In this document: in pieces, positions 1 through 64,000 of the stretch
How the letters are laid out: every line of letters starts with the position of its first letter
How positions within the stretch are numbered: position 1 is the stretch's first letter
Origin: Escherichia phage vB_EcoM_G50
Reading direction: 5' to 3' (one strand)
DNA length: 64,000 bases
Sequence record: NC_054917.1
Translations under genes and position numbers: made by a program
Notes under the pieces: generated by a model
The model's database searches: none
What the model was told of the DNA's origin: nothing
What the model saw: only the letters and a program-made list of their open reading frames with translations

Positions 1-173
1 ATGCATTCCTAAGCATAAATTCAGTAACTATATGCTCTTCATTAGAAAAATTATTTCTCAGAATATATCGTTTTATTTCAGGAATAGTTAATAGATGCTG
101 TCCAGTTGAATATTCCATGTTTTTCCTCCATAGAGATTATACTCTAATAAATTAAAGCATAATCTCTTATAAA

Positions 174-1856
174 TTAAACCATTACAGTAAATCGACCAAC
201 TTTCTTCATTTGAAGATGCTGACCGTATGCTTGCGGGTCATGGTCTCTATGTGAAATAACAAAAACGTTAGTATTTTTTAAACTATCTAAAATAGTTGAA
301 ATAGCTTTTACACCTTCAACGTCGGTCGCTGAATCAAAAACTTCATCAAGAATTAGTGTGTTTATTTTAACACCTGAAACTTTTTCAGCAATATCACGCC
401 AAGTAAATAAAAGAGCAATATCAATTCGCGCTTTTTCACCTTGACTGAATGAAGCATAACTAAAATCTTCACGACCACGGGATTTAATTGTCTCATTAAA
501 TTCTTCATCTAATGTAAACACATAATCCGCTTCCATTATTTTAAGATAATGGTTAATCTGCTTATTAAATAATGGAATGTACTTTTTAATAATAGCACCT
601 TTAATACCAGAATCTTTGAGCATATCAGTCAAAATTCCTCGGTGGTATTTTTCCATTACTAAATTAGTTTTTGTCTTAACAATTTTATCAAGTTCTTCTT
701 GAAGCAGTGCTATTTCATCAGCATGGTCAATAAACTCAGAAGATGCTTTTTCTATAGCTGCTTTAACTTTTTTAGCTTTATCTACTGTCGTGATTAGAGA
801 TTGCTTTTTATTGCGAATATCATTTGCCAACGACTGCTGGGTTTTAATATTATCTCGGTATTCATCAACAAGAACTTTTAAATTATCACGATGTGTTGAA
901 AGCTGTTCAAACGAATGCGTGCATTCAGAAACTTTATCTTTAATTTTAGAAACAACTTTATCACCGGAACTTAATTGTGACAAGCAGGTTGGACATAATC
1001 CACCTTCGTGATACATATTAATGACTTTATTATACGAGTCAATTTTTGATTTAATTAAAACTGCTTCTTGACCGATTTTATTAAATGCATCAGTCGGGTC
1101 TTCATCTAAAACAATATTAACTAATCTTTCATTAGCTTCTTCTATTTCCGATTTTAGCGTTCTAGCTTCTTTTGCCAAATCATCATACATATTTTGAAGA
1201 CGAGTAAGGTTGTCACCCGTTAATTTTTTCTGGCGTTCAACGTTATCATTATATATTTTAATTTGTTGGATAATACTATCTTTTTTAACATCAAGCACTT
1301 GGTTTTGTGAATTTAATTCACGTATTAGTGCTTTATTAAGCTTATCCATTTCAGCTAATGTTCCTACCTCAAGCAGGTCTTCCACAAGCTTTCTTCGTGC
1401 AGGGGTCGACAAACCCATGAAAGGGGTATACCCTGCTGTACCAAGGACAACAATCTGCTTGAAACTGGCATATGACATTCCGATAAGCTGTTCAAATTCT
1501 GCTTGGAAATCTTTACTGCTGGCAGATTCATTAAGACGTGTACCGTTAACGGTGATTTCAAAAACGTTCGGTTTTTGTCCTCTTTTGATATAGTACTTTT
1601 TCTCATCATATTCCATCCACAGTTCAACTAAAAGTTCTTTCTTATTTGTGCTGTTTATTAATTGACCTTTCTTTACATCACGGAATGGCTTGCCAAAAAG
1701 CCCAAATGTGATGGCTTCTAACATAGTAGACTTACCACCGCCATTTCGTCCAGTAATAAGAGTTTTTTGAACCTTATCTAATTGAATGTCAATAGGATTT
1801 CCACCTACTGACATTATATTTTGATACCTAACTCGGTTTAGTTTAAAATTCTTCAC
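174..1856 (-). CDS. 46: Recombination endonuclease subunit gp46 (SbcC/Rad50-like ATPase)
   Basis: 560 aa; N-terminal Walker A GRNGGGKST; long central coiled-coil; gene order 46-47 next to a-gt as in T4. Confidence 0.93.
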   Translation of the reverse strand: MKNFKLNRVRYQNIMSVGGNPIDIQLDKVQKTLITGRNGGGKSTMLEAITFGLFGKPFRDVKKGQLINSTNKKELLVELWMEYDEKKYYIKRGQKPNVFEITVNGTRLNESASSKDFQAEFEQLIGMSYASFKQIVVLGTAGYTPFMGLSTPARRKLVEDLLEVGTLAEMDKLNKALIRELNSQNQVLDVKKDSIIQQIKIYNDNVERQKKLTGDNLTRLQNMYDDLAKEARTLKSEIEEANERLVNIVLDEDPTDAFNKIGQEAVLIKSKIDSYNKVINMYHEGGLCPTCLSQLSSGDKVVSKIKDKVSECTHSFEQLSTHRDNLKVLVDEYRDNIKTQQSLANDIRNKKQSLITTVDKAKKVKAAIEKASSEFIDHADEIALLQEELDKIVKTKTNLVMEKYHRGILTDMLKDSGIKGAIIKKYIPLFNKQINHYLKIMEADYVFTLDEEFNETIKSRGREDFSYASFSQGEKARIDIALLFTWRDIAEKVSGVKINTLILDEVFDSATDVEGVKAISTILDSLKNTNVFVISHRDHDPQAYGQHLQMKKVGRFTVMV

Positions 1857-2116
1857 AAAAGATTCCTTTTAATGTATCTTTTAGACCATTCTATCATATC
1901 ATCATAATCTAAAAAGTATTCATCAAATTCAGCCATGCAAACAACACCTTGTGCTGTTTTTGATGTGATATAAATTATTCCAACATATCTAGAATCTTCT
2001 TCGGTATAATCAATGTTTGCTATGAATTCATCATTAATGTCAAATGTCGAAAACTTCACAGTATGCATCCTTAATACAAGATACAGCCATATCTTGTAAT
2101 GATTTAGGTGTGTCAT
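1853..2116 (-). CDS. Hypothetical small protein (46.1-like position)
   Basis: 87-aa ORF between 46 and 47; overlaps next ORF in another frame so the start is uncertain. Confidence 0.45.
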   Translation of the reverse strand: MTHLNHYKIWLYLVLRMHTVKFSTFDINDEFIANIDYTEEDSRYVGIIYITSKTAQGVVCMAEFDEYFLDYDDMIEWSKRYIKRNLL

Positions 2117-2303
2117 TATCTAAAATGTTGAAGTTAAAAGATACAGCCCAGTCAGTGCAGACTGTAACCTTTTTAATACAATTATCTTCAACCTCTAACG
2201 GTTCAAACCAATATTCAATAATTTCTTTATGCCCAATATTATCTTTTACTTCGCATTCAAAATGCTGACTCATCATAACATTTTTAAATTCATCAAAAGT
2301 CAT
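2040..2303 (-). CDS. Hypothetical small protein (46.2-like position)
   Basis: 87-aa ORF; 4-nt overlap with gene 47 stop suggests translational coupling. Confidence 0.5.
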   Translation of the reverse strand: MTFDEFKNVMMSQHFECEVKDNIGHKEIIEYWFEPLEVEDNCIKKVTVCTDWAVSFNFNILDNDTPKSLQDMAVSCIKDAYCEVFDI

Positions 2304-3319
2304 TGTGTTGCCTCTACATATAACTGATTTGCATATTGAATAAGTGCTTCACGGTCAGAATCAGTGATGTCTGGAATTGCATTAATGTATTCTTCCATCA
2401 ACGTCTGAAGAGATTGAACTTCAACTTCTTCACTTTCATCTGACTCGACAGAGTTATCAATTTTTGACACAACTCGTAATGAATGCACAACTTTTTCTAG
2501 TTCAGATTCGAACTTCGTTAGATTTTTGTCTACTTCAGTTACTATAACACGTACTGATAGATTTGTAAAATCTTTATAGTCAATTTTTCCTTTAAATGGA
2601 TAATGAATTCTACGATGCCAGGTAGTATTGTTTGGAATAAATTCCATTCGTTCTGTTTCTGTATCAAACATCCAGAACCCACGAGGGTCATTCTCGTCAC
2701 CTGCAGTTAGTGTCCATGGTGTCCCAATATATCTGACGTTAGCAGCCTCAGAAATAGTATGGAAGTGACCAGACCACACTTCTTTATAAGTCTTAAGGAA
2801 ATCAGGTTCAAGACCGTGAGATTTCATTCCTTTATAAAAATAAAATCCATTCAGTTCCCAGTGACCAACACAAAAAGAAGCAGATGAAGTTTTGATGTGT
2901 TCAAGAATTTCACCAGTATTTTCTTCGCACATCCAAGGAATCAAATCAATCAAACACCCGTCAAAATCTACCGTAGTAGGCTTATCATATACTTTAACAT
3001 TAGGATATTTAGCCAAAAGCTCAGTAGAGGCATTTGGAGTTAAAGTATTTTTAAAGTGCATATCATGGTTTCCTACAACAGTATGTAGGGTAATACCAGC
3101 ATCATCAAGCATTTGAACTATTTCACGAGCGAACTCCATAGTTTTATGCGTGATTGCTTTTCGCACATCAAAAATATCACCGTATTGAATCCATGTAGTA
3201 ATTCCATTTTTCTTAGAATATTCTATTGCTTGTTTAATTCCATCCAACTGAATAGATTGAACCCACTCATCATCAGCTTTAACGCCTAAATGCCAATCAC
3301 CTAAATTTAAAATTTTCAT
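2300..3319 (-). CDS. 47: Recombination endonuclease subunit gp47 (SbcD/Mre11-like phosphoesterase)
   Basis: 339 aa; calcineurin-like phosphoesterase motifs DWHLG and GNHD; adjacent to 46. Confidence 0.93.
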   Translation of the reverse strand: MKILNLGDWHLGVKADDEWVQSIQLDGIKQAIEYSKKNGITTWIQYGDIFDVRKAITHKTMEFAREIVQMLDDAGITLHTVVGNHDMHFKNTLTPNASTELLAKYPNVKVYDKPTTVDFDGCLIDLIPWMCEENTGEILEHIKTSSASFCVGHWELNGFYFYKGMKSHGLEPDFLKTYKEVWSGHFHTISEAANVRYIGTPWTLTAGDENDPRGFWMFDTETERMEFIPNNTTWHRRIHYPFKGKIDYKDFTNLSVRVIVTEVDKNLTKFESELEKVVHSLRVVSKIDNSVESDESEEVEVQSLQTLMEEYINAIPDITDSDREALIQYANQLYVEATQ

Positions 3320-3478
3320 ATATCAAGAACCGTCATTGAAATGCAAAATAAAATTATTGAAATAAATCCATCTGGAGTGCTAAAGAACCCAATCCAACAT
3401 GCTCTAGTGAATAGATAAAATGCAAGAAAAAGTATCACATATCCAAGAAATATCATTATATCAAACTCCGTATAAAGC

Positions 3479-3498
3479 TAAAGGGCCGAAGCCCTTTA
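3479..3498 (-). terminator. Stem-loop (GGGC-UUCG-GCCC tetraloop hairpin) at the 3' end of a-gt
   Basis: Inverted repeat aaagggc/gcccttt with 4-nt loop, overlapping the a-gt stop codon; modest U-rich tail on the minus strand. Confidence 0.4.
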
Positions 3499-4698
3499 TT
3501 TTGTAATAATGTCAAACTGTTCTTTAAAGCAGAAGCTTGAATCTTGATGCTGATACAAAAATTCATATGCTTTTTCTCGCTCACGGTCATAAAGAGCTCG
3601 GTCAGATGACAGTTCTTTAATACGTTCAAATGTTGATTCCATATCATTTTCATCAAACCAAATGATACCGCTATCATGCGAGGTCAAAGGAGTATTATCA
3701 ACACGGAATTTTAAATTTTCGCCAGTAGATTTCCAAAATACCGGAATTGTTCCACATGCACCAAGCTCGAGATGAGTATATTCTAAAGAACGTTGTAGAT
3801 ATTTTTTATCCAACTTACTCAACTGATAACCAAATCCGGATTTACTCATACGTTCAAGCATTTCGCTATTTACATAACGGTCAAGAATTTGCGTTGGCAA
3901 ATTAGGAGCAATTTTAATTTGGTCTACTTGATGAAGACGATAATATTCATATGGAATTCCCTTTTCTTTAATAGGAATGAACGCTGGAGAACGTTCCAGA
4001 CCTTCCATAATAGTACTTAGTCCTGCAGGTTTAAGATGTTTTTCGTGAAAATCAAACATCTGATAAAAACCTTTCCATGTAGTCGTACGACCAATCCAAC
4101 GGTTGATATTCATGTTAATTTCAGAAACATCTTTCCAGTAGGTTGATCGAACCTTCGCAATATCCATCGGAGGTTGAAAGTTATATACTGTCGGTGCTTC
4201 TTCAATATCATCAAACAGAGAAACAGTTTCTGGATACCATTCTTTCATCAGAACTTTATTAAAATCACCATTATCAGAATGGCTAAAAATAACATCAGCT
4301 CGACGAACAGTTTCTTCTAATCCCAAATTTCGACGCAAAGAAAGAGAAGAATGGTCATGCTGATAAACTATAACACGAACCGAAGGTTTAATGTTATCAA
4401 TAATTTTTTTATAGTTATTAATAGTGTCTTCTTCAACTGAAGTAGCAGGAACTGAATTGATAATTAGAATATCACAATCATTTACCAGCTTAAGTGTTTT
4501 ATCGTATTCTTTTGCCAATAAAACCGGAATTGAAAATGATTTATAATCATGTGCACAGTTACGAGTAAATGATTTATCTTTAGCATAAACCAAAGTTACT
4601 TCATGACCATTTTTAATAAACCAATCACGTTGCTCAAGAGAAAATTTAGTTACACCGCAACCTTCAAGACCTCGAGCCATAAAAATACATACTTTCAT
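3496..4698 (-). CDS. a-gt: DNA alpha-glucosyltransferase
   Basis: 400 aa, the length of T4 a-gt; N-terminus MKVCIFMARGLEGCGVTKF resembles T4 a-gt as recalled; position between 47 and 55. Confidence 0.85.
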   Translation of the reverse strand: MKVCIFMARGLEGCGVTKFSLEQRDWFIKNGHEVTLVYAKDKSFTRNCAHDYKSFSIPVLLAKEYDKTLKLVNDCDILIINSVPATSVEEDTINNYKKIIDNIKPSVRVIVYQHDHSSLSLRRNLGLEETVRRADVIFSHSDNGDFNKVLMKEWYPETVSLFDDIEEAPTVYNFQPPMDIAKVRSTYWKDVSEINMNINRWIGRTTTWKGFYQMFDFHEKHLKPAGLSTIMEGLERSPAFIPIKEKGIPYEYYRLHQVDQIKIAPNLPTQILDRYVNSEMLERMSKSGFGYQLSKLDKKYLQRSLEYTHLELGACGTIPVFWKSTGENLKFRVDNTPLTSHDSGIIWFDENDMESTFERIKELSSDRALYDREREKAYEFLYQHQDSSFCFKEQFDIITK

Positions 4699-4764
4699 TT
4701 AATATCCTCTTTGTTTTGGTTTATTTTACTAAAAATTTATAAAGCAATATAGGAGCCGAAGCTC

Positions 4765-4938
4765 CTATCCACATAATACGCCATACAGAGGCTCATTAGA
4801 ACTTTTAAATTTTATGCGCTTATATGTTATAGTTCCTTCTGCTTTAGCTTTATCATGAGACTCTTTAAAGCGTCTCATCATTTCCTCTTTAGAGGAACGA
4901 ATTTTATTATAATCTATTTCAGAAGTCTGGGTGTTCAT
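4765..4938 (-). CDS. Hypothetical 57-aa protein (below the ORF-track size cutoff)
   Basis: Manual translation MNTQTSEIDYNKIRSS...; ATG start, followed by a GC hairpin. Confidence 0.3.
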   Translation of the reverse strand: MNTQTSEIDYNKIRSSKEEMMRRFKESHDKAKAEGTITYKRIKFKSSNEPLYGVLCG

Positions 4939-4941
4939 CTT

Positions 4942-5148
4942 TCATAACTGCCACCATTTTTTGACTTGATAAGAATCAACCCACACTTTCATATTAGGGT
5001 CTGCTCTTACAATAGGAGGATTAACTTCTTTAATTGAACTATCATGGTATTCTTTTTCAGAAATTTTCACACAAAGATGACCATTCAAAGATTCAGTAAA
5101 TCCTGCATTAATTTTAAGACGCTTGAATTTTACGTGTGTAAGCATCAA
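4942..5148 (-). CDS. Hypothetical protein
   Basis: 68-aa ORF in the a-gt to 55 interval. Confidence 0.45.
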   Translation of the reverse strand: MMLTHVKFKRLKINAGFTESLNGHLCVKISEKEYHDSSIKEVNPPIVRADPNMKVWVDSYQVKKWWQL

Positions 5149-5431
5149 TCATATCCTCAATCTGCGATCTAGTAGTCTTCCAAAGAATACTAATGAGTTC
5201 ATCGTTATATGGCTGTTTTAGAATATCCCGACTTTTCTTGATAGCATATTCGTATTGAGCAAAATTATTGTTTTCAGCTGCAATCTGAGCGTGTTTATAA
5301 AGACGGTTCAGTTCGCGTTTATTTTTAGACAATAACTTATTTGCTTTTCTTTCTGCTTCAAGACGGTTCTTTTCTTCAATAGAAGAAATAAGCTTTTCCA
5401 CTTCATCATTAATTTCGGGTTTATCAGTCAT
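5114..5431 (-). CDS. Hypothetical protein, predicted coiled-coil
   Basis: 105-aa ORF, charged and helical (EEKNRLEAERKANKLLSKNKRELNRLYK). Confidence 0.5.
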   Translation of the reverse strand: MTDKPEINDEVEKLISSIEEKNRLEAERKANKLLSKNKRELNRLYKHAQIAAENNNFAQYEYAIKKSRDILKQPYNDELISILWKTTRSQIEDMIDAYTRKIQAS

Positions 5432-5432
5432 A

Positions 5433-5651
5433 TTATTTCTCTAATATAAAATAAAAATCATCATCTGTTAAATGATACCGATAGTTTAATTCTACACCAT
5501 TAGATTTAAAAGCGGTATCATACGGATTTTCTGGATCAATATCAATGTCAAGAGCTAAAACTTCCCTGAGATACATTTTAAGTAAATAGGGAATAGCTTC
5601 AACTTCAGGTATTTCTTCCAAGAATCCGGAGAGGTTAATCGTTAGCCTCAT
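5433..5651 (-). CDS. Hypothetical protein
   Basis: 72-aa ORF; stop adjacent to the previous start; overlaps the 3' end of gene 55. Confidence 0.5.
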
Positions 5652-6192
5652 ATAAAAAATCCAAACTAGGAGAATCGTCTACAACACTTTTCTTTTCAGC
5701 CCCCGGTGTTCTATAGGTTGATTCTTCGTAATGCGTCATTTTATCGTAGATGTCTTGAATAAAAGTTTCATCTACTAACGCAACCATATCGTCGTCACGA
5801 CTGTCATAGACATTGTGAACGAAGTAACTGTATTTCTTTGCAACTTCCTTACGTTCTTTTTTAATACGCTGGACGAATGCATTAAAACAAGCTTGAGTTA
5901 TATACGCATGTGGGTTTTTATATTTCGTTTCATCAAAATTATGAAGCCCCTTAATAGAAGCTTCTATACCATCTGCAATCATTTCTTGTTTCCAAGACTG
6001 GGTGTATCCTGAAAAGTTGAAACGTTTAGATAAGCCTTCTGCAATAAGCATAATGGCTAATCCAATAGTATCATTTTGACGAACTACTTTATTTGGGTCT
6101 TTATTATTTGCTAATTCTGTTTTCCAATCAATAATAGCTTGTAAAAGCTCTTTATTGTTTACGTAATTATATTTAGGCTTAGTTTCTGACAT
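5635..6192 (-). CDS. 55: Late-transcription sigma factor gp55
   Basis: Sequence from [23 protein letters not shown] matches T4 gp55 as recalled; start placed at the third codon of the track ORF to give 185 aa. Confidence 0.9.
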
Positions 6193-6270
6193 TTTCACCT
6201 CTTAGCTCAATTCATAGATCTATTATATCATAATATTTGAAGATCTATCTTAAAGCATAGAGGATATCAG

Positions 6271-6540
6271 TTATCTAAGTAAACAGTATGCTTGGAATAC
6301 TTTTTCCATCATCTTTTTAAATTCATGAATATCTATATAATGACTAGTTAAATCAGCATGATATAAAAAGTCTAAAAACTTTTCATGTGTACTAACATAT
6401 TCACTTTCATTTAATTCAGAAACATGACTTTCCCAATATCCAACACCAGTTTTATTTGGGAAAAATGAAATTTTCATGTATTGGTCAACATAGAAAATGC
6501 CATAATTTTCAATAGTAATAGAAATATTAATAAATTTCAT
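6271..6540 (-). CDS. Hypothetical protein
   Basis: 89-aa ORF; 4-nt overlap with the upstream ORF. Confidence 0.5.
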   Translation of the reverse strand: MKFINISITIENYGIFYVDQYMKISFFPNKTGVGYWESHVSELNESEYVSTHEKFLDFLYHADLTSHYIDIHEFKKMMEKVFQAYCLLR

Positions 6541-6752
6541 ACATTCATCAACTTAGCCGCTTCAAGAGCTGCATCTAGTGAATCAAATTGGTCAACATAT
6601 TCAATCAATTCGCCATAATTGGCATATAACCACCATTGGCTAAATTCATACTCAAGGATGAATCCATTTCCTTCAATTTGAGTTAAACCATTGCCGTTTG
6701 TATTTACTTCATATCCGGCAAGACGCAAATCGTTAATAAGAGCTTCGTTCAT
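6537..6752 (-). CDS. Hypothetical acidic protein
   Basis: 71-aa ORF in a tightly packed series. Confidence 0.5.
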   Translation of the reverse strand: MNEALINDLRLAGYEVNTNGNGLTQIEGNGFILEYEFSQWWLYANYGELIEYVDQFDSLDAALEAAKLMNV

Positions 6753-6754
6753 AA

Positions 6755-7081
6755 TTATACCTTAGTAATTTTCAGGTCTGCAAATTTTTTCTTGCGTTGA
6801 TTTTTCATGCGACGAATAGTTTTATCGGAAATTTCATGCTTTTGATAAGCTTTAGATTCTACACCAAAAGCTTTAACATCAAATTCTGACAAGATATATT
6901 GAACCAACAATTCACGGACAGTATTGCGTCCAATCTTCTGATCATTCTGTTTCATCGTCTGATGAAGCTCTTTTTCCCATTTATCCAAAATTTGAGGAGT
7001 TACAATATCGCCTTTTTCTAGCAAAGAAACTACTTTATCATATGCGTAAGAATTAATGACGTTTTTAATTTGAATAGTCAT
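6755..7081 (-). CDS. Hypothetical protein
   Basis: 108-aa ORF, basic C-terminus. Confidence 0.5.
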   Translation of the reverse strand: MTIQIKNVINSYAYDKVVSLLEKGDIVTPQILDKWEKELHQTMKQNDQKIGRNTVRELLVQYILSEFDVKAFGVESKAYQKHEISDKTIRRMKNQRKKKFADLKITKV

Positions 7082-7111
7082 ACATTATCCTCAATTACGT
7101 TAAAATTTTAT

Positions 7112-7135
7112 TATCCAAAAAGGGCCGAAGCCCTT
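7112..7135 (-). terminator. Putative intrinsic terminator (GGGC-UUCG-GCCC hairpin plus U-run)
   Basis: Plus strand aaaaagggccgaagccctt; on the minus strand the hairpin is followed by UUUUU. Confidence 0.5.
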
Positions 7136-7334
7136 AGCTAAACTGTTTGGCACCCTTCCAGCCTTCGTACATCATTGCGACTGATATTAATATTGCTCCT
7201 GCGCATTTTGAATATTTGTGATTCCAAAACCAGTTCAGAAAAACTTCGTCATCAATACCCTGGGCTATCATATTTTCAAAGAACTGGCGACGAGCTTCAG
7301 CAATTCGTTGCGATAATTTAGATTCAGGATTCAT
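7134..7334 (-). CDS. Hypothetical protein
   Basis: 66-aa ORF. Confidence 0.45.
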   Translation of the reverse strand: MNPESKLSQRIAEARRQFFENMIAQGIDDEVFLNWFWNHKYSKCAGAILISVAMMYEGWKGAKQFS

Positions 7335-7550
7335 TTAAATTTTCCAATTACCATTTTCATCAATAAATTTAATCCAGTCATTTACTGACCACTTGGTCGT
7401 ATCGCCTTTTGGAGCAACATTTAAAGTATATAATCCCTGTTTAAAAAGCATGCGTTTGATATTCATATTTTCCTCAGCTGTAACGATAGCACTCGTTTGA
7501 TTTACGCTTAGCAACTCGTTGAGAAGTATTGTAATCAAAATCATCGTCAA
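7335..7550 (-). CDS. Hypothetical protein (start uncertain)
   Basis: 71-aa track ORF; the N-terminal part overlaps the upstream ORF, so the true start may be an internal ATG. Confidence 0.35.
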   Translation of the reverse strand: MTMILITILLNELLSVNQTSAIVTAEENMNIKRMLFKQGLYTLNVAPKGDTTKWSVNDWIKFIDENGNWKI

Positions 7551-7767
7551 TGTAAACTGATTTTTTCAACTTTCTTACTTCACCACGTAATTGACGATTT
7601 AACTCATCTTTAACTTCTGAATCAATGCCTTTCATTCTACGCCATTTATCTGAGCGAAAAATGTTTTCAACCATATCTTTATGACTTACACCATCAGGAG
7701 CTTTACGCTTTCCGAAATAGTCATAATCACGTACTTTTAAATCTTTACGACGATACGTTTTACCCAT
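7474..7767 (-). CDS. Hypothetical basic protein
   Basis: Track ORF shortened to internal start MGKTYRRKDLK; Lys/Arg-rich. Confidence 0.45.
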   Translation of the reverse strand: MGKTYRRKDLKVRDYDYFGKRKAPDGVSHKDMVENIFRSDKWRRMKGIDSEVKDELNRQLRGEVRKLKKSVYIDDDFDYNTSQRVAKRKSNECYRYS

Positions 7768-7935
7768 GGAGTTTAATTTCCTTAGCAACTGAACTAAATA
7801 CAGCACGATCGCAAATCATCTGTTTATTCCATTTAAGTACAGTATAATGAACATCTAGATCATCTACTGCTGTAACAATAACAATATGTCCGTTAACACG
7901 ATAATACTGATCCTTTTTAATCTCTTTATCAACCA
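7760..7935 (-). CDS. Hypothetical 58-aa protein (below the ORF-track cutoff)
   Basis: Manual translation MVDKEIKKDQYYRVNGHIVIV...; downstream of an early-promoter-like motif. Confidence 0.3.
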
Positions 7936-7965
7936 TATCAAATCCTCAAAGGTAATTCATATGTT

Positions 7966-7995
7966 AATAATACCACGGTTTGAACTTGTTGTAAA
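7966..7995 (-). promoter_or_regulatory. T4-type early (sigma70-like) promoter: -35 GTTTAC, 18-nt spacer, -10 TATTAT
   Basis: Minus-strand GTTGTTTAC...TATTAT; shares the recurring motif cacaaagttgtttac seen at other sites. Confidence 0.5.
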
Positions 7996-8065
7996 CAACT
8001 TTGTGAAAATTATTTTAGGGAATGATAAGAAGGGAACGATAGCTTAGAATGGTAATATACAGAAT

Positions 8066-8091
8066 GTAAGAAAGAAAGGCCCAGAGGGCCC
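8066..8091 (-). terminator. Putative intrinsic terminator after nrdH
   Basis: GC hairpin ggccc-aga-gggcc immediately after the nrdH stop, followed by a U-rich stretch on the minus strand. Confidence 0.5.
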
Positions 8092-8094
8092 GTC

Positions 8095-8403
8095 TTAATC
8101 TTCTATGATATCTCTATCATATCCAAGTGAAATGAGAGTTTCTTTGAAGTGTTTAATGTTCTTTTGTCTAGAATCATTAATGAAAATGACTGGATAACGA
8201 ATGTTAAGAGATGTGAATCCAGCGCGTTTGGCAAGAGATACAATCAGTGGACGATCATACTCAATCTTACCATTATTTGTAAGAACTTTATAGAAAGTAA
8301 AAGGAGCATTGAGCTCCTTTAGAAGTTTTGTAACTGATTGACATCCAGGACAACGACCTACTTCATCTGGAATTCCATAGACTTCAATCTTATTTTGTTT
8401 CAC
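8095..8403 (-). CDS. nrdH: Glutaredoxin-like protein NrdH
   Basis: 102 aa; CxxC redox motif (GRCPGCQS) near the N-terminus; directly beside nrdG/nrdD. Confidence 0.75.
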   Translation of the reverse strand: MKQNKIEVYGIPDEVGRCPGCQSVTKLLKELNAPFTFYKVLTNNGKIEYDRPLIVSLAKRAGFTSLNIRYPVIFINDSRQKNIKHFKETLISLGYDRDIIED

Positions 8404-8405
8404 AA

Positions 8406-8642
8406 CTATTCCTTACTAAGAGCAGCATTCAGCTTGTTAGTAATTTTATCCAGACGCTCATTGAACTCACTAGAAGATAAGCCCTTTTCTGGAGAAATTA
8501 AACTAATCACGAAAAATACAACAATAAAAGGAATAAGGAAAATAGCTCCAACTGCCATAAACAGAAAGAATGTTACAGTTGTAAGAAAATCAGCTAAACC
8601 TTTACGAAATTTATACATATTTACCCTTAATTGATTAACCAA
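8406..8642 (-). CDS. Small membrane protein
   Basis: 78 aa with one strongly hydrophobic segment (FFLFMAVGAIFLIPFIVVFFVISLI). Confidence 0.5.
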   Translation of the reverse strand: MVNQLRVNMYKFRKGLADFLTTVTFFLFMAVGAIFLIPFIVVFFVISLISPEKGLSSSEFNERLDKITNKLNAALSKE

Positions 8643-8732
8643 GCATTGATAAGCACTAAACTATACTGCGAATAAAATTCTGGACCAAAATGAAAAATCA
8701 TATCATTTATAGTATCCATAATATAATTCAAT

Positions 8733-9203
8733 TTAATCATGTTTCCACACCCCATCGGTATTTGACCAAAGTCGCTGATTATCTGATCCTCGCCACAGCT
8801 TTTTGGTCGGAAGATTTTTCTCATACTTCCCATCAATAATAACATCAACATATTTAAGCATTTCTAGTTGTTTAATATCTTCAAATTTATATCCTGTCCA
8901 CAACCAAATGCTTTTATTGGGATAAAGATTTTTTACTGTTTGAACAATGCAATGAACAACATCTCGGTTATCAGGATAGAGAGGGTCTCCTCCAGTTATA
9001 GTTAATCCTTCTATATAATCATTATTCAAACATTCAATTAATTGTTCTAGTGTTTCACCAGTGAATGGAACGCCATTTCTAGCGTTCCATGTTGATTTAT
9101 TATAACACCCTTCACATTTATGCAAACAACCTGTAACGAAAAGAACGACCCTGCATCCAGGGCCATTCACAAAATCGCAAGGATAAAATCTATCATAATT
9201 CAT
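8733..9203 (-). CDS. nrdG: Anaerobic ribonucleotide reductase activating protein (radical SAM)
   Basis: 156 aa; Cys cluster CLHKCEGCYN consistent with a radical-SAM activase; 4-nt overlap with nrdD. Confidence 0.9.
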   Translation of the reverse strand: MNYDRFYPCDFVNGPGCRVVLFVTGCLHKCEGCYNKSTWNARNGVPFTGETLEQLIECLNNDYIEGLTITGGDPLYPDNRDVVHCIVQTVKNLYPNKSIWLWTGYKFEDIKQLEMLKYVDVIIDGKYEKNLPTKKLWRGSDNQRLWSNTDGVWKHD

Positions 9204-11017
9204 TGGTGTTTAACCCTATGCATGATTTCTTTATTTTTGCCGAGATTAAATCCACGTTCGTTCGGATTTCCCAAATAACCACAAGTTCTTCTTATTGTGT
9301 TCATCTTTTTAGGATCAGTTTCTCCACAAATAGAACAAACAAACCCGTTTTCAGTAGGAGTCATTTCATGGGTACTTCCACACGTAAAACATTTATCTAC
9401 TGGCATGTTAACACCAAAATAATCTAAATGTTGTGCAGCATAATCCCATACAGCCTCAAGACCTTTTAGGTTATTTTTCATATCAGGAAGTTCAACATAA
9501 GAAATGTGACCGCCTGTCGCAATGAAATGATATGGGGCTTCGCGAGAAATCTTTTCAAACGGAGTAATATTTTCTTCTACTGAAACGTGGAAACTGTTAG
9601 TGTACCAGCCTTTATCAGTAACATCCTTTACACTTCCATATTTCTCAGTATCAAGTTTACAGAAGCGATAACAAAGGTTTTCAGCAGGTGTAGAATACAA
9701 GCTAAAAGCAAAACCAGTTCTTTCAGTCCACTGCTTAAGACGAGCATTCATTTTAGTTAAAATTTCCTGTCCAATATCACGACCGACAAGAATATTCAAT
9801 TCGTGAATACCAATATATCCTAAGGACACTGAACTTCTACCGTTTTTAAATAACTCAATTATATCATCATCGGGTTTAAGACGAACCCCGAATGCACCTT
9901 CTTGGTAAAGAATAGGAGCAACAGTAGCTTTAACTCCTTTTAATGAACTAATTCTACACATCAATGCTTCAAAACACAAATCCATTCGTTCATTGAACAA
10001 TTCGGCAAATTTCTGTTCATTGAACTGTGTTCCAATATAAGAATCTAATGCAATACGAGGAAGATTCAGTGTTACAACGCCAAGATTATTACGTCCATCA
10101 AGAATTTCATTACCAGTCGAATCTTTCCATACGCTCAAGAAACTACGACAACCCATTGGAGAAACAGGAATAGATGAACCTGTGATAGCTTTATTATTCT
10201 TAGCTGAAATAATATCAGGATACATTCTTTTACTTGCACACTCTAGAGCAAGCTGCTTAATATCATAGTTCGGATCGTCTTTATAAAGATTGACACCCTC
10301 TTCAACGAACATAACAAGCTTAGGAAAAATAGGAGTTATCCCATCACGACCAAGGCCTTTAATACGATTTTTCAGAATTGCTTTCTGAATCATTCGTTCA
10401 GTCCAGTCAGTTCCCGTGCCAAATGTAATTGTTACAAAAGGCGTTTGTCCGTTTGAACTAAAGAGAGTATTTACTTCATATTCATAAGCTTGGAATGCAT
10501 CGTATACGTCTTTTTCTGTTTTAGATTGGGCATAATTCAATGCATCTGCGATTTGCCATTTTTCCGCGTCCTCAATATGTTTTGCATAGGTGCGTTTAAC
10601 ATAAGGAGAAAGTACTTTATCTACATTCGCAAAAGTTGTTCCGCCATATTGATGAGAAGCAACCTGCGCAGTAATTTGTGCCATAATTGCAGTAGCAACG
10701 CCAATTGATTTAGGAGTTTCAATCTGTGCATTACCGAGCTTAAATCCGTTCTCAAGCATTCCTTTTAAATCTACTAAACAACAATTAGTAAATGGAAGAG
10801 CAGGGGAATAATCAATATCGTGGAAATGGATAATTCCGCTTTCATGCGCTTTCATAATAAAAGACGGGACCATATTTTTGGCAATGTGTTTAGACACAAT
10901 ACCAGCCATAAGGTCCCGTTGAGTTGGAAAAACACGAGAATCTTTATTAGCATTCTCGTTCAAAAGGTCTTTATTAGTTTTATGAATTAATCCTTCAATT
11001 TCTTTTTCAATTGTCAT
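9200..11017 (-). CDS. nrdD: Anaerobic ribonucleoside-triphosphate reductase (class III)
   Basis: 605 aa uninterrupted; C-terminal glycyl-radical motif RRTCGYLG and Cys-rich zinc-ribbon region. Confidence 0.95.
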   Translation of the reverse strand: MTIEKEIEGLIHKTNKDLLNENANKDSRVFPTQRDLMAGIVSKHIAKNMVPSFIMKAHESGIIHFHDIDYSPALPFTNCCLVDLKGMLENGFKLGNAQIETPKSIGVATAIMAQITAQVASHQYGGTTFANVDKVLSPYVKRTYAKHIEDAEKWQIADALNYAQSKTEKDVYDAFQAYEYEVNTLFSSNGQTPFVTITFGTGTDWTERMIQKAILKNRIKGLGRDGITPIFPKLVMFVEEGVNLYKDDPNYDIKQLALECASKRMYPDIISAKNNKAITGSSIPVSPMGCRSFLSVWKDSTGNEILDGRNNLGVVTLNLPRIALDSYIGTQFNEQKFAELFNERMDLCFEALMCRISSLKGVKATVAPILYQEGAFGVRLKPDDDIIELFKNGRSSVSLGYIGIHELNILVGRDIGQEILTKMNARLKQWTERTGFAFSLYSTPAENLCYRFCKLDTEKYGSVKDVTDKGWYTNSFHVSVEENITPFEKISREAPYHFIATGGHISYVELPDMKNNLKGLEAVWDYAAQHLDYFGVNMPVDKCFTCGSTHEMTPTENGFVCSICGETDPKKMNTIRRTCGYLGNPNERGFNLGKNKEIMHRVKHQ

Positions 11018-11487
11018 TTTAAACTCTTTCTAAGCTGCTTCTTAAATGAAGCTATTAATTGTGTTTTAGTGTCAGATTCATTATATTCAAATCCTCTTTG
11101 AAGCATCTCAGCCATCATTTCCTCTTTTCCTAAACGAGAAAATTCCTTTGATTTATCTCCAACGAAGTTAGGGTGAATATTATTTTGGGTGTAATCGGAT
11201 TTTAAATAAGTAAGTAAATTTTCTAACCATTCAAGATAATCAACGCCTTGTCCCTTTAAGCCGGAACGATTAAATTTGTGCTTCATTTGACCTTCCGCTG
11301 CATTGCAGAGATTACAGAGCAATCCACGTACCTTTCCTGCTTTTGGTCCATTTAATTCATGATCATGGTCAAGGTGATTAGCTTGAACATCATGATTTAG
11401 TTCTCGTTGGCAAATTAAGCATTTACCGTTTTGTGCATTATAAAATTTCTGTTTTTCTTCTTTATATAATTTGCCAGTCAATAACAT
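11014..11487 (-). CDS. 49: Endonuclease VII (Holliday-junction resolvase)
   Basis: 157 aa; zinc-binding region CLICQRELNHDVQANHLDHDHELNGPKAGKVRGLLCNLCN matches T4 endo VII as recalled; ATGA overlap with nrdD. Confidence 0.9.
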   Translation of the reverse strand: MLLTGKLYKEEKQKFYNAQNGKCLICQRELNHDVQANHLDHDHELNGPKAGKVRGLLCNLCNAAEGQMKHKFNRSGLKGQGVDYLEWLENLLTYLKSDYTQNNIHPNFVGDKSKEFSRLGKEEMMAEMLQRGFEYNESDTKTQLIASFKKQLRKSLK

Positions 11488-11529
11488 AATAAAACCCTTA
11501 CCTTAAATAGATAAGGGTATTTATTATTT

Positions 11530-11706
11530 TCAAGTATTGTAAAACATTCGATGCAATCGCTTATATTGTCGAATCATCTTTTTAGTAGGACGAGAATAAG
11601 TTCCTATACAAGTGGTCATATTAGGGTCAGTAGGACTTCCTTTAATAAAAAGTTTCCAAACCTTACCACCATTTAACTTTTCAGTATAAATTAATTCGGT
11701 TTTCAT
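11530..11706 (-). CDS. Hypothetical 58-aa protein (below the ORF-track cutoff)
   Basis: Manual translation MKTELIYTEKLNGGKVWKLFIKG...; start overlaps the upstream stop (TAATG). Confidence 0.3.
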   Translation of the reverse strand: MKTELIYTEKLNGGKVWKLFIKGSPTDPNMTTCIGTYSRPTKKMIRQYKRLHRMFYNT

Positions 11707-12170
11707 TAAAACGCTCGGTCAGAAAAAGAAATTTGAGTTTCAAGCCATTCAATATATTCTGCCGCGGCTTGCATTAAATTTCCTTCGTAATCATCAATAT
11801 CTTTTTTCAACGCCGATTTAGATAATGCATATGAAATGCGTTCACCCTGAAATCCAGCTTTAGGTTTATGAATAACTTGATCAATTCGTTCTACGACTTC
11901 TTCAATTTCGCCATTTTCTGCGGATTCAGTATTCCACAAGCACCAATATGTAATTGGCTTATCATAGATGTTAATAATCTTTCCATCAGAAAGTTCAATT
12001 TCAATAATTCCAGTATCAGGTTCTATATCATCTTCGCATTCTTTTGCAAGTTCACGAACTTTAAAGACAGTACCTGCACTAAGTTCCGGCCAGTAATTAC
12101 ACAGCCCTTTATCAGCACGATTAATTCTAAACCACTTATCTACTGCAATCATACCCCATCTCCATATCAA
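11706..12170 (-). CDS. Hypothetical protein (position of T4 pin / 49.x; identity unverified)
   Basis: 154-aa ORF downstream of gene 49 in gene order. Confidence 0.5.
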   Translation of the reverse strand: MIWRWGMIAVDKWFRINRADKGLCNYWPELSAGTVFKVRELAKECEDDIEPDTGIIEIELSDGKIINIYDKPITYWCLWNTESAENGEIEEVVERIDQVIHKPKAGFQGERISYALSKSALKKDIDDYEGNLMQAAAEYIEWLETQISFSDRAF

Positions 12171-12275
12171 TTAAGTCATTTATCGTCGGTTCATTATATA
12201 CTGTTTCTTCATCAGTGTAAACCGGTTCTTCCGGCTCTGGCTCTACTGTTTCCCATCTAGCCGCCCACCAAGGTT

Positions 12276-12596
12276 TTATAGCGTAATCCATTCTCGTACT
12301 GTCTGAGTTACTACACGTTCACGGGGCTCGACTAGTTCAACAGTCGGAACTGCATAATACCAGTCAGAATGGTAAGAACCTGAGCGAGATTCATTTACAG
12401 ACACATGAACGTTATGTTTTGGACTAAAATAAACACACTGACGATATTGGCATTTACCATCTTGCACCCAGTCTTCTATTTCGATAGGTTTAAGATAATC
12501 CGAAAAATCGAAATCATAATTTTCTGAAAATGCATCATGGTCTTCGATGATTTCGCTCAGAACTGCATCAACATCTAATTTATTTTCAATATTCAT
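12276..12596 (-). CDS. Hypothetical protein
   Basis: 106-aa ORF. Confidence 0.5.
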   Translation of the reverse strand: MNIENKLDVDAVLSEIIEDHDAFSENYDFDFSDYLKPIEIEDWVQDGKCQYRQCVYFSPKHNVHVSVNESRSGSYHSDWYYAVPTVELVEPRERVVTQTVREWITL

Positions 12597-12606
12597 TTTT
12601 CACCAA

Positions 12607-12777
12607 TTAATTTCGCAATTTATTAAGTTCTTCATAATCAATCCAGGATTCTAGTCCTGATGGCAAATCAGATTCAATTTCCCAAAGAAGCTCTTCAATT
12701 TTCTGAAGACGATCTAATTCTTCGGCTGGAATAGTAACCATTGACGGAGTTCTTGATACACTAATATCGTAAATCAT
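12607..12777 (-). CDS. Hypothetical acidic protein
   Basis: Track ORF shortened to internal ATG (MIYDISVSR) to remove the overlap with the upstream gene. Confidence 0.4.
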   Translation of the reverse strand: MIYDISVSRTPSMVTIPAEELDRLQKIEELLWEIESDLPSGLESWIDYEELNKLRN

Positions 12778-12779
12778 AT

Positions 12780-12995
12780 TTACCCCAGTTTGACCATGCA
12801 ATCGCCATATTTCCATTTAGAAATAGACTTTTCACCGTTAGAATAATAAACTTCGAGTTTAGCACGATTATTTTTAATTTGAATAACCTTTGCTGTCATC
12901 AAAGTTCCATACCCGTAATAAACTGCAACCTCATCACCTACATATACCGCGCTTCCGCGGTAGTCATGGATATAATCAGTTCCTTCGAGCATCAT
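12780..12995 (-). CDS. Hypothetical protein
   Basis: 71-aa ORF; 4-nt overlap with nrdC. Confidence 0.5.
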   Translation of the reverse strand: MMLEGTDYIHDYRGSAVYVGDEVAVYYGYGTLMTAKVIQIKNNRAKLEVYYSNGEKSISKWKYGDCMVKLG

Positions 12996-13255
12996 TTAAA
13001 GTATTCCCGCAATTGGTCAAATCCACCAATATGACTTCCATCAGGAGCAAATACTTGTGGCATTGTCAAACCAATTTGAGTATCACGACCTAGTTTCGTC
13101 AGAAGCTCAGCGATTTTCTCATCATCAAAAACACCTTTTTCCGGCATAATGTTGATAAATTCAAATGGCTGTTTCTTCACAGTCAAGAGACGTTTTGCAT
13201 TATCGCAATACACACATTTATGGATGTTGCTATCATAACCATATACTTTAAACAT
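12992..13255 (-). CDS. nrdC: Thioredoxin/glutaredoxin
   Basis: 87 aa; active site CVYC; sequence MFKVYGYDSNIHKCVYCDNAKRLL matches T4 NrdC as recalled. Confidence 0.9.
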   Translation of the reverse strand: MFKVYGYDSNIHKCVYCDNAKRLLTVKKQPFEFINIMPEKGVFDDEKIAELLTKLGRDTQIGLTMPQVFAPDGSHIGGFDQLREYFK

Positions 13256-13256
13256 A

Positions 13257-13499
13257 TTATTCCTTAATTCCTAGTACTTGTTTAAAAGTCTCGTCGTAAT
13301 CAAGACTTTGACCTGTTTGTTCTTTATGTTTGTATATAATATCACTTACTTCTGATAGCATATTTTTATATGAACGAGTTAAAGCAGATTTAAGCACGCT
13401 ATATCTATCAGGAAATTTACCATGTTCATTATAATACGCTATTGCTAATTCACGGACTGCCTTTTCAGCAGTCTCCATATATTCTTTACGCTTTGTCAT
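13257..13499 (-). CDS. Hypothetical protein
   Basis: Track ORF shortened to internal start [13 protein letters not shown], removing the overlap with the upstream ORF. Confidence 0.45.
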
Positions 13500-13500
13500 T

Positions 13501-13890
13501 TTAATCCAAAATATTATTAGGCATTGGTTGAACACTCGCAAGTTCTTTAAAGAACTCAGTAGAGTCAGGTAATTTAACCATTTCCGGAGCATGCTTACTA
13601 AATTTATGTTTGCAATGACGGCATTTATATTCAAGTTCCGGTTTACGCCAGTTAATCAATTGAACTTGTTCAGTACCGCATTCAGGACAATTAGGAACGT
13701 TTTTAGAAGCCCTTTCGCGACGTTCAACCATAACCATAATAGCATCCCAGGCTGGAGGTTTAAAATCTAAATCATCACAACCATGAATCTTTCCGCGCAT
13801 TTCCAGATCGTCTTCTTCACCAGCCATAATAATTTTAATTAGACTGGAATTACTTGAAGCTGCAATATCTTCTAATAGACGCTTTTTCAT
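13501..13890 (-). CDS. Hypothetical Cys-rich (zinc-ribbon-like) protein
   Basis: 129 aa with CPECG...CRHCKH pairs. Confidence 0.5.
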
Positions 13891-14816
13891 TTCAATACCT
13901 CAATAGCATTACGTAAACCATTTGCTTTTGCATTAAGAGCTTTTAACAATTTAGTGTGTTCGGCAATCTGAGCTTCAACTTCAACTAGTCGAGATTTGAG
14001 GTATTCACGTTCTTCGCTCAAGTTATCAATCTTTTCTACTTTAGGCTCTTTTACAACTGTCTTATATGTATTAGGGTTCTTCAGTTTAATTAAAATGCGT
14101 GAACTGTATAACATTGAACCATTATCTTCGGTTTCGTCATACATTTCTACTACGTCCATGATTTTTAACATCATGCGGAGTTTATAAGATAACGAACGAA
14201 TAGTTTTGTTGTGCTTATTAATTTCTCTAGAGTTCATGGTGCCGAGATTACGTGAGTAATAATAAGGAACCTGGATATTAATTAATACTGATGAACCACC
14301 TGGCTTGTGTGTTACTTCATCAGCAATAACCCAATCCTTAACATGAACTGTATTTGTACGGTCATCGCCCGCGGTAAATAGTTTGCGAGCATGCTTAAAA
14401 AGCATATTCACTTGGTCATTGAATTGACAAGCAAATTTATCAGCAAATTTAGTTTCAGGAATGGTAGATAACCAATCAGCCAAATGGGTCTTTTTAACAT
14501 CGTTAACAATAGTAAATTCAACCAAATCAGTTATAGATGTCTCAGATTTAATAAAGCTCGGCTTCATAAAGTTTTTAATGTTATCGCGAGCTACAGTAGA
14601 AGATAACATACGAGAACGTTTAAACCATTGAAGCAAATTGCCCAACGAATGAGAATAAGCGTTTTGAGTATCTTTACAGATATGATTTTCCTGGCCAACA
14701 TATTGAAGGAAATCACGAAGAATATTATTGATTACTGCTCTGTGTCCGATCTGATAATTACGGTGTTTAGTAATAAGACTGTCAAAATAATCAATATAAT
14801 GTTTACGAGTTTTCAT
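13887..14816 (-). CDS. Hypothetical protein with C-terminal coiled-coil
   Basis: 309 aa; C-terminal 40 residues are heptad-like ([39 protein letters not shown]). Confidence 0.55.
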   Translation of the reverse strand: MKTRKHYIDYFDSLITKHRNYQIGHRAVINNILRDFLQYVGQENHICKDTQNAYSHSLGNLLQWFKRSRMLSSTVARDNIKNFMKPSFIKSETSITDLVEFTIVNDVKKTHLADWLSTIPETKFADKFACQFNDQVNMLFKHARKLFTAGDDRTNTVHVKDWVIADEVTHKPGGSSVLINIQVPYYYSRNLGTMNSREINKHNKTIRSLSYKLRMMLKIMDVVEMYDETEDNGSMLYSSRILIKLKNPNTYKTVVKEPKVEKIDNLSEEREYLKSRLVEVEAQIAEHTKLLKALNAKANGLRNAIEVLK

Positions 14817-14868
14817 GTTCTTCTCACTTGGTTAATGATTTATACTCCGAGCCATCCTTGGCTTTAAA

Positions 14869-15900
14869 TTACTTAATTAACTGTAAAGCTTGTTCCAAAC
14901 GATCAAGGCGATTAACAGATTCTTCCCAAATCCTTTTAGCCTTCTCATATTCTTTCTGCGCTTTATTAGAAATTTCTAGAACTTCTTTATAAGCTTTTTC
15001 TAGTGCAATAACTTCTGGACGAATTTCTATCGGTTCAGGCGAATCGTCAAGACATTCCATTAGTTCTTCAAGGGTAGTTTCTTCTTTAGGAGTATTCACA
15101 ATTTCATCACATTTTTGTTGGTAAATTTCTTTATCAGTCGGTGAGTACGTACGTTTCACTTCACGAAGGCTAATTATAATTTTATATCCTTCCCAACCAC
15201 ACATATTTTTGAAAGGATATGTATGAATACTTTTTACAGTTTCCATACAGCCCAAAACCGCCTCTAATTGATAAGTTATAGTGCTAGCAATTGAGAAAAA
15301 TTTATTAATATTCTTTTGGTTAGCGTTTGGTGTAAAAAATCCATAATTCACAAAAATAGCTACTTTATTTTCATCAAGCTCATATTCTTTTACGATAATC
15401 ATATCAGAAGCCAAAGGATGAATTTGACGATAATCGCCATAACATAATTTAGAAGCTGATTTTAGAATTTGTCCTTTGAAAAGTCTGAAATTACTAATCC
15501 AACGACGAGTAAAAATATTCTCAGGATCTTCTTTATTATTAAGATGATAAGAATTAACATCACCGAACCAATTATATCCTACTACATCTTTAGTTCGTTT
15601 AATTTCTTTCCCAAATTTACTAAGAATATCTCTGTTGACTAAGTATGAAAGAAGACGAGACCCTTTAAAGGTTTTCTTAATGTCATCTTTATCTGTACGA
15701 CTAGAAATTTCACGAACTTCATGAATAAATTTGCCGGAAGAAACAATACTTGCATCAGTATTATTGAGCCATTGATTGATAATAGAAATCACACTATTCT
15801 GACTAGACATAGGTTTAACTTTATCATCAATAACGCTGTTGAACGATTTAATATATTCGTTGCGAGTCATATTAATCTCCTCAGTAGAAAGTAAGAACAT
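14869..15900 (-). CDS. Hypothetical protein with C-terminal coiled-coil
   Basis: 343 aa; C-terminus ...AQKEYEKAKRIWEESVNRLDRLEQALQLIK. Confidence 0.55.
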   Translation of the reverse strand: MFLLSTEEINMTRNEYIKSFNSVIDDKVKPMSSQNSVISIINQWLNNTDASIVSSGKFIHEVREISSRTDKDDIKKTFKGSRLLSYLVNRDILSKFGKEIKRTKDVVGYNWFGDVNSYHLNNKEDPENIFTRRWISNFRLFKGQILKSASKLCYGDYRQIHPLASDMIIVKEYELDENKVAIFVNYGFFTPNANQKNINKFFSIASTITYQLEAVLGCMETVKSIHTYPFKNMCGWEGYKIIISLREVKRTYSPTDKEIYQQKCDEIVNTPKEETTLEELMECLDDSPEPIEIRPEVIALEKAYKEVLEISNKAQKEYEKAKRIWEESVNRLDRLEQALQLIK

Positions 15901-15927
15901 TATACCACATCCTTGTGGCGAAGTAAA

Positions 15928-16947
15928 CTAGTTTAGTGCATTTAGTGCGTTGTTCAATTTAGAACGTTGCTTCGTGAGATTTTTTACTTTTTCTTGAGCT
16001 TTTTCTAGCATCTTTTCAGCTTCTAACACTTCATTAGTTGCTTTAACGAGTTCATCATCTACTGCCTTGATAGACTTTTCAATCGCATCCGCGTGCCATT
16101 TTTCAACAGGTTTAAGACTCGGATTTTCAACAGGAAGAAAATTCACTTTATTGAATTTCCATGCATCATTATTACCTGAACTATACATCCAAAATTTAGG
16201 ATCGTTTGATGAGTAATTAGATAAATTTAAGTTATCTTGCACTTCCTGCTTTTTCTCTTGCGGGACTTCATCTTTTCTCAAAAATTCATATTTAAATGAA
16301 ACGATCATATCAAGTTCATATGATGTTGTATCTAACTTAAATCGTTCAAAACGAGGTAAAATCTTAGATTGAACAGCAGCAACAACATCCATATACTTAA
16401 ATGCTTCTGTCAACTGCGATTTAAGGCATTCGCAAATTGAAAGAGAATTTTTTGTATTAGGTTTAAAGCTAATTCGTGCAGTTCTATTATTTTCTTTTAA
16501 TGGTCTTACTTCCATCTGAAGAGTATAACCATCAAATTTCAGGTTCTTTAAGTTAATATCAGAACCTTTTAATCGACTCGCAGTTGATAAAATTTGCTTT
16601 AATTGTCTACGGAATAGAGCAATAAATCTCCATTCAATACGATAATGATTTGGATTGAAAAATCCAGATGATAAATCGACCTTACTTTGACCAACGCCTT
16701 GAACAAATAGAGGATTTTTATAATCAATAGTTTTACAGAAATCGGTGAGCTGCTCACGAGCAGTCATTTGTGTAATATACCCCGCTTTACTAAAATGACG
16801 TAACCATTCACTGCTATTCATATATTTAAAGTGAATATCACGATTAACTTTATCAGGGTCTAAATTATTTTGGCACAAAAATGTCATAACATCACGAGTA
16901 TAGCTGGCATTACGAATCATATCTTCAATTTGAGAACGAGTTTTCAT
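15928..16947 (-). CDS. Hypothetical protein with C-terminal coiled-coil
   Basis: 339 aa; C-terminus ...EAEKMLEKAQEKVKNLTKQRSKLNNALNALN. Confidence 0.55.
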   Translation of the reverse strand: MKTRSQIEDMIRNASYTRDVMTFLCQNNLDPDKVNRDIHFKYMNSSEWLRHFSKAGYITQMTAREQLTDFCKTIDYKNPLFVQGVGQSKVDLSSGFFNPNHYRIEWRFIALFRRQLKQILSTASRLKGSDINLKNLKFDGYTLQMEVRPLKENNRTARISFKPNTKNSLSICECLKSQLTEAFKYMDVVAAVQSKILPRFERFKLDTTSYELDMIVSFKYEFLRKDEVPQEKKQEVQDNLNLSNYSSNDPKFWMYSSGNNDAWKFNKVNFLPVENPSLKPVEKWHADAIEKSIKAVDDELVKATNEVLEAEKMLEKAQEKVKNLTKQRSKLNNALNALN

Positions 16948-16955
16948 GGTGTTCC

Positions 16956-17858
16956 TTAAGATTTAAGTAAATCAACAATTTTAATTAACTTTTCACGCTC
17001 AGATTTAGCTTTACTACTCAATCCAGATAGTCTAAAAATTTCATCATCATATTGTTGAATAGAAATATTCAGCTCTTCAATCTGTTTATTAAAATAATCA
17101 ATTTGTTCAGAATGTTTTTCGTTACTACGAACTGGTACAGGTTTTGTAGGCAATTTAGTTGAACTGGATTCATCCGGGCGATAAATTAAAATACAACTTG
17201 AACCAATAGGGCATTTTGCACCAGATGAATATTCTAATGTTCCAGCTTCTTTTAAAACTTCAAAAGCTAAACAGAGATGATGCCCCATATTAACATAATC
17301 TGTAGAGTGAGCTCTGATGTAATAATCATCGCCGCGAATACTAAATTTAAAGCATTTAAGGTCTTCTGTATTATTGGTCTTAAAAATCATTTGTTTATCT
17401 AGACCTTTAGCTAATCGAGCGCCTAATGCTAATAATCGTCGTTGATTTTCCCACAAATCCGCAATCATTTGATCGAATGATAATTTTGGCATTAGTCGAC
17501 CATAAAGGTCATATCCTTTATTATAATTACGAAGGATTTCACTCGCATTAATACGAGACAACGCTCCAATTTTATTAAGGGCTTTCATGATGCGATTAGA
17601 TAAACCCATTCCAGACCCGTTTGTTCGTTGTAAATGTTTATCTAATCCAAACCCAATATCAACTTTAAATTTATCTAAAATTTCAGCATGAACATCTCTG
17701 TCAATAACATTCAAATCCAAAGTTGGGTTAAATCTATGAAAAAATTTATCTGGCTCTCCACGACGAAGTACAGTCCATTCATTCAATTTTTTATTAACTA
17801 AAGATTTAATTACTGCATTGACATTATTAATTACTACTGACATATTTTCCTCACTCAA
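16956..17858 (-). CDS. Hypothetical protein with C-terminal coiled-coil
   Basis: 300 aa; C-terminus ...IEELNISIQQYDDEIFRLSGLSSKAKSEREKLIKIVDLLKS. Confidence 0.55.
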   Translation of the reverse strand: MSEENMSVVINNVNAVIKSLVNKKLNEWTVLRRGEPDKFFHRFNPTLDLNVIDRDVHAEILDKFKVDIGFGLDKHLQRTNGSGMGLSNRIMKALNKIGALSRINASEILRNYNKGYDLYGRLMPKLSFDQMIADLWENQRRLLALGARLAKGLDKQMIFKTNNTEDLKCFKFSIRGDDYYIRAHSTDYVNMGHHLCLAFEVLKEAGTLEYSSGAKCPIGSSCILIYRPDESSSTKLPTKPVPVRSNEKHSEQIDYFNKQIEELNISIQQYDDEIFRLSGLSSKAKSEREKLIKIVDLLKS

Positions 17859-18258
17859 TTTTCAATTTTACTAATACGCAGAATATGATGGAAAAGACTA
17901 TATAAGCACCACACACAGATTGAACTAATACCATTCCAAAGAACCAAACAATATTATCAAACAGTGTCTGTTTTACGTCGAAAGGACGTAAACTTACAGT
18001 AATATTATCACCTTTTTCTATTGAAGAATACATCTCTGGGGAAATATATTCACTAAATCTATAACCGTCTTTGAGTTCATATACAGCAATAAACGATAAA
18101 CTAGACCCCTTTCCTTGAGTTCCTGTAAGGGTATTAACTACAGTAACATCATAATCTTTATAGTGCATATAATCATTAATTGCGTAATAACCATATGCAA
18201 CTACTACACATAAACAACATATCAATAAATTCAATCTTTTAATTATCAACTGTTTCAT
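17851..18258 (-). CDS. Membrane protein (two hydrophobic segments)
   Basis: 135 aa; N-terminal LLICCLCVVVAYGYYAI and C-terminal FFGMVLVQSVCGAYIVFSIIFCVLV hydrophobic stretches. Confidence 0.5.
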   Translation of the reverse strand: MKQLIIKRLNLLICCLCVVVAYGYYAINDYMHYKDYDVTVVNTLTGTQGKGSSLSFIAVYELKDGYRFSEYISPEMYSSIEKGDNITVSLRPFDVKQTLFDNIVWFFGMVLVQSVCGAYIVFSIIFCVLVKLKIE

Positions 18259-18313
18259 AATAATCTCAATTAAAAGGGCTTAGAACCATTATACCATCCT
18301 TGGTATAAAGCGG

Positions 18314-18841
18314 TTATGCGAGTACCGTCTTTAACCGTTCTTCAAACTTCCGAAGAGTATTTTGGCGTTCAGCTCTTTGCTTTTTGTAAGTTTCAATACG
18401 CTCTGAAATGAGAGTGTATCGTTCATTTACTGATTCTTTCATAAAATCAGGAATTTCACGAGAAGCTTTAATCTCGTCAAATTTATCAATAACAGCTTGC
18501 TCTTCAGCAATTAAGTTATCATACATCAAAATATCTTTCTTGATGAACTCAATATCTTCTTGAGTTACACGAGATAATTTAGATGCTTTATCCTTTTTGT
18601 ACTGTTCGTTAGTATCACGAGACCAGTGTAATGTACGATTTTTATTCGTATTTTTGTAAATTTCTACAATACCAATCTCATCGATAATAACGATCCAATT
18701 CCAACGAGATTTGTAAATTTGTCCTCCATCAACCGTGATTTCACCTCCAATTGAGATGTCATTAAAGAACTTGCTTTGAGCTTCAGATTTAAATTTACCA
18801 TCATTGTAGTTTACCAAGTTGAAAATATCTTTAGCATTCAT
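18314..18841 (-). CDS. Hypothetical protein (coiled-coil C-terminus)
   Basis: Track ORF shortened to MNAKDIF, which lies downstream of the early promoter at 18870-18899 and has a GGAGG ribosome-binding site. Confidence 0.5.
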   Translation of the reverse strand: MNAKDIFNLVNYNDGKFKSEAQSKFFNDISIGGEITVDGGQIYKSRWNWIVIIDEIGIVEIYKNTNKNRTLHWSRDTNEQYKKDKASKLSRVTQEDIEFIKKDILMYDNLIAEEQAVIDKFDEIKASREIPDFMKESVNERYTLISERIETYKKQRAERQNTLRKFEERLKTVLA

Positions 18842-18869
18842 TTTCTGTTCCTCCGTAGTTGATAGTTGT

Positions 18870-18899
18870 ATAGTACCACAGAGGAACGGTCTTGTAAAC
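18870..18899 (-). promoter_or_regulatory. T4-type early promoter (-35 GTTTAC, 18 nt, -10 TACTAT) with conserved leader
   Basis: Minus strand TGTTTACaagaccgttcctctgtggTACTATacaactatcaactac; the promoter-plus-leader block recurs at 24586-24615 and 35449-35478. Confidence 0.55.
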
Positions 18900-18901
18900 A
18901 A

Positions 18902-19216
18902 CTAAAAGAAACTTCTTTCACAATTTTTTCCACTGAACCACGCGCTCACTGCTTTCTTAGTCTCAGGAGCAGTGTTATCCATAAACCATTCAAAGGCAGC
19001 CTTTTTATGATTCTGGAGGGCTTCTCGGGCTTTAATCTGCTCACGGTCTATTAACACTAACATATGAGCCTTTCTTGTCACCATGGGCTTCTTATGATTT
19101 TTTGAATACTCCCAGTCATTTGTCCATCGCATTGTCGTTGCGAATTGAAATACAGCTTCTTTAATTTTAGTTTCGTAAATTTCACGAGCCTTTGAGTATA
19201 ACATCATTACCTCCAT
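18902..19216 (-). CDS. Hypothetical protein
   Basis: 104-aa ORF. Confidence 0.5.
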   Translation of the reverse strand: MEVMMLYSKAREIYETKIKEAVFQFATTMRWTNDWEYSKNHKKPMVTRKAHMLVLIDREQIKAREALQNHKKAAFEWFMDNTAPETKKAVSAWFSGKNCERSFF

Positions 19217-19305
19217 TTACCAGTTTAATTCTAGTCATCTTTTTGATGGCAGTCCATATAATCTATTTCTGAACTGCCTTTTTATCTTAGAAGTCCTCTT
19301 ATGAA

Positions 19306-20274
19306 TTATTTCAGAAGAGTAACCTCAGCAATTTCTTCCCAACCGTTTTTGTCTGTCATAATAAAGTCAGCAAGATAAAGAGCAGTACGCAGTGAAACAT
19401 TACGTAAACGATTAACATTGACTTTCATCCATGATAATGCTTTATAAGTTTCTTCATCAGAAAGACCGCGCTTTTGCATCATGTCAGTTGAAAGAATAAC
19501 ATCTTCAACCCTGACCATAATTTCTTCATTAGTGTGAACACCCAAATCCAAATAAACTGAGCGGGACACTAATGCTTGTAAATGTGGAGCAAGTTTAGTA
19601 CCACGGTCTAATTCGCGGTCAATGTCAACGTTTGTGATAAAAACAATCGTTCCTTTAAATTCAAACTCACGCTCAATGCCTTTTTCTTCTAAGTAAGAAG
19701 ATGCGGTGCTCCAGCAGACTTTACGGGTCTCTCCAGTGTCCAGAGCAGCTTTCAGAAGATTAAGAATGTCCATATCAGAGAAAACATCCACATCATCAAT
19801 CAAAAGGACAGAATTCTCTTCACGATTATTCCAAAGCTGCTCATAAAGACCAATACCAGAGATTTTACCATTAATGCTTTTATATTCAATGTATCCAATA
19901 TCATTTGCTTTATTTAAAGCTTTATCTAAAGAATACGTTTTACCAATACCTGCTGCTCCCGAGATAATTAATGAACGAATGTTTCCGTTAATAATACCAT
20001 TCGTCATCATTCCCATAACATTAAATCTTTTATTAATGCGGGTTTTCATATCTTCATACGATTCTTTAACTTCTTCAACTTTTACACCATCATATGAAAT
20101 GTCTGATTTGTAAACCCAAACACCGCGACGTTTACCGTCAATTTCAACAAAAACTTTACCATCTCCTTGTGCATCTACCGGAGCATTATCTGGGAACCAT
20201 TCGCCTAAGAGCTCAAAAGTTCCAGAAATTTCTTTACCGAAGTAGATACCCTTATTGATAGTTACAGTTTTCAT
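19306..20274 (-). CDS. P-loop NTPase (AAA-like ATPase), function unknown
   Basis: 322 aa; Walker A GAAGIGKT and Walker B LLIDDVD; about 100-aa N-terminal extra domain. Confidence 0.65.
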   Translation of the reverse strand: MKTVTINKGIYFGKEISGTFELLGEWFPDNAPVDAQGDGKVFVEIDGKRRGVWVYKSDISYDGVKVEEVKESYEDMKTRINKRFNVMGMMTNGIINGNIRSLIISGAAGIGKTYSLDKALNKANDIGYIEYKSINGKISGIGLYEQLWNNREENSVLLIDDVDVFSDMDILNLLKAALDTGETRKVCWSTASSYLEEKGIEREFEFKGTIVFITNVDIDRELDRGTKLAPHLQALVSRSVYLDLGVHTNEEIMVRVEDVILSTDMMQKRGLSDEETYKALSWMKVNVNRLRNVSLRTALYLADFIMTDKNGWEEIAEVTLLK

Positions 20275-20331
20275 TTTATTCTCCTTTGATTTGATAGGAC
20301 TACTATAACATAGTCCTATCAGTTTGTATAC

Positions 20332-20532
20332 TTATTTTGACATTTCTTCGATGTCACGACGATACCCGTCACGAACTTCACGAAGAGCTTCAAGGCCACA
20401 CATAGGCTCGATACCTGTAATGTGAACTTGATTAATCTGATACTCTACATCTTCTAACTGAGCGAAAACATAACGACGTTCAGCTGCACAACCAGATTTA
20501 GCTTTACCGAAACGTTTATTCAAAGTAGTCAT
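20332..20532 (-). CDS. Hypothetical protein
   Basis: 66-aa ORF downstream of the early promoter at 20571-20600. Confidence 0.5.
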   Translation of the reverse strand: MTTLNKRFGKAKSGCAAERRYVFAQLEDVEYQINQVHITGIEPMCGLEALREVRDGYRRDIEEMSK

Positions 20533-20570
20533 TTTGTATCTCCAATTTACTCATTTGTTTTGATAAATCT

Positions 20571-20600
20571 ATAGTATCAACAACTACAGACCATGTAAAC
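20571..20600 (-). promoter_or_regulatory. T4-type early promoter (-35 GTTTAC, 18 nt, -10 TACTAT)
   Basis: Minus strand GGTTTACatggtctgtagttgttgaTACTAT. Confidence 0.5.
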
Positions 20601-20624
20601 CGTTTTATGAAAAATTTTTGAAAT

Positions 20625-20648
20625 AAAAAAGGGAGCCCGAAGGCTCCC
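20625..20648 (-). terminator. Intrinsic terminator (GGGAGCC-UUCG-GGCUCCC plus U6)
   Basis: Perfect 7-bp GC stem with UUCG loop directly after the stop of the 337-aa ORF, followed by UUUUUU on the minus strand. Confidence 0.7.
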
Positions 20649-20650
20649 TA

Positions 20651-21664
20651 TCATTTATAATAACTTCGGTGGTTTTCAAGATAGACCTTCTCAAGGAAGT
20701 CATCCCAGAAACTCATGTCTACTGTTTTAGGCATACCGTTCTTAGAAGCTTCAGTAGATGCTGCTTCTACTTGATCGACCACATCTTCCAAAAACTCTTG
20801 AACTGTTTTAAATGGATGTTTACCCAACTTCACGTCGAGAATAAATGGAGCATCTTGAAGTGGATAGACTAAGTCACCAGTTTTGTAAATTTCCAATAGT
20901 TGGAGTCCACCACGACAAGCATGACTCAAAGCTTTCCAGTCAATACCTTCATTGGCTTCAGCCTTACGAGCACGTTCACCGTATTCAGCATCTAATTTGT
21001 TCAGTGACTGCTTAAGCTCAATAAGAGAAAGCGTTGTCTGATATTTACGACCCAACACTGTGTAAAACGTCTGTGGGCCTGTTTTCTCATGATTATGGAA
21101 CACCCATTCACAGAATTCGTTTTCTGGAAGACGATGCTTAATATCTTCAACTTTAGTACGACGCTGCTTAATGGAACCGTCTTCTTGGTAATCAACCCAT
21201 TGCTCAGGGATTTGATTAACTACTTTCAATACATCGCGTAATGCAGCCAAACGAGAACCCTTGACACCGTATTTAGAAGCTTGCTTGCGGACATATCCTA
21301 AATAGGATTTCATGTTAGTCGTATAAAAACGAGAACGGTTGTCTTGAATAAACTTCCACACATCAGGCAAATCAGATTTAACCACTAGTTCAGGTGGAGT
21401 ATGAAGCATATCCAATGCTACAGTTTCACCATCTGCTGCTAATTTAAAGAAATATTTAAGACTGTATAGTTCATGGTCAATATCATCTTTAGTGTTTTTA
21501 GATGATGTATTGTTAGTGTTTTTACTCATGTGCTCTTTGACATTTCCGATAAGAATATCGCGAGCAGGAGGAACAAAGATTTCTTTAAAATCTACATCAG
21601 ATTCTGGGGTAGAAGTTCCATAAAGATGACTACCAAAATAGCTTTTCATTACTGTTTTCATCAT
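20651..21664 (-). CDS. Putative Pol-beta-superfamily nucleotidyltransferase
   Basis: 337 aa; N-terminal GS-x10-DxD signature (FGSHLYGTSTPESDVDF) typical of minimal nucleotidyltransferase folds; remainder uncharacterised. Confidence 0.55.
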   Translation of the reverse strand: MMKTVMKSYFGSHLYGTSTPESDVDFKEIFVPPARDILIGNVKEHMSKNTNNTSSKNTKDDIDHELYSLKYFFKLAADGETVALDMLHTPPELVVKSDLPDVWKFIQDNRSRFYTTNMKSYLGYVRKQASKYGVKGSRLAALRDVLKVVNQIPEQWVDYQEDGSIKQRRTKVEDIKHRLPENEFCEWVFHNHEKTGPQTFYTVLGRKYQTTLSLIELKQSLNKLDAEYGERARKAEANEGIDWKALSHACRGGLQLLEIYKTGDLVYPLQDAPFILDVKLGKHPFKTVQEFLEDVVDQVEAASTEASKNGMPKTVDMSFWDDFLEKVYLENHRSYYK

Positions 21665-22122
21665 TCAGCCTTATATTCAATAACAGGACATACTTTAGCT
21701 TTACGAGCTTTTAAAAATTCGACGATAATCGATTTCTTGGGTTGAATAGGAGGTAAACCTTTATACGCTCTATCAATATTTTCTACGTGTAAAGCATAAT
21801 CCTTTTTCCATTTATAATCTTTATATTTTTCACGCAAATGTGCAGGAATAACAAATGAACCGATAATAAGTAAAACAACCAAAAGTGCAAGTATAAATGC
21901 TGATGGAATAAGAGTCCATAAACTACCAAAAATAAGCCATTTCTGCATGATTTCTGCGCAGATAATAGTTAGACCTGCGAGTATAGTACATCCGAAAAAA
22001 GAAACGAAAAATGTAGGAATAACAATAGACCAAAAATACGCGCACAGTGTCTTAGGTCGTTGCCATTCATCGTTAAACAATTTGAATAATTTATAGTGCC
22101 AAGAGTTTTCATTAATAATCAT
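21661..22122 (-). CDS. Integral membrane protein
   Basis: 153 aa with 3-4 hydrophobic helices; 4-nt overlap with the nucleotidyltransferase-like gene. Confidence 0.55.
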   Translation of the reverse strand: MIINENSWHYKLFKLFNDEWQRPKTLCAYFWSIVIPTFFVSFFGCTILAGLTIICAEIMQKWLIFGSLWTLIPSAFILALLVVLLIIGSFVIPAHLREKYKDYKWKKDYALHVENIDRAYKGLPPIQPKKSIIVEFLKARKAKVCPVIEYKAE

Positions 22123-22124
22123 AA

Positions 22125-22646
22125 TTATCCTTTCATTGAAGGTGTAACAGTTGTTAAATACTTAATCATAGCTTCAGCTTCTGATTTTGATAATGAAATT
22201 TCTCCATTGTTTTGACGAATAGAAATAAAATCCGGATGACGGTCACCACCAGCTTTTAAAACACACATATAAGTATCAACTTCATCTTCAATATTTGAAA
22301 TGATTGAAGCAGTTCCACATGAATGCGGTTTTTGATAAATCAATACAGCTTTTCTTCCACCGTTTGACTGTTCATAAACTTTTAACACATCAAACAAATC
22401 ACTTCTTTTATCAATAGCTAAAATGTTGTTTTCATCTTCAATGTTAAATCCTTCGGATACTTCATAAAGTGTCACCCATAAATCACCTATATCGATAGTA
22501 GCATTTTCCTTTCCATGACTTTCAAGAGCATGACAAATTTTCTTGATTTCGTCATAACTCATTTTAATAATATCATCTCCTTGACTAAGGAAGATGTCAT
22601 TTTTAAATTCAACACGAATTAAACCACTTTCACTTGAAATAAACAT
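22125..22646 (-). CDS. Hypothetical protein, paralog A of a tandem pair
   Basis: 173 aa; shares EGFNIEDEN and ...IRQNNGEISLSKSEAEAMIKYLTTVTPSM with the adjacent ORF. Confidence 0.55.
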   Translation of the reverse strand: MFISSESGLIRVEFKNDIFLSQGDDIIKMSYDEIKKICHALESHGKENATIDIGDLWVTLYEVSEGFNIEDENNILAIDKRSDLFDVLKVYEQSNGGRKAVLIYQKPHSCGTASIISNIEDEVDTYMCVLKAGGDRHPDFISIRQNNGEISLSKSEAEAMIKYLTTVTPSMKG

Positions 22647-22652
22647 ATTTCC

Positions 22653-23207
22653 TCACTTTGAAATCATAGTTGGAATAACAGAATCAAGATAAGTCTTTAG
22701 TGCAATAGCTTCGTCTTTGGTAAATGTGACAATATGTGCTCGAAAATCGTCAATTTGACGAATAGTTAAGACGTCTCCATCTTCATAGCATTTTGAAACA
22801 TTTAAAATAGTTTCATCATTATGATTACAGGAGTTAGTAATAATAGCATTGCAATTTTTAAGCCATTTTAAACTATGTTTTCTTTCATTAGAATAATAAA
22901 AATATTTAATCTTAGTTATAAAATTATCCCAATTGTTAATTGATAAGCATATTGACTCGCTTTCAATATTAAATCCTGGGCATAAAGAATAGAAATGAAT
23001 TTTATGCTCATCATTAATGCTTACAATTTTATCAGTATAAGGTTTTTCAATTTGGGTTAAATGAATAATTTCGCTAGGCGTAAAATATAGCATATCGTCT
23101 TCTTGCGTCAAACGATACATATTATTTACTTTTTCTATAGCCAATTCACCAAAAAGTGAACTAACTTCTAATACTAATCGTTTCATATTAATCCTTTTTA
23201 TTGGCAC
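22653..23207 (-). CDS. Hypothetical protein, paralog B of a tandem pair
   Basis: 184 aa; PGFNIESES and ...IRQIDDFRAHIVTFTKDEAIALKTYLDSVIPTM align with paralog A. Confidence 0.55.
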   Translation of the reverse strand: MPIKRINMKRLVLEVSSLFGELAIEKVNNMYRLTQEDDMLYFTPSEIIHLTQIEKPYTDKIVSINDEHKIHFYSLCPGFNIESESICLSINNWDNFITKIKYFYYSNERKHSLKWLKNCNAIITNSCNHNDETILNVSKCYEDGDVLTIRQIDDFRAHIVTFTKDEAIALKTYLDSVIPTMISK

Positions 23208-23466
23208 GAATTTGTTCTAAAATTTTAGAATATTCCTTTGTATCAGATTTACGTACAATTGATACACTATAAGGCATACTATCGGTGTCTTTTATAAAGC
23301 GTTCCAAATGACACTCTAACAAAATTTCTGGATTATAAATCGTGTACATCAAATTACCTGTTGCTCCACGATATTGGCAGATTTCTACTGATTGAACACC
23401 ATTCCATAATTTTGTTAAAACTAAATCACCTACTTCTAATTTAGGAAAGCCCATGTTATTCACCAA
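23188..23466 (-). CDS. Hypothetical protein
   Basis: 92-aa ORF. Confidence 0.5.
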   Translation of the reverse strand: MVNNMGFPKLEVGDLVLTKLWNGVQSVEICQYRGATGNLMYTIYNPEILLECHLERFIKDTDSMPYSVSIVRKSDTKEYSKILEQIRANKKD

Positions 23467-23641
23467 TTAAAGTTTCAATATAAGAATCAAGATTTACTTT
23501 AGCTTCTTCCATAAGAGTTTTGTATTTAATCTTGTTAGCATGTCCGGAGAAAGCTGATTCATCAATAATTGTTGATGTATGAACAGCTTTACTATACGTC
23601 TCAATTAATTCTCTTAATTTAAAAGCCTGCTCACTTGTCAT
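23456..23641 (-). CDS. Hypothetical protein
   Basis: 61-aa ORF; preceded by a 34-codon micro-ORF with TAATG stop/start overlap. Confidence 0.45.
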   Translation of the reverse strand: MTSEQAFKLRELIETYSKAVHTSTIIDESAFSGHANKIKYKTLMEEAKVNLDSYIETLIGE

Positions 23642-23762
23642 TACATACTCCTTTGAATAATATCAATAATGTTGTTCACCAGATTATAAGTAAACATTGG
23701 GTAATTATATTGAATCATCACATACACAACAAACAAAACTTTCATTCTCTTCTCCTTGGCAG

Positions 23763-23803
23763 TTGACAAGATTACTATACCATAACCTTGTCAACTTGTA
23801 AAC
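23763..23803 (-). promoter_or_regulatory. Early promoter (-35 GTTTAC / -10 TATAGT) flanked by a 9-bp inverted repeat (candidate operator)
   Basis: Inverted repeat arms GTTGACAAG (23763-23771) and CTTGTCAAC (23787-23795) bracket the -10 element. Confidence 0.4.
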
Positions 23804-23968
23804 CATTAAATGGCGTTTTCAATAAAATTCTGAAGCTTTGTGTGAGCATCAACCATGATTTTCATTTCTTCTTTTGCGAAAGCTGTACCTCTTTCCCGAG
23901 CAGAATACTCATAGTCAGAAACTGCATTAGCATATTCTTCAATTAGCTTCATTAAAAACATCTGCTTT

Positions 23969-24163
23969 TCAGTTTTCATTATTCCACCTAATCATTTCAA
24001 GATATTGAACTAACTTAGCTTTAGATTTATCCAAATCTCTTTTAGCTGCTTCTATACCGTCGTATGAATATCCTTCACAATGCTCAACTGCTAATTGATA
24101 TGAATCTATTTCAATATCACGTGCTAATTTAATGATTTTTTCAAACTGTTCGCGTGTTAGCAT
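23969..24163 (-). CDS. Hypothetical protein
   Basis: 64-aa ORF. Confidence 0.45.
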   Translation of the reverse strand: MLTREQFEKIIKLARDIEIDSYQLAVEHCEGYSYDGIEAAKRDLDKSKAKLVQYLEMIRWNNEN

Positions 24164-24165
24164 AC

Positions 24166-24405
24166 TTAAACTCTCGTATTATGATCGATAATTTCATCAA
24201 GAAACATATCTAACGCTTCTAAAGCATTATCCACTTTAGTTTCAAAGTCTTTAATGCCTTTATTCGAAATACCCGATGAATACCAAGCAAAGTTAATGCG
24301 CTCCTCGTCTGCTTTACGAATTAAAGCTACCAATTCCTTAATTTTATCAGCTTGTTCGATACTAATCATTATTCCACCACATATGAAAGAGAGAATATAG
24401 CACAC
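24166..24405 (-). CDS. Hypothetical protein
   Basis: 79-aa track ORF; start may be the internal ATG ([14 protein letters not shown]). Confidence 0.45.
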
Positions 24406-24557
24406 GCCATGTGAGTTGCAGCTTCATCACACATATTATAACGTTTCTTAAGAAATTCTACAAGTTCTTCACTAGTAACTTCATCCATGTCGACGAAAAA
24501 ATCACCATTAATGATGACGTAGATATTTCCTTCTTGATTGAGTGCTTCAATTTTCAT
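24369..24557 (-). CDS. Hypothetical protein
   Basis: Track ORF shortened to [11 protein letters not shown], which has a GAGGAG ribosome-binding site and lies downstream of the promoter at 24586-24615. Confidence 0.45.
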
Positions 24558-24585
24558 GATGTTCTCCTCTTTATCCGATAGTTGT

Positions 24586-24615
24586 ATAGTACCACAGCTC
24601 AAACGGAAAGTAAAC
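24586..24615 (-). promoter_or_regulatory. T4-type early promoter (-35 GTTTAC, 18 nt, -10 TACTAT)
   Basis: Minus strand GGTTTACtttccgtttgagctgtggTACTATacaactatc; same promoter-leader block as at 18870 and 35449. Confidence 0.55.
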
Positions 24616-24625
24616 CGGTAAAATG

Positions 24626-24648
24626 AAAAAAGTCTCCCGAAGGAGACT
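24626..24648 (-). terminator. Intrinsic terminator (AGUCUCC-UUCG-GGAGACU plus U-run)
   Basis: 7-bp stem with UUCG loop just after the stop of the 128-aa ORF, followed by UUUUU. Confidence 0.65.
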
Positions 24649-24652
24649 AATG

Positions 24653-25039
24653 TTATTCGAGGGAAAGAAGATATTTACTCTGGTAAAACATTCCAGTAAT
24701 ATCATCTATCGTGCTTTGAATGGCTGGAGGCATTTCTTTATAAATGCTGTTAGATTGGTCTAGTATGCGATCAATCATTTTAATTGTGTCGGTAGGAAGT
24801 TTACTAGCATCTGGAATTGAAGGTGTGTATTTTCTACCAGAATACCCCAAATATTGCTCACCAAATTTATCAATCAAATCTGGCAACTCGGAGAAAATAA
24901 AATCGTATGCTTTGTGTCTAGCATAACTTTTAGTTTCAAAATGTGCAGAATGAAAATAAGCTTGTGCAGCCATTAATAAACCTAAGTATTCATCTGCCTT
25001 TGAAGGTTTTCCACTTTGTGAAAAGTCGCTGAATTTCAT
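24653..25039 (-). CDS. Hypothetical protein (rI.-1-like position)
   Basis: 128-aa ORF immediately downstream of rI. Confidence 0.5.
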
Positions 25040-25329
25040 TCAGTCTCCAATTTAATGTTCATAATTCTAGCGTATGATTGTGCCATCTCCGCGCCTCGTT
25101 CTATACATTCAAAATCAGAAGAGCACGGGTCATTTTTATAGGTCGTTCTCATAAAACTATAGAATTGTTCAGACGATTCTACGCTTTTATTTTCAAAAAG
25201 CATATAAACGTGCCTAATACCAGATTCCATAAATTTATCAAAATGAGGATCGACATTCGCTTCAATCGATGGAGATAAAACAAATGACAATCCTAGCATG
25301 GCAAAAAGTGCCGTTGCTTTTAAGGCCAT
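25036..25329 (-). CDS. rI: Lysis-inhibition antiholin RI
   Basis: 97 aa; N-terminal signal-anchor MALKATALFAMLGLSFVLSPSIEA and periplasmic domain; matches T4 RI as recalled; location upstream of tk. Confidence 0.85.
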   Translation of the reverse strand: MALKATALFAMLGLSFVLSPSIEANVDPHFDKFMESGIRHVYMLFENKSVESSEQFYSFMRTTYKNDPCSSDFECIERGAEMAQSYARIMNIKLETE

Positions 25330-25341
25330 AAAGGCCTCCTA

Positions 25342-25554
25342 TCATTTTTGTCCTGTATTTACTTTATGCCGATGCACGGCCTTAACTTTATCAAGGTATT
25401 TTTCAAAATTTCGCAATCTAGTATAGTCTGCCGGAGATTGGTTGAGTGATACTTCTCGACGCAAAGCTGAAATGATATTTCCAACTTCCCTACGAATTTC
25501 ATCTAATTGAAGAACAGTAAGATTGCGAAGTTGCTTTTCAGTTAATTGTAGCAT
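25342..25554 (-). CDS. Hypothetical protein (rI.1-like position)
   Basis: 70-aa ORF with a late-promoter motif upstream. Confidence 0.5.
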
Positions 25555-25579
25555 ATATACCCCTTTAGTTAGATAAACC

Positions 25580-25587
25580 TATTTATA
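25580..25587 (-). promoter_or_regulatory. T4 late promoter motif TATAAATA
   Basis: Exact TATAAATA on the minus strand about 25 nt upstream of the rI.1-like start. Confidence 0.5.
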
Positions 25588-25596
25588 ACTTTTGCA

Positions 25597-26178
25597 CTAA
25601 CCGAGCTTTTTGGTTAATTCATTCCAATGTTTTCTACACAAAGAAACATAAATTTCATCACCAATACAGATTTGATTACCTTCTTTAACTGGTGTTCCAT
25701 CTTCCATTAATCGAGCTGTCATAATCGCTTTTTTACCGCAATGACAAACTGCTTTTAGTTCAATAAGTTTATCTGCAATCGCTAAAAGTTCTTTAGAACC
25801 TTCAAACAATTTTCCAGCGAAATCAGTCCTTAATCCATAAGCCATAACAGGAACATTATATGTATCAACAATTCGGCTCAATTGATGCACTTGTTCAGTT
25901 TTTAAAAACTGAGCTTCATCTACAAATACGCAATGAATATCTTTTTGTGCTTCAGCCCATTTATAGAACTCAAAAATATCCATATCATCCGTAATAATAT
26001 TCGCTTCCTGCTTAATTCCAATGCGAGAAACGACTTCACAGACAGAATCACGAGTATCAATAGCAGGCTTAAGAACTAATACACCCATTCCGCGTTCTTT
26101 ATAATTATGCGCAGCAGTCAAAAGAGAAGCAGATTTTCCAGCATTCATTGCTGCATAAGTAAAAATTAAACTCGCCAT
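25597..26178 (-). CDS. tk: Thymidine kinase
   Basis: 193 aa; P-loop AAMNAGKS; C-terminal zinc-binding CxxC...CRKH region typical of type II thymidine kinases. Confidence 0.9.
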   Translation of the reverse strand: MASLIFTYAAMNAGKSASLLTAAHNYKERGMGVLVLKPAIDTRDSVCEVVSRIGIKQEANIITDDMDIFEFYKWAEAQKDIHCVFVDEAQFLKTEQVHQLSRIVDTYNVPVMAYGLRTDFAGKLFEGSKELLAIADKLIELKAVCHCGKKAIMTARLMEDGTPVKEGNQICIGDEIYVSLCRKHWNELTKKLG

Positions 26179-26187
26179 ATCACCTTC

Positions 26188-26379
26188 TTAAAGCGTATTC
26201 ACATAAGCTATTAATTCGTTTTCTTTCTTATCAAACCGGTCAGCAAATTCTTCCTGTTGTTCGGGAGATAGCGGGCCGTATTCATCATAAAAGGTGTTTG
26301 CTTCTATATGCTCATCTAGAAGTTCATGGATAAGCTCAAATAATTTATCTTTTTGTTCTTTACTCAGACTCATAGCCAT
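26188..26379 (-). CDS. Hypothetical acidic protein
   Basis: Track ORF shortened to MAMSLSKEQ to avoid overlap with the upstream ORF. Confidence 0.4.
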   Translation of the reverse strand: MAMSLSKEQKDKLFELIHELLDEHIEANTFYDEYGPLSPEQQEEFADRFDKKENELIAYVNTL

Positions 26380-26582
26380 GTAACCTTTAAGCAATATTCT
26401 TCTACATGTTGTTTACGACCTTTCCTATCAATAAAGGTATATTCAACGAATGTTCCAATATAGTCTTTATCTACATCATGAGGACTATTAATTGGGCATT
26501 TAGTACGGCAAATGCGTTCCCATTGACGAATAATTTCTGCTTTGTTTTTAGGATCAAACGGATGCGGGTAATGTACTTTCAT
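26370..26582 (-). CDS. Hypothetical protein
   Basis: 70-aa ORF. Confidence 0.45.
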   Translation of the reverse strand: MKVHYPHPFDPKNKAEIIRQWERICRTKCPINSPHDVDKDYIGTFVEYTFIDRKGRKQHVEEYCLKVTWL

Positions 26583-27033
26583 AATCCACCACTATTAAAT
26601 CAATATCAGGAGTAAACATGTCGATTAATTTAGAAACCTTATCCCAATCACCGCCAGCAATACCACAACCTATTCGTGGAATGTAAATTACTGGTTTAAA
26701 CAAAAGGGTCTCTGCCTGTAGATTTAATTCTATCATGCAGTTTACTAAAGCACCATAATCAAGATTAGGACCCGGTTCGTATTGCGTATACAGGTTATAG
26801 CATATACCAAATCCCGTAGGACTATGTTTAAAAACAATAGACATATCGCCTAATTTATCACGAGAACCGTACTCGGTAGTGGTTTTATCTATTTCTAAAA
26901 TTTTGGGATAGGCCCTCGCTAATTGACCCGCTACACCTGAACTCATAGTATGAAAGCAGTTGCACCCGTGCGCAATAATATTGCCTTGAAGAAATAGGGC
27001 GACAATATCGCCCTTGATATATTTTACAATCAT
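26554..27033 (-). CDS. Hypothetical protein, possible macro-domain-like fold
   Basis: 159 aa; motifs AHGCNCFHTMSSGVAG and IGCGIAGGDW loosely resemble macro-domain nucleotide-binding loops; unverified. Confidence 0.45.
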   Translation of the reverse strand: MIVKYIKGDIVALFLQGNIIAHGCNCFHTMSSGVAGQLARAYPKILEIDKTTTEYGSRDKLGDMSIVFKHSPTGFGICYNLYTQYEPGPNLDYGALVNCMIELNLQAETLLFKPVIYIPRIGCGIAGGDWDKVSKLIDMFTPDIDLIVVDYESTLPASV

Positions 27034-27371
27034 CTAGTACTCAATCCTCGATTATAAGAATCTACCAAACGGTCAACCATTGAATGACAAGCGGCTTTAT
27101 CTTTCTCCTCCGCAACTGAACATTCTAAGGTATTCCACTTTTTAGCATATCGTTTTAATAAAGTATCATTTTTGTATCTGCTTGATTTATCTCTTTCTCC
27201 GTCTTTATATGCATATATTAATTTCTGCGCAAATTCAGCTTGGCATGCTTTATTTTTCCCGCAATAATCCGCGGCAGTACGGTTTACATACTCTCTAATT
27301 TCAGTATATGATGTATTTGCTAACGCAGAAAATGAAATTAATCCTATACATAAAACCAAAATTTTAGTCAT
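27030..27371 (-). CDS. Small secreted Cys-containing protein (position of T4 vs; identity unverified)
   Basis: 113 aa; N-terminal signal peptide MTKILVLCIGLISFSALA; four Cys in the mature part. Confidence 0.5.
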   Translation of the reverse strand: MTKILVLCIGLISFSALANTSYTEIREYVNRTAADYCGKNKACQAEFAQKLIYAYKDGERDKSSRYKNDTLLKRYAKKWNTLECSVAEEKDKAACHSMVDRLVDSYNRGLSTR

Positions 27372-27909
27372 TTACTATTTCCAAAAGTTTATTATTTTTA
27401 AGGTAGTTAGCCTTTTCTAGGACTTCAGAAGCATATTTAGAACCTGCTTTAACATTCCATCCCGAATTATAAGAGGATATTGCCTTTCTTATATCACCCT
27501 TATGTATATTTAACCAATAAGAAAGTTCAATGTACGCCCAGGAAGCTGAATTGGACCGTTTATTCAACATTCTTTTTATTTCGGCATCGGTCATATTATA
27601 ACCAAGTTCCTTAATTCTTGCTCGCATAGTCGGCAAATAATTTTGGAACATTCCGTAGGCATGATGCTTTGGTTTAGATTTTAAATTAACTCCGGCAGAG
27701 CTTTCTTGCCATAAAATAGCAGCCATTATATGACCCAATCCGCTCTTGTGGATATTTTTGTGTGTTTTATATTTTCCATCCTTAGAAAATTGTTCCCCGA
27801 ATTGATACGCGTAACGCATGTTATCGAGTTGGACATTACTGAAAGTATGCTCGGAGCTATGTGCCATCATTGAAATTGCCAATAGACCAGCGAGTAGTGC
27901 TTTTCTCAT
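27364..27909 (-). CDS. Putative secreted lytic transglycosylase (SLT-domain-like)
   Basis: 181 aa; signal peptide; SLT-like motifs WQESS (catalytic Glu-Ser), GMFQ and SYNSG. Confidence 0.65.
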   Translation of the reverse strand: MRKALLAGLLAISMMAHSSEHTFSNVQLDNMRYAYQFGEQFSKDGKYKTHKNIHKSGLGHIMAAILWQESSAGVNLKSKPKHHAYGMFQNYLPTMRARIKELGYNMTDAEIKRMLNKRSNSASWAYIELSYWLNIHKGDIRKAISSYNSGWNVKAGSKYASEVLEKANYLKNNKLLEIVND

Positions 27910-27916
27910 GCTTACC

Positions 27917-28378
27917 TCATTGAGTTTTAATTACTGCTTTAGAAGCCTTTCCTGGTAAACGACGACTGTTGATAATTGCCATCCTACATTGAAGCGACGG
28001 GTCTTTGAACTTCGCATTAGGTTTACAAACTGTAAATCCAAGCCAAAGATTTCCATCTGTGATTTCTAAACGTCCAGGGCGATATTCAACCCCATCAATA
28101 AAATCCTCGTCAATGTCAGGACGCGGAGGCATACTCAGGAATTCATTAACTTCTAAAACATGGTCTTTTATTTTGTGGAATAATTCAAAAACATATGTCT
28201 CATCAATCTCCCGTTGAATTGCACGATCAAGAAGATGCTGAGAATATTTTAGATGAAACGATGAGACCCCTGCTGCTTTTGATGCCTCACGAATCTCATT
28301 GTTAATTTGACGAAACTCCGACTCAAAGTGACGACGGAGCTTATTTCGACGGATAAAAACTTCTGTGTTGATAGTCAT
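27917..28378 (-). CDS. regB: Sequence-specific endoribonuclease RegB
   Basis: 153 aa; sequence MTINTEVFIRRNKLRRHFESEFRQ matches T4 RegB as recalled; early promoter immediately upstream. Confidence 0.85.
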   Translation of the reverse strand: MTINTEVFIRRNKLRRHFESEFRQINNEIREASKAAGVSSFHLKYSQHLLDRAIQREIDETYVFELFHKIKDHVLEVNEFLSMPPRPDIDEDFIDGVEYRPGRLEITDGNLWLGFTVCKPNAKFKDPSLQCRMAIINSRRLPGKASKAVIKTQ

Positions 28379-28404
28379 GTTATTCTCCTCTTAACTGATA
28401 GAAA

Positions 28405-28434
28405 AATTATACCACAGTCAAGAGGAAAAGTAAA
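28405..28434 (-). promoter_or_regulatory. T4-type early promoter (-35 GTTTAC, 18 nt, -10 TATAAT) upstream of regB
   Basis: Minus strand TGTTTACttttcctcttgactgtggTATAAT, about 27 nt upstream of the regB ATG. Confidence 0.6.
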
Positions 28435-28437
28435 CAG

Positions 28438-28716
28438 TTATTCTTTAAATCTAATCAATTTATTCATAGACTTTGAAACTTCTGCACGAACCTCATGTAG
28501 GTTTTTGAGTTGCTCAAGACGCTGCTCATAGTAAGCAATTTCATCTTCTTCGAGACAGTCCTGTGAATCTTCTTTAAGATAGCGTGCATAATCCTGGAAA
28601 GCGTTACGGACTACTTCCTGGAAGTCATCAAGACTTTGAATTTTCTTAGGAGCAACAGATACACGACGAGGGGCAGTATAATACTCATAACCAAACCCTG
28701 CGCTTAATTGAGCCAT
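28438..28716 (-). CDS. Hypothetical protein
   Basis: Track ORF shortened to internal ATG ([13 protein letters not shown]), giving a TAATG junction with the upstream ORF. Confidence 0.45.
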
Positions 28717-28982
28717 TAATATTTTTCCTCTGGTTGGAACACAGCACGACAAGCCCACATACTGGCTTCTTTGAGTTTCGTTTTAGCAATAGTTAACTGA
28801 TCGAGGCTTTCAGCATAATTCTTCGCGAATTCACAGTCTTCACAATTATCTAGTGCTTCCCAAAATTCATCGTATAAAGCATCAAAGATAAGTCCTAAAC
28901 GAACTTCAGCATCTTTAATAGCATTCACTTTACCGATTTTCTCTTCAGTATGTGGCTTATAACCCTTAATATCTTCAATCAT
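28716..28982 (-). CDS. Hypothetical acidic protein (T4 vs.4/Acb2-like position; unverified)
   Basis: 88-aa ORF a few genes downstream of regB. Confidence 0.45.
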
Positions 28983-29196
28983 ATTTTACTTCCTCACCAG
29001 TACCTAAATCATATTCAACTAAACGAATAGGCTCATGAATTCCATATCCCTGAACAGAAATTTCTGTCGTAGGATAAATTCCATCAATATCACCCATATT
29101 CCATGCTTCATTAAATTGCTGTTCGCCTGAATTACTAAACCACTCGGCGAAAGCATTTAGCACATCTTTAGAACCTTCAATAATTATCTTTGCCAT
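28975..29196 (-). CDS. Hypothetical protein
   Basis: 73-aa ORF; overlaps neighbours by a few nt. Confidence 0.45.
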   Translation of the reverse strand: MAKIIIEGSKDVLNAFAEWFSNSGEQQFNEAWNMGDIDGIYPTTEISVQGYGIHEPIRLVEYDLGTGEEVKYD

Positions 29197-29558
29197 TACA
29201 GACTCTCGGTAAAGGTACGAGCGATAACGTCGCGCTGCTGTTCCGGAGTCAGAGAGTTAAAGCGAACTGCATAACCGGATACACGGATGGTCAGCTGCGG
29301 ATATTTTTCCGGATGCTTAACTGCATCTTCCAGAGTTTCACGACGCAGAACGTTAACGTTCAGGTGTTGACCACCTTCAATTTTAACTGTAGGCTGTTGC
29401 TCAATTTCAATTTCACGGGCATGCAAACCGTAGAAAATTTCTGGGTCTACAAAAGAGTCCTCTTTAAAGGTTTTAGAAACAATAATTCGTGCTTGAATAC
29501 CATCTTCAAAATAAATAGTACCTTTGTGTGTGCCTTCAAGAATTTGATATGCTTTCAT
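29196..29558 (-). CDS. Autonomous glycyl-radical cofactor (GrcA/YfiD-like)
   Basis: 120 aa; C-terminal about 60 residues ([60 protein letters not shown]) match E. coli GrcA as recalled, including glycyl-radical site RVSGYAV; locally GC-rich DNA. Confidence 0.9.
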
Positions 29559-29565
29559 ATAAACC

Positions 29566-29895
29566 TCAATTAGAAAATAAATTTATCCAAGATTGTTCTT
29601 TAATTAAAAATGGCTCAGAATCATATGCCATTAAACTCTGTGTGATTAGTCCTTTAAAAGGCCCATCAATAAATTCCATAGTAAAATATGGAATTTTATT
29701 CATTAGCCGTGCATTAGGAGCCGTGCACAAAACTCTGCATCCTTTGAATACGCCTTTTTGTAATTTGTATTGCTTAGGATAAAATTCGCTCAAAATGTTA
29801 TTTTTTGCTAAAATTTCAAAATGATTCACCAATTTATTTTTAATAGTTTTTGGCGAAAAATAGAGATATTCGAAAAGCTGAGTGTCTGTCATCAT
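29566..29895 (-). CDS. Hypothetical protein
   Basis: Track ORF shortened to internal start [10 protein letters not shown], giving a 4-nt overlap with the upstream gene. Confidence 0.45.
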
Positions 29896-30431
29896 TGCAT
29901 TCCGATTACGAAAAACTGTGGACGAGTAATACCACCAATGCAACATTTAATATTACAGCAGCAGTGTACAGTGTCAATATGGACACTATAAATCTTATCC
30001 ATATCAGGAGATTTGACAGGCTCATCAATTATATATAAAATTCGCGAAAGCTTTAAACCTCTGAACTTGCTTCCTTTATTACCGATAAAACTGCGCACAG
30101 AATCAGTAAATAAACGAAAACGTATATCATCATTAGAATAACGCGAAAATTCCTTTTTAATGTTATTTGCAGAAATTTTAGCGTAAGCTGAAGTATTAGA
30201 AAGAACAATAACTGTTCCGCCATCATACAACCAATTAGCAGCAAAGTTAGTCACAGCAATTGATTTACCGGATTGACGTCCACCGTCTAGTCGAAGTGTG
30301 CAATACTGTTTAAGTAATTCTTCAAATGGCGGGATATATTCGTTTTTACAAATTTCTTCTACTCTAGCATCAGAATGGTGTGTAAAAGCATTCATCAGGG
30401 ATAGATAAGGACCAGTTAAAAATGTTCTCAT
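29892..30431 (-). CDS. Hypothetical P-loop-containing protein
   Basis: 179 aa; Walker-A-like GGRQSGKS and Walker-B-like ILYIIDEP; Cys-rich C-terminus; sits where T4 denV would be expected. Confidence 0.5.
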   Translation of the reverse strand: MRTFLTGPYLSLMNAFTHHSDARVEEICKNEYIPPFEELLKQYCTLRLDGGRQSGKSIAVTNFAANWLYDGGTVIVLSNTSAYAKISANNIKKEFSRYSNDDIRFRLFTDSVRSFIGNKGSKFRGLKLSRILYIIDEPVKSPDMDKIYSVHIDTVHCCCNIKCCIGGITRPQFFVIGMQ

Positions 30432-30571
30432 TTCTTCTCTCTAAATTTGGGCCATTCCGTGGCGCATGAATTGTCCATTTCTGTATTTACCCATTACCGC
30501 ACTTGGGCTCGACCTTATTACAGGTTGGCGGGAATCCCTCACAGAATCATGAGGTCCAGGTTGTTCCCATA

Positions 30572-31045
30572 TTATTTGAACGATTTAACGTACTGAATAG
30601 AACCTTTACTATTCACGAAAGCGATTTTACCATTTTTATTATACATGGTAGCAGTACGCTGATAGCCATAAGTTTGCTTACCAGATTGATAACCAACTAA
30701 TGCAAAATTATCTTCACCCATTTTATTCTGTTTAGCGCGAATGCGTTCATGACCATGTGCCATAAGAACCTTAGCATCACCAGTTGCAATGGATCGACGA
30801 GTTTTTTCATCTTCAACTGTATTAACAAAGTCGTCAAATGAATCAAATTTAGCATGAGATTTATTATACAGTTTTCCATCTACTGCATAATTATATCCCT
30901 GTACATCCATCTCAACTTCTGTACCATCATCCAATACAGCAGTGATTTTCTGTCCTTTTTTAAATTTCAAAAGATCAGTAAAAGATTCAGCAATAATTTG
31001 AGAATTAATAGCTGCTTCAGTAATAAATTCTTGATATGTTTTCAT
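30572..31045 (-). CDS. Internal-protein-like head protein with capsid targeting sequence
   Basis: 157 aa; N-terminus MKTYQEFITEA is the conserved T4 internal-protein targeting sequence ending in a protease-type I-x-E site; ipII/ipIII position beside e. Confidence 0.7.
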   Translation of the reverse strand: MKTYQEFITEAAINSQIIAESFTDLLKFKKGQKITAVLDDGTEVEMDVQGYNYAVDGKLYNKSHAKFDSFDDFVNTVEDEKTRRSIATGDAKVLMAHGHERIRAKQNKMGEDNFALVGYQSGKQTYGYQRTATMYNKNGKIAFVNSKGSIQYVKSFK

Positions 31046-31061
31046 GTGTATCCTTTAATTT

Positions 31062-31379
31062 TTATTCTTTAGGGAAGTTTTTAGAATATGCATCATAAAG
31101 CTTATTTCCAATACGGCGGAAAACTCTAGCCGCAAAACGATTTTCTGGGTTTTTAATCATGATTTGCATCATATAAGTACCCGCGTCAGAAAGAGCTTCT
31201 TCATAGTACCCGTTAATTTCTTTAAGAGTCCTACGTTTACCACCAGGACCATCAACAGTGATTTTCCATTTACCTGTAGAAGTGCGACTTGGCGGCTCAA
31301 CTTGTTCAATCCAGATATAACCGCCTTCTACACGTTGTCCTTGGGCAGATTCTGCAATAAATTCTTTAAACGTTTTCAT
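31062..31379 (-). CDS. Internal-protein-like head protein with capsid targeting sequence
   Basis: 105 aa; N-terminus MKTFKEFIAES; immediately downstream of e. Confidence 0.7.
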   Translation of the reverse strand: MKTFKEFIAESAQGQRVEGGYIWIEQVEPPSRTSTGKWKITVDGPGGKRRTLKEINGYYEEALSDAGTYMMQIMIKNPENRFAARVFRRIGNKLYDAYSKNFPKE

Positions 31380-31450
31380 ATGGTTCCTTTAAATATTTTA
31401 ATTAGTAACTATGAATATACTATCACAGTTCTAGGAGAAAGTAAACAACT

Positions 31451-32419
<969 letters not shown>

Positions 32420-32438
<19 letters not shown>

Positions 32439-32923
32439 TCAGTGATAAAATTATTTAAATTTTGAGTATATTTCTTTTCATCAAAAATCTTTTGCTGCCT
32501 ACGTAACCGCCATGGCATTTCAATGAACACGCACCATATTCCTGATAGTACTGCTGCTGTAAAAATATTAACAAGTATAATTAAAAGAATCCAATCTTCC
32601 GTTCTGCCTACTGGACTTTCTCCAAAGAAGCAAAATACAAATGATGTCACAGGAAAACTAATAATATACCACAGAATCATAATCTTATCTGTGAACCAAT
32701 CAGCGTTCGTTAATTTAGCGCGACCATTATGAATACACACGAATTTATCATCTGTTGCAGTAGATGGCTTAACTGGTTGATATCCCATTCTAAACTCCCT
32801 AATCAGCAAATTTTTCATATCTTCGGAACAGCCATTCCAGTCAACTCTATCAACTGAAATGCCATCATCCCCGTCATCTAAATCATACCAGCGAGTTTTT
32901 AAAATCATTTGATTTTCCTGCAA
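32420..32923 (-). CDS. Membrane protein (e.2-like position)
   Basis: 167 aa with hydrophobic helices in the C-terminal half. Confidence 0.5.
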
Positions 32924-33267
32924 TCACTCACAAACTCTTTCATTGATTCATTTTCAATATAAGACATGTAGCTATTATATTCTTTTAATTGTATTTTGTA
33001 ATCCTTTTTTCTTTGCCAATTTATTTTAAAATTATCATAATGAAAATATAGCATGGTACCAAAGAATGAAAATAATGAAATAATTTTAGTATAGCGAAGT
33101 TCACTCCAAACTTCTATTATATTTACTGTGCCGTCGATGTTTAAAATAAGACAGTCAATTAATAATCCAAAAAGACTACCCGCAAGAGCTGCAGCCAACG
33201 CCACAGCAAAAATTAAAAATGACTCAGGAAGCGAATATTTGACTTTATTTAGTTTTGGCTTTTGCAT
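32905..33267 (-). CDS. Membrane protein
   Basis: 120 aa; two hydrophobic segments. Confidence 0.5.
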   Translation of the reverse strand: MQKPKLNKVKYSLPESFLIFAVALAAALAGSLFGLLIDCLILNIDGTVNIIEVWSELRYTKIISLFSFFGTMLYFHYDNFKINWQRKKDYKIQLKEYNSYMSYIENESMKEFVSDCRKIK

Positions 33268-33662
33268 CGTGATTCCTTAACAAATTTCATAATTTCATCA
33301 AATTCATACGCAGCAAGTTTAAGCTGATGTTCCTTTTTAATCTTTTTACACTGTGCTTTCCAATCACGTACGCGTTTACGATAATGCCTTCCTTGATACC
33401 AGTATCCTACCCAATTTACAGGTACTAATAAAAGTGGAACTATTAATGGAAGAATTAGCATTAACACAAGTATTTCGCCAGAATCAATATCAGTCATAAC
33501 ATCTAAAACACCTCCAATAATCAATAGAATTACAAATGATATGAGTATAACAGGACCTATTAATACATCAGTAGGAATTAGCTGGCGCTTTAATTCATAC
33601 TTCAAAGGTTTACTTGGAAGGTATAGTGATGGCTTTGACATATTCTCTACATTCCTTAACAA
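33249..33662 (-). CDS. Membrane protein
   Basis: 137 aa; two hydrophobic helices followed by a basic tail. Confidence 0.5.
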   Translation of the reverse strand: MLRNVENMSKPSLYLPSKPLKYELKRQLIPTDVLIGPVILISFVILLIIGGVLDVMTDIDSGEILVLMLILPLIVPLLLVPVNWVGYWYQGRHYRKRVRDWKAQCKKIKKEHQLKLAAYEFDEIMKFVKESRCKSQN

Positions 33663-34218
33663 ATTTTTCTAGTAATAAATCACTTTCAAAATTAGGATTT
33701 TCCACTAATTTATCAAAAAGATCATCAACAATATTCAAGATATTTCTTTTACTAAGAATACGTTTATTTTCATGCTTCGTTTCAGAATCAACTATAAGAG
33801 TAAAGAAATATTTCTTTCCCTGAAATTTTACTGTAGTATCAATATAGAATAAATTTGACTTTTGTAAGTTACGTTTAAACCATGCGTCACTTAAACTATA
33901 AACACCGAGATAATCAAAATCGTCGTTTAAATAACAAACTGTCCATTCAGGAGAAATGAAATCAGTAAATTCAACATCAAAATCACATGTCAATAAATGA
34001 ATTGATTCAATATTGTTAATAAGTATTCCAGGACGTATTAAAGACTTTTTACCTCTGGAAAATCTTCCAGAAAGACTTTCATCAGTTTCATATGAAGAAC
34101 CCCAATAATAATTACGTCCTTCTGCCATACGTTTAAGAGCATTTAGTAATTGATCTGGAACATCAACCTGTCTTTGGAACTCTTCAAACATTGAATTGAA
34201 ATCACTTTGCATTTTCAT
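33610..34218 (-). CDS. Hypothetical protein
   Basis: 202-aa ORF. Confidence 0.5.
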   Translation of the reverse strand: MKMQSDFNSMFEEFQRQVDVPDQLLNALKRMAEGRNYYWGSSYETDESLSGRFSRGKKSLIRPGILINNIESIHLLTCDFDVEFTDFISPEWTVCYLNDDFDYLGVYSLSDAWFKRNLQKSNLFYIDTTVKFQGKKYFFTLIVDSETKHENKRILSKRNILNIVDDLFDKLVENPNFESDLLLEKFVKECREYVKAITIPSK

Positions 34219-34259
34219 TCCTATTTACTCCAAGTAATAGGGGCCGAAGCCCCTTATCA

Positions 34260-34853
34260 TTATTTCAGAGAATTAATGTATTCCTGAACATCGGCAGAAG
34301 TAGTTTCAACCCCAGAAATATTACCGTTAAAGGTTTCAACTCGAGCAAGGGTATCTTCAATATCAACCTTAGTCAGTGCTGCAATTTCAACTACATCATC
34401 AGCAGTACTAATTCCAAGGGCATTTGCCGCACGAGTTTCACGGATATATTCCAATTTAACTGCAAGTTCTTGGCGAGCATCATCTAACTCAACTACTTTC
34501 TTAGCGATTTCAATTCGCATTTCGGCATAACCGTCAGCCTTAGTAGTCAACTGCTCAGCTGTTCGACGATATAGTAAACCAAGTTTAGCATGCATTGTTA
34601 CATCTTGACCTTCGGAAAGAAGCTTGCGAATTTCACGCTCTTTTGATTCGGCCTGTTTATTCTTTTCAATAACAAGTTCACGAATACGTTTTTCTTCATT
34701 AATAGATTTAATAGAAGCAGTTTTTAGATCTTTAATTTTATCAAGTAGTTTTGCTGCTGCAGCGGTATATTGTTCTTCAACAGATAGATTTTTAGCCATA
34801 GCAGAACCAAGTTTAGTGCGAATAAAATCAACAATTTTCTTCAGTGTGTTCAT
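34260..34853 (-). CDS. Hypothetical coiled-coil protein
   Basis: 197 aa, largely helical and charged. Confidence 0.5.
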
Positions 34854-35141
34854 AGTATTTCCTTAGGTTAATTAAGATTTAAAATCCATGAGAGTATTAT
34901 ACTCCGGATAGTTTGTAAACTATTTCAACATCGCCTTTTGCTGCTTTATAACCTTCAGCCCAAGATACAACCGAGTTTTTATCTGAAGATTCAAATTCTG
35001 GCATTGGACTTTCATCAATGTTCACACAGTATGTTTCTTCATTTTCGTCAAACCAAATAGTTAAAGTAGTCATTTATTTCTCCGCTTCTGTGATTGTTTT
35101 GATAAGTCTATAATAACACCGTCCTTGGTGTTTGTACACAC

Positions 35142-35417
35142 TTATTTCATATTATTGAAATATTCTTCTGCGATTTCATCGTTATCGTGGTAAACTTTAG
35201 AAGACAGTTTAACATAACCTTCAGCAGTGAACATATTAATCACAACTTTTACAGTATACCACTGACCGTCTTCATTACCCATTACTGCGTAAGTTTCAAA
35301 CATCAGATGGTCAGGACCGATAACTTTAATATCATTCACTGTACGACCGAAATCTTCTGAAACGCATTTCATAAAGAAGTTGAACAGTTCGCCGTAATTA
35401 TCCATTTCATTCTCCAA
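35142..35417 (-). CDS. Hypothetical acidic protein
   Basis: 91-aa track ORF (track start appears to be TTG; an ATG four codons in is the likelier start); early promoter upstream. Confidence 0.5.
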   Translation of the reverse strand: MENEMDNYGELFNFFMKCVSEDFGRTVNDIKVIGPDHLMFETYAVMGNEDGQWYTVKVVINMFTAEGYVKLSSKVYHDNDEIAEEYFNNMK

Positions 35418-35448
35418 GTTGTTTTCTGTATCAGTAGTTGATAGTTGT

Positions 35449-35478
35449 ATAGTACCACGGAAGAACAGAGATGTAAAC
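35449..35478 (-). promoter_or_regulatory. T4-type early promoter (-35 GTTTAC, 18 nt, -10 TACTAT) with conserved leader
   Basis: Minus strand TGTTTACatctctgttcttccgtggTACTATacaactatcaactac; near-identical to the block at 18870. Confidence 0.55.
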
Positions 35479-35610
35479 AGTTTTGTGAAAAATTTTTTAA
35501 AAAGTTTTAGGGAATTCTAGGGAAGGGAGGGGCAATTAAAGGATAGGATAATATATTATAAAGGGTAGAAACTAAATGATGCCTAGAGAGGTCCAGAAAG
35601 GCCTAGATGC

Positions 35611-35636
35611 CAAAAAGCCCTATCATTTAGATAGGG
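35611..35636 (-). terminator. Intrinsic terminator after the first extra internal-protein-like gene
   Basis: Hairpin ccctatc-attta-gataggg followed by UUUUU on the minus strand, directly after the stop at 35645. Confidence 0.55.
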
Positions 35637-35644
35637 ATTTAAAA

Positions 35645-36208
35645 TTATTTATCTAGTTTAGTTATTATAGCTTCTACGGCAGCTTTTAGCTTAGATGCGG
35701 TGTTAATACGATTTTTAATTTCAGTATACGCATCGCCAAGAACATCAAGGCTATCAGAATAAACACTTACACTATTGCGTTCGCTATTTGAAATAGAACC
35801 TTTAGTTTTACGATCAAAATCGGTGTACACGTCTTGAAGATCACGCGCTGCCTTCTTTGCATCATCCAATGCATCAAGAGCTTTATTCAAAGCATTAACG
35901 TATTTTTTAGTGTCGAACATATTCTTAGAAATTTTAGCAGGTGCACGTTCAGGAGTAGCTAATACAGATTTAGGAACCTGAGCGCCAGATGCCAATTTCT
36001 TAGAAATTTTGAAAAACGCTTTATTGAATTTATTTTCTTGACTCATCGTAAAAGAACTATTATCGATGTTGTACATTTCAATAGCTTTAGCTTTCCACTT
36101 AAGAAAATCGCCGCGGTCTTTTGGGTCCAAGTGGAAAAATACTTTAGTAAGATCTGCTTCAGATGGTAATTTTGCTGCTTCGGTTAAAAATTCGGCATAG
36201 GTTTTCAT
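35645..36208 (-). CDS. Internal-protein-like protein with capsid targeting sequence (additional cassette)
   Basis: 187 aa; N-terminus MKTYAEFLTEA; Lys/Ala-rich; bounded by terminator hairpins. Confidence 0.65.
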   Translation of the reverse strand: MKTYAEFLTEAAKLPSEADLTKVFFHLDPKDRGDFLKWKAKAIEMYNIDNSSFTMSQENKFNKAFFKISKKLASGAQVPKSVLATPERAPAKISKNMFDTKKYVNALNKALDALDDAKKAARDLQDVYTDFDRKTKGSISNSERNSVSVYSDSLDVLGDAYTEIKNRINTASKLKAAVEAIITKLDK

Positions 36209-36296
36209 TTAAAATCCTTGAAATAATTTATCGGTTGGTTATTAATTATTTATTACTTTGTTATTATCCGTAACAGCATTCTCTATGTGATTCAAA

Positions 36297-36324
36297 CTAA
36301 AAACCCCAACCTTTCGGTCGGGGC
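36297..36324 (-). terminator. Intrinsic terminator, copy 1 of a repeated hairpin
   Basis: ccccaacc-tttc-ggtcgggg with a U-run on the minus strand; near-identical copy at 36855-36884. Confidence 0.6.
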
Positions 36325-36332
36325 TAAGAATG

Positions 36333-36806
36333 TTATTTGATTTGTTTAGCAGACCAAATGCGGTCTTTGATGATTTTTTGAATGTCTTCAACATACTCTA
36401 GGTCATGAGCATGTGGGTTATCTTTGAAACTATAAGCACGAGCTAGTTTTTGGCCTTCAGTTTTGATTACTAAAAGCTCTTTAAGGATAGCTTCATATTT
36501 AGCGATAATTCCTTTAACAATATTTTTTTCTTGTGCAGCTTTAGGATCTGCTTTAGGAGCAGGTTTACCCGAAGCCTTTGCAAAAGCAGCACCAGTAGCA
36601 ACTAAACTTTTCCAGGCCATACTAACCGCATTTCCTGTAAATCCTTCTGCTTTCATGTCGCGAGCAAACTGGAATCGTGATTCGTCAGAAGCATCTTTAT
36701 AGGAATATTTACCCGCTGCAATGGCTGCTTTTGCGACAGCTTGAATTTCGGTGCTAGATGCTTCATTTAACACCGCTTCATTTAAAAATTGAGCATATGA
36801 TTTCAT
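36333..36806 (-). CDS. Internal-protein-like protein with capsid targeting sequence (additional cassette)
   Basis: 157 aa; N-terminus MKSYAQFLNEA; late-promoter motif upstream. Confidence 0.65.
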   Translation of the reverse strand: MKSYAQFLNEAVLNEASSTEIQAVAKAAIAAGKYSYKDASDESRFQFARDMKAEGFTGNAVSMAWKSLVATGAAFAKASGKPAPKADPKAAQEKNIVKGIIAKYEAILKELLVIKTEGQKLARAYSFKDNPHAHDLEYVEDIQKIIKDRIWSAKQIK

Positions 36807-36846
36807 CTTATTTCCTGTTTTAATTCGTGGATTTAATATACTACTA

Positions 36847-36854
36847 TATTTATA
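36847..36854 (-). promoter_or_regulatory. T4 late promoter motif TATAAATA
   Basis: Exact TATAAATA on the minus strand about 40 nt upstream of the ATG at 36806. Confidence 0.5.
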
Positions 36855-36884
36855 CTAAAAAGCCCCAACCTTTCGGTCGGGGCT
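36855..36884 (-). terminator. Intrinsic terminator, copy 2 of the repeated hairpin
   Basis: agccccaacc-tttc-ggtcggggct followed by UUUUU on the minus strand. Confidence 0.6.
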
Positions 36885-36889
36885 AAGCC

Positions 36890-37190
36890 TTGCGGCAACC
36901 TTGTCGGGGTTCCACCTGCTAAGGCAAGTGTTTGTACGAAACGCCGGGATTCGAACCCGGTTATTAAGCAGTTGACGCTACTTAATATTTTTAAAAGGCC
37001 ATATCTCGACCATATCCGAACGTTCCGTCAAAAACGCTACTCGGCTTACGGCAAAGATATTTCCTCGAATCGATAATTCGGTGCGCCGTTTCTGCTGTGA
37101 TGTAAGAGGGCATCAACAAATCATAAAGATTTATTAACACAATTCCTTACCCAGGGAACATCAGTCCGACGACTTACCGGTAGCGACCCG
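36890..37190 (-). ncRNA. Putative small stable RNA(s), tRNA-like (comparable to T4 species 1/2 RNAs)
   Basis: About 300 nt with no ORF; contains a canonical T-arm CCGGGUUCGAAUCCCGG (plus strand 36944-36960) and flanking helices but no clean cloverleaf by eye. Confidence 0.3.
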
Positions 37191-37195
37191 GTTTC

Positions 37196-37546
37196 TTAAT
37201 ATTCTTTTAAAGCATCAATCTGTTCACGACGTTTACGCCATAAATCAATTGCTTCATACGCAGATTCAGCATTTCGAATTGGACGGCATTTATATAAAGA
37301 CTTGTGATTTTGATATTGCGTAGATAACGGAATTTTATCTAAAAGGTCTTTACGTTCAAAGTATTCGTAACCATCTAAGCCAAATGAACGATTTTTGAGA
37401 AATTGCCAATGACCAAATTCGTTTTGAATATAAATATAATCCGCGTGTTGATAAAGTAAATTAATTTCACGAAATGAGATATGTTTTTCATATTCATTGA
37501 AGTAAAATGTTAAATCATGAACTACTAAATAAACATTACCTTTCAT
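37196..37546 (-). CDS. Hypothetical protein inside the tRNA/stable-RNA region
   Basis: 116-aa ORF; no GIY-YIG or HNH motifs, so not a segB-type homing endonuclease. Confidence 0.5.
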   Translation of the reverse strand: MKGNVYLVVHDLTFYFNEYEKHISFREINLLYQHADYIYIQNEFGHWQFLKNRSFGLDGYEYFERKDLLDKIPLSTQYQNHKSLYKCRPIRNAESAYEAIDLWRKRREQIDALKEY

Positions 37547-37564
37547 ATTTTCCTCACTTATAAT

Positions 37565-37640
37565 TGGTCGAGGCAGTAGGGATCGAACCTACGACCTAGG
37601 ACTTAGAAGGTCCTTGCTCTTCCTTCTGAGCTATGCCCCG
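37565..37640 (-). tRNA. tRNA-Arg (anticodon UCU)
   Basis: Hand-folded 76-nt cloverleaf; anticodon loop CUUCUAA; T-loop GGUUCGAUCC; encoded CCA. Confidence 0.8.
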
Positions 37641-37644
37641 TAAT

Positions 37645-37720
37645 TGGGGTGACCGATGGGAGTCGAACCCATGACTACGAGAATCACAATCTTGAGTTCT
37701 ACCAACTGAACTACGGCCAC
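37645..37720 (-). tRNA. tRNA-His (anticodon GUG), probable
   Basis: 76-nt cloverleaf; anticodon loop UUGUGAU; discriminator C73 as in His tRNAs; one A-C mismatch in the anticodon stem; no encoded G-1. Confidence 0.6.
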
Positions 37721-37814
37721 ATTAATACCTACTCCAACAATCAAGATGTCTTCACACGAAATTAAGAGAAGAGTGATCAGTTCAACCCCGATAATCGCGT
37801 CAAGTAGATATTAA

Positions 37815-37830
37815 TGTGACAACTGTCACA
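37815..37830. repeat. Short inverted repeat TGTGACA-ac-TGTCACA in the spacer between tRNAs
   Basis: 7-bp arms with a 2-nt spacer inside a 114-nt tRNA-free gap. Confidence 0.5.
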
Positions 37831-37834
37831 AATT

Positions 37835-37909
37835 TGGCGGACGTGATAGGATTCGAACCTATAACCAATCGCTTAACAGGCGATCGCTCTGCCATTGAGC
37901 TACACATCC
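37835..37909 (-). tRNA. tRNA-Asn (anticodon GUU)
   Basis: 75-nt cloverleaf; anticodon stem-loop AUCGC-CUGUUAA-GCGAU; T-loop GGUUCGAAUCC; encoded CCA. Confidence 0.75.
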
Positions 37910-37913
37910 AAAT

Positions 37914-38000
37914 TGGTGGGGAGTGATGGAGTCGAACCACCCGAGTCGCAATGACAATGGATTTACAGTCCACACCGCTACCTCTACGGGATAACTCCCC
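37914..38000 (-). tRNA. tRNA-Tyr (anticodon GUA), long variable arm
   Basis: 87 nt; anticodon stem-loop GUGGA-CUGUAAA-UCCAU; bacterial-type long variable arm; encoded CCA. Confidence 0.75.
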
Positions 38001-38013
38001 TTAATTCTTAATT

Positions 38014-38088
38014 TGGTGGCCCTGGGTGGAATTGAACCACCATCTGGCGATTATGAGTCGCTTGCTTGAACCTTCCAGCTACAGGGCC
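38014..38088 (-). tRNA. tRNA with CAU anticodon (Ile2-type or Met)
   Basis: 75 nt; anticodon loop CUCAUAA; the position corresponds to T4 tRNA-Ile. Confidence 0.75.
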
Positions 38089-38089
38089 T

Positions 38090-38165
38090 TGGTGCTGATT
38101 GACGGAATCGAACCGCCGACCTTCTCATTACAAGTGAGTTGCTCTACCTACTAAGCTAAATCAGC
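38090..38165 (-). tRNA. tRNA-Thr (anticodon UGU)
   Basis: 76 nt; anticodon loop CUUGUAA; T-loop GGUUCGAUUCC. Confidence 0.8.
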
Positions 38166-38170
38166 AAAAC

Positions 38171-38260
38171 TGGCGGAGGCGATAGGATTTGAACCTATGA
38201 GTCGCCGGAGCGACTGCCGGTTTTCAAGACCGGTGCATTAAACCACTCTGCCACGCCTCC
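38171..38260 (-). tRNA. tRNA-Ser (anticodon UGA), long variable arm
   Basis: 90 nt; anticodon stem-loop CCGGU-CUUGAAA-ACCGG; long variable arm. Confidence 0.85.
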
Positions 38261-38261
38261 A

Positions 38262-38336
38262 GTCTCCATACAAGGATTTGAACCTTGGACCTCCTGATCC
38301 CAAATCAGGCGCTCTACCAAACTGAGCTACACGGAG
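38262..38336 (-). tRNA. tRNA-Pro (anticodon UGG), CCA not encoded
   Basis: Acceptor stem CUCCGUG/UAUGGAG; anticodon loop UUUGGGA; 3' end lacks encoded CCA. Confidence 0.8.
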
Positions 38337-38346
38337 TAAATTAAAT

Positions 38347-38420
<74 letters not shown>

Positions 38421-38425
38421 AAATT

Positions 38426-38512
38426 TGGTGCGAGAAGTGGGACTCGAACCCACAAGGAAATCATTCCGCAGCATTTTAAGTGCTGTGCCTTTACCAATTT
38501 GACCATTCTCGC
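38426..38512 (-). tRNA. tRNA-Leu (anticodon UAA), long variable arm
   Basis: 87 nt; anticodon stem-loop CAGCA-CUUAAAA-UGCUG. Confidence 0.85.
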
Positions 38513-38513
38513 G

Positions 38514-38586
38514 CTGGGAATAAAGGACTCGAACCTTTGCATCCTGGAATCAAAATCCAGTGCCTTACCAACTTGGCTAATTCCCA
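38514..38586 (-). tRNA. tRNA-Gln (anticodon UUG), abuts tRNA-Leu
   Basis: 5' UGGGAAU acceptor; anticodon stem-loop CUGGA-UUUUGAU-UCCAG; 3' end is 1-2 nt from the Leu 5' end (dimeric precursor arrangement). Confidence 0.85.
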
Positions 38587-38683
38587 ATTATTAACAAAGG
38601 CTCTCAAGCAAGAACCCTTGATGATAGAGGGTATTAATCAGTGCGATATGAGTTAATAATAACAAATAATTCTTAAAGCATAT

Positions 38684-38971
38684 TTACCATTTATGATAAT
38701 ACATATTTACGATGCATTCAAGACCCAAAGGATTCTTGAAAATATCATATTCAAGAGGACCTTTTTCCGTTTCAATAAAGAAATCAAAATTTACTGTATT
38801 AAATTTACGGTCTTCCTTCACTAATTTAACTTGAGAAGATGAACGATCAATGTAAACCTTTTCAACTTCAAAACATGTTAAAATGCCATAATCATCAATC
38901 AAGGCTTTAGCTGCTTCTTGATCATATTTATATCCATTTTCAATGGATGATACTTTCGCATAAAGAATCAT
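38684..38971 (-). CDS. Hypothetical protein
   Basis: 95-aa ORF between ipI and the tRNA cluster. Confidence 0.5.
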   Translation of the reverse strand: MILYAKVSSIENGYKYDQEAAKALIDDYGILTCFEVEKVYIDRSSSQVKLVKEDRKFNTVNFDFFIETEKGPLEYDIFKNPLGLECIVNMYYHKW

Positions 38972-38973
38972 TA

Positions 38974-39378
38974 TTAACCTTTATCAACAATAGTATGTGT
39001 ATGGGCATTTACGATTTGCCACCAGTCAAAACTATCGCCAAATCGTTTTGATTTATTGTCTTCAATAATTTGGCGTAATTCATCTTCTGTTTCAGCATAC
39101 GCAATCAAATCATCATATCCACCGCAAGGATAGTAATTATCGCCTGCGAACAAAAGAAAATTTACTTTAGATGGGTCTACATAATAATGCTCTTTAGGAT
39201 ATTTAGTTCCTTTCCAATCAGTTACTTCAACATAACGATAAGAAAATCCATTTTTACTTTCAACCCAACTCCACGCTTCAAAAGGAGTATTAAAAACTCT
39301 ATCAGGTATTAAATTACCTTCAAAATGAGAAGGATTTGCATAATCCCCAGCATAAACATAATATTCGTTAATATTCAT
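38974..39378 (-). CDS. Hypothetical protein
   Basis: 134-aa ORF, aromatic-rich. Confidence 0.5.
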   Translation of the reverse strand: MNINEYYVYAGDYANPSHFEGNLIPDRVFNTPFEAWSWVESKNGFSYRYVEVTDWKGTKYPKEHYYVDPSKVNFLLFAGDNYYPCGGYDDLIAYAETEDELRQIIEDNKSKRFGDSFDWWQIVNAHTHTIVDKG

Positions 39379-39564
39379 TTATTCACCTTTAGAAATTTTA
39401 TCCATAACAATAGCGATTAAACCAATTAAAAATGCTACTACAAGTGAAAAAACATTTTCTGCTGTAGTCAATAATCCACATATAAATCCAACAAACATTG
39501 AAAAACTAAAAGCAGAAGCAGAAATTGCAATAGCAACATTTCGAATTAATTCACAACGTTTCAT
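39379..39564 (-). CDS. Small membrane protein
   Basis: 61 aa with two hydrophobic segments; stop/start abuts the next ORF. Confidence 0.5.
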   Translation of the reverse strand: MKRCELIRNVAIAISASAFSFSMFVGFICGLLTTAENVFSLVVAFLIGLIAIVMDKISKGE

Positions 39565-39592
39565 TTTATTCTCCTCAGTAGTTGATAGGGTA

Positions 39593-39622
39593 ATAGTATC
39601 ACAACTAAAACCCTATGTAAAC
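39593..39622 (-). promoter_or_regulatory. T4-type early promoter (-35 GTTTAC, 18 nt, -10 TACTAT)
   Basis: Minus strand TTGTTTACatagggttttagttgtgaTACTAT. Confidence 0.5.
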
Positions 39623-39640
39623 AACTTTGTGAAATATTTA

Positions 39641-39928
39641 TTACAAAAGATTTTTAGCAATAATCTTGAGATGTGCCGCAGAAATGTGTTTAGCTTTAAA
39701 CAACGCAGTTTCTTCAGCAGGAGAGATAATGATTGTAGCACCATCCTTTTTAGCAGACCACCCATCACCTAGGTAAACAGTACCTTTGATTTCTTCGCCA
39801 TCAACCAAACTAATCATTGGTTTACCTTCTCGTCCTTTATTTGCTTTAATAACTTCAGAAGTAAGAGTAGCTTCAGTAATAGTAGAAACCGGGGTAGTTG
39901 TAGAAGTAAATTCTTTGAAAGTTTTCAT
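39641..39928 (-). CDS. ipI: Internal protein I-like head protein
   Basis: 95 aa, the size of T4 IPI; N-terminus MKTFKEFTSTTTPVSTITEA has a targeting-sequence-like start with an I-T-E site; position upstream of 57B. Confidence 0.6.
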   Translation of the reverse strand: MKTFKEFTSTTTPVSTITEATLTSEVIKANKGREGKPMISLVDGEEIKGTVYLGDGWSAKKDGATIIISPAEETALFKAKHISAAHLKIIAKNLL

Positions 39929-39958
39929 TTTATTTTCCTAATTAATTTTGATGAGATA

Positions 39959-39988
39959 ATAGTATCACTACCTCATCAACGTGTAAAC
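39959..39988 (-). promoter_or_regulatory. T4-type early promoter (-35 GTTTAC, 18 nt, -10 TACTAT) upstream of the ipI-like gene
   Basis: Minus strand GTTTACacgttgatgaggtagtgaTACTAT. Confidence 0.5.
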
Positions 39989-40000
39989 AACTTTGTGAAA

Positions 40001-40697
<697 letters not shown>

Positions 40698-40698
<1 letters not shown>

Positions 40699-41411
40699 TA
40701 TAGTACCTTTAGTGTATTTTTAATTTTAGAAAAAAGTTCTTCAAGAGAACCATCGTTTGTAATTACTAAATCGCCATCACGAATTGGCAATCCAGCTTCT
40801 GTAATATGAGTATCATTGGATTTTTGACCAGGACGAACTACATGAATTACTGTAGCACCCATCGCCCTAGCCGCATCCATTTCATGATCTTGACGAGTAT
40901 CAGGAACGATATAATAATCATAACCTGAGTTAAATTTATCAAGATAATCTAAAGCAAATAATTTTACCCAATACATGCGGTCGAAGTTATTAACAATCAA
41001 ATCCGTACCTAGGGCTTGCATCAGACGACGGACTGACCATTGATCTTCAATATTATTTATAACGTCAGCAATCTTGTTAAATGCTACGAAATTAACTGCG
41101 TCATCAAAAACAAACACACCTTTAATTGGGCTTTTACTATTAAGATAGCAAAATGCTTGTTCCATAATCGTAATTACTTCTAATTTAGTCAGATTTAAAT
41201 TAGTCTCACGATCATAGTCAATTCCTTCAAACTCTTTACGAGTTAAGCAAGGATAGTCAGTGTTTGCTGCAAATACACCCCATGCATAAGCCAATGCATC
41301 CTTAATAGGACCAGCAAGTTGATATTTAACTGCAGAATAATTATTCATAATAAAATCTGCAGTAGTATCTTTTCCACTACGCTTTACACCACTTAAAAAG
41401 ATTAGTTTCAT
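40698..41411 (-). CDS. 1: Deoxynucleoside monophosphate kinase gp1
   Basis: 237 aa; P-loop GVKRSGKDT; position between 57A and 3. Confidence 0.9.
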
Positions 41412-41460
41412 ATGTTTCTCCTCAAATTTAGTTAAGATTATAACACATGAAACTGAAGCA

Positions 41461-41991
41461 TTAAACTTCTGCTATAATTTTGCCATCTTTTTCTACTTGA
41501 AAATACGTATAAGGAATCGTTGCTGTGCATACTAAGGCTGGGTCTGAATCTTCCGTGTAGCTAAATTCTACTTCAGACAGGTCAGAAACCCAAGGCTTAT
41601 AAAAATTTATTGACATCACGATTTCAGTTTTACTATTATCTAAAATGTAAAGCGTAATGTATTCAGGACCTGTTTTTTGGGCAGTATTTTCGCCTGTAAG
41701 ATAGTTACTAGTTCCTAGCATCCATTCATACATTCCTATCCACGACTTAAGCTCTTCATCAACTATAAATCTCACGATGAGTGGGTCGTACTCAAATGTA
41801 ACACCTGGACGTTGTGCTCGGCCTAGTCCAAACGGCCCAGTCACGGTATCAGTAACAGGTATCCTAATTCCTGGAATAGGAACTGACTGAGCATTTAAAG
41901 TAAAAGCAGATGTAGTATTACTATGCGGTATTGATACTACAAAGTTAGTTGTATTTGCTTGGTTAAAAATTTGTTGTAGTGCTTGCGACAT
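41461..41991 (-). CDS. 3: Tail completion / sheath stabiliser gp3
   Basis: 176 aa (the size of T4 gp3); gene order 1-3-2-4. Confidence 0.8.
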   Translation of the reverse strand: MSQALQQIFNQANTTNFVVSIPHSNTTSAFTLNAQSVPIPGIRIPVTDTVTGPFGLGRAQRPGVTFEYDPLIVRFIVDEELKSWIGMYEWMLGTSNYLTGENTAQKTGPEYITLYILDNSKTEIVMSINFYKPWVSDLSEVEFSYTEDSDPALVCTATIPYTYFQVEKDGKIIAEV

Positions 41992-42097
41992 ATATTCCTC
42001 ATAATGCTTTATAAGTGTTGGTGGTATAATGGGTCTAAGTCCCTTCTATTCAATTCCAATTAGAACAAACAATAGAAAAGAATGGAAGATAATAGAA

Positions 42098-42922
42098 TTA
42101 GATATTTGACCAGACTTTGTTTGCAGAGAAACGTTTTCCTTTTGAAACGAACTGCTGAAGTGGCATTAATACAACGTTCGCCCAGTCTTTCGGGGCGATT
42201 TCAACAAGGCTACCCATGATATTACCAGGTATATATGCCTTAATCATTTGGTCTGCACCCCTAAATCCTTTCACTTGACTCCAATCAATTTTTAATTTCG
42301 TTTTATTAGTAATAGTAGGTGTATTTGAATATTGCTTTAAAAGCTCTTCTAGAAATTGCTGACGAGCTTTAGGTGGAATATAGTGCAAGTTCAATCCGTA
42401 CATTAAATTATGTTTACCTAAACCAAGGTAAATTATCAAAGGAAATTTATCCCAGTAAGGAAGAGTTTCCTTGTGTTTAGCATCATAAGCAAAAGCATAT
42501 ATTCGTCCCGGCTGCGGGCGAACAACTTTATGTCCTTTTACTTGCTTAATAGTTTCAGCAAACCACTTTCTGGTTTTATTATTAATTGCTGCACCTTCAT
42601 TACGAATTTTATCACGCAATGTTTGTCTGAATGAATTTATCATAAGCAGTTGTCTTTCTTGCTTATTGAGTTTATTCATTGGTTTTGATTCAAGCTTTTG
42701 AATCTTTTCAGCCGTTTTAATTCCTGAAGCATATTTTGACATTGCCGAAGTAAACGTAGAGTATTTGATTCCTCTTTCTTCAGCAAATTGCTTTCCTGTC
42801 ATTCCTTTTGCTTTGGCCTTTCTGTATTCAAGACCTATCTGAATCCATTTCTTTTCGTTTAATGATTGCTTAACCTTTGGAACTTGGGGAGTGCTTTCAT
42901 TAATTATTTGAAAAATAGCCAT
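42098..42922 (-). CDS. 2: DNA end-protector protein gp2
   Basis: 274 aa (the size of T4 gp2); basic; gene order. Confidence 0.8.
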
Positions 42923-43374
42923 TATGCCCCCTTAAAGCCAAGAGCTCGTAATCCATCTTCTGTTAGAATTCTAAATTTTATTCCACGCTTTTCAGCTAAA
43001 GATTGTGCTGCTTTCCATTTGTCAGTATTAACGGAATATGTATAAATTTCATTCATAAATCTTTTCTTCGCTGCGGTTGTTAGATGTGCTGGTTTAACTG
43101 GTGGTTGTGTTTCTTTTTTAGGTTTTATTTCAATAAAAAATTCTTGTCCAGAAGAATCTTTCATCCAAATATCCATGAAGTATCTACGTTTTTTCCCTTC
43201 TGCATTACAAAAATAAGGAATTACTGCTGTTTCACTACCCCATGCAATAATTTCTGGATTTTTATCTAACCATTCAAAAAAGAATTTTTCCCAATTTGAT
43301 CTATACGTAATTTTTTTAGGGTCACCTCTGTATTTTGATATATTTTTAGGAACCCATTTTCCAGAATATGCCAT
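42922..43374 (-). CDS. 4: Head completion protein gp4
   Basis: 150 aa (the size of T4 gp4); last minus-strand gene before the divergent late promoters. Confidence 0.8.
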
Positions 43375-43385
43375 TGGATTCTCCT

Positions 43386-43393
43386 TATAAATA
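43386..43393 (+). promoter_or_regulatory. T4 late promoter TATAAATA for gene 53
   Basis: Exact TATAAATA 29 nt upstream of the gene 53 ATG. Confidence 0.65.
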
Positions 43394-43400
43394 GATAATA

Positions 43401-43408
43401 TATTTATA
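43401..43408 (-). promoter_or_regulatory. T4 late promoter TATAAATA for gene 4 (divergent)
   Basis: Exact TATAAATA on the minus strand 27 nt upstream of the gene 4 ATG. Confidence 0.65.
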
Positions 43409-43421
43409 AACAGGAGGGCCC

Positions 43422-44012
43422 ATGCTCTTTACATTTTTTGATCCGATTGAATATGCGGCCAAAACGGTGAATAAAAACGCGCCGACTATTCCTATGACAG
43501 ATATTTTTAGAAACTATAAAGACTATTTCAAACGCGCTCTTGCGGGATACCGCTTACGTACTTATTATATTAAAGGTTCACCACGCCCGGAAGAATTAGC
43601 AAATGCTATATATGGAAATCCGCAGTTGTATTGGGTTTTATTGATGTGTAATGATAATTATGATCCGTATTATGGATGGATTACTTCACAAGAAGCTGCT
43701 TATCAAGCATCTATACAAAAATACAAAAACGTAGGTGGAGACCAAATAGTATATCATGTGAATGAGAATGGTGAAAAATTTTATAATTTAATATCATACG
43801 ATGATAATCCATATGTTTGGTATGACAAAGGTGATAAAGCTAGAAAATATCCTCAATATGAAGGAGCACTTGCTGCGGTCGATACGTATGAAGCTGCTGT
43901 TCTTGAAAATGAAAAACTTCGTCAAATAAAAATAATAGCAAAATCAGACATCAATTCATTTATGAACGACCTTATACGTATAATGGAGAAATCTTATGGA
44001 AATGATAAGTAA
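43422..44012 (+). CDS. 53: Baseplate wedge protein gp53
   Basis: 196 aa (the size of T4 gp53); first gene of the plus-strand baseplate module. Confidence 0.9.
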   Translation: MLFTFFDPIEYAAKTVNKNAPTIPMTDIFRNYKDYFKRALAGYRLRTYYIKGSPRPEELANAIYGNPQLYWVLLMCNDNYDPYYGWITSQEAAYQASIQKYKNVGGDQIVYHVNENGEKFYNLISYDDNPYVWYDKGDKARKYPQYEGALAAVDTYEAAVLENEKLRQIKIIAKSDINSFMNDLIRIMEKSYGNDK

Positions 44013-45723
44013 TAACCTTAATTGGTTTGTTGGTGTTGTTGAAGATAGAATGGACCCATTAAAATTAGGTCGTGTTCGTGTTCGTGTAGTTGGTCTGCAT
44101 CCACCTCAAAGAGCACAAGGCGACGTAATGGGTATTCCAACTGATAAATTACCATGGATGTCAGTTATTCAACCTATAACTTCTGCAGCAATGTCTGGAA
44201 TTGGAGGCTCCGTTACTGGTCCGGTAGAAGGAACTAGAGTTTATGGTCATTTTTTAGACAAATGGAAAACTAACGGAATTGTTCTTGGCACGTACGGTGG
44301 AATAGTTCGCGAAAAACCTAATAGACTTGAAGGATTTTCTGACCCGACTGGACAGTATCCTAGACGTCTAGGAAATGATACTAACGTATTAAACCAAGGC
44401 GGAGAAGTAGGATATGATTCGTCTTCTAATATTATCCAAGATAGTAATCTAGACACTGCGATAAATCCCGATGATAGACCGCTATCAGAGATTCCAACTG
44501 ATGATAATCCAAATATGTCAATGGCTGAAATGCTTCGCCGTGATGAAGGATTAAGACTAAAAGTTTATTGGGATACTGAAGGATATCCGACAATTGGCAT
44601 TGGTCATCTTATCATGAAGCAACCAGTTCGTGATATGACCCAAATTAATAAAGTTTTATCAAAACAAGTTGGTCGCGAAATTACTGGAAATCCAGGTTCT
44701 ATTACAATGGAAGAAGCGGTAACTTTATTTGAGCGTGATTTGGCTGATATGCAACGTGACATTAAATCACATTCTAAAGTTGGCCCAGTTTGGCAAGCAG
44801 TTAATCGTTCTCGTCAAATGGCATTAGAAAATATGGCATTTCAGATGGGCGTTGGCGGTGTAGCTAAATTTAACACAATGTTAACTGCTATGTTAGCCGG
44901 AGATTGGGAAAAGGCATATAAAGCTGGTCGTGATTCACTGTGGTATCAACAAACAAAAGGCCGTGCATCCCGTGTTACCATGATTATTCTTACCGGGAAT
45001 TTGGAATCATACGGTATTGAAGTTAAAACACCAGCTAGGTCTTTGTCGGCAATGGCTGCTACTGTAGCAAAGTCTTCTGATCCAGCTGACCCTCCTATTC
45101 CGAATGATTCGAGAATTTTATTTAAAGAACCTGTTTCTTCATATAAAGGTGAATATCCGTATGTTCACACAATGGAAACTGAAAGCGGTCATATTCAGGA
45201 ATTTGACGATACCCCGGGACAAGAACGATACAGATTAGTTCATCCGACTGGAACATATGAGGAAGTATCACCGTCAGGAAGAAGAACAAGAAAAACTGTT
45301 GATAATTTGTATGATATAACAAATGCTGATGGTAATTTTTTGGTAGCCGGTGATAAAAAGACTAACGTCGGTGGATCAGAAATTTATTACAACATGGATA
45401 ATCGTCTTCACCAAATAGATGGAAGCAATACAATATTTGTGCGTGGCGATGAAACTAAGACAGTTGAAGGTAATGGAACTATCCTAGTCAAAGGTAATGT
45501 TACTATTGTAGTTGAAGGTAATGCTGACATTACAGTTAAAGGAGATGCTACCACTTTAGTTGAAGGAAATCAGACTAATACAGTAAATGGAAATCTTTCT
45601 TGGAAAGTTGCTGGTACAGTTGATTGGGACGTTGGTGGCGATTGGACAGAAAAAATGGCATCTATGAGTTCTATTTCATCTGGTCAATACACAATTGATG
45701 GATCGAGGATTGACATTGGCTAA
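43996..45723 (+). CDS. 5: Baseplate hub / tail lysozyme gp5
   Basis: 575 aa; central lysozyme domain (LRRDEGLRLKVYWDTEGYPTIGIGHL, paralogous to e); C-terminal beta-helix repeats (VEGNGTILVKGNVTIVVEGN...). Confidence 0.95.
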   Translation: MEMISNNLNWFVGVVEDRMDPLKLGRVRVRVVGLHPPQRAQGDVMGIPTDKLPWMSVIQPITSAAMSGIGGSVTGPVEGTRVYGHFLDKWKTNGIVLGTYGGIVREKPNRLEGFSDPTGQYPRRLGNDTNVLNQGGEVGYDSSSNIIQDSNLDTAINPDDRPLSEIPTDDNPNMSMAEMLRRDEGLRLKVYWDTEGYPTIGIGHLIMKQPVRDMTQINKVLSKQVGREITGNPGSITMEEAVTLFERDLADMQRDIKSHSKVGPVWQAVNRSRQMALENMAFQMGVGGVAKFNTMLTAMLAGDWEKAYKAGRDSLWYQQTKGRASRVTMIILTGNLESYGIEVKTPARSLSAMAATVAKSSDPADPPIPNDSRILFKEPVSSYKGEYPYVHTMETESGHIQEFDDTPGQERYRLVHPTGTYEEVSPSGRRTRKTVDNLYDITNADGNFLVAGDKKTNVGGSEIYYNMDNRLHQIDGSNTIFVRGDETKTVEGNGTILVKGNVTIVVEGNADITVKGDATTLVEGNQTNTVNGNLSWKVAGTVDWDVGGDWTEKMASMSSISSGQYTIDGSRIDIG

Positions 45724-45733
45724 TATACTTCCA

Positions 45734-46252
45734 ATGAGCGCTGATTTAGGAGAATCCATGGAAGGTTCTTCTATCGACGTCACCTTTACCGCTCAATTAG
45801 AAACAGGTGAAACGTTAGTATCTATAAATATAACTAGTTACGAAGAAACTCCTGGGGTTTTAGTAGAAGAAAATCGTTTATATGGAACGTATGAATCTGT
45901 ATTTGGATTTGGAAATGATGCGTTGAAATATCGTTTAGATAATGAATTTAAAACTGCTGCTTCATGGGAAGACCTTCCAACTGATTCTAATACTCAGTTA
46001 TATCTATGGAAAGCTCCTCAAAACCTCCAGAAGACATTCACTTACGAAGTAACATTAATATATGACTACCAAGAACAAAGTGAATCTGGAGGTTCTGGCA
46101 GTAATTCTAGGTCATCTTCTGATACTACTGAACCAACGAATCCTCCAGCTCCAATAAGAAAAACTCTTGTTAAAAATTATACAAAAACTATAGTTGGAAA
46201 TTGGAGTCGTTGGGCTAATAAATTGAGAAGCTATGTGTATGAGAGGCCATAA
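45734..46252 (+). CDS. 5.1: Hypothetical protein (5.1-like)
   Basis: Track ORF shortened to the first ATG beyond the gp5 stop; Ser/Gly-rich linker and acidic regions. Confidence 0.55.
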
Positions 46253-46546
46253 ATGTCAGGATTAAGTTACGATAAGTGTGTTACTGCTGGTCATGAAGCG
46301 TGGCCTCCAACGGTTGTGAATGCCACACAAAGTAAAGTATTCACTGGAGGAATTGCTGTTCTCGTGGCAGGTGATCCAATTACAGAACATACAGAAATTA
46401 AAAAGCCATATGAAACACATGGCGGAGTGACACAACCTAGAACTTCTAAGGTATATGTCACTGGAAAGAAAGCTGTTCAAATGGCTGATCCAATATCATG
46501 CGGTGATACTGTGGCTCAGGCATCATCTAAAGTATTCATTAAATAG
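46253..46546 (+). CDS. 5.4: PAAR-repeat spike-tip protein gp5.4
   Basis: 97 aa (the size of T4 gp5.4); small conserved protein between 5 and 6. Confidence 0.8.
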
Positions 46547-46554
46547 GATTTAAA

Positions 46555-48537
46555 ATGGCAAATACCCCTGTAAATTATCAATTAACAAGAACAGCAAATG
46601 CTATTCCCGAGATATTCGTCGGGGGCACATTTGCTGAAATAAAACAAAACCTCATTGAATGGCTTAATGGTCAAAATGAATTTTTGGATTATGATTTTGA
46701 AGGCTCAAGATTAAACGTTTTGTGTGACCTTTTGGCTTATAATACACTGTACATCCAGCAGTTTGGTAATGCTGCCGTGTATGAAAGCTTTATGCGTACT
46801 GCTAACTTACGTAGTTCAGTAGTTCAAGCGGCACAAGATAATGGATATTTACCTACTTCAAAATCAGCTGCTCAAACTGAAATTATGCTAACTTGTACAG
46901 ACGCATTGAATAGAAATTACATTACTATTCCTCGTGGTACTCGCTTTTTAGCATATGCAAAGGATACTTCTGTTAATCCTTATAACTTTGTATCTACCGA
47001 AGATGTTATTGCTATTCGCGATAAAAATAACCAATATTTTCCGCGTTTAAAGCTGGCTCAAGGACGTATAGTAAGAACTGAAATCATTTATGATAAATTA
47101 ATACCTATTATCATTTATGACAAAAATATAGATAGAAACCAAGTTAAGCTGTATGTTGATGGAGCAGAATGGATTAACTGGACAAGAAAGTCAATGGTTC
47201 ATGCTGGTTCTACATCAACAATTTACTACATGCGTGAAACTATTGATGGAAATACTGAATTTTATTTTGGTGAAGGTGAGATTTCTGTTAACGCGGCAGA
47301 AGGAGCATTGACCGCTAATTATATTGGAGGTCTTAAACCTACTCAGAACTCTACGATTGTTATTGAGTACATCAGTACTAATGGTGCAGATGCGAATGGC
47401 GCAGTCGGATTTTCATACGCAGATACATTAACAAATATAACTGTCATCAACATTAATGAAAATCCAAACGATGACCCAGATTTTGTTGGGGCAGATGGCG
47501 GCGGTGACCCAGAAGATATTGAACGTATTCGCGAATTGGGTACTATTAAACGTGAAACCCAGCAACGATGCGTAACTGCGACTGACTATGATACATTCGT
47601 TTCAGAGAGATTTGGTTCTATTATTCAAGCAGTTCAGACTTTCACTGATTCTACTAAACCTGGTTATGCATTTATTGCTGCTAAACCTAAATCAGGTCTG
47701 TATTTAACTACTGTACAACGCGAAGATATTAAAAATTATCTCAAAGACTATAATTTAGCTCCTATTACGCCATCAATTATTTCTCCTAATTATCTTTTTA
47801 TTAAGACTAATTTAAAAGTCACATATGCTTTAAATAAGCTACAAGAATCCGAACAGTGGCTCGAAGGTCAAATAATTGATAAAATTGATCGTTATTATAC
47901 CGAAGATGTAGAAATTTTTAACTCATCTTTCGCTAAATCTAAGATGTTGACATATGTAGATGATGCAGATCATTCTATCATTGGCTCATCGGCGACAATT
48001 CAAATAGTACGTGAAGTACAAAACTTCTATAAAACGCCTGAAGCGGGTATTAAATACAATAATCAAATAAAAGATCGTTCTATGGAATCTAATACGTTTT
48101 CATTTAATTCTGGACGAAAGGTTGTAAATCCTGATACTGGTTTAGAAGAAGATGTATTATATGACGTTCGTATAGTATCAACAGACCGAGATTCTAAAGG
48201 AATTGGTAAAGTTATTATTGGTCCATTTGCTTCTGGCGATGTTACAGAAAATGAAAACATTCAGCCGTATACAGGCAACGATTTTAACAAATTAGCAAAT
48301 TCTGATGGACGCGACAAATACTATGTTATCGGTGAAATAAATTATCCAGCTGATGTGATTTACTGGAATATCGCTAAAATTAATTTAACATCTGAAAAAT
48401 TTGAAGTTCAGACTATTGAATTATATTCTGACCCAACCGATGATGTTATCTTTACTCGCGATGGTTCACTGATTGTATTTGAAAATGACTTACGTCCACA
48501 ATACTTAACTATCGATTTGGAGCCTATATCACAATGA
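46555..48537 (+). CDS. 6: Baseplate wedge protein gp6
   Basis: 660 aa; gene order and size as T4 gp6. Confidence 0.93.
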   Translation: MANTPVNYQLTRTANAIPEIFVGGTFAEIKQNLIEWLNGQNEFLDYDFEGSRLNVLCDLLAYNTLYIQQFGNAAVYESFMRTANLRSSVVQAAQDNGYLPTSKSAAQTEIMLTCTDALNRNYITIPRGTRFLAYAKDTSVNPYNFVSTEDVIAIRDKNNQYFPRLKLAQGRIVRTEIIYDKLIPIIIYDKNIDRNQVKLYVDGAEWINWTRKSMVHAGSTSTIYYMRETIDGNTEFYFGEGEISVNAAEGALTANYIGGLKPTQNSTIVIEYISTNGADANGAVGFSYADTLTNITVININENPNDDPDFVGADGGGDPEDIERIRELGTIKRETQQRCVTATDYDTFVSERFGSIIQAVQTFTDSTKPGYAFIAAKPKSGLYLTTVQREDIKNYLKDYNLAPITPSIISPNYLFIKTNLKVTYALNKLQESEQWLEGQIIDKIDRYYTEDVEIFNSSFAKSKMLTYVDDADHSIIGSSATIQIVREVQNFYKTPEAGIKYNNQIKDRSMESNTFSFNSGRKVVNPDTGLEEDVLYDVRIVSTDRDSKGIGKVIIGPFASGDVTENENIQPYTGNDFNKLANSDGRDKYYVIGEINYPADVIYWNIAKINLTSEKFEVQTIELYSDPTDDVIFTRDGSLIVFENDLRPQYLTIDLEPISQ

Positions 48538-51500
48538 CAGTAAAAGCACCTTCAGTCACTAGTCTCAGAATTTCCAAGTTATCCGCAAATCAGGTGCAAG
48601 TACGCTGGGATGACGTTGGTGCTAATTTCTACTATTTTGTAGAAATCGCTGAGACAAAAACAAACTCGGGGGAAAATCTCCCGAGTAATCAATACAGATG
48701 GATTAACTTAGGATATACTGCAAATAACAGCTTCTTTTTTGATGATGCTGACCCATTGACATCATACGTTATTAGAGTAGCTACAGCTGCGCAAGATTTT
48801 GAGCAGTCTGATTGGATTTATACCGAAGAGTTTGAAACTTTTGCTACAAATGCTTATACATTTCAAAACATGATTGAAATGCAATTAGCCAATAAATTCA
48901 TTCAGGAAAAATTTACTCTTAATAATTCTGATTATGTTAATTTTAATAATGACACTATAATGGCTGCATTGATGAATGAATCGTTCCAATTCAGCCCGTC
49001 ATATGTTGATGTTTCATCAATAAGTAATTTTATTATTGGTGAAAATGAGTATCATGAAATACAAGGTTCTATTCAGCAAGTATGTAAGGATATTAACCGA
49101 GTTTATTTGATGGAATCAGAAGGGATTCTATATCTTTTTGAGCGTTATCAACCTGTAGTTAAAGTATCCAATGATAAAGGACAAACCTGGAAAGCTGTAA
49201 AGCTCTTCAATGACCGTGTAGGATATCCTTTATCTAAGACAGTATATTACCAATCTGCGAACACAACATACGTTCTAGGATACGACAAGATTTTCTATGG
49301 CCGCAAATCTACTGATGTTAGATGGTCAGCTGATGATGTCAGATTTAGTTCGCAGGATATAACATTCGCTAAACTCGGCGACCAATTACATCTAGGATTT
49401 GATGTAGAAATTTTTGCCACTTACGCGACTTTACCGGCTAATGTATACCGTATTGCAGAAGCTATTACTTGCACCGATGATTACATTTACGTTGTCGCTA
49501 GAGACAAAGTTAGATACATAAAAACGAGCAATGCACCTATAGATTCTGATCCATTATCTCCAACATATTCGGAAAGACTTTTTGAACCTGATACTATGAC
49601 TATAACCGGAAATCCTAAAGCAGTATGCTATAAAATGGATTCTGTCGGTGATAAAGTTTTTGCTCTTATTATTGGCGAAGTTGAAACATTAAATGCTAAT
49701 CCTAGAACATCAAAAATAATTGATTCTGCTGATAAAGGAATATATGTTTTAAATCATGACGCAAAAACGTGGAAAAGAGTTTTTGGCAATACTGAAGAAG
49801 AAAGAAGACGTATTCAACCGGGGTATGCGAATATGTCAACTGATGGCAAATTAGTTTCTCTATCTTCGAGTAATTTTAAATTTTTAAGTGATAACGTTGT
49901 TAATGACCCTGAAACTGCAGAAAAATATCAGTTAATCGGTGCCGTTAAATATGAATTTCCTCGTGAATGGTTAGCTGATAAACATTATCATATGATGGCA
50001 TTTATAGCGGATGAAAAGTCTGATTGGGAAACTTTTACTCCTCAGCCGATGAAATACTACGCAGAACCATTCTTTAACTGGTCTAAAAAATCTAACACGC
50101 GTTGTTGGATAAACAACTCTGATAGGGTTGTAGTAGTTTATGCTGATTTAAAATATACTAAAGTTATAGAAAACATTCCTGAAACATCACCAGATAGATT
50201 AGTTCATGAATACTGGGATGATGGCGATTGTACTATAGTAATGCCAAATGTTAAATTCACTGGATTTAAAAAATATGCATCTGGGATGCTTTTCTATAAA
50301 GCCTCTGGTGAAATAATTTCTTACTATGATTTTAACTATCGTGTTAGAGACACCGTCGAAATTATTTGGAAGCCAACTGAAGTATTTTTAAAAGCATTTT
50401 TACAAAACCAAGAGCATGAAACTCCTTGGTCGCCTGAAGAAGAGCGTGGATTAGCTGACCCTGATTTAAGACCATTGATTGGCACAATGATGCCTGATTC
50501 TTATTTGTTACAGGATTCGAATTTTGAGGCATTTTGCGAAGCATATATTCAGTATCTTTCTGATGGATATGGAACTCAGTATAACAATTTACGAAATTTA
50601 ATTCGTAACAAATATCCACGAGAAGAGCATGCATGGGAATATTTGTGGTCAGAGATATATAAAAGAAACATTTATTTAAATGCTGACAAACGCGATGCTG
50701 TTGCAAGATTTTTCGAATCACGCAGCTATGATTTTTATTCTACTAAAGGAATTGAAGCATCATACAAATTTCTTTTTAAAGTTCTTTATAATGAAGAAGT
50801 TGAAATTGAAATTGAATCTGGGGCTGGTACTGAATATGATATAATCGTTCAATCTGATTCTTTGACTGAAGACTTAGTAGGACAAACGATTTATACAGCT
50901 ACAGGAAGATGTAATGTTACTTATATAGAAAGAAGCTATTCTAATGGTAAATTGCAATGGACCGTAACTATTCATAATCTTTTGGGAAGATTAATTGCCG
51001 GTCAAGAAGTTAAAGCAGAAAGACTCCCTAGTTTCGAAGGCGAAATTATTCGTGGTGTTAAAGGAAAGGATTTGCTTCAAAATAATATAGACTATATTAA
51101 TAGAAGTCGATCATATTATGTAATGAAAATTAAATCCAATTTGCCTTCTTCCCGCTGGAAATCTGACGTTATTCGTTTTGTTCATCCAGTAGGATTTGGA
51201 TTTATAGCAATTACTCTTTTAACGATGTTTATTAATGTTGGTTTAACTCTTAAACATACAGAGACTATAATTAATAAATACAAAAACTATAAATGGGATT
51301 CTGGATTGCCTACTGAATATGCTGATAGAATAGCTAAATTGACTCCAACCGGTGAAATTGAGCATGATTCGGTAACAGGCGAAGCAATTTATGAACCTGG
51401 CCCAATGGCTGGTGTAAAATATCCTCTTCCTGATGACTATAATGCTGAAAATAATAATTCAATATTTCAAGGTCAATTGCCATCTGAACGACGTAAATTA

Positions 51501-51632
51501 ATGAGTCCTCTATTTGATGCATCTGGAACAACATTTGCACAATTTAGGGATTTAGTTAATAAACGTCTAAAAGATAATATAGGAAATCCAAGAGACCCTG
51601 AAAATCCAACACAGGTTAAAATAGATGAATGA
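48534..51632 (+). CDS. 7: Baseplate wedge protein gp7
   Basis: 1032 aa; gene order and size as T4 gp7; 4-nt overlap with gene 6. Confidence 0.93.
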   Translation: MTVKAPSVTSLRISKLSANQVQVRWDDVGANFYYFVEIAETKTNSGENLPSNQYRWINLGYTANNSFFFDDADPLTSYVIRVATAAQDFEQSDWIYTEEFETFATNAYTFQNMIEMQLANKFIQEKFTLNNSDYVNFNNDTIMAALMNESFQFSPSYVDVSSISNFIIGENEYHEIQGSIQQVCKDINRVYLMESEGILYLFERYQPVVKVSNDKGQTWKAVKLFNDRVGYPLSKTVYYQSANTTYVLGYDKIFYGRKSTDVRWSADDVRFSSQDITFAKLGDQLHLGFDVEIFATYATLPANVYRIAEAITCTDDYIYVVARDKVRYIKTSNAPIDSDPLSPTYSERLFEPDTMTITGNPKAVCYKMDSVGDKVFALIIGEVETLNANPRTSKIIDSADKGIYVLNHDAKTWKRVFGNTEEERRRIQPGYANMSTDGKLVSLSSSNFKFLSDNVVNDPETAEKYQLIGAVKYEFPREWLADKHYHMMAFIADEKSDWETFTPQPMKYYAEPFFNWSKKSNTRCWINNSDRVVVVYADLKYTKVIENIPETSPDRLVHEYWDDGDCTIVMPNVKFTGFKKYASGMLFYKASGEIISYYDFNYRVRDTVEIIWKPTEVFLKAFLQNQEHETPWSPEEERGLADPDLRPLIGTMMPDSYLLQDSNFEAFCEAYIQYLSDGYGTQYNNLRNLIRNKYPREEHAWEYLWSEIYKRNIYLNADKRDAVARFFESRSYDFYSTKGIEASYKFLFKVLYNEEVEIEIESGAGTEYDIIVQSDSLTEDLVGQTIYTATGRCNVTYIERSYSNGKLQWTVTIHNLLGRLIAGQEVKAERLPSFEGEIIRGVKGKDLLQNNIDYINRSRSYYVMKIKSNLPSSRWKSDVIRFVHPVGFGFIAITLLTMFINVGLTLKHTETIINKYKNYKWDSGLPTEYADRIAKLTPTGEIEHDSVTGEAIYEPGPMAGVKYPLPDDYNAENNNSIFQGQLPSERRKLMSPLFDASGTTFAQFRDLVNKRLKDNIGNPRDPENPTQVKIDE

Positions 51633-52629
51633 TTCAAGTGTTATCTATCGTGCGATAGTTACTTCAAAATTTAGAACAGAAAAAATGTTGAATTTTTATA
51701 ATTCAATTGGAAGTGGTCCGGATAAAAACACTATCTTTATCACATTTGGAAGATCAGAACCATGGTCATCAAATGAAAATGAGGTGGGATTTGCCCCACC
51801 TTATCCCACCGATTCTGTATTAGGTGTAACTGACATGTGGACTCATATGATGGGAACTGTAAAGGTTCTTCCATCTATGCTTGATGCAGTTATTCCTCGT
51901 AGAGATTGGGGAGATACTAGATATCCGGATCCATACACATTTAGAATTAACGATATTGTAGTATGTAACTCAGCTCCTTACAATGCTACCGAATCAGGCG
52001 CAGGCTGGTTAGTATATCGTTGTTTAGATGTTCCTGATACCGGAATGTGTTCAATAGCATCTTTAACTGATAAAGATGAATGCCTTAAGTTAGGTGGAAA
52101 ATGGACTCCTTCTGCTAGGTCAATGACTCCTCCTGAAGGTCGAGGAGATGCGGAAGGAACAATCGAACCTGGAGACGGATATGTTTGGGAATATCTTTTT
52201 GAGATTCCGCCTGATGTATCTATAAATAGATGCACGAATGAATATATCGTGGTTCCTTGGCCTGAGGAATTAAAAGAAGACCCGACTAGATGGGGATATG
52301 AAGATAATCTCACATGGCAACAAGATGATTTTGGATTAATTTATCGGGTTAAGGCAAATACTATCCGTTTTAAAGCATATTTAGATTCAGTTTATTTTCC
52401 TGAAGCTGCATTGCCGGGAAATAAAGGATTTAGACAAATATCAATAATCACGAATCCTCTTGAAGCTAAAGCTCATCCAAATGACCCAAACGTTAAAGCT
52501 GAAAAGGATTATTATGATCCGGAAGATTTAATGAGGCATTCGGGCGAAATGATTTATATGGAAAATAGGCCACCTATTATCATGGCAATGGATCAAACAG
52601 AAGAAATCAATATTCTGTTTACATTTTAA
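51625..52629 (+). CDS. 8: Baseplate wedge protein gp8
   Basis: 334 aa; gene order and size as T4 gp8. Confidence 0.9.
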   Translation: MNDSSVIYRAIVTSKFRTEKMLNFYNSIGSGPDKNTIFITFGRSEPWSSNENEVGFAPPYPTDSVLGVTDMWTHMMGTVKVLPSMLDAVIPRRDWGDTRYPDPYTFRINDIVVCNSAPYNATESGAGWLVYRCLDVPDTGMCSIASLTDKDECLKLGGKWTPSARSMTPPEGRGDAEGTIEPGDGYVWEYLFEIPPDVSINRCTNEYIVVPWPEELKEDPTRWGYEDNLTWQQDDFGLIYRVKANTIRFKAYLDSVYFPEAALPGNKGFRQISIITNPLEAKAHPNDPNVKAEKDYYDPEDLMRHSGEMIYMENRPPIIMAMDQTEEINILFTF

Positions 52630-52632
52630 CTT

Positions 52633-52660
52633 AAGGGAGCCCATGGGCTCCCTTTTTCTT
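52633..52660 (+). terminator. Intrinsic terminator after gene 8
   Basis: Perfect 10-bp stem AAGGGAGCCC-aug-GGGCUCCCUU followed by UUUUCUUU. Confidence 0.75.
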
Positions 52661-52668
52661 TATAAATA
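52661..52668 (+). promoter_or_regulatory. T4 late promoter TATAAATA for gene 9
   Basis: Exact TATAAATA 25 nt upstream of the gene 9 ATG, just after the terminator. Confidence 0.65.
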
Positions 52669-52692
52669 CTATAAACTCATAAGGAAACCGCT

Positions 52693-53559
52693 ATGTTCAT
52701 TCAAGAACCAAAGAAATTGATTGATACCGGCGAAATTGGTAACGCTTCTACTGGTGATATCTTATTCGACGGTGGTAATAAAATTAATAGTGATTTTAAC
52801 GCAATTTATAATGCGTTTGGCGATCAACGTAAAATGGCAGTAGCAAATGGCACTGGAGCAGATGGTCAAATTATCCATGCTACTGGATATTATCAAAAAC
52901 ACTCTATCGCAGAGTACGCAACTCCAGTAAAAGTTGGCACTAGGCATGATATTGATACCTCTACTGTAGGTGTTAAAGTTATCATTGAAAGAGGCGAACT
53001 TGGTGATTGTGTTGAATTTATTAACTCAAATGGATCAATATCAGTTACTAATCCTTTAACAATTCAAGCCATTGATTCAATTAAAGGTGTTTCAGGTAAT
53101 TTAGTAGTAACTAGCCCATATAGTAAAGTAACTTTACGTTGTATTTCATCTGATAATTCTACATCGGTGTGGAATTATTCTATTGAAAGTATGTTTGGTC
53201 AAAAGGAATCACCAGCTGAAGGTACATGGAATATTTCTACATCCGGATCAGTTGATATTCCACTATTTCATCGTACTGAATATAACATGGCTAAATTGTT
53301 AGTTACATGCCAATCAGTAGATGGAAGAAAAATTAAAACGGCAGAAATAAATATTCTTGTGGATACTGTTAATTCAGCGGTCATTTCTTCTGAATATGCT
53401 GTCATGCGAGTTGGGAATGAAACCGAAGAAGACGAAATCGCTAATATTGCATTTAGTATTAAAGAAAATTATGTAACGGCGACTATAAGTTCTCCAACTG
53501 TCGGTATGAGAGCAGCAGTTAAAGTTATTGCTACGCAGAAAATCGGGGTGGCTCAATAA
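52693..53559 (+). CDS. 9: Baseplate wedge protein gp9 (long-tail-fibre socket)
   Basis: 288 aa; gene order and size as T4 gp9. Confidence 0.9.
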   Translation: MFIQEPKKLIDTGEIGNASTGDILFDGGNKINSDFNAIYNAFGDQRKMAVANGTGADGQIIHATGYYQKHSIAEYATPVKVGTRHDIDTSTVGVKVIIERGELGDCVEFINSNGSISVTNPLTIQAIDSIKGVSGNLVVTSPYSKVTLRCISSDNSTSVWNYSIESMFGQKESPAEGTWNISTSGSVDIPLFHRTEYNMAKLLVTCQSVDGRKIKTAEINILVDTVNSAVISSEYAVMRVGNETEEDEIANIAFSIKENYVTATISSPTVGMRAAVKVIATQKIGVAQ

Positions 53560-55367
53560 TGAAACAAAATATTAATATCGGTAATGTTGTTGATGATGGT
53601 ACCGGTGACTACCTGCGTAAAGGTGGTATAAAAATAAATGAAAACTTTGATGAGCTTTATTATGAGCTTGGTGATGGAGATGTTCCATATTCAGCCGGTG
53701 CCTGGAAAACTTATGATGCTTCATCTGGCCAAACACTAAAAGCTGAGTGGGGAAAATCATACGCTATTAATACCTCTTCTGGAAGAGTAACTATAAATCT
53801 TCCAAAAGGAACTGTCAATGATTACAACAAGGTAATTAGAGCTAGAGACGTATTTGCTACATGGAACGTCAACCCAGTTACATTAGTAGCTGCTTCCGGC
53901 GATACGATTAAAGGGTCTGCAGTACCAGTTGAAATTAATGTTCAATTCAGCGATTTGGAATTAGTGTATTGCGCCCCAGGACGTTGGGAATATGTCAAAA
54001 ATAAGCAAATTGACAAAATTACCAGTTCAGACATCAGTAATGTAGCTCGTAAAGAATTTTTAGTCGAAGTCCAAGGGCAAACAGACTTTTTAGATGTTTT
54101 CCGTGGAACTAGTTATAATGTAAATAACATCAGAGTAAAACATCGTGGTAACGAATTGTATTACGGCGATGTATTTAGTGAAAACAGCGATTTTGGCTCT
54201 CCGGGCGAAAACGAAGGTGAATTAGTTCCTCTTGATGGATTTAATATTCGATTAAGACAGCCTTGTAATATTGGTGATACTGTTCAAATTGAAACATTTA
54301 TGGATGGCGTATCACAGTGGAGAAGTTCATATACAAGACGTCAAATTAGAGTGTTAGATTCAAAATTAACGTCAAAGACTTCTTTAGAAGGAAGCATTTA
54401 CGTTACTGATTTATCAACAATGAAATCAATTCCGTTTTCAGCTTTTGGATTAATTCCAGGTGAACCTATTAATCCTAATTCTCTTGAGGTTCGTTTTAAT
54501 GGAATTTTACAAGAATTGGCTGGAACAGTTGGAATGCCATTATTTCATTGTGTCGGTGCAGATTCAGACGATGAAGTAGAATGCTCTGTTTTAGGTGGAA
54601 CTTGGGAACAGTCTCATACCGACTATTCAGTTGAAACTGATGAAAACGGCATACCAGAAACATTGCACTTCGATAGAGTATTTGAGCATGGCGACATTAT
54701 TAATATCACCTGGTTTAACAATGATTTAGGTACATTATTAACAAAAGATGAGATTATTGATGAAACTGATAATCTCTATGTATCGCAAGGACCAGGAGTA
54801 GATATTTCCGGTGATGTAAATTTAACAGACTTCGATAAAATTGGTTGGCCAAATGTAGAAGCAGTTCAATCTTATCAACGTGAATTTAATGCTGTTTCAA
54901 ATATCTTTGATACGATTTATCCTATTGGAACTATATATGAAAACGCTGTTAATCCAAATAACCCTGTTACATATATGGGATTCGGCTCATGGAAATTATT
55001 TGGGCAAGGAAAAGTTTTAGTTGGATGGAATGAAGATATTTCGGACCCTAACTTTGCTCTAAATAACAACGATTTAGATTCGGGTGGAAATCCTTCACAT
55101 ACTGCGGGTGGAACAGGCGGTTCTACTTCTGTTACATTGGAAAATGCTAATCTTCCTGCAACTGAAACAGATGAAGAAGTTCTAATAGTTGATGAAAATG
55201 GATCAGTCATTGTTGGTGGATGTCAATATGACCCAGATGAATCCGGTCCAGTTTACACGAAATACCGTGAAGCTAAAGCATCTACTAACTCTACTCACAC
55301 TCCGCCAACATCAATAACTAACATTCAACCATATATTACAGTTTATCGTTGGATAAGGATTGCATAA
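53559..55367 (+). CDS. 10: Baseplate wedge protein gp10
   Basis: 602 aa; gene order and size as T4 gp10. Confidence 0.9.
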
Positions 55368-56026
55368 TGAGTTTACTTAATAATAAAGCGGGAGTTATTT
55401 CCCGCTTAGCCGATTTTCTTGGTTTTAGACCTAAAACTGGCGACATCGATGTAATGAATCGTCAATCAGTTGGGTCAGTGACAATTTCTCAATTAGCGAA
55501 AGGATTTTATGAACCAAACGTAGAATCAGCTATTAATGACGTTCATAATTTTTCTATAAAAGACGTTGGTACAATTATTACTAATAAAACTGGTGTTTCT
55601 CCTGAGGGTGTTTCTCAAACTGATTATTGGGCATTTTCGGGAACTGTAACAGATGATTCGCTTCCTCCTGGTTCTCCTGTTACTGTATTAGTATTCGGTC
55701 TTCCAGTTTCAGCAACAACCGGAATGACAGCTATTGAGTTTGTCGCCAAAGTTCGTGTTGCTCTACAAGAAGCTATTGCGTCATTTACTGCTATCAATTC
55801 ATATAAAGACCATCCAACTGACGGTAGTAAATTAGAAGTTACTTATTTAGATAATCAAAAACATGTATTAAGCACATATTCTACATATGGAATAACTATT
55901 TCCCAAGAAATTATTTCCGAATCTAAGCCTGGATATGGCACATGGAATTTGCTTGGTGCACAAACTGTAACTTTAGATAATCAGCAAACTCCAATAGTAC
56001 TTTATCATTTTGAGAGAACAGCATGA
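55367..56026 (+). CDS. 11: Baseplate wedge protein gp11 (short-tail-fibre attachment)
   Basis: Start moved to [20 protein letters not shown] (219 aa), which matches T4 gp11 as recalled. Confidence 0.9.
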
Positions 56027-57606
56027 GTAATAATACATACCAACACGTTTCTAATGAATCTCGCTATGTAAAATTTGATCCAACTGGTACAAATTTTCCA
56101 GCAGAGATTACTGATGTTCAGGCTGCTATAGCAGCCATTTCTCCTGCTGGTGTAAATGGAGTTCCTGATGCATCATCAACAACAAAAGGAATTTTATTTC
56201 TTGCCACTGAACAGGAAGTTATCGACGGAACTGATAATACCAAAGCAGTTACACCCGCAACGTTGGCAACAAGATTATCTTATCCAAACGCAACTGAAAC
56301 TGTTTACGGATTAACAAGATATTCAACCAATGATGAAGCGATTGCCGGAGTTAATAATGAATCTTCTATAACTCCCGCTAAATTTACTGTTGCCCTTAAT
56401 AATGCCTTTGAAACACGAGTTTCAACTGAATCATCAAATGGAGTTATTAAAATTTCATCTCTACCGCAAGCATTAGCTGGCGCAGATGATACTACTGCGA
56501 TGACTCCGTTAAAAACGCAGCAGTTAGCTATTAAACTAATTGCGCAAATCGCTCCTTCTGAAACCACAGCTACCGAATCGGACCAAGGTGTTGTTCAATT
56601 AGCGACAGTAGCTCAAGTTCGTCAAGGAACCTTAAGAGAAGGCTATGCAATTTCTCCTTATACGCTAATGAATTCTACTGCTACTGAAGAATATAAAGGC
56701 GTAATTAAATTAGGAACACAATCAGAAGTTAACTCGAATAATGCTTCTGTTGCGGTTACTGGTGCAACTCTTAATGGTCGTGGTTCTACAACGTCAATGA
56801 GAGGCGTAGTTAAATTAACTACAACTGCCGGTTCACAAAGCGGAGGTGATGCTTCATCGGCATTAGCTTGGAATGCTGACGTTATCCACCAAAGAGGTGG
56901 TCAAACGATTAATGGAACACTTCGCATTAATAATACGCTCACAATAGCTTCAGGCGGAGCAAATATTACCGGAACAGTTAACATGACCGGTGGTTATATT
57001 CAGGGTAAGCGTGTTGTAACACAGAATGAAATAGATAGAACTATTCCTGTCGGAGCTATTATGATGTGGGCGGCAGATAGTCTTCCTAGTGATGCTTGGC
57101 GCTTCTGTCATGGCGGAACTGTTTCAGCGTCGGATTGCCCATTATATGCTTCTAGAATTGGAACAAGATACGGCGGAAGCTCATCAAATCCTGGATTACC
57201 TGATATGCGTGGTCTTTTTGTTCGTGGCTCTGGTCGTGGCTCTCACTTAACAAATCCAAACGTTAATGGTAATGACCAATTTGGTAAGCCTAGATTAGGT
57301 GTAGGTTGTACCGGTGGATATGTTGGTGAAGTACAAAAACAACAAATGTCTTATCATAAACACGCTGGCGGATTCGGTGAGCATGATGATTCTGGAGCAT
57401 TCGGTAATACCCGTAGATCAAATTTTGTTGGTACACGTAAAGGACTTGACTGGGATAACCGTTCATATTTCACCAATGACGGATATGAAATTGACCCAGC
57501 ATCACAACGAAATTCCAAATATACACTAAATCGTCCTGAATTAATTGGAAATGAAACACGTCCATGGAACATTTCTTTAAACTACATAATTAAGGTAAAA
57601 GAATGA
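56023..57606 (+). CDS. 12: Short tail fibre protein gp12
   Basis: 527 aa; gene order and size as T4 gp12; Ala/Thr/Gly-rich fibrous repeats. Confidence 0.93.
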
Positions 57607-59066
57607 CAGATATTGTACTGAATGACTTACCATTCGTTGACGGCCCTCCTGCAGAGGGCCAGAGCCGCATTTCCTGGATTAAAAACGGCGAAGAAATATT
57701 AGGAGCTGACACACAGTATGGAAGTGAAGGCTCAATGAATAGACCTACAGTTTCTGTACTAAGAAATGTTGAAGTTCTTGATAAAAACATTGGAATACTT
57801 AAAACATCTTTAGAAACCGCAAATAGTGATATTAAAACAATTCAGGGTATCTTAGATGTATCTGGTGATATTGAAGCTTTGGCCCAAATAAGTATCAATA
57901 AAAAGGATATTTCTGACCTTAAAACGCTAACCAGTGAACATACAGAAATATTAAATGGAACCAATAGTACAGTTGACAGCATTCTTGCTGATATTGGTCC
58001 ATTTAACTCCGAGGCCAACTCTGTATACAGAACGATCAGAAATGATTTACTATGGATAAAGCGTGAACTTGGACAATACACGGGTCAAGATATTAATGGT
58101 CTTCCTGTTGTAGGAAATCCTAGCACAGGAATGAAGCATCGCATTATTAATAATACTGATGTCATTACTTCACAGGGAATACGTTTAAGCGAATTAGAAA
58201 CAAAATTTATTGAATCTGACGTAGGTTCTTTGACTATTGAAGTTGGTAATCTTCGCGAAGAACTTGGACCTAAACCACCATCATTTTCACAAACCGTTTA
58301 CAGTCGCTTAAATGAAATTGACACTAAACAGACAACAGTTGAGTCTGACATTAGTGCTATTAAGACCTCAATAGGATATCCAGGAAATACTTCGATTATC
58401 ACGAATGTTAATACAAACACTGATAATATTGCATCTATTAATTTAGAGCTAAATCAAAGTGGAGGTATTAAACAGCGTTTAACCGTTATTGAAACTTCCA
58501 TTGGTTCAGATGATATTCCTTCGAGTATTAAAGGCCAAATCAAAGATAACACAACTTCAATCGAAGCTCTAAATGGAATCGTCGGTGAAAACACTTCATC
58601 TGGTTTAAGAGCGAATGTTTCGTGGTTAAACCAAATTGTTGGAACTGATTCTAGCGGTGGACAACCTTCTCCTCCTGGGTCTCTTTTAAACCGAGTTTCT
58701 ACAATTGAAACTTCTGTTTCAAGCTTGAACAACGATGTTCAAAACCTACAAGTAGAGATTGGTAATAACAGCGCAGGAATTAAAGGGCAAGTTGTAGCGT
58801 TAAATACTTTAGTAAATGGAACTAATCCAAACGGTTCAACTGTCGAAGAACGTGGATTAACCAATTCAATAAAAGCTAACGAAACCAACATTGCATCAGT
58901 TACACAAGAAGTGAATACAGCCAAAGGCAGTATATCTTCTCTGCAAGGTGATGTTCAAGCTCTACAAGAAGCAGGTTATATTCCTGAAGCTCCGAAAGAT
59001 GGCCAAGCTTACGTTCGTAAAGACGGCGAATGGGTATTACTTTCTACCTTTTTATCACCAGCATAA
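57603..59066 (+). CDS. wac: Fibritin (whisker antigen control)
   Basis: 487 aa; coiled-coil repeats and C-terminal foldon [27 protein letters not shown]. Confidence 0.95.
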
Positions 59067-59069
59067 CAT

Positions 59070-59096
59070 GGGGCCGCAAGGCCCCAAAGGATTTTT
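59070..59096 (+). terminator. Stem-loop / putative terminator after wac
   Basis: GGGGCC-gcaa-GGCCCC hairpin 4 nt after the wac stop, followed by aaaggauuuuu. Confidence 0.55.
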
Positions 59097-59098
59097 AA

Positions 59099-60800
<1,702 letters not shown>

Positions 60801-60841
60801 TAAATATTATAAACTAATTAAAGCCCAGATTAGGAGAAATC

Positions 60842-63979
<3,138 letters not shown>

Positions 63980-64000
63980 ATATATTAAAGCATATTAAAG

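Follow-up and report, generated by a model that had tools for sequence, protein, structure and literature searches.

A continuous nrdD gene and vacant intron and mobC sites in the T4-like Escherichia phage vB_EcoM_G50

In phage T4 the gene for the large subunit of the anaerobic ribonucleotide reductase, nrdD, is split by an intron and is followed, at its junction with nrdG, by the homing endonuclease gene mobC. The same cluster in Escherichia phage vB_EcoM_G50 raises the question of whether either element is present there, in whole or in remnant form, and whether its presence or absence is unusual among relatives of T4. We addressed this question in a stretch of 64,000 nucleotides from sequence record NC_054917.1, hereafter the window, by comparison with T4, with the intron-less phage T2 and with the available phage records.

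The locus consists of three genes on the minus strand, each identified as an open reading frame (ORF) with Pfam support. nrdG (8733..9203), which also aligns to T4 nrdG, encodes the 156-residue radical-SAM activase of anaerobic ribonucleotide reductase; nrdD (9200..11017), assigned in addition by alignment to T4 and to PDB 1H78, encodes the 605-residue large subunit of the class III (anaerobic) ribonucleoside-triphosphate reductase; and gene 49 (11014..11487) encodes recombination endonuclease VII, a protein of 157 residues. The original prediction that nrdD is one continuous ORF of 605 residues agrees with the ORF analysis, coordinates included, and with an alignment in which 600 of the 605 residues are identical to the spliced T4 NrdD and five are changed. 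The two predicted junctions are also as described, each being a 4-nt ATGA overlap. At 9200-9203 the overlap joins the nrdG start to the nrdD stop (coding strand, ...CACCAATGAATTATG...) and at 11014-11017 it joins the nrdD start to the gene 49 stop (...TTTAAAATGACAATT...). Because the genes overlap, there is no spare DNA in the cluster.

The NrdD translation matches the Pfam family NRDD (PF13597) over profile positions 1-562 of 562 (E=1.8e-171) and the Gly_radical family over residues 481-586 (E=1.2e-25), with the glycine of the RxCGY signature in place. Its residues 1-605 align to residues 1-605 of PDB 1H78, the chain of the T4 NrdD crystal structure, with a score of 1399 bits. The glycyl-radical motif, RRTCGYLG, comprises residues 576-583 and is encoded at 9269..9292 on the minus strand (read from the translation; positions calculated from the start of the ORF). 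The protein had been expected to end in this motif; the motif is there, but not at the very end, as its Gly580 lies 25 residues short of the C-terminus. The gene encodes a complete class III ribonucleotide reductase with a Gly580 radical site and a C-terminal Cys4 zinc ribbon, and its near-identity to T4 NrdD suggests that the enzyme would reduce NTPs under anaerobiosis. The nrdG product is matched by the Pfam families Fer4_12 (E=1.4e-48) and Radical_SAM (E=6e-7), and its CxxxCxxC cluster motif reads CLHKCEGC. Gene 49 carries both Endonuclease_7 (PF02945, E=7e-22) and the T4-type dimerisation domain Endonuc-dimeris (PF09124, E=1.5e-33). Its product belongs with the Holliday-junction resolvases and not with the homing endonucleases.

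The intron site of T4 can be located exactly in the window. The nrdD gene spans 2851 nt in T4 and 1818 nt here, a difference of 1033 nt that corresponds to the intron. A scan of all splice points, together with the T4 alignment, places the gap between coding nucleotides 538 and 539, at window positions 10480|10479 (10479..10480, minus strand) and within the codon of Tyr180. The boundaries of the BLAST blocks fall at the same place (window 10479/10482 versus T4 44814/45850). Across this point the gene is continuous and, with neither an indel nor an internal stop codon, has the length of the spliced T4 nrdD. An Rfam search of the whole 64-kb window at the gathering score returned only 11 tRNAs and no group I intron (RF00028). 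A more permissive search of 8500-11700 (E<=10) also returned no intron. Its sole match, an rnk_leader at 20 bits versus a gathering score of 50, was taken as chance. The same permissive scan of the T4 locus detected the nrdD intron as RF00028 with 105.3 bits (E=2e-27), and because this control was so strongly positive, the scan would have detected an intron in the window.

The original prediction assigned I-TevIII to nrdD of T4, which is incorrect. In the T4 record (NC_000866.4) nrdG lies at 42446-42916, mobC at 42906-43538, nrdD at 43535-46385 in two joined pieces, and gene 49 at 46382-46855. I-TevII is annotated at 44836-45612, a position inside nrdD, and the T4 nrdD endonuclease is therefore I-TevII. 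The review of Edgell, Gibb and Belfort (Table 1, PMC2988022) likewise assigns I-TevII, a GIY-YIG enzyme, to the nrdD intron and I-TevIII to the nrdB intron.

The mobC site is equally empty. BLAST and the T4 alignment place it at the junction of the nrdD stop and the nrdG start (9183..9203, minus strand), where T4 carries 622 extra bp with the free-standing HNH gene mobC that are missing from the window at 9203. The N-terminus of T4 MobC, MNYDRIY, resembles the start of NrdG; in the window the nrdG ATG simply overlaps the nrdD stop. When 8600-11600 was searched with Pfam in all six frames (E<=1), no HNH, GIY-YIG or LAGLIDADG domain matched, and the hits were confined to NrdG, NrdD, EndoVII and the margin of a DUF7279 ORF; no intron or endonuclease was found anywhere within 9200-11017. 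The claim that the cluster has no room for, and no trace of, an intron or mobC is borne out by the ORF overlaps and by the six-frame Pfam and permissive Rfam searches. That a degenerate intron or endonuclease remnant was nevertheless overlooked is vanishingly improbable. We found no evidence that counts for it; nrdD has the spliced T4 length of 1818 nt without indels, and both searches were negative, the Rfam search against a strong T4 control and the Pfam search at a lenient threshold. The identity in length and the gene overlaps effectively refute such a reading.

We then asked how far this absence extends along the window. By BLAST, positions 1-64000 are colinear with T4 33129-98525, a stretch of 65,397 bp, so that the window falls about 1.4 kb short of its T4 counterpart; the predicted shortfall of about 6 kb was too large by roughly fourfold. 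Six homing endonuclease genes lie in this stretch of T4 (mobB, mobC, I-TevII, mobD, segB and segC), and all are in T4 segments that do not align to the window. The absence of segB and mobD, as predicted, is seen both in these unaligned segments and in the lack of any homologue in the window, and the broader claim of a region largely free of selfish endonucleases extends to all six genes, mobB and segC being additional to the four originally named. Three of the T4-only segments have no counterpart in the window, namely those of mobC (622 bp), the nrdD intron (1033 bp) and segC with 5.3 (about 560 bp). The 861 bp with mobB are replaced by 24 bp, the 808 bp with mobD by 962 bp of different sequence, and the 845 bp with segB by 872 bp, again of different sequence. 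Taken together, the endonuclease-linked segments account for a net difference of about 2.9 kb. The remaining differences amount to a net gain of about 1.5 kb for the window, made up of about 2.55 kb present only in the window versus about 1.1 kb of further sequence present only in T4. The main pieces of window-only DNA lie at 6266-6525 (about 260 bp), 11578-11714 (137 bp), 20285-20593 (about 310 bp), 23185-23629 (about 445 bp) and 35637-36851 (about 1.2 kb).

Searches of the whole window with phmmer --max and tblastn, using as queries the six T4 endonucleases of this stretch (MobB, MobC, MobD, SegB, SegC and I-TevII) and not the other nine of T4, gave nothing below E=0.01. A tblastn match to mobC at 3005-3163 (E=0.026) was taken as chance, the DNA there being colinear with the T4 gene 46/47 region. 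Every ORF of the segments that do not correspond to T4 was compared with Pfam and PHROGs, and none matched an HNH, GIY-YIG or LAGLIDADG family; the matches comprised DUF families, a membrane protein, a y05I-like paralogue, a phage tudor domain and internal-protein-like ORFs. Two of these segments were considered as possible sites of a hidden endonuclease and rejected. The sequence that stands where T4 has mobD (21665-22628) encodes the membrane protein and the y05I-like paralogue, and in the 1.2-kb insert at 35636-36852 there are two ORFs whose N-termini resemble those of internal proteins. In the T4-colinear stretches the absence of endonucleases was judged by synteny with non-endonuclease genes of T4 and not by an HMM search of each ORF. 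By these measures the 64-kb window appears to contain no homing endonuclease gene, neither any of the six of T4 nor a substitute. This statement covers the visible 64 kb; elsewhere the genome may still have endonuclease genes, for example at td, nrdB or the positions of segA, segD-G, mobA or mobE.

A census of 50,697 phage records was used to ask how common the vacant arrangement is. About 686 of the records contain the locus region at >=90% identity. Twenty-five records, among them many isolates of T4, have a T4-type nrdD intron, 69 have any full-length nrdD-type intron, and 32 have mobC. The unit of the census is the database record, so that numerous laboratory isolates of T4 as well as redundant entries are counted. 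About 90% or more of the sequenced Tequatrovirus relatives have neither the intron nor mobC. The original prediction implied that a genome without these elements is an oddity. The census and the literature reverse this: endonuclease-free is the norm among the relatives of T4, and it is T4 that is the outlier (PMC2988022).

These data are almost certainly explained by a Tequatrovirus, one of the T4-like phages of Escherichia coli and Shigella, that carries the common, unoccupied gene 49-nrdD-nrdG early operon, with both T4 insertion sites vacant, and we found no evidence that counts against this explanation. ATGA stop/start overlaps typically serve to couple translation, and those described here would allow gene 49, nrdD and nrdG to be translated in a coupled manner from a single early transcript. 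From the near-identity to T4 and from what is established for class III reductases, NrdG, with S-adenosylmethionine and a 4Fe-4S cluster, would generate the Gly580 radical on NrdD, and the radical-bearing NrdD would reduce ribonucleoside triphosphates anaerobically. The host genes lack nothing, and the 1033 and 622 bp present in T4 are surplus mobile DNA.

The same vacant sites could also have arisen by secondary loss, in which an ancestor had both the nrdD intron and mobC and lost them by precise removal, for example through recombination during co-infection with a phage that lacked the intron. Cycles of gain and loss are expected of homing elements, and two phages with 96-97% identity to the window have an occupied site, 236Ecol005PP with an nrdD intron and Ec_MI-02 with its mobC site taken up by an HNH gene; the lineage has therefore been exposed to such elements. 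Occupied sites are nevertheless confined to a small minority of relatives, and no scar is visible, since the exon sequence at the intron site is that of the intron-less T2 and nrdD and nrdG meet in a clean ATGA overlap. A precise loss and a state of never having been invaded are indistinguishable in these data. On balance, we regard secondary loss as unlikely.

The immediate surroundings of the intron site suggest a further possibility. The 70 nt from -30 to +40 (10440..10509, minus strand), presumably a vacant I-TevII homing site, were compared with T2 and with intron-deleted T4. They are identical to T2 at 70/70 positions and differ from intron-deleted T4 at nine, all synonymous. Of the differences from T4 across nrdD, these 70 nt hold 9 of the 97 between the window and T4 and 9 of the 44 between T2 and T4. 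I-TevII cuts 13-15 nt downstream of the intron insertion site, and several of the differences lie near the cut position. It is conceivable that these substitutions block cleavage by I-TevII and that homing into this site fails for that reason. Against this stand the identity of the 70 nt to T2 and the T4 x T2 crosses in which, as Quirk et al. reportedly found in 1989, the nrdD intron was inherited at high frequency with T2 as the recipient. Enzymes of the I-TevII type are, moreover, tolerant of many substitutions, and an immune site is in our judgement very unlikely. Because its sequence is identical to the T2 site, the empty site is instead probably susceptible to I-TevII homing. In a related form of the idea, the synonymous cluster shared with T2 would be an anti-homing exon haplotype that is kept in intron-less Tequatroviruses by lowered I-TevII cleavage. 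If true, the site would be a natural anti-homing allele instead of a neutral vacant site; we consider this highly doubtful. The differences can equally well be placed on the T4 side, as an exon haplotype that was co-converted with the intron, and co-conversion of exon flanks along with the intron has been described (PMC2988022). The cluster is more simply read as such T4-type flanks.

Under the preferred explanation, an unoccupied operon of the common type, the phage has a standard and presumably functional anaerobic ribonucleotide reductase operon. The result accords with the literature, in which T4 is regarded as exceptionally well stocked with homing elements. It also has two practical consequences: the phage would be a natural recipient for experiments on intron and endonuclease homing, and the split nrdD model of T4 is unsuitable for annotating nrdD here. 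Beyond correct annotation its significance is small, as the arrangement is already known and is typical of the genus. Work dating back to the late 1980s already showed that T-even phages vary in which of the three introns they carry (refs 11-13 of PMC2988022).

The closest relatives of the locus share its organization. Three of them, all Tequatrovirus, stand out: Shigella phage ESh33, with 98.7% identity to the window over 4.5 kb, and Escherichia phages SholemSchwarzbard and KIT03, with about 98%. The window is identical to none among the matches listed. In these three phages the 4.5-kb region can be aligned without a break, has nrdH, nrdG, nrdD, endonuclease VII and pin annotated, and differs from the window by 1-2% point divergence. 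The two phages with occupied sites have a backbone 96-97% identical to the window and carry their insertions at the T4 positions. In Ec_MI-02 the nrdD/nrdG junction, the mobC position, is occupied by a different HNH gene of 840 nt that is absent from the window; the encoded protein of 279 residues resembles MobD (31% identity) more closely than MobC. Elsewhere, SegH and Hef are said by Sandegren et al. (2005) to stand in place of mobC and mobE. In 236Ecol005PP a 1046-nt nrdD intron, likewise absent from the window, occupies the T4 position, and its identity to the intron of T4 is only about 66%.

T4 itself (NC_000866.4, 42446-46855) shares the gene order and strand of the window, and its gene 49/nrdD ATGA junction is identical. 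It differs from the window in having a group IA intron of 1033 nt, encoding I-TevII, after nrdD coding nucleotide 538, and in having the 622-bp insert with the HNH gene mobC between nrdD and nrdG. The annotation of the T2 record (AP018813.1) is mislabelled in this region; the ORFs nevertheless correspond. T2 (40366-43120) has ORFs of 471, 1818 and 474 nt, as in the window, shares the 4-nt overlaps and, like the window, has neither the intron nor mobC. Its nrdD is 95.8% identical in nucleotide sequence to that of the window, from which it differs only by scattered point differences.

At the mobB position the window retains only an empty site (4690-4713), with 861 bp of T4 sequence missing between a-gt and a-gt.2, and a second empty site (46249-46254) marks the position of segC together with gene 5.3, where about 560 bp are missing between 5.1 and 5.4. 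The mobB and segC sites were not named in the original prediction. The mobD position (21661-22646) encodes two other proteins, a predicted membrane protein of 153 aa (phrog_944) and a y05I-like protein of 173 aa, the latter being a paralogue of the adjoining mobD.1 homologue (22653-23207). The segB position is occupied by genes for tRNA-His, tRNA-Asn and tRNA-Tyr (37645-38000), flanked by tRNA-Arg and by a tRNA with a CAT anticodon that is annotated as Ile in T4. The window harbors 11 tRNA genes in all (37565-38586) compared to eight in T4, and the cluster is preceded by an ORF of 116 aa (37196-37546; phrog_3355, function unknown).

Further differences from T4 were found in regions that encode other small proteins. 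The interval from gene 49 to pin contains a 58 aa ORF (11530-11706; DUF7279, E=4e-17); it is absent from T4 but present in close relatives, where it is annotated as hypothetical. In place of T4 gene 49.3 there are two small ORFs (12607-12995). The first of these (12607-12816) gave E=1.6e-39 against phrog_3402, 'antitoxin from a toxin-antitoxin system', and also shows a weak match, below the cut-off, to the T7 gp5.9 RecBCD-inhibitor family (E=5e-4), while the second (12780-12995) belongs to DUF7205. The 1440 bp of T4 that contain denV, which encodes endonuclease V, ipII and ipIII (T4 64943-66382) are replaced by 774 bp (30572-31347) with two ORFs that differ from all three T4 genes. The encoded proteins, of 157 aa (DUF7412) and 105 aa, begin with MKTYQEFITEA and MKTFKEFIAES, respectively, similar to the N-terminus of T4 internal proteins. 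A tblastn search found no match to denV anywhere in the 64-kb window; absence of the v gene is a known feature of T2-type phages. Relative to T4, there is also a 1.2-kb insertion (35636-36852) containing ORFs of 187 aa (35645-36208) and 157 aa (36333-36806), neither of which gave a significant Pfam family. Their starts, MKTYAEFLTEA and MKSYAQFLNEA, also resemble the capsid-targeting leaders of internal proteins.

The exon sequence around the empty nrdD intron site is a focus of divergence from T4. The 70 nt surrounding the site (10440-10509) contain 9 of the 44 nrdD differences between T2 and T4 and 9 of the 97 between the window and T4, and every difference from T4 in this stretch is synonymous. 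Here T2 is identical to the window, yet its nrdD otherwise resembles that of T4 (97.6% identity) more than that of the window (95.8%). The same insertion site is used by a second type of intron. In Escherichia phage 236Ecol005PP a 1046-nt intron (2782-3827 of the genome region L005) is located exactly at the T4 nrdD position but shares only about 66% identity with the T4 intron, and the annotation splits its I-TevII-like ORF into two parts. Since only 25 of the 69 records with a full-length nrdD-type intron carry the T4 type, the remaining records appear to contain this second type.

The nrdD/nrdG junction is occupied in a close relative of the window, Escherichia phage Ec_MI-02 (96.4% identity), by an HNH gene encoding 279 aa (1195-2034 of the genome region L004). 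The protein shows 31% identity to mobD and is less similar to mobC. Codons 1-13 of the gene are those of nrdG (MNYDRFYPCDFVN), and its end, ...WKYINEL, overlaps a second nrdG start. T4 mobC (T4 42906-43538) is similarly built, starting with MNYDRIY and ending with ...WKYKDEL. An MNY..(I/V)Y start is also found in mobB and mobD, and insertion at the nrdD/nrdG hot spot may therefore have been guided by the likeness to the start of NrdG.

Follow-up and report, generated by a model that had tools for sequence, protein, structure and literature searches.

The glycyl-radical domain of the T4-type phage gene vs.6 was probably overwritten by Escherichia coli grcA

The vs.6 gene and its genomic context

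We analysed a window of 64,000 nt, that is, the whole stretch of DNA presented here, and focused on a minus-strand ORF of 120 aa with exact boundaries from ATG to TAA. The gene, its radical site and its putative ribosome-binding site are located as follows:

29196..29558, minus strand: vs.6, the ortholog of T4 Y06I, encoding an autonomous glycyl-radical cofactor of the GrcA/YfiD type (120 aa; from the ORF, Pfam, synteny and the match to 6owr)
29274..29276, minus strand: codon of Gly95, which bears the radical and corresponds to YfiD Gly102 and PflB Gly734 (from the translation and alignments to 6owr and 1cm5)
29564..29567, minus strand: GAGG motif resembling a Shine-Dalgarno sequence, 5 nt upstream of the vs.6 ATG and overlapping the TGA stop of the vs.7-like ORF (read from the sequence)

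The ORF contains the motif RVSGYAV, and the Pfam domain Gly_radical (PF01228) was detected on residues 60-101 (E = 2.5e-18). The protein matched the NMR structure of YfiD (PDB 6owr) with an E value of 9e-42, and its residues 58-120 matched PflB 697-759 (E = 5e-26, 79% identical), including the motif RVSGYAVRF. It is identical to the T4 ortholog at 118 of 120 residues (98.3%), and the T2 and T4 vs.6 proteins are labelled "autonomous glycyl radical cofactor GrcA" in RefSeq. With the NCBIfam GrcA equivalog model (TIGR04365) vs.6 scored 154.9 bits, below the 170-bit cut-off (233.9 bits for E. coli GrcA), because its N-terminus has diverged; by function and architecture it is a member of the GrcA/YfiD spare parts (TIGR04365, IPR011140). 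Both the gene and its biochemical function are already known, at textbook level for T4.

The gene order regB-vs.3-vs.4-vs.5-vs.6-vs.7, within the tk-vs-regB-e early region, is common to the window and T4, and vs.6 lies between vs.5 and vs.7, as in T2 and T4. Approximately 3 kb around the gene are 97-98% identical to the phages REP4, phiC600P9, HY03 and T2, and the window belongs to a T2/T4-like Tequatrovirus. The stop codon of vs.6 overlaps the ATG of the next gene (TAATG), and the GAGG motif at 29564..29567 may act as the Shine-Dalgarno sequence of vs.6. The closest well-known counterpart, T4 Vs.6/Y06I (NP_049730), has the same length, the same neighbourhood (regB, vs.3, vs.4/Acb2, vs.5, vs.6, vs.7) and the same host-identical tract, described below; it differs from the protein of the window at residue 54 (P in T4, Q here) and at residue 73, where a T4-private H replaces R.

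Several other features of the window were recorded. An 88-aa ORF two genes downstream of vs.6 (28716..28982, minus strand) carries the Acb2/Tad1 hairpin domain (PF24729, E = 7e-20) and occupies the position of T4 vs.4, the anti-CBASS cyclic-nucleotide sponge Acb2. Between vs.8 and e, positions 30572..31379 (minus strand) hold a gene for a DUF7412/IpIV-like internal protein and a 105-aa ORF; the vs.8-e interval thus has the arrangement of T2, not the denV-ipII-ipIII arrangement of T4. Eleven tRNA genes (Arg, His, Asn, Tyr, Met-CAT, Thr, Ser, Pro, Gly, Leu and Gln) lie at 37565..38586 on the minus strand, more than the eight of T4, and a 101-kb plasmid of E. coli O111:H8 (NZ_CP077546), possibly a phage-plasmid, matches the tRNA-Tyr region at 90.5% identity.

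A host-identical tract in the 3' half of the gene

We further compared vs.6 with E. coli grcA and divided the gene into three parts:

29381..29558, minus strand: 5' part, codons 1-59/60, a diverged homologue of the GrcA N-terminal region, GC 0.345 and GC3 0.22 (from hhalign on the N-terminal segments)
29209..29380, minus strand: tract of 172 nt equal to the major E. coli grcA allele, probably a host-derived conversion tract (from pairwise alignment; the only E. coli chromosomal match)
29196..29208, minus strand: 3' tail ACC GAG AGT CTG TAA with phage-type synonymous codons, the right end of the tract (from comparison with phages and hosts)

Residues 61-120 of vs.6 are 100% identical to E. coli GrcA 68-127, which bears out the statement in an earlier note on this DNA that the C-terminal ~60 residues match GrcA. 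The nucleotide alignment which that note had proposed located a breakpoint at ORF nt ~178. Upstream of it the identity to grcA is ~50%, barely above that of shuffled controls (0.465 +/- 0.018), and downstream follows an unbroken run of 172 identical nt (ORF nt 179-350, window 29209..29380), after which three synonymous differences fall in the last 13 nt. Over ORF nt 179-363, vs.6 is 98.4% identical to grcA of the best-matching E. coli and 95-99% identical in all 5426 complete genomes. The tract encodes the structured glycyl-radical domain (equivalent to YfiD ~67-124 and PflB ~699-756), and a megablast search of the entire 64-kb window against the E. coli collection returned it as the sole chromosomal match. 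At the ~85% identity of other phage lineages with the same protein, the probability of 172 straight matches is about 7e-13.

The composition of the gene changes along its length. GC is 0.494 in the tract, compared with 0.345 in the 5' part and 0.351 in the window, a GC content this high is reached by only 0.64% of 174-nt windows, and GC3 is 0.43 in the tract and 0.22 in the 5' part. The elevated GC that the earlier note had pointed out is therefore real, but its value as a sign of capture is limited: in most other phage lineages, where the DNA of this domain is not identical to that of a host, its GC is 0.41-0.48 as well (0.31-0.34 in the lineages richest in AT), so that the rise is largely a property of the domain. 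We accordingly set GC aside as proof of recent capture, since lineages without host identity show the same GC and GC3. Codon choice is the better compositional sign of host origin. In the codon-usage comparison, which the note had also suggested, the tract uses the host-type codons CTG for all five Leu and CCG for all three Pro, whereas the corresponding counts in seven neighbouring genes are 3/71 and 4/25.

The right end of the tract returns to phage-type sequence. The codons GAG AGT are common to the Mosigvirus, Slopekvirus and Pseudotevenvirus copies and absent in E. coli and its closest relatives in our panel, the complete 15-nt 3' end of vs.6 was found in 0 of 81 host grcA genes, and the sequence downstream of the stop codon is phage-like. 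In T4 the right end reads ACT GAA AGT TTG, as against ACC GAG AGT CTG in the window. The idea that GAG AGT was kept as a Shine-Dalgarno sequence for the overlapping downstream gene was dropped, as T4 has GAA there.

The N-terminal half is a diverged GrcA arm

BLASTP, phmmer and the NCBIfam GrcA model gave alignments reaching vs.6 residue 20-22. When only the N-terminal segments of 14 phage and 66 host sequences were compared with hhalign, the two sets aligned over 60 columns with 97% probability (E = 8.6e-11, 28% identity). The N-terminal half is thus not unrelated phage DNA but an old version of the GrcA N-terminal region that has since diverged. This runs against the earlier note, in which the N-terminal ~60 residues were held to be unrelated to GrcA; the note itself had named an N-terminal half that also aligns with GrcA as the observation that would speak against its reading, and this is what hhalign found, across all 60 columns. 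The dN/dS of the 5' part between Tequatrovirus and Mosigvirus is about 0.1, a value that points to purifying selection on the N-terminal half in phages.

Compared with E. coli GrcA (YfiD, 6OWR), a stand-alone protein of ~14 kDa, vs.6 therefore has an identical C-terminal stretch of 60 residues including the radical loop and a homologous N-terminal region, which is ~28% identical and 7 residues shorter. The two genes differ in setting: E. coli grcA occupies the chromosomal ung-grcA-eamB locus, while vs.6 belongs to an early-gene cluster of a virulent phage.

grcA-like genes are widespread in phages, and host-identical tracts are confined to two genera

The gene has been reported in all of six diverse T4-like genomes (PMC1524935). 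A tblastn search extended the family to 1590 phage records, T5-like, jumbo and Aeromonas phages among them, and we assembled a panel of 16 GenBank phage copies and 80 IMG/VR loci for comparison with 81 host grcA genes. In this panel only the Tequatrovirus and Mosigvirus copies were 96-98% identical to a host gene, and that host was always Escherichia. No host-identical tract above 92% was detected in the other lineages (80 IMG/VR loci and 13 GenBank phages against 81 host genes). At a threshold of >=95% identity to grcA, ~637 phage records were recovered, all of Tequatrovirus and Mosigvirus and all beginning at grcA nt 199-202, and a full-length host grcA was found in none, with 0 of 751 records covering >=80% of the host gene.

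The C-terminal protein sequence is identical in Slopekvirus and Pseudotevenvirus and differs at few residues in Jiaodavirus. At the nucleotide level these three lineages are 83-88% identical to any of the 81 hosts, with a dS of 0.8-1.6 to E. coli, and where the protein is identical, 26-29 of ~44 synonymous sites are changed relative to E. coli. The same two-part layout with a near-invariant radical domain recurs in Jiaodavirus, Slopekvirus, Pseudotevenvirus, Krischvirus, Tequintavirus/T5-like, jumbo Eneladusvirus-like and Aeromonas phages. Unlike vs.6, these grcA-like genes carry no tract of nucleotide identity to a host (68-88% to the closest of the 81), and several of them are linked to nrdD/nrdG. 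In the T4-like, T5-like and jumbo phages with nearly the same protein, synonymous sites are saturated, and identity to any host is 70-88%.

Two further cases deserve separate mention. In essentially all sampled T5-like phages (L139-L164, T5-like/Demerecviridae contigs, and L092) the grcA-like gene encodes 122 aa, its N-terminal half is distinct, its radical domain is only 73-75% identical in nucleotides to any host, and a small Cys-rich ORF follows it. The 19-kb IMG/VR contig L125 carries a 150-aa grcA-like ORF whose radical-domain DNA is 91% identical to Yersinia grcA; as the sole other lineage with raised host similarity, it may represent an older host patch or host sequence in a viral bin.

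Host DNA probably replaced a domain that the phage gene already had

Given these data, we consider it very probable that vs.6 of T4 type, a GrcA/YfiD spare part for PflB, is an old phage gene whose structured domain was overwritten by recombination with E. coli grcA. In the mechanism that we propose, E. coli grcA would have replaced the DNA of the structured domain in Tequatrovirus and Mosigvirus by homologous (homeologous) recombination, the left limit of the patch being set where homology between phage and host starts, just 5' of EGGQH, and its right limit falling in the last four codons. The tract is 97-98% identical to E. coli and 92% identical to Citrobacter, and its distances to 80 other host grcA genes correlate with those of E. 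coli's own gene at r = 0.992. Because the tract distances mirror those of E. coli so closely, the transfer ran from host to phage and the tract falls inside Escherichia. Moreover, a two-part vs.6 exists in lineages without host nucleotide identity, and host DNA therefore replaced a pre-existing homologous domain. The phage-type last codons, the phage-like downstream sequence and the fixed left start look like the signature of such a homologous replacement.

The earlier note had instead proposed a relatively recent capture of the 3' half of host grcA, fused to a phage-derived 5' part. The host origin and the recent entry stand, as the DNA is that of E. coli (r = 0.992), but it took the place of an existing domain and made no new gene; the fusion does not stand, for the 5' part is itself diverged GrcA and the same layout is found in T4-like, T5-like and jumbo phages. 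An illegitimate capture of this kind, creating a new chimeric gene from the grcA 3' half and unrelated phage sequence, would explain the sharp breakpoint at ORF nt ~178, the ~50% identity upstream that barely exceeds shuffled sequence, and the step in GC/GC3 from 0.345/0.22 to 0.494/0.43. We nevertheless regard it as very unlikely, since the N-terminal half is homologous to GrcA over its full length, since the same two-part gene in lineages without host nucleotide identity indicates that the gene predates the patch, and since the phage-type last ~10 nt fit replacement inside a homologue and not an end-joined fragment. Even less credible, and almost certainly wrong, is a history with no recent transfer to the phage, whether it invokes extreme purifying selection on an ancient shared gene or a transfer from phage to E. 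coli. Such a history can draw on the near-constancy of the protein domain (dN about 0) among enterobacterial phages and hosts. However, identical or near-identical protein is encoded at 83-88% nucleotide identity elsewhere, so selection on the protein cannot explain 172 matches out of 172, and the 26-29 differences at ~44 synonymous sites in lineages with an identical protein likewise speak against it. The E. coli tract also diverges normally from Citrobacter (92%) and Salmonella (83%) while the phage tract nests with E. coli, and the host codons of the tract are seldom used in the phage genes around it. No paper on this host patch at the nucleotide level turned up in full-text searches; the main T4 reviews lay outside the scope of these searches, and prior notice is possible.

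One conversion or several

We then examined whether replacement of the domain by host DNA might have happened more than once. Comparison of vs.6 between the window and a Mosigvirus copy (L102) gave 17 differences within nt 39-170, full identity over nt 171-350, and further differences at nt 351 and 360; the flanks of the two are 70-85% identical. Synonymous differences number 11 of 36.7 sites in the 5' part and 0 of 43 in the tract (Fisher, P = 8e-5). Between Slopekvirus and Pseudotevenvirus, synonymous change in the radical domain is 2-3 times slower; if the tract is allowed such a 2-3 times lower rate, the contrast gives P = 0.001-0.012. The block of identity between the two genera has nearly the same ends as the host-identical block, the offset being at most 8 nt at the left end and 1 nt at the right end, so the patch should be younger than the split between Tequatrovirus and Mosigvirus. 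The coincident boundaries would be explained most simply by an independent conversion in each genus.

Variation at the 3' boundary was also observed within Tequatrovirus alone, where four synonymous sites within 10 nt form seven haplotypes and two pairs of sites fail the four-gamete test, in a breakpoint analysis of 19 copies, which is a small sample. In T4 the host state extends two codons beyond that of T2, the two being otherwise identical except for the T4-private R73H. Among individual copies, the host tract of Escherichia phage UFV-AREG1 (L178) is shorter and gives way to phage-like bases at each end, and its protein has the change E117K; the copy of OES_C-2 (L177) has lost 6 nt in frame immediately 5' of the tract (EIEIEQQP to EIETQP), and its 3' end is almost entirely of host type. 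Tract variation might also stem from more than one E. coli donor allele, but this idea found no support: the Mosigvirus-private SNPs of the tract match none of the 5426 E. coli genomes (best 98.8%), which marks them as mutations that arose later in the phages, on the background of the major host allele.

From these comparisons, at least two conversions would seem to have roughly even odds. A more specific form, in which the grcA of the infected E. coli repeatedly re-templates the domain through recombination of host DNA fragments with the modified DNA of a virulent phage, independently in the two genera and limited by the ends of homology, would amount to concerted evolution of host and virus; we put it forward tentatively, as a reading slightly below an even chance. 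Alternatively, one conversion followed by transfer of the patch from phage to phage, or an unusually strong synonymous constraint, may account for the pattern. A single conversion, before the split of the genera or in one genus with later spread between phages, and with the 3' diversity as a product of ordinary mutation and recombination, is a serious though less probable alternative. It sits well with the left breakpoint, which is the same in ~637 records, with tract variants that each occur as private singletons against the background of the major E. coli allele and do not correspond to alleles of E. coli, with a domain that is 2-3 times slower at synonymous sites in other lineages too, and with the free recombination of T-even phages. 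It has difficulty, by contrast, with zero differences at nt 171-350 between genera whose flanks are 70-88% identical, as phage-to-phage exchange has no reason to stop exactly where host homology ends; and the seven haplotypes on four sites within 10 nt, together with the two failed four-gamete tests, point to repeated boundary events.

vs.6 as a spare part for pyruvate formate-lyase

The biochemistry of the T4 protein provides the functional frame for vs.6. YfiD and T4 Y06I are the two experimentally validated spare parts of pyruvate formate-lyase (PFL), and Wagner et al. 2001 (PMID 11444864), as described in PMC8683613, showed that T4 Y06I rescues O2-cleaved PFL. Oxygen cleaves PflB at its radical Gly734; the spare part binds the cleaved enzyme, the PFL-activating enzyme installs a glycyl radical, and activity returns (PMC8683613). 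YfiD 61-127 duplicates the fold of PFL 693-759, and the disordered YfiD residues 1-60 are required for binding to cleaved PFL and for efficient radical installation (PMC8683613). Since residues 61-120 of vs.6 equal GrcA and the layout of YfiD is as described there, vs.6 can be read as a docking and radical domain copied without change, joined to a diverged recognition arm of its own. The part of PflB that it replaces is the C-terminal domain (~693-759; PDB 1CM5, 2PFL), to which vs.6 58-120 was aligned; PflB is an enzyme of 759 residues, whereas vs.6 lacks the catalytic barrel and is active only when bound to cleaved PflB.

Accordingly worded for the phage studied here, the mechanism would have host PflA place a radical on Gly95 of vs.6, the C-terminal domain (~61-120) stand in for the PflB radical domain lost through O2 cleavage at Gly734 and so restore activity, and the diverged N-terminal half aid binding to cleaved PflB. 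Activation, domain replacement and PflB binding have been shown in vitro for the T4 protein (PMC8683613). The suggestion of the earlier note that the gene product could rescue PflB thus coincides with what Wagner et al. 2001 (via PMC8683613) published for the T4 ortholog. During microaerobic infection with host genes shut off, vs.6 might sustain the flow through PFL to acetyl-CoA/ATP and formate, and this formate could serve as reductant for the phage's own NrdD/NrdG. An in vivo role of vs.6 in infection was not found in the literature searched.

Genes for an anaerobic ribonucleotide reductase (RNR) are present in the window, with nrdD/nrdG at 8733..11017 and the NrdD ORF at 9200..11017. In the minus-strand stretch 8733..11487, 18 kb from vs.6, nrdG (radical SAM activase), nrdD (605 aa, NRDD and Gly_radical domains) and endonuclease VII stand in a row. 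Class III RNRs of the formate type take formate as their reductant (PMC11226230). In other phages the two functions lie close together: in the jumbo phages L087 (Salmonella phage PHA46), L121 and L123 a grcA-like gene lies between or next to nrdD and nrdG, and the gene order in L138 is nrdD-nrdG-grcA-like-glutaredoxin-like. T4-type NrdD presumably belongs to the formate-dependent group. This recurrent synteny suggests that PFL may supply formate to phage NrdD.

The same synteny, the presence of nrdD/nrdG in the window and a speculation in PMC1524935 on a role in nucleotide metabolism could also be taken to mean that vs.6 serves the phage RNR directly, as a spare radical domain of NrdD or a substrate or partner of NrdG, and not host PflB. 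We judge this improbable. BLASTP of vs.6 against the NrdD of the window (9200..11017) gave E = 2.6, that is, no significant similarity, and the radical loops were unaligned, whereas PflB 697-759 matches at E = 5e-26; vs.6 was therefore rejected as an NrdD spare part, and the proposal of the earlier note that it might rescue the phage's own NrdD is left without sequence support. The domain is, moreover, identical to that of GrcA and 79% identical to PflB 697-759, the T4 protein has been shown to reconstitute cleaved PFL, and 18 kb separate vs.6 from nrdD/nrdG in the window. The synteny elsewhere is explained equally well by PFL providing formate for NrdD.

Implications

Phages of the T4 type are strictly virulent, degrade host DNA and modify their own. 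A virulent phage that destroys the DNA of its host nonetheless has 172 nt identical to a host housekeeping gene, the sole such stretch in 64 kb. This stretch covers exactly the domain that docks into the host enzyme, and it was apparently refreshed after two phage genera had diverged. The linkage of grcA-like genes with nrdD-nrdG suggests a metabolic rationale, in which formate produced by PFL is consumed by the anaerobic ribonucleotide reductase of the phage. As the gene and its function were known before, the value added here is evolutionary detail, and host-templated conversion is a modest evolutionary curiosity. Concerted evolution, if true, would mean that the phage copy is held at the host allele and at host codon usage. 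If the replacement is recurrent, vs.6 would offer a convenient marker for measuring recombination from host to phage, and a clean natural case of host-templated gene conversion that matches a viral "spare part" to its host target.

Follow-up and report, generated by a model that had tools for sequence, protein, structure and literature searches.

An unannotated family with two candidate injected internal proteins encoded at a third ip locus of T-even-like phages

Packaging of the T4 internal protein IPIII needs just its first 10 residues, the capsid-targeting sequence (CTS), in which residues 4 and 7 serve targeting and residues 8 and 10 serve processing (PMC9026906; PMC8442874); the rule, as PMC9026906 cites it from Mullaney & Black (1996), asks for an aromatic residue in fourth place and Phe in seventh. 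Work from 2025 found that each T4 internal protein inhibits a different type IV restriction enzyme, Ip1, Ip2 and Ip3 each acting on a distinct GmrSD enzyme, and that another CTS protein, Bas37_0260, inhibits McrBC (PMC12373910; 10.1101/2025.11.20.689424), and both reports refer to two ip loci. The other system to be compared is that of the PeSL/PmSL cassettes, in which a repeated stem-loop terminator abuts a promoter and flanks small variable ORFs (PMC2839356; PMC4122927), a PeSL being defined as a stem-loop terminator directly followed by an early sigma-70-type promoter (PMC4122927). Here a window of 64,000 nt from Escherichia phage vB_EcoM_G50 (NC_054917.1) was analysed, with a focus on two minus-strand ORFs, A and B. 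We consider it probable that both are T4-type internal proteins of the family phrog_2280, encoded at a third ip locus that lies between the rnaC terminator and e.8, and that they act as injected inhibitors of host defence.

The locus adjoins the tRNA cluster. Its features are given here in the order in which the minus strand is read. The rnaD (37080–37200) and rnaC (36935–37073) genes were placed by ~95% identity to the annotated T4 RNAs, a Rfam search across both (36935–37200) giving no matching model. On the 3′ side of rnaC, where the tRNA cluster ends, terminator hairpin T1 (36856–36884; AGCCCCGACCGAAAGGTTGGGGCT and five T) forms the upstream edge of cassette B; straight after its T-run comes the T4-type late promoter TATAAATA (36847–36854), located, as the earlier note had read it, in front of the upstream gene, 40 nt 5′ of the ATG of ORF B (36333–36806, 157 aa; Shine-Dalgarno AGGAAA at 36811–36816). 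Terminator T2 (36297–36325) closes cassette B and is the upstream edge of cassette A, in which AATAAATA (36247–36254), one mismatch away from the late-promoter octamer, lies 38 nt 5′ of the ATG of ORF A (35645–36208, 187 aa), also with a Shine-Dalgarno sequence. Terminator T3 (35612–35636; CCCTATCTAAATGATAGGG with CTTTTTGG) follows. Beyond the cassettes the e.x block opens with an e.8 homolog (35142–35405), which has its own early-type promoter. A 50-aa ORF (36242–36394) that overlaps T2 was dismissed as spurious.

The capsid-targeting starts reported earlier for the two ORFs, MKTYAEFLTEA in A and MKSYAQFLNEA in B, are both present and complete. The targeting determinants Tyr4 and Phe7 are kept in A (MKTYAEFLTE/A, codons 1–10 at 36179–36208) and in B (MKSYAQFLNE/AVLNE/A, codons 1–15 at 36762–36806), as are Leu8 and Glu10, the determinants of cleavage by gp21, which was taken to cut after L/I-x-E, i.e. 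with Leu or Ile as residue 8 and Glu as residue 10. Both starts share Y4, F7, L/I8 and E10 with the MKTYQEFIAE-type CTS of T4 IPI, IPII and IPIII. In B a second L-N-E site ends at residue 15 and one further L/I-x-E is found at residue 110, and A has no such site besides the one in the CTS. Among ORFs of at least 50 aa in the window, five CTS-like starts were found against 0.02 expected (200 codon-block shuffles), three of them at the two classical ip loci and the other two being A and B. The CTS is also kept in remote relatives recovered with the B profile (down to E 2e-4), with starts such as MINFSDFLNE, MKSFSSFLNE and MLKFNEFLAE. Cleavage would give mature proteins of 177 aa, ~19.7 kDa and pI 9.46 for A, close to T4 IPIII* (183 aa, pI 9.65), and of 142 aa, ~15.5 kDa and pI 9.50 for B, both basic like T4 IPI*–IPIII* (pI 9.0–9.65).

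Beyond the CTS, A and B differ from the classical internal proteins. In BLASTP comparisons with IPI, IPII and IPIII the match was limited to the CTS, similarity stopping after the first 10–12 residues, and the T4 proteins fall into PHROG families 4363, 7857 and 5341, as opposed to 2280 for A and B. The IPI encoded in the same window scored 2e-53 against the Pfam IPI_T4 profile (PF11634), which neither A nor B matched. Against phrog_2280, annotated as “unknown function”, A gave an E value of 8e-53 (profile positions 1–177 of 178) and B one of 6e-60 (positions 1–172 of 178), and the same profile was matched, with E values of about 1e-53 to 1e-60, by a 205-aa JS98-type protein from the same site and by relatives from Klebsiella phages including P0022. 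Since hhalign, run directly on the alignments of A and B, gave no significant match (probability 17%), their paralogy rests on this profile and on the 205-aa protein, which bridges A (E 2e-3) and B (E 1e-8). From these sequence comparisons, A and B appear to be two diverged members of one unannotated family. Both genes evolve under purifying selection, with dN/dS of 0.05–0.13. A word-indexed homolog search returned 11 and 14 hits, and an exhaustive profile search 13 representatives among 1.8 billion, in both cases T4-like phage proteins only; homologs from cells were absent and nothing pointed to a function. With Pfam and NCBIfam, both proteins yielded sub-threshold noise only (such as cytochrome b562, ALIX and TraA), PDB sequence searches gave no matches, and the supplements of Silas 2025 held no A-like or B-like sequence.

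The AlphaFold2 model was acceptable for B (pLDDT 75) and poor for A (pLDDT 59). For B, the prediction places a small N-domain made of helices after the CTS, then a linker rich in K, P and A, and last a helical hairpin at the C-terminus; for A, a helical N-domain leads through a disordered linker into a long helical hairpin at the C-terminus. This predicted all-helical two-domain layout is a further difference from IPI–III. A Foldseek search with B returned only its own orthologs in BFVD and nothing at E < 1 in the PDB, and fold searches gave generic helical hairpins, neither protein resembling a known anti-defence protein. As the known internal proteins share no mutual homology, such lack of likeness to characterised inhibitors is no argument against function.

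Comparison with T4 confirmed that no internal-protein genes are found there at this site, the interval between e.8 and rnaC being a gap of 284 nt. T4 70358–70854 aligns to 35140–35636 of the window and T4 70825–71168 to 36852–37196, so that a segment of 1,216 bp (~35637–36852), corresponding to cassettes B and A, has no T4 counterpart; homology resumes at the 3′ flank of T3, GGGCTTTTTGG, which is the same as that of the T4 hairpin. T4 has a T1-type hairpin in single copy. Neither A nor B occurs at this site in T4, T2, T6 or PST, and each of the four possible states (empty, B only, A only, B and A) is represented among GenBank phages. The junctions in T4, slur13, T4_ev151 and the window all fall exactly at hairpins, and in the B-only phage slur13 the cassette is flanked by a 35-nt direct repeat. 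These comparisons support the view that A and B behave as separable cassettes bounded by terminator hairpins, each with its own terminator, which may be gained or lost by recombination at the repeated hairpins and the shared 3′ flank. With the tRNA/rnaC region on one side and the e.x block on the other, a B-type gene was also found in further contigs and in phages that bear the annotation Tequatrovirus, Mosigvirus or Jiaodavirus. Because B-type genes adjoin the tRNA cluster across several Tevenvirinae genera, T4 probably lost such a gene rather than vB_EcoM_G50 gaining one, and the absence of B from T4, T2, T6 and PST is most likely due to recombination between duplicated hairpins. The proposal that self-contained promoter-gene-terminator modules had been inserted here therefore needs amending: relative to T4 it holds that the cassettes are inserted, but only cassette B is complete, A having no consensus promoter, and for B the direction was probably the reverse.

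A and B resemble the T4 internal proteins in being non-essential and variably present, and they share with them the strand and a common 10-kb region, although the latter are encoded at denV–e or 57B–trna.4 and A and B between rnaC and e.8. Further T-even internal proteins (IpIV, Ip5, Ip6 and Ip7) are reportedly covered by Repoila et al. (1994); in the PST and T6 annotations these are likewise small, lineage-variable, CTS-bearing ORFs recognised by the signal sequence alone, but all lie within the two classical ip loci, and an IpIV-type gene (IpIV/DUF7412) is present in the same window (30572–31045). The database records inspected contained no Ip annotation for A or B; a prior mention in Repoila et al. 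is possible. The earlier note called them candidates for new effectors, but the genes themselves are already on record, A in 163 and B in 510 GenBank entries of phages, and are labelled “hypothetical protein” throughout; the novelty lies in recognising them as internal proteins that belong to a third ip locus. This locus, empty in T4, T2 and T6, carries a widespread unannotated family of candidate injected anti-defence proteins, proposed as such by analogy, and its emptiness in these three phages explains why classical biochemistry missed proteins of this type. The family extends over several hundred sequenced T-even-like phages, many of them phage-therapy candidates. A and B are easily recognised and dispensable, and T4 naturally lacks them, so that adding them to T4, T2 or T6, or removing them from RB14- or ime09-type phages, could reveal new defence/counter-defence pairs and help explain differences in host range.

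In the reading we favour, A and B would be synthesized at the time of prohead assembly, B from its late promoter and A by read-through or from a weak promoter. Through Tyr4 and Phe7 the 10-residue CTS would dock them into the scaffolding core, and the prohead protease gp21 would then cleave after Leu8-x-Glu10, with a second L-N-E site available in B at residue 15. The basic mature proteins would remain in the head with the DNA and be ejected into the next host, where they would most likely act as stoichiometric inhibitors of defence against incoming modified DNA. We infer processing and injection in this way, and the anti-defence role by analogy with the characterised internal proteins. Bas37_0260, by its description CTS-bearing, absent from T4 and without IPI–III homology, provides a precedent for orphan anti-restriction effectors, although it is encoded at the ipI locus and its inhibition of McrBC was shown genetically, whereas the role of A and B is argued from likeness. 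Evidence from virions comes from phage fD1, whose g140 is an ortholog of B (97.5% identical) and was scored as particle-associated in a published LC-MS/MS analysis of purified virions, the neighbouring e.8 being scored otherwise. This detection has low specificity, because 113 gene products share the same status, soluble enzymes included (among the 113 are DenV, lysozyme e and NudE). The fPS-2/-65/-90 paper contains no proteome.

It is unlikely, in our view, that A and B are packaged but fulfil only a generic role, as basic proteins for DNA charge neutralisation, condensation/ejection or scaffold filling, with no specific host target. Such a role would fit the lysine-rich composition and pI of about 9.5 of the mature proteins, the reported contacts of T4 internal-protein lysines with DNA phosphates in the head (PMC3012670) and the predicted simple helical hairpins devoid of a recognisable binding or catalytic site. 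It would also fit the strong purifying selection on A and B (dN/dS 0.05–0.13 at dS up to 1.7), with little diversification within subfamilies, unlike the prediction for a fast arms race. However, both proteins are dispensable, T4, T2, T6 and PST doing without either and every combination of presence and absence being found, and all T-even internal proteins with an assigned function are specific nuclease inhibitors. In addition, the C-terminal domain is swapped among lineages while the N-domain is kept, a pattern more expected of a specificity module than of a bulk polycation.

A second alternative, which appears highly improbable, is that A and B are not packaged and act late inside the infected cell, their CTS-like start being a relic of recombination at ip-gene starts. 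The 5′ ends of ip-type genes do recombine, as seen from a B-variant and the 205-aa protein, which are identical across the leader and the first 16 codons but differ from there on, and from the 42-nt repeat (76% identity) formed by the starts of A and B; the low specificity of the fD1 proteome would also agree with this. Against it, the four CTS positions are kept beyond recognisable DNA similarity, where a relic would have drifted. A late promoter precedes B and, as a 10-residue CTS suffices to package foreign proteins (PMC8442874; PMC9026906), a late-made protein bearing one should be packaged. A third alternative, that A and B are open by chance within AT-rich spacer DNA and that the hairpins are mere terminators, could draw only on the lack of Pfam/NCBIfam matches and the uniform “hypothetical protein” annotations. 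The low dN/dS and the peptides of the B ortholog seen by mass spectrometry have already refuted it, and conservation in hundreds of phage records and a Shine-Dalgarno sequence at both ORFs also speak against it.

Returning to the favoured reading of A and B, the hairpins and promoters of the locus can be compared with the PeSL/PmSL cassettes. The stem-loops of T1 (36861–36884, minus strand; −20.3 kcal/mol, z −4.2) and T2 (36302–36325, minus strand; −19.5 kcal/mol) each have a 10-bp stem and a GAAA loop, are followed by a T-run and are 97% identical across 30 nt, while T3 (stem-loop 35618–35636, minus strand) has a different stem and is weaker (−10.5 kcal/mol). The suggestion that each gene is followed by a terminator, two of them near-identical, holds for the reality and likeness of the hairpins, but not for the position of T1, which follows rnaC upstream of ORF B and no protein gene. 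A search of the 64 kb with up to three mismatches found no further copy of T1/T2 (0.00 expected), so that both copies are at the A/B locus. As in PeSL/PmSL cassettes, indels that distinguish close relatives begin and end exactly at the repeats, which fits recombination there. The locus differs from them in that the late promoter TATAAATA follows T1 in place of an early TTTACW-N17-TAYWAT or Mot-box promoter, in the stem GCCCCGACC-GAAA-GGTTGGGGC as against the AGNA-loop-TCNT type of T4/PST, and in having only two copies in the window. No early promoter of the kind that defines a PeSL was found directly after T1 or T2, the latter being followed only by ATCACA-17-GATAAT (9/12 match). ORF A, sitting behind the strong terminator T2, has no consensus promoter of its own, only AATAAATA and this sigma-70-like match; AATAAATA, conserved upstream of A in A-only and in A+B loci, is possibly a weak late promoter. 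The late-promoter octamer is not over-represented across the window (13 found, 10.7 expected). At the position in front of B, however, TATAAATA is kept in eight of ten related IMG/VR loci from several phage lineages, with AATAAATA in the other two, and it is found at the same position in the B-only phage slur13.

A more specific version of the favoured reading, which we put forward tentatively and hold to be rather unlikely, is that phrog_2280 is a modular scaffold for injected effectors and that A and B counter two host defences other than the targets of Ip1–3. The CTS and the conserved small N-domain (AGKYSYKD...AWKS motif) would then serve packaging and ejection, and specificity would reside in the C-terminal helical hairpin, swapped among lineages; the defences countered could be another GmrSD/BrxU subtype or a system other than restriction. 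At this third ip hotspot, the element made up of the hairpin and TATAAATA would shuffle such effectors, as a counterpart of PeSLs that carries a late promoter.

The A/B locus is a real, well-delimited feature of the window phage, a Tequatrovirus distinct from T4 whose sequence in this region is 96–99% identical to many T4-like phages of E. coli, Shigella, Yersinia and Citrobacter. All genes treated here lie on the minus strand. The capsid-targeting sequence (CTS) starts that the earlier note had assigned to two ORFs were read in both: ORF B (36333–36806, minus strand, 157 aa) begins MKSYAQFLNEAVLNEA and ORF A (35645–36208, minus strand, 187 aa) begins MKTYAEFLTEA. Both proteins are exact in vB_EcoM_G50, and A is exact also in vB_Eco_F26. 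A pattern search of ORFs of at least 50 aa gave five CTS-like starts in the 64 kb against a mean of 0.02 expected from 200 codon-block shuffles, namely A, B, IPI (39641–39928, 99% identical to T4 IPI) and two genes at the ipII/ipIII position (30572–31045 and 31062–31379). Residues 1–10 of IPIII are enough to package foreign proteins, with residues 4 and 7 acting in targeting and 8 and 10 in processing (PMC9026906, PMC8442874), and A and B both conform to this rule at all four positions.

Stem-loops at 36861–36884 (-20.3 kcal/mol) and 36302–36325 (-19.5 kcal/mol), each with a 10-bp stem and a GAAA loop, share 97% identity over 30 nt, in agreement with the near-identical hairpin pair noticed earlier; no further copy of the 30-nt hairpin was found in the window at ≤3 mismatches. 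The terminator 3' of A (35618–35636) is weaker and unlike these two. A late octamer, TATAAATA (36847–36854), adjoins the T-run of the first hairpin 40 nt 5' of the B ATG, which bears out the late promoter proposed for the upstream gene.

The claim that T4 has no internal-protein gene here also held. The T4 record runs from e.8 through a 284-nt gap to rnaC, and T4 70358–70854 and 70825–71168 aligned with window 35140–35636 and 36852–37196, respectively, so that 1,216 bp of the window is absent from T4; neither record nor alignment gave a counterpart of A or B at this locus. The break falls within a terminator hairpin, GGGCTTTTTGG, at its 3' half and T-run. The site is likewise empty in T2, T6 and Yersinia phage PST, whose annotations name Ip genes at the denV-e and 57B-trna.4 loci only. 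A 2,057-nt locus query matched 771 of 50,697 phage records, and states were read from 60 of the 771, taken at even steps down the ranking: B only (span ~1,365 nt) in 21 rows, A and B (~2,050 nt) in 10 (126 records in total), empty (~810 nt) in six and A only (~1,480 nt) in three. On the transcribed strand, T4 passes from rnaC through a hairpin into the common downstream sequence, which is preceded by hairpin, TATAAATA, B and hairpin in slur13 (B only, the cassette being flanked by a 35-nt direct repeat) and by hairpin, A and the weaker terminator in T4_ev151 (A only); in the window the B and A cassettes follow one another. The four states and their junctions fit recombination at repeated terminators. 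This resembles the PeSL model of cassettes recombining at repeated stem-loops (Arbiol, Comeau; PMC4122927), although the PeSL stem-loop carries an early promoter and that of the A/B locus a late octamer. The flanks of ipI (39930–40040 and 39570–39640, minus strand) bear a nearly identical early-promoter box, ATTTCACAAAGTTGTTTACA ... TGATACTAT, the PeSL-like arrangement described for this classical locus, whereas the A/B locus has the late-promoter hairpin instead. In vB_Eco_F26 (OP870145.1), a 350-bp tandem duplication (locus 778–1511, corresponding to window 35382–35731) spans the A 3' end to the e.8 5' end and is either real or an assembly artefact.

Ten IMG/VR loci were retrieved through e.8, and in all ten a CTS ORF lay directly upstream of it, being B, a 153/154-aa B variant or, in two JS98-sized contigs, a 205-aa protein. 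The first CTS gene was invariably preceded by hairpin, T-run, late octamer (TATAAATA in eight loci, the one-mismatch variant AATAAATA in two), ~38 nt and AGGAAA before the ATG. In Mosigvirus mobillu and Jiaodavirus KpV477, too, the tRNA cluster and the e.x genes have a B-type gene between them. From these positions, a B-type gene looks ancestral at this site in Tevenvirinae and was probably lost by T4, T2, T6 and PST. The earlier reading of inserted modules stands as regards terminator-bounded cassettes and is weakened as regards gain of B. In Klebsiella phage KpV477, the annotation splits the B-type gene (3341–3731 of its locus) into two short ORFs of 54 and 78 aa that overlap, whereas its Klebsiella-phage relatives encode an intact protein of 177 aa. 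The split may reflect a pseudogene with a frameshift or an error in the sequence.

Neither A nor B matched a family in Pfam or NCBIfam. Both aligned along their entire length with phrog_2280 ("unknown function"; 8e-53 and 6e-60, respectively), which the 205-aa protein and a 177-aa Klebsiella-phage protein matched as well. IPI, IPII, IPIII and IpIV belong to separate PHROGs, each labelled "internal virion protein". A and B share only ~27% identity and hhalign of their shallow alignments was not significant; the 205-aa protein bridges them (E 1e-8 to B, 2e-3 to A). The family is very narrow, with 13 representatives among 1.8 billion in an exhaustive profile search. Remote members retain the x-x-x-F/Y-x-x-F-L-x-E start (MLKFNEFLAE, MINFSDFLNE, MKSFSSFLNE). 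They also retain the conserved N-domain, which a Lys/Pro/Ala linker joins to a helical C-terminal domain that varies. AlphaFold models of A and B (pLDDT 59 and 75) are alike in architecture, and no informative structural neighbours of them were found. The dN/dS values of A and B are 0.05–0.13. The genes for a 157-aa B variant (L009:3817–4290) and the A-like 205-aa protein (L008 and L012, both 4269–4886), all in related phage loci, have identical promoters, leaders and first 16 codons (MKTYNEFLNESVLNEA) and diverge completely thereafter, which suggests recombination within the CTS-coding region; the CTS may thus serve as a 5' homology arm to swap effector bodies. Three chimeric predicted proteins from metagenome and Logan assemblies are either natural deletion/recombination variants or misassemblies: in P0025 a trna.3-like N-terminus runs into the B C-terminus, which would remove the entire tRNA cluster; P0011 joins an A fragment to non-A sequence, and P0024 the B N-domain to unrelated sequence.

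At the ipII/ipIII position, T4 ipII and ipIII orthologs are both absent. An early-type promoter precedes an IpIV-type gene (30572–31045, minus strand; DUF7412, phrog_3155 "internal virion protein") and a 105-aa CTS ORF (31062–31379, minus strand; MKTFKEFIAE|S), the latter matching only phrog_3966 ("unknown function") and so constituting a second unannotated CTS family in the window.

In ultracentrifuge-purified Yersinia phage fD1, LC-MS/MS scored g140 (67942–68415, 157 aa), 97.5% identical to B by tblastn, as particle-associated; the IpIV-type g129 received this score too, but not e.8, the neighbour of g140 (PMC8309999, Table S3). This is supportive of B as an internal protein but not decisive, since DenV, lysozyme e and NudE are among the 113 proteins on the list (PMC8309999). 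Similar virion-proteome support for A was not found in the literature. Each of Ip1, Ip2 and Ip3 inhibits a single GmrSD-type enzyme without cross-protection, and it has been predicted that the accessory genes found at "the two Ip loci" all target GmrSD variants (PMC12373910); a CTS protein from the ipI locus of phage Bas37 inhibits McrBC (10.1101/2025.11.20.689424). By analogy with these precedents, A and B are good candidates for additional anti-restriction proteins injected into the host. Their sequence and predicted fold gave no clue to a target, and their predicted mature pI (9.46 and 9.50) lies inside the T4 IP range; they might alternatively be basic helical proteins in a generic DNA-associated role. 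All GenBank, UniProt and PHROG labels seen for A and B read "hypothetical" or "unknown", and the A/B feature is directly testable.

CTS-tagged, lineage-variable internal proteins as a kind have reportedly been known since Repoila et al. in 1994. Recent literature counts two Ip loci (e.g. PMC12373910), and no description of the A/B family or of a third ip locus was found in the literature, prior mention being possible (Repoila 1994, Comeau 2014 supplements).

The tRNA cluster (37565–38586, minus strand) has 11 genes versus 8 in T4, with His, Asn, Tyr and Met additional and segB absent; a 114-nt gap (37721–37834) separates tRNA-His from tRNA-Asn. Between rnaD and tRNA-Arg lies a 116-aa ORF (37196–37546, minus strand) without family assignment, to which a T2 CDS of equal length and position may correspond. 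Where T4 has e.7 (111 aa), the window has an unrelated 58-aa ORF (34897–35073, minus strand), PST has ORF130 and fD1 has g138, the 58-aa ORF being another small replacement within the e.x block.

Follow-up and report, generated by a model that had tools for sequence, protein, structure and literature searches.

The segB-free tRNA operon of Escherichia phage vB_EcoM_G50 and a candidate structured leader of its tRNA-His gene

Organization of the tRNA operon

The window analysed here is a 64,000-nucleotide stretch of Escherichia phage vB_EcoM_G50 (NC_054917.1), a Tequatrovirus sequence that is 99.7% identical to Shigella phage SF2-1. All genes of the interval of interest lie on the minus strand (Table 1). 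Eleven tRNAs are encoded between positions 37565 and 38586 in the order Gln, Leu, Gly, Pro, Ser, Thr, Met/Ile(CAT), Tyr, Asn, His, and Arg, with a 114-nt tRNA-free gap (37721–37834) separating tRNA-Asn from tRNA-His. Past tRNA-Arg, there follow a protein-coding gene, the genes for two stable RNAs (rnaD and rnaC), and an intrinsic terminator; trailer and terminator match their T4 counterparts at 73 of 74 positions. When the region from 36200 to 38700 was scanned against Rfam 15 with cmscan, using permissive filters and E-values up to 10, tRNAs alone were returned, leaving rnaC, rnaD, and the gap unmatched. In nearly all GenBank records, rnaC, rnaD, and the element described below upstream of tRNA-His are likewise left without annotation. 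An apparent insertion of ~500 bp in REP4/slur phages, for which BLAST had joined two pieces, proved to be an artefact of a repeated terminator and internal-protein cassette.

By analogy with the tRNA operons of T4 and E. coli—on which all processing steps given here are modelled—the operon would be transcribed from right to left along the minus strand as a single unit, from which host tRNA-processing enzymes would cut out the stable RNAs. The predicted order within this transcript is tRNA-Tyr, tRNA-Asn, a short hairpin, a 95-nt leader, tRNA-His, tRNA-Arg, the 116-aa ORF, rnaD, rnaC, and the terminator.

Table 1 Features of the tRNA operon in the window
Feature	Position	Strand	Basis or remark
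Intrinsic terminator hairpin AGCCCCGACCGAAAGGTTGGGGCT plus T run, end of the tRNA/rnaD/rnaC unit	36861..36884	-	Terminator scan
rnaC (T4 species 1 RNA) orthologue, four-arm tRNA-like	36935..37073	-	Coordinates transferred from T4 and RB3 annotation
rnaC T-arm CCGGGUUCGAAUCCCGG (CCGGG-UUCGAAU-CCCGG)	36944..36960	-	Direct sequence reading
rnaD (T4 species 2 RNA) orthologue	37079..37199	-	Transferred from RB3 annotation
116-aa ORF, 'trna.2 ORF' of phage T2L, PHROG 3355	37196..37546	-	
Shine-Dalgarno GAGG of the 116-aa ORF, 5 nt upstream of ATG	37552..37555	-	Direct reading; identical in T2
tRNA-Arg (UCU)	37565..37640	-	ARAGORN and Rfam
tRNA-His (GUG), C73, U at −1	37645..37720	-	ARAGORN and Rfam; alignment to E. 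coli hisR
Structured tRNA-His leader (candidate), 95 nt	37721..37815	-	Comparative folding
P1, 14-bp helix closing a three-way junction	37802-37815 with 37721-37734	-	Last nucleotide is tRNA-His −1
P2, ACGCG/CGUGU, variable apical hairpin	37796-37800 with 37754-37758	-	
P3, 4-bp stem, 7-nt loop UCUUGAU	37736-37750	-	
Short hairpin TGTGACA-ac-TGTCACA, 5′ of P1, shares base 37815	37815..37830	-	RNA fold of 6 bp with 4-nt loop
Preferred 27-bp SegB site GGTTCGAATCCTATCACGTCCGCCAAA, 3′ end of tRNA-Asn plus 2 nt	37833..37859	-	Identical to T2 and RB3
tRNA-Asn (GUU)	37835..37909	-	ARAGORN and Rfam, 74 bits

Orthologues of the T4 stable RNAs rnaC and rnaD

The original prediction had noted a canonical T-arm in the ORF-free stretch next to the terminator, and had suggested that this stretch may encode either stable RNAs resembling T4 species 1 and 2 or a non-canonical tRNA. 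The T-arm is present on the minus strand, and the first of these suggestions held: the stretch is 96% identical to T4 and contains direct orthologues of rnaC and rnaD. Specifically, rnaC shares 136 of 139 nucleotides with T4 and 138 of 139 with RB3, has the same flanks, and occupies the syntenic position after rnaD and before the terminator, while rnaD—located directly upstream of rnaC—is identical to T4 and RB3 at 109 and 104 of 117 positions, respectively. The two RNAs are near-identical in sequence to those of T4, share with them the order and the terminator, and would likewise be co-transcribed with the tRNAs. In T4, however, rnaD directly follows tRNA-Arg, whereas in the window a protein-coding gene lies in between, its stop codon abutting the rnaD 5′ end such that the conserved rnaD sequence begins at 37195, right after this codon. 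The second suggestion, of a non-canonical tRNA, found no support, with neither ARAGORN nor the Rfam tRNA models (RF00005 and its clan) making a call in 36890–37195.

The expectation of structured RNA in this stretch was likewise borne out beyond chance level. The minimum-energy fold of rnaC amounts to −50.1 kcal/mol (z = −4.1), and that of rnaD is marginally better than shuffled sequences (z = −2.0). An RNAalifold consensus for rnaC from five genera comprises 47 pairs, 12 of them with compensatory changes, and the T-arm stem itself covaries (CCGGG/CCCGG vs. CCUGG/CCAGG vs. CUUGG/CCAAG).

The 116-aa ORF and the absence of segB

A single ORF of at least 60 aa is found between 36890 and 37834. 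Its 116-aa product belongs to PHROG 3355 (E = 1e-52) and shares 104 of 116 residues (89%) with the T2 protein, the junctions being identical on both sides; the gene also matches the primers published for T2L trna.2 (PMC2330249). The insertion point lies exactly between the CCA of tRNA-Arg and rnaD—a spacer of 4–5 nt in T4 and RB3—and this slot is polymorphic among relatives. The orphan family is confined to T4-like phages, and its distant members also reside directly after a tRNA within tRNA clusters. In agreement with the absence of GIY-YIG and HNH motifs noted at the outset, searches of Pfam (E up to 1) and NCBIfam gave no match and no HNH signature was found, while T4 SegB, used as a positive control, scored as GIY-YIG in the same test (PF01541, E = 2e-6). 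The predicted structure had no neighbour in the PDB and no nuclease fold was found, although the model is of medium confidence (pLDDT 71) and may have hidden a similarity in fold. The gene would specify a small orphan protein devoid of a nuclease motif and translated from its own Shine-Dalgarno sequence. Its location also differs from that of segB, which in T4 lies upstream of tRNA-Arg.

That segB is absent was equally confirmed. A tblastn search with T4 SegB against the entire 64-kb window gave a best E-value of 0.17, for a weak match at 47365–47517 that was dismissed as spurious, being antisense inside a 660-aa baseplate gene. A GIY..YIG regular expression matched in none of the six frames. 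In T4 and T6, the GIY-YIG protein SegB is encoded in this very neighbourhood; the window has the target site but not the gene. As tRNA-Asn and the flanking CCAAAT are identical to those of T2, the window carries the preferred 27-bp site (defined here by GGTTCRANTCC ... CCAR), including the published discriminating bases G6, A16, G18, A26, and A27 (PMC2330249). The core motif GGTTCRANTCC was also matched by the rnaC T-arm in our motif scan. Cleavage by SegB and homing into the T2L-type allele were demonstrated experimentally in 2008, with nearly 100% inheritance of segB and exclusion of the trna.2 ORF in T4 × T2L crosses (Brok-Volchanskaya et al. 2008, PMC2330249). With segB absent and the preferred site intact, the proposal that the region serves as a target for homing is plausible from its sequence; if a segB-positive phage infected the same cell, it would be cut and converted as described for T2L. 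The segB-free state is the commoner one, given that SegB at ≥80% identity occurs in ~177 phage records, as compared with ~800 records containing this rnaC/rnaD region. In the close relative teqdroes, the same order (Asn, leader, His, Arg, ORF) is combined with a SegB-like gene that replaces tRNA-Pro.

Most of the features initially remarked upon belong to biology already published for T2L. The corresponding T2 genome (AP018813) is segB-free, shares the tRNA-Met/Tyr/Asn/Arg set, rnaD, rnaC, and the SegB site with the window, and has the same 351-bp ORF (trna.2) between tRNA-Arg and rnaD. It differs in having a second ORF (trna.1, 133 aa) at the place taken by tRNA-Thr in the window, and in lacking both tRNA-His and its leader, the Asn and Arg genes being only 4 nt apart. 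We consider it close to certain that rnaC and rnaD are orthologues of the T4 RNAs, that the ORF is T2L trna.2, and that segB is missing while its site is intact. The explanation as a whole—the tRNA operon of T-even phages in its T2-type form without segB, including the structured leader described below—we regard as likely.

Two other readings of these genes were weighed against this assignment. With its perfect T-arm, an acceptor-like terminal stem, an anticodon-like arm, and a location among tRNAs in Karamvirus and Moonvirus, rnaC might be taken for a functional non-canonical tRNA. This is exceedingly improbable: not only the tRNA-finding programs but also the Rfam tmRNA model failed to call it, the 'anticodon' arm spans 10 bp with a 6-nt loop, an arm of ~70 nt takes the place of the D-arm, and the acceptor-like stem is limited to 5 bp with an internal loop. 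Indeed, rnaC has been carried as a stable RNA without an assigned role since the 1970s (PMC3014915). The 116-aa ORF, in turn, might be a selfish or mobile gene that entered the spacer between tRNA-Arg and rnaD, either as a nuclease in minimal or degenerate form or as a passenger of homing events. Its clean insertion into 4–5 nt that are empty in T4 and RB3 would fit such an origin, as would the 184-aa MUG113/T5orf172 ORF (GIY-YIG superfamily) in the same slot of sutha and 236Ecol005PP, and the N-terminal beta-beta-alpha-beta-beta arrangement with conserved Tyr, Arg, His, and Glu in the predicted model appears, by eye, loosely GIY-YIG-like. We nevertheless find this origin improbable, since neither GIY-YIG, HNH, nor any other nuclease profile matched in a search in which SegB scored, a DNA-binding domain is lacking, the synteny of the homologues from distant genera within tRNA clusters suggests vertical retention, and in the T4 × T2L crosses the ORF was the excluded marker rather than the invader (PMC2330249).

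A conserved element between tRNA-Asn and tRNA-His

The inverted repeat reported for the gap, TGTGACA-ac-TGTCACA, was readily recovered. Comparable 7-bp repeats number 85 in the 64-kb window versus ~48 in shuffled sequences, or ~1 per 750 bp, and on its own the repeat is near chance level. Both hairpin arms are kept in sutha and, with a larger loop, in Gelderlandvirus STP4-a; Karamvirus and Roskildevirus retain only the 3′ half (TGTCACA), and Jiaodavirus has no such hairpin. The significant feature of the gap is not this short repeat but the 14-bp helix P1, which closes a conserved 95-nt element (gap fold, z = −2.8).

Homologues of the element occur in about 380 phage records, with copies of 76–88% identity in Karam-, Jiaoda-, Gelderland-, Roskilde-, Winkler-, and Kagamiyamavirus as well as in Pectobacterium phage PM2. 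The P1 helix, compared across 14 lineages, persists through compensatory changes in ten or more T4-like genera: ~98% of its positions are paired (98.6% on 15 distinct sequences) and compensatory changes affect 5–6 of them. P3 is paired to 96–100% (100% on 15 distinct sequences), with two compensatory pairs and four pair types at one position. Slid controls reached 31–47% pairing. Support is weak for P2 (81% paired) and the apical hairpin (76%). In an alignment (A7) of 18 leader sequences, itself fitted to the model, both partners are altered in 14 pairs; this count was reached by none of 500 shuffles, a statistic that overstates significance because the 18 distinct sequences are of modest diversity and related by descent. 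In the arms of the element, 28 U·G cells were counted as opposed to a single C·A, arguing for an RNA on the tRNA-sense strand. The interior ranges from a 4-nt loop (PEi20) to ~79 nt (IT22), with P1 and its abutment to position −1 being kept throughout. It is very likely, then, that the gap, read on the strand of the tRNAs, encodes an RNA whose structure is conserved.

A covariance model of the element retrieved members on which it had not been trained, and its matches lay exclusively next to tRNA-His or remnants thereof; T4, T2, RB3, and ~75 unrelated phage tRNA-His loci gave no match. In two lineages, sutha/236Ecol005PP and STP4-a, the element persists after loss of tRNA-His, the first 3–4 nt of the tRNA being left, which points either to some tRNA-independent function or to very recent deletions. 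A looser version of the arrangement is seen in Aeromonas phages and one Vequintavirinae phage.

Several other candidates for the gap were discarded. A degenerate tRNA is at odds with the absence of a T-loop, a cloverleaf, and any ARAGORN or Rfam call in 37721–37834, and our scan detected neither a sigma-70-like promoter nor a terminator. A 22-aa plus-strand ORF (37746–37814) was judged spurious: it is truncated and altered in STP4-a, its substitutions are not biased towards synonymous ones, and the helix covaries. This ORF stays in frame in Karam- and Jiaodavirus. One IMG/VR sequence (L013) turned out to be a chance match to the search pattern, and a test for a 9-nt 'helix abutting −1' at 87 phage tRNA-His loci was not discriminating, as the background already amounts to 7–8 of 9 pairs.

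No Rfam 15 family matched 37721–37834 at E-values up to 10. Among known RNAs, the bacterial Y-RNA-like YrlA (RF02553) resembles the element in its long end-to-end closing helix, multi-branch interior, and proximity to tRNAs; however, the YrlA model gave no match to the element (weak matches fell on tRNAs only), which also has no T-loop-like module. Our literature search, in which papers from before 2000 are thinly covered, found no description of a phage tRNA-His leader, and the element is apparently undescribed.

A possible link to tRNA-His maturation

Unlike all other tRNAs, tRNA-His owes its identity to an additional nucleotide at the 5′ end. In E. coli, pre-tRNA-His encodes a G at position −1, which is retained through an unusual RNase P cleavage. 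The phage gene has a body 80% identical to that of E. coli hisR and shares with it C73 and the GUG anticodon. The two differ upstream: while hisR has an unstructured leader and a G at −1 opposite C73, all compared leader-bearing phage genes have a U at −1, and this nucleotide is paired within the conserved 14-bp helix. In 12 of 12 phages, a spacer of 33 nt or more lies ahead of tRNA-His; for most other tRNAs, this distance was 0–10 nt.

Most likely, the 95-nt element is a structured leader of pre-tRNA-His, a function that we infer. The 3′ strand of P1 would continue directly into G+1 of the tRNA, and by analogy with other tRNA precursors, an RNase P cut at the tRNA-His 5′ end would release the leader as a blunt-ended, hairpin-like RNA of ~95 nt. 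Through its pairing with U−1 and its stacking on the acceptor stem, P1 may govern the manner or the timing in which this end is made. That the leader acts in cis on tRNA-His maturation we propose only tentatively; counting against such a role, RNase P should be impeded rather than assisted by a leader that is base-paired throughout. It is conceivable, if somewhat unlikely, that the P1 helix serves phage tRNA-His genes without an encoded G−1 as a specialised device for maturation or identity, and would thereby represent an RNA class not described before. Such a device might dictate the site or time of cleavage by RNase P or another nuclease, for example leaving −1 with a 5′ phosphate; it might hold tRNA-His inactive until processed; or it might yield a second functional product in the form of an excised three-way-junction RNA with a swappable apical module.

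The element could instead be a free-standing stable RNA of the class of rnaC and rnaD, with a function of its own in trans as a decoy, protein sponge, or anti-defence RNA, with the neighbouring tRNAs merely supplying the cuts at its ends. Its persistence in sutha, 236Ecol005PP, and STP4-a, where tRNA-His is deleted, argues in this direction, and so does the core (the junction and P3 with the loop UCAUGAU), which is more conserved between genera than the flanking tRNAs. In Jiaodavirus, the element is flanked exactly by tRNA-Gln (CCA plus 1 nt) and tRNA-His, so that a clean release by processing would be expected. Karamvirus has its rnaC lodged between tRNAs in a similar manner, and palindromic hexamers in the apical loops could mediate loop–loop contacts. 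Yet the interior is cut to a plain hairpin in PEi20 and a Providencia phage, the helix beside tRNA-His being kept, which leaves P1 and its contact with the tRNA as the only universal part. Moreover, the apical module has been swapped among at least four unrelated types, and every copy found lies beside a tRNA-His gene or what remains of one. Altogether, we deem a trans-acting RNA unlikely. More improbable by far is a feature of the DNA itself, be it a promoter, a site for a nuclease or recombinase, a scar of gene conversion around tRNA-His, or a mobile element of the miniature inverted-repeat kind. The terminal inverted repeats of 13–14 bp with their variable interior would be in keeping with this, as would the changing neighbours (Asn, Gln, Ser, or Thr upstream; Arg, Ser, Glu, or Phe downstream) and the SegB-like genes often located within ~1 kb. 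But the arms tolerate T·G and not C·A, a bias that makes sense only for an RNA of the tRNA sense, and P3 covaries as well; each genome contains one copy at a constant place relative to tRNA-His, no target-site duplication was seen, and the gap is devoid of promoter and terminator signals.

Significance

The segB-free region, its susceptibility to SegB, and rnaC and rnaD were already known, and the value of the present analysis in their regard is one of annotation. What is new is the conserved leader fused to tRNA-His, with a covarying helix exactly where the encoded G is missing. Phage tRNA clusters are now being recognised as counter-defence loci (PMC13096335). If the structured leader proposed here is real, it would constitute a third unexplained stable RNA of the T-even tRNA operon; and should its helix govern formation of the 5′ end or charging, this would be a new way to make or regulate functional tRNA-His in E. 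coli.

Layout of the tRNA region

The window belongs to a Tequatrovirus, and by BLAST its segment 36800–37900 shares 99.7% identity with Shigella phage SF2-1 and 98–99% with wV7/RB32-like phages. All features of the interval lie on the minus strand. ARAGORN called 11 tRNAs in the order Gln, Leu, Gly, Pro, Ser, Thr, Met/Ile(CAT), Tyr, Asn, a 114-nt gap, His, and Arg; downstream follow the 116-aa ORF, an ORF-free stretch of ~300 nt, and a strong hairpin terminator. ORF, T-arm, and inverted repeat were all re-found in the window at the coordinates originally predicted. Public records are inconsistent in annotating the CAU-anticodon tRNA, tRNA-Met according to ARAGORN, whose homologue is tRNA-Ile in T4/REP4 and tRNA-Met in RB3/T2.

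Nearby lies a paralogous ORF pair of PHROG 2280, with the N-termini MKSYAQFLNE|A and MKTYAEFLTE|A, which we take to resemble the prohead-protease-cleaved capsid-targeting sequence found in T4 internal proteins. The rnaC terminator hairpin recurs after each ORF. Since e.8 comes immediately after rnaC in T4, RB3, and T2, these ORF-plus-terminator units look like inserted internal-protein cassettes.

Features of the tRNA region and its surroundings (window coordinates)
Feature	Coordinates	Strand	Remark
11 tRNAs	37565–38586	−	ARAGORN
CAU-anticodon tRNA	38014–38088	−
Preferred SegB site	37833–37859	−	GGTTCGAATCCTATCACGTCCGCCAAA; intact
Short inverted repeat	37815–37830		TGTGACA-ac-TGTCACA
Gap, tRNA-Asn to tRNA-His	37721–37834	−	114 nt
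Leader, conserved unit	37721–37815	−	AUUAAUAUCUACUU...GGAGUAGGUAUUAAU
Antisense 22-aa ORF	37746–37814	+	MSSHEIKRRVISSTPIIASSRY; spurious
Leader apical loop	37773–37781		ACUGAUCAC
P3 loop	37740–37746		UCUUGAU
tRNA-His	37645–37720	−	position −1 = 37721 = U; C73 kept
tRNA-Arg/rnaD slot	37196–37564
116-aa ORF	37196–37546	−
rnaD	37079–37199	−	annotation transferred via alignment
rnaC	36935–37073	−	annotation transferred via alignment
rnaC T-arm	36944–36960	−	CCGGGUUCGAAUCCCGG
Match to SegB core motif	36947–36957	−	in rnaC T-arm
Terminator hairpin	36861–36884		downstream of ORF-free stretch
Terminator hairpin copy	36302–36325
PHROG 2280 ORF	36333–36806	−
PHROG 2280 ORF	35645–36208	−

The ORF-free stretch corresponds to rnaD and rnaC

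In BLAST, 36880–37200 matched ~800 phage genomes and was 96% identical to T4, whose record annotates rnaC (species 1) in the matching region; the RB3 record annotates both rnaC and rnaD (species 2). Aligned to T4, rnaC is identical at 136 of 139 positions, rnaD at 109 of 117 over its conserved part, and the trailer and terminator beyond rnaC at 73 of 74. Orthology to these annotated genes assigns the stretch to rnaD plus rnaC, bearing out the suggestion of species-1/2-like RNAs; a non-canonical tRNA, the other option raised, is not supported, as neither gene was called as a tRNA by ARAGORN or Rfam. Neither RNA has a family in Rfam 15.

Relative to shuffled sequence, the fold of rnaC is far more stable (z = −4.1) and that of rnaD only marginally so (z = −2.0). 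With homologues from Moonvirus, Karamvirus, and Tegunavirus, the rnaC consensus comprises 47 pairs, 12 of them with compensatory changes, arranged as a short terminal stem, a ~70-nt arm at the D-arm position, a 10-bp arm carrying an invariant 6-nt loop (CGUCAA), and a true T-arm, present as predicted. Homologues of rnaC, ~84% identical and unannotated, also lie between tRNA genes in Karamvirus (between tRNA-Trp and tRNA-Gly) and Moonvirus, at the compared loci L162 199–349 (Enterobacter phage Entb_43), L005 1120–1273, and L043 501–653 (Citrobacter phage Moon); among the BLAST matches no rnaD homologue accompanied them. According to reviews, what RNA C and RNA D do is not known (PMC3014915), and a 2025 evolution study reported that rnaD of a T4-like phage had acquired a convergent SNP (PMC12685909).

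An orphan ORF in a polymorphic spacer

The 116-aa ORF is a member of PHROG 3355 (function unknown) and matches primers #24 and #25 of Brok-Volchanskaya et al., probes for the 'T2L trna.2 ORF'. The T2 genome carries a 351-bp ORF in the same position (104/116 identical) with identical junctions: CCA-ATTATAAGTGAGGAAAAT-ATG on the tRNA-Arg side, and on the rnaD side a TAA stop followed at once by GAAACCGGG of rnaD. As tRNA-Arg and rnaD are only 4–5 nt apart in T4 and RB3, the ORF is a clean insertion into this spacer. The spacer is a polymorphic insertion hot spot (compared loci L004 and L018, 839–1393; L002 and L003): T4 and RB3 have no insert there, the window, T2, and Escherichia phage teqdroes have the 116-aa ORF, and phages sutha and 236Ecol005PP have a 184-aa ORF encoding a MUG113/T5orf172 domain (GIY-YIG superfamily).

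The family is tiny: clustering at 90% identity gives 7 clusters, and a set of 1.8 billion proteins contains 8 representatives. Its distant members, in Pectobacterium phage PM2 and a Logan metagenome contig, likewise follow a tRNA in tRNA clusters. The ORF had no Pfam or NCBIfam match, whereas T4 SegB, the positive control, scored in Pfam as GIY-YIG (E = 2e-6). The predicted lack of a nuclease motif is thereby upheld: the product is an orphan protein with no support for a nuclease. Missing from the window is the second T2L-specific ORF, 'trna.1' (133 aa; T2 locus L034, 3711–4112), which in T2 takes the place of tRNA-Thr, has no Pfam or NCBIfam match, and is mis-annotated as 'tail sheath monomer' in AP018813.

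segB is absent and its target site intact

The absence of segB is real. A tblastn search with T4 SegB over all 64 kb gave a sole match at E = 0.17, antisense within a baseplate gene and not segB, and no frame of the window contains a GIY..YIG motif. segB is also missing from T2L, RB1, and RB3 (PMC2330249). SegB at ≥80% identity occurs in ~177 phage records, against ~800 that carry the rnaC/rnaD region, so lacking segB is commoner than having it.

The preferred target of SegB is a 27-bp sequence at the tRNA-Asn 3′ end, with the core GGTTCRANTCC, a cut after CCAR, and the discriminating bases G6, A16, G18, A26, and A27 (PMC2330249). Because the window matches T2 and RB3 exactly across tRNA-Asn and the CCAAAT after it, this site is intact. 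Moreover, the close relative teqdroes (NC_054932.1, locus L040), with the same Asn-leader-His-Arg-ORF arrangement, has a 202-aa SegB-like homing endonuclease gene (766–1374) in place of tRNA-Pro between tRNA-Gly and tRNA-Ser, indicating that endonuclease invasion of this allele type happens in nature. The prediction that the region is a SegB homing target is well supported, albeit not new. The rnaC T-arm also matches the core motif, so rnaC may, like tRNA genes, be a minor cleavage site (PMC2330249). A 2026 paper reported that T6 SegB also drives tRNA-Tyr amplification, escaping Septu (PMC13096335).

A covarying RNA leader is fused to tRNA-His

The inverted repeat predicted in the gap is present, and alone it is unremarkable (85 7-bp inverted repeats in the window versus ~48 in shuffles). 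It folds as a 6-bp hairpin, retained in Tequatrovirus and STP4-a and elsewhere as its 3′ half only, and located directly 5′ of the helix P1 described below. In BLAST of the gap, conservation of the 95 nt immediately upstream of tRNA-His extended far outside Tequatrovirus, with 82–88% identity in Karamvirus and Klebsiella/Raoultella Jiaodavirus, 76% in Gelderlandvirus, and ~380 records carrying this leader.

The leader ends pair as a 14-bp helix, P1, whose final nucleotide is position −1 of tRNA-His. Across 15 distinct sequences, P1 is 98.6% paired (three pairs changed on both sides, three on one), P2 (5 bp; ACGCG/CGUGU) 89%, and P3 (4 bp; loop UC(A/U)UGAU) 100%. One P3 position shows four pair types, and the apical hairpin varies. 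Sliding the partners by 1–3 columns lowered pairing to 32–45%. A covariance model built on these sequences found untrained members beside tRNA-His in PM2, Winklervirus, Kagamiyamavirus, and two IMG/VR contigs, and no match in T4, T2, RB3, or ~75 unrelated phage loci with tRNA-His. In an 18-sequence alignment, 14 pairs changed on both sides, a count reached by 0 of 500 shuffles; because the sequences share descent and their alignment had been fitted to the model, this count lends support but should not be read as a probability. In a table of 14 lineages anchored by hand, P1 is kept through compensatory changes at positions 3, 7, 8, 9, 10, and 11, with 28 U.G cells versus one C.A cell. Such an asymmetry is compatible only with a transcript of the same sense as the tRNAs and speaks against a DNA palindrome.

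Leader size varies, from 32 nt in Edwardsiella phage PEi20 (P1 plus a tetraloop only) and a 60-nt hairpin in Providencia phage PSTRCR_121 to 107 nt in IT22; the interior thus appears dispensable and the helix not. Aeromonas phages Ah1 and phiAS5 have another helix of 7 bp (AUAAAUG/CAUUUAU) ending at −1, and in a Vequintavirinae phage the leader is structured and 73 nt long, with its closing helix ending at −2. The 22-aa ORF antisense to the leader was rejected as spurious: its frame is retained in Karam- and Jiaodavirus, and it is truncated in STP4-a, with substitutions free of synonymous-site bias.

The apical loops, with equivalents of both window loops in L011, L014, L017, and L033, contain palindromic hexamers by type (UGAUCA; UCAUGA; GUUAAC and CCGCGG; CAUAUG and CUCGAG), and UCAUGA recurs in the P3 loop. 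These hexamers hint at possible loop-loop kissing or dimerisation, though they could be coincidental.

Possible roles of the leader

tRNA-His is preceded by at least 33 nt in 12 of 12 phages (most other tRNAs lie 0–10 nt from their neighbour), and its position −1 is U in all 12. In E. coli hisR, position −1 is a G facing C73, and E. coli RNase P retains G-1 because it pairs with C73. E. coli HisRS needs G-1 plus its 5′ phosphate (PMC9976931). Of 87 distinct phage loci in IMG/VR that carry this tRNA-His type, 62 have T and 18 have G at −1; hence, many phage tRNA-His genes seem to lack the encoded identity nucleotide.

What emerges is a strand-specific, covarying RNA helix fused to a tRNA-His without an encoded G-1. 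RNase P would process the operon transcript at G+1, with U-1 as the usual RNase P context, and the cut would free a structured leader RNA with a blunt end. Since the −1 nucleotide is paired within P1, which could stack on the acceptor stem, the helix probably adjusts where, how fast, or when the 5′ end matures in a tRNA-His of unusual identity. The main alternative is that the excised leader, like rnaC and rnaD, has a trans function of its own, a reading supported by the element outlasting tRNA-His: two lineages (sutha/236Ecol005PP and STP4-a) retain it without tRNA-His past the first 3–4 nt. We found no description of a tRNA-His leader element in the literature, the older part of which was poorly covered. 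While the original prediction was real and correctly interpreted, its stated content was already known; the value of following it up lies in the tRNA-His leader, which it had seen merely as a short inverted repeat in the gap.
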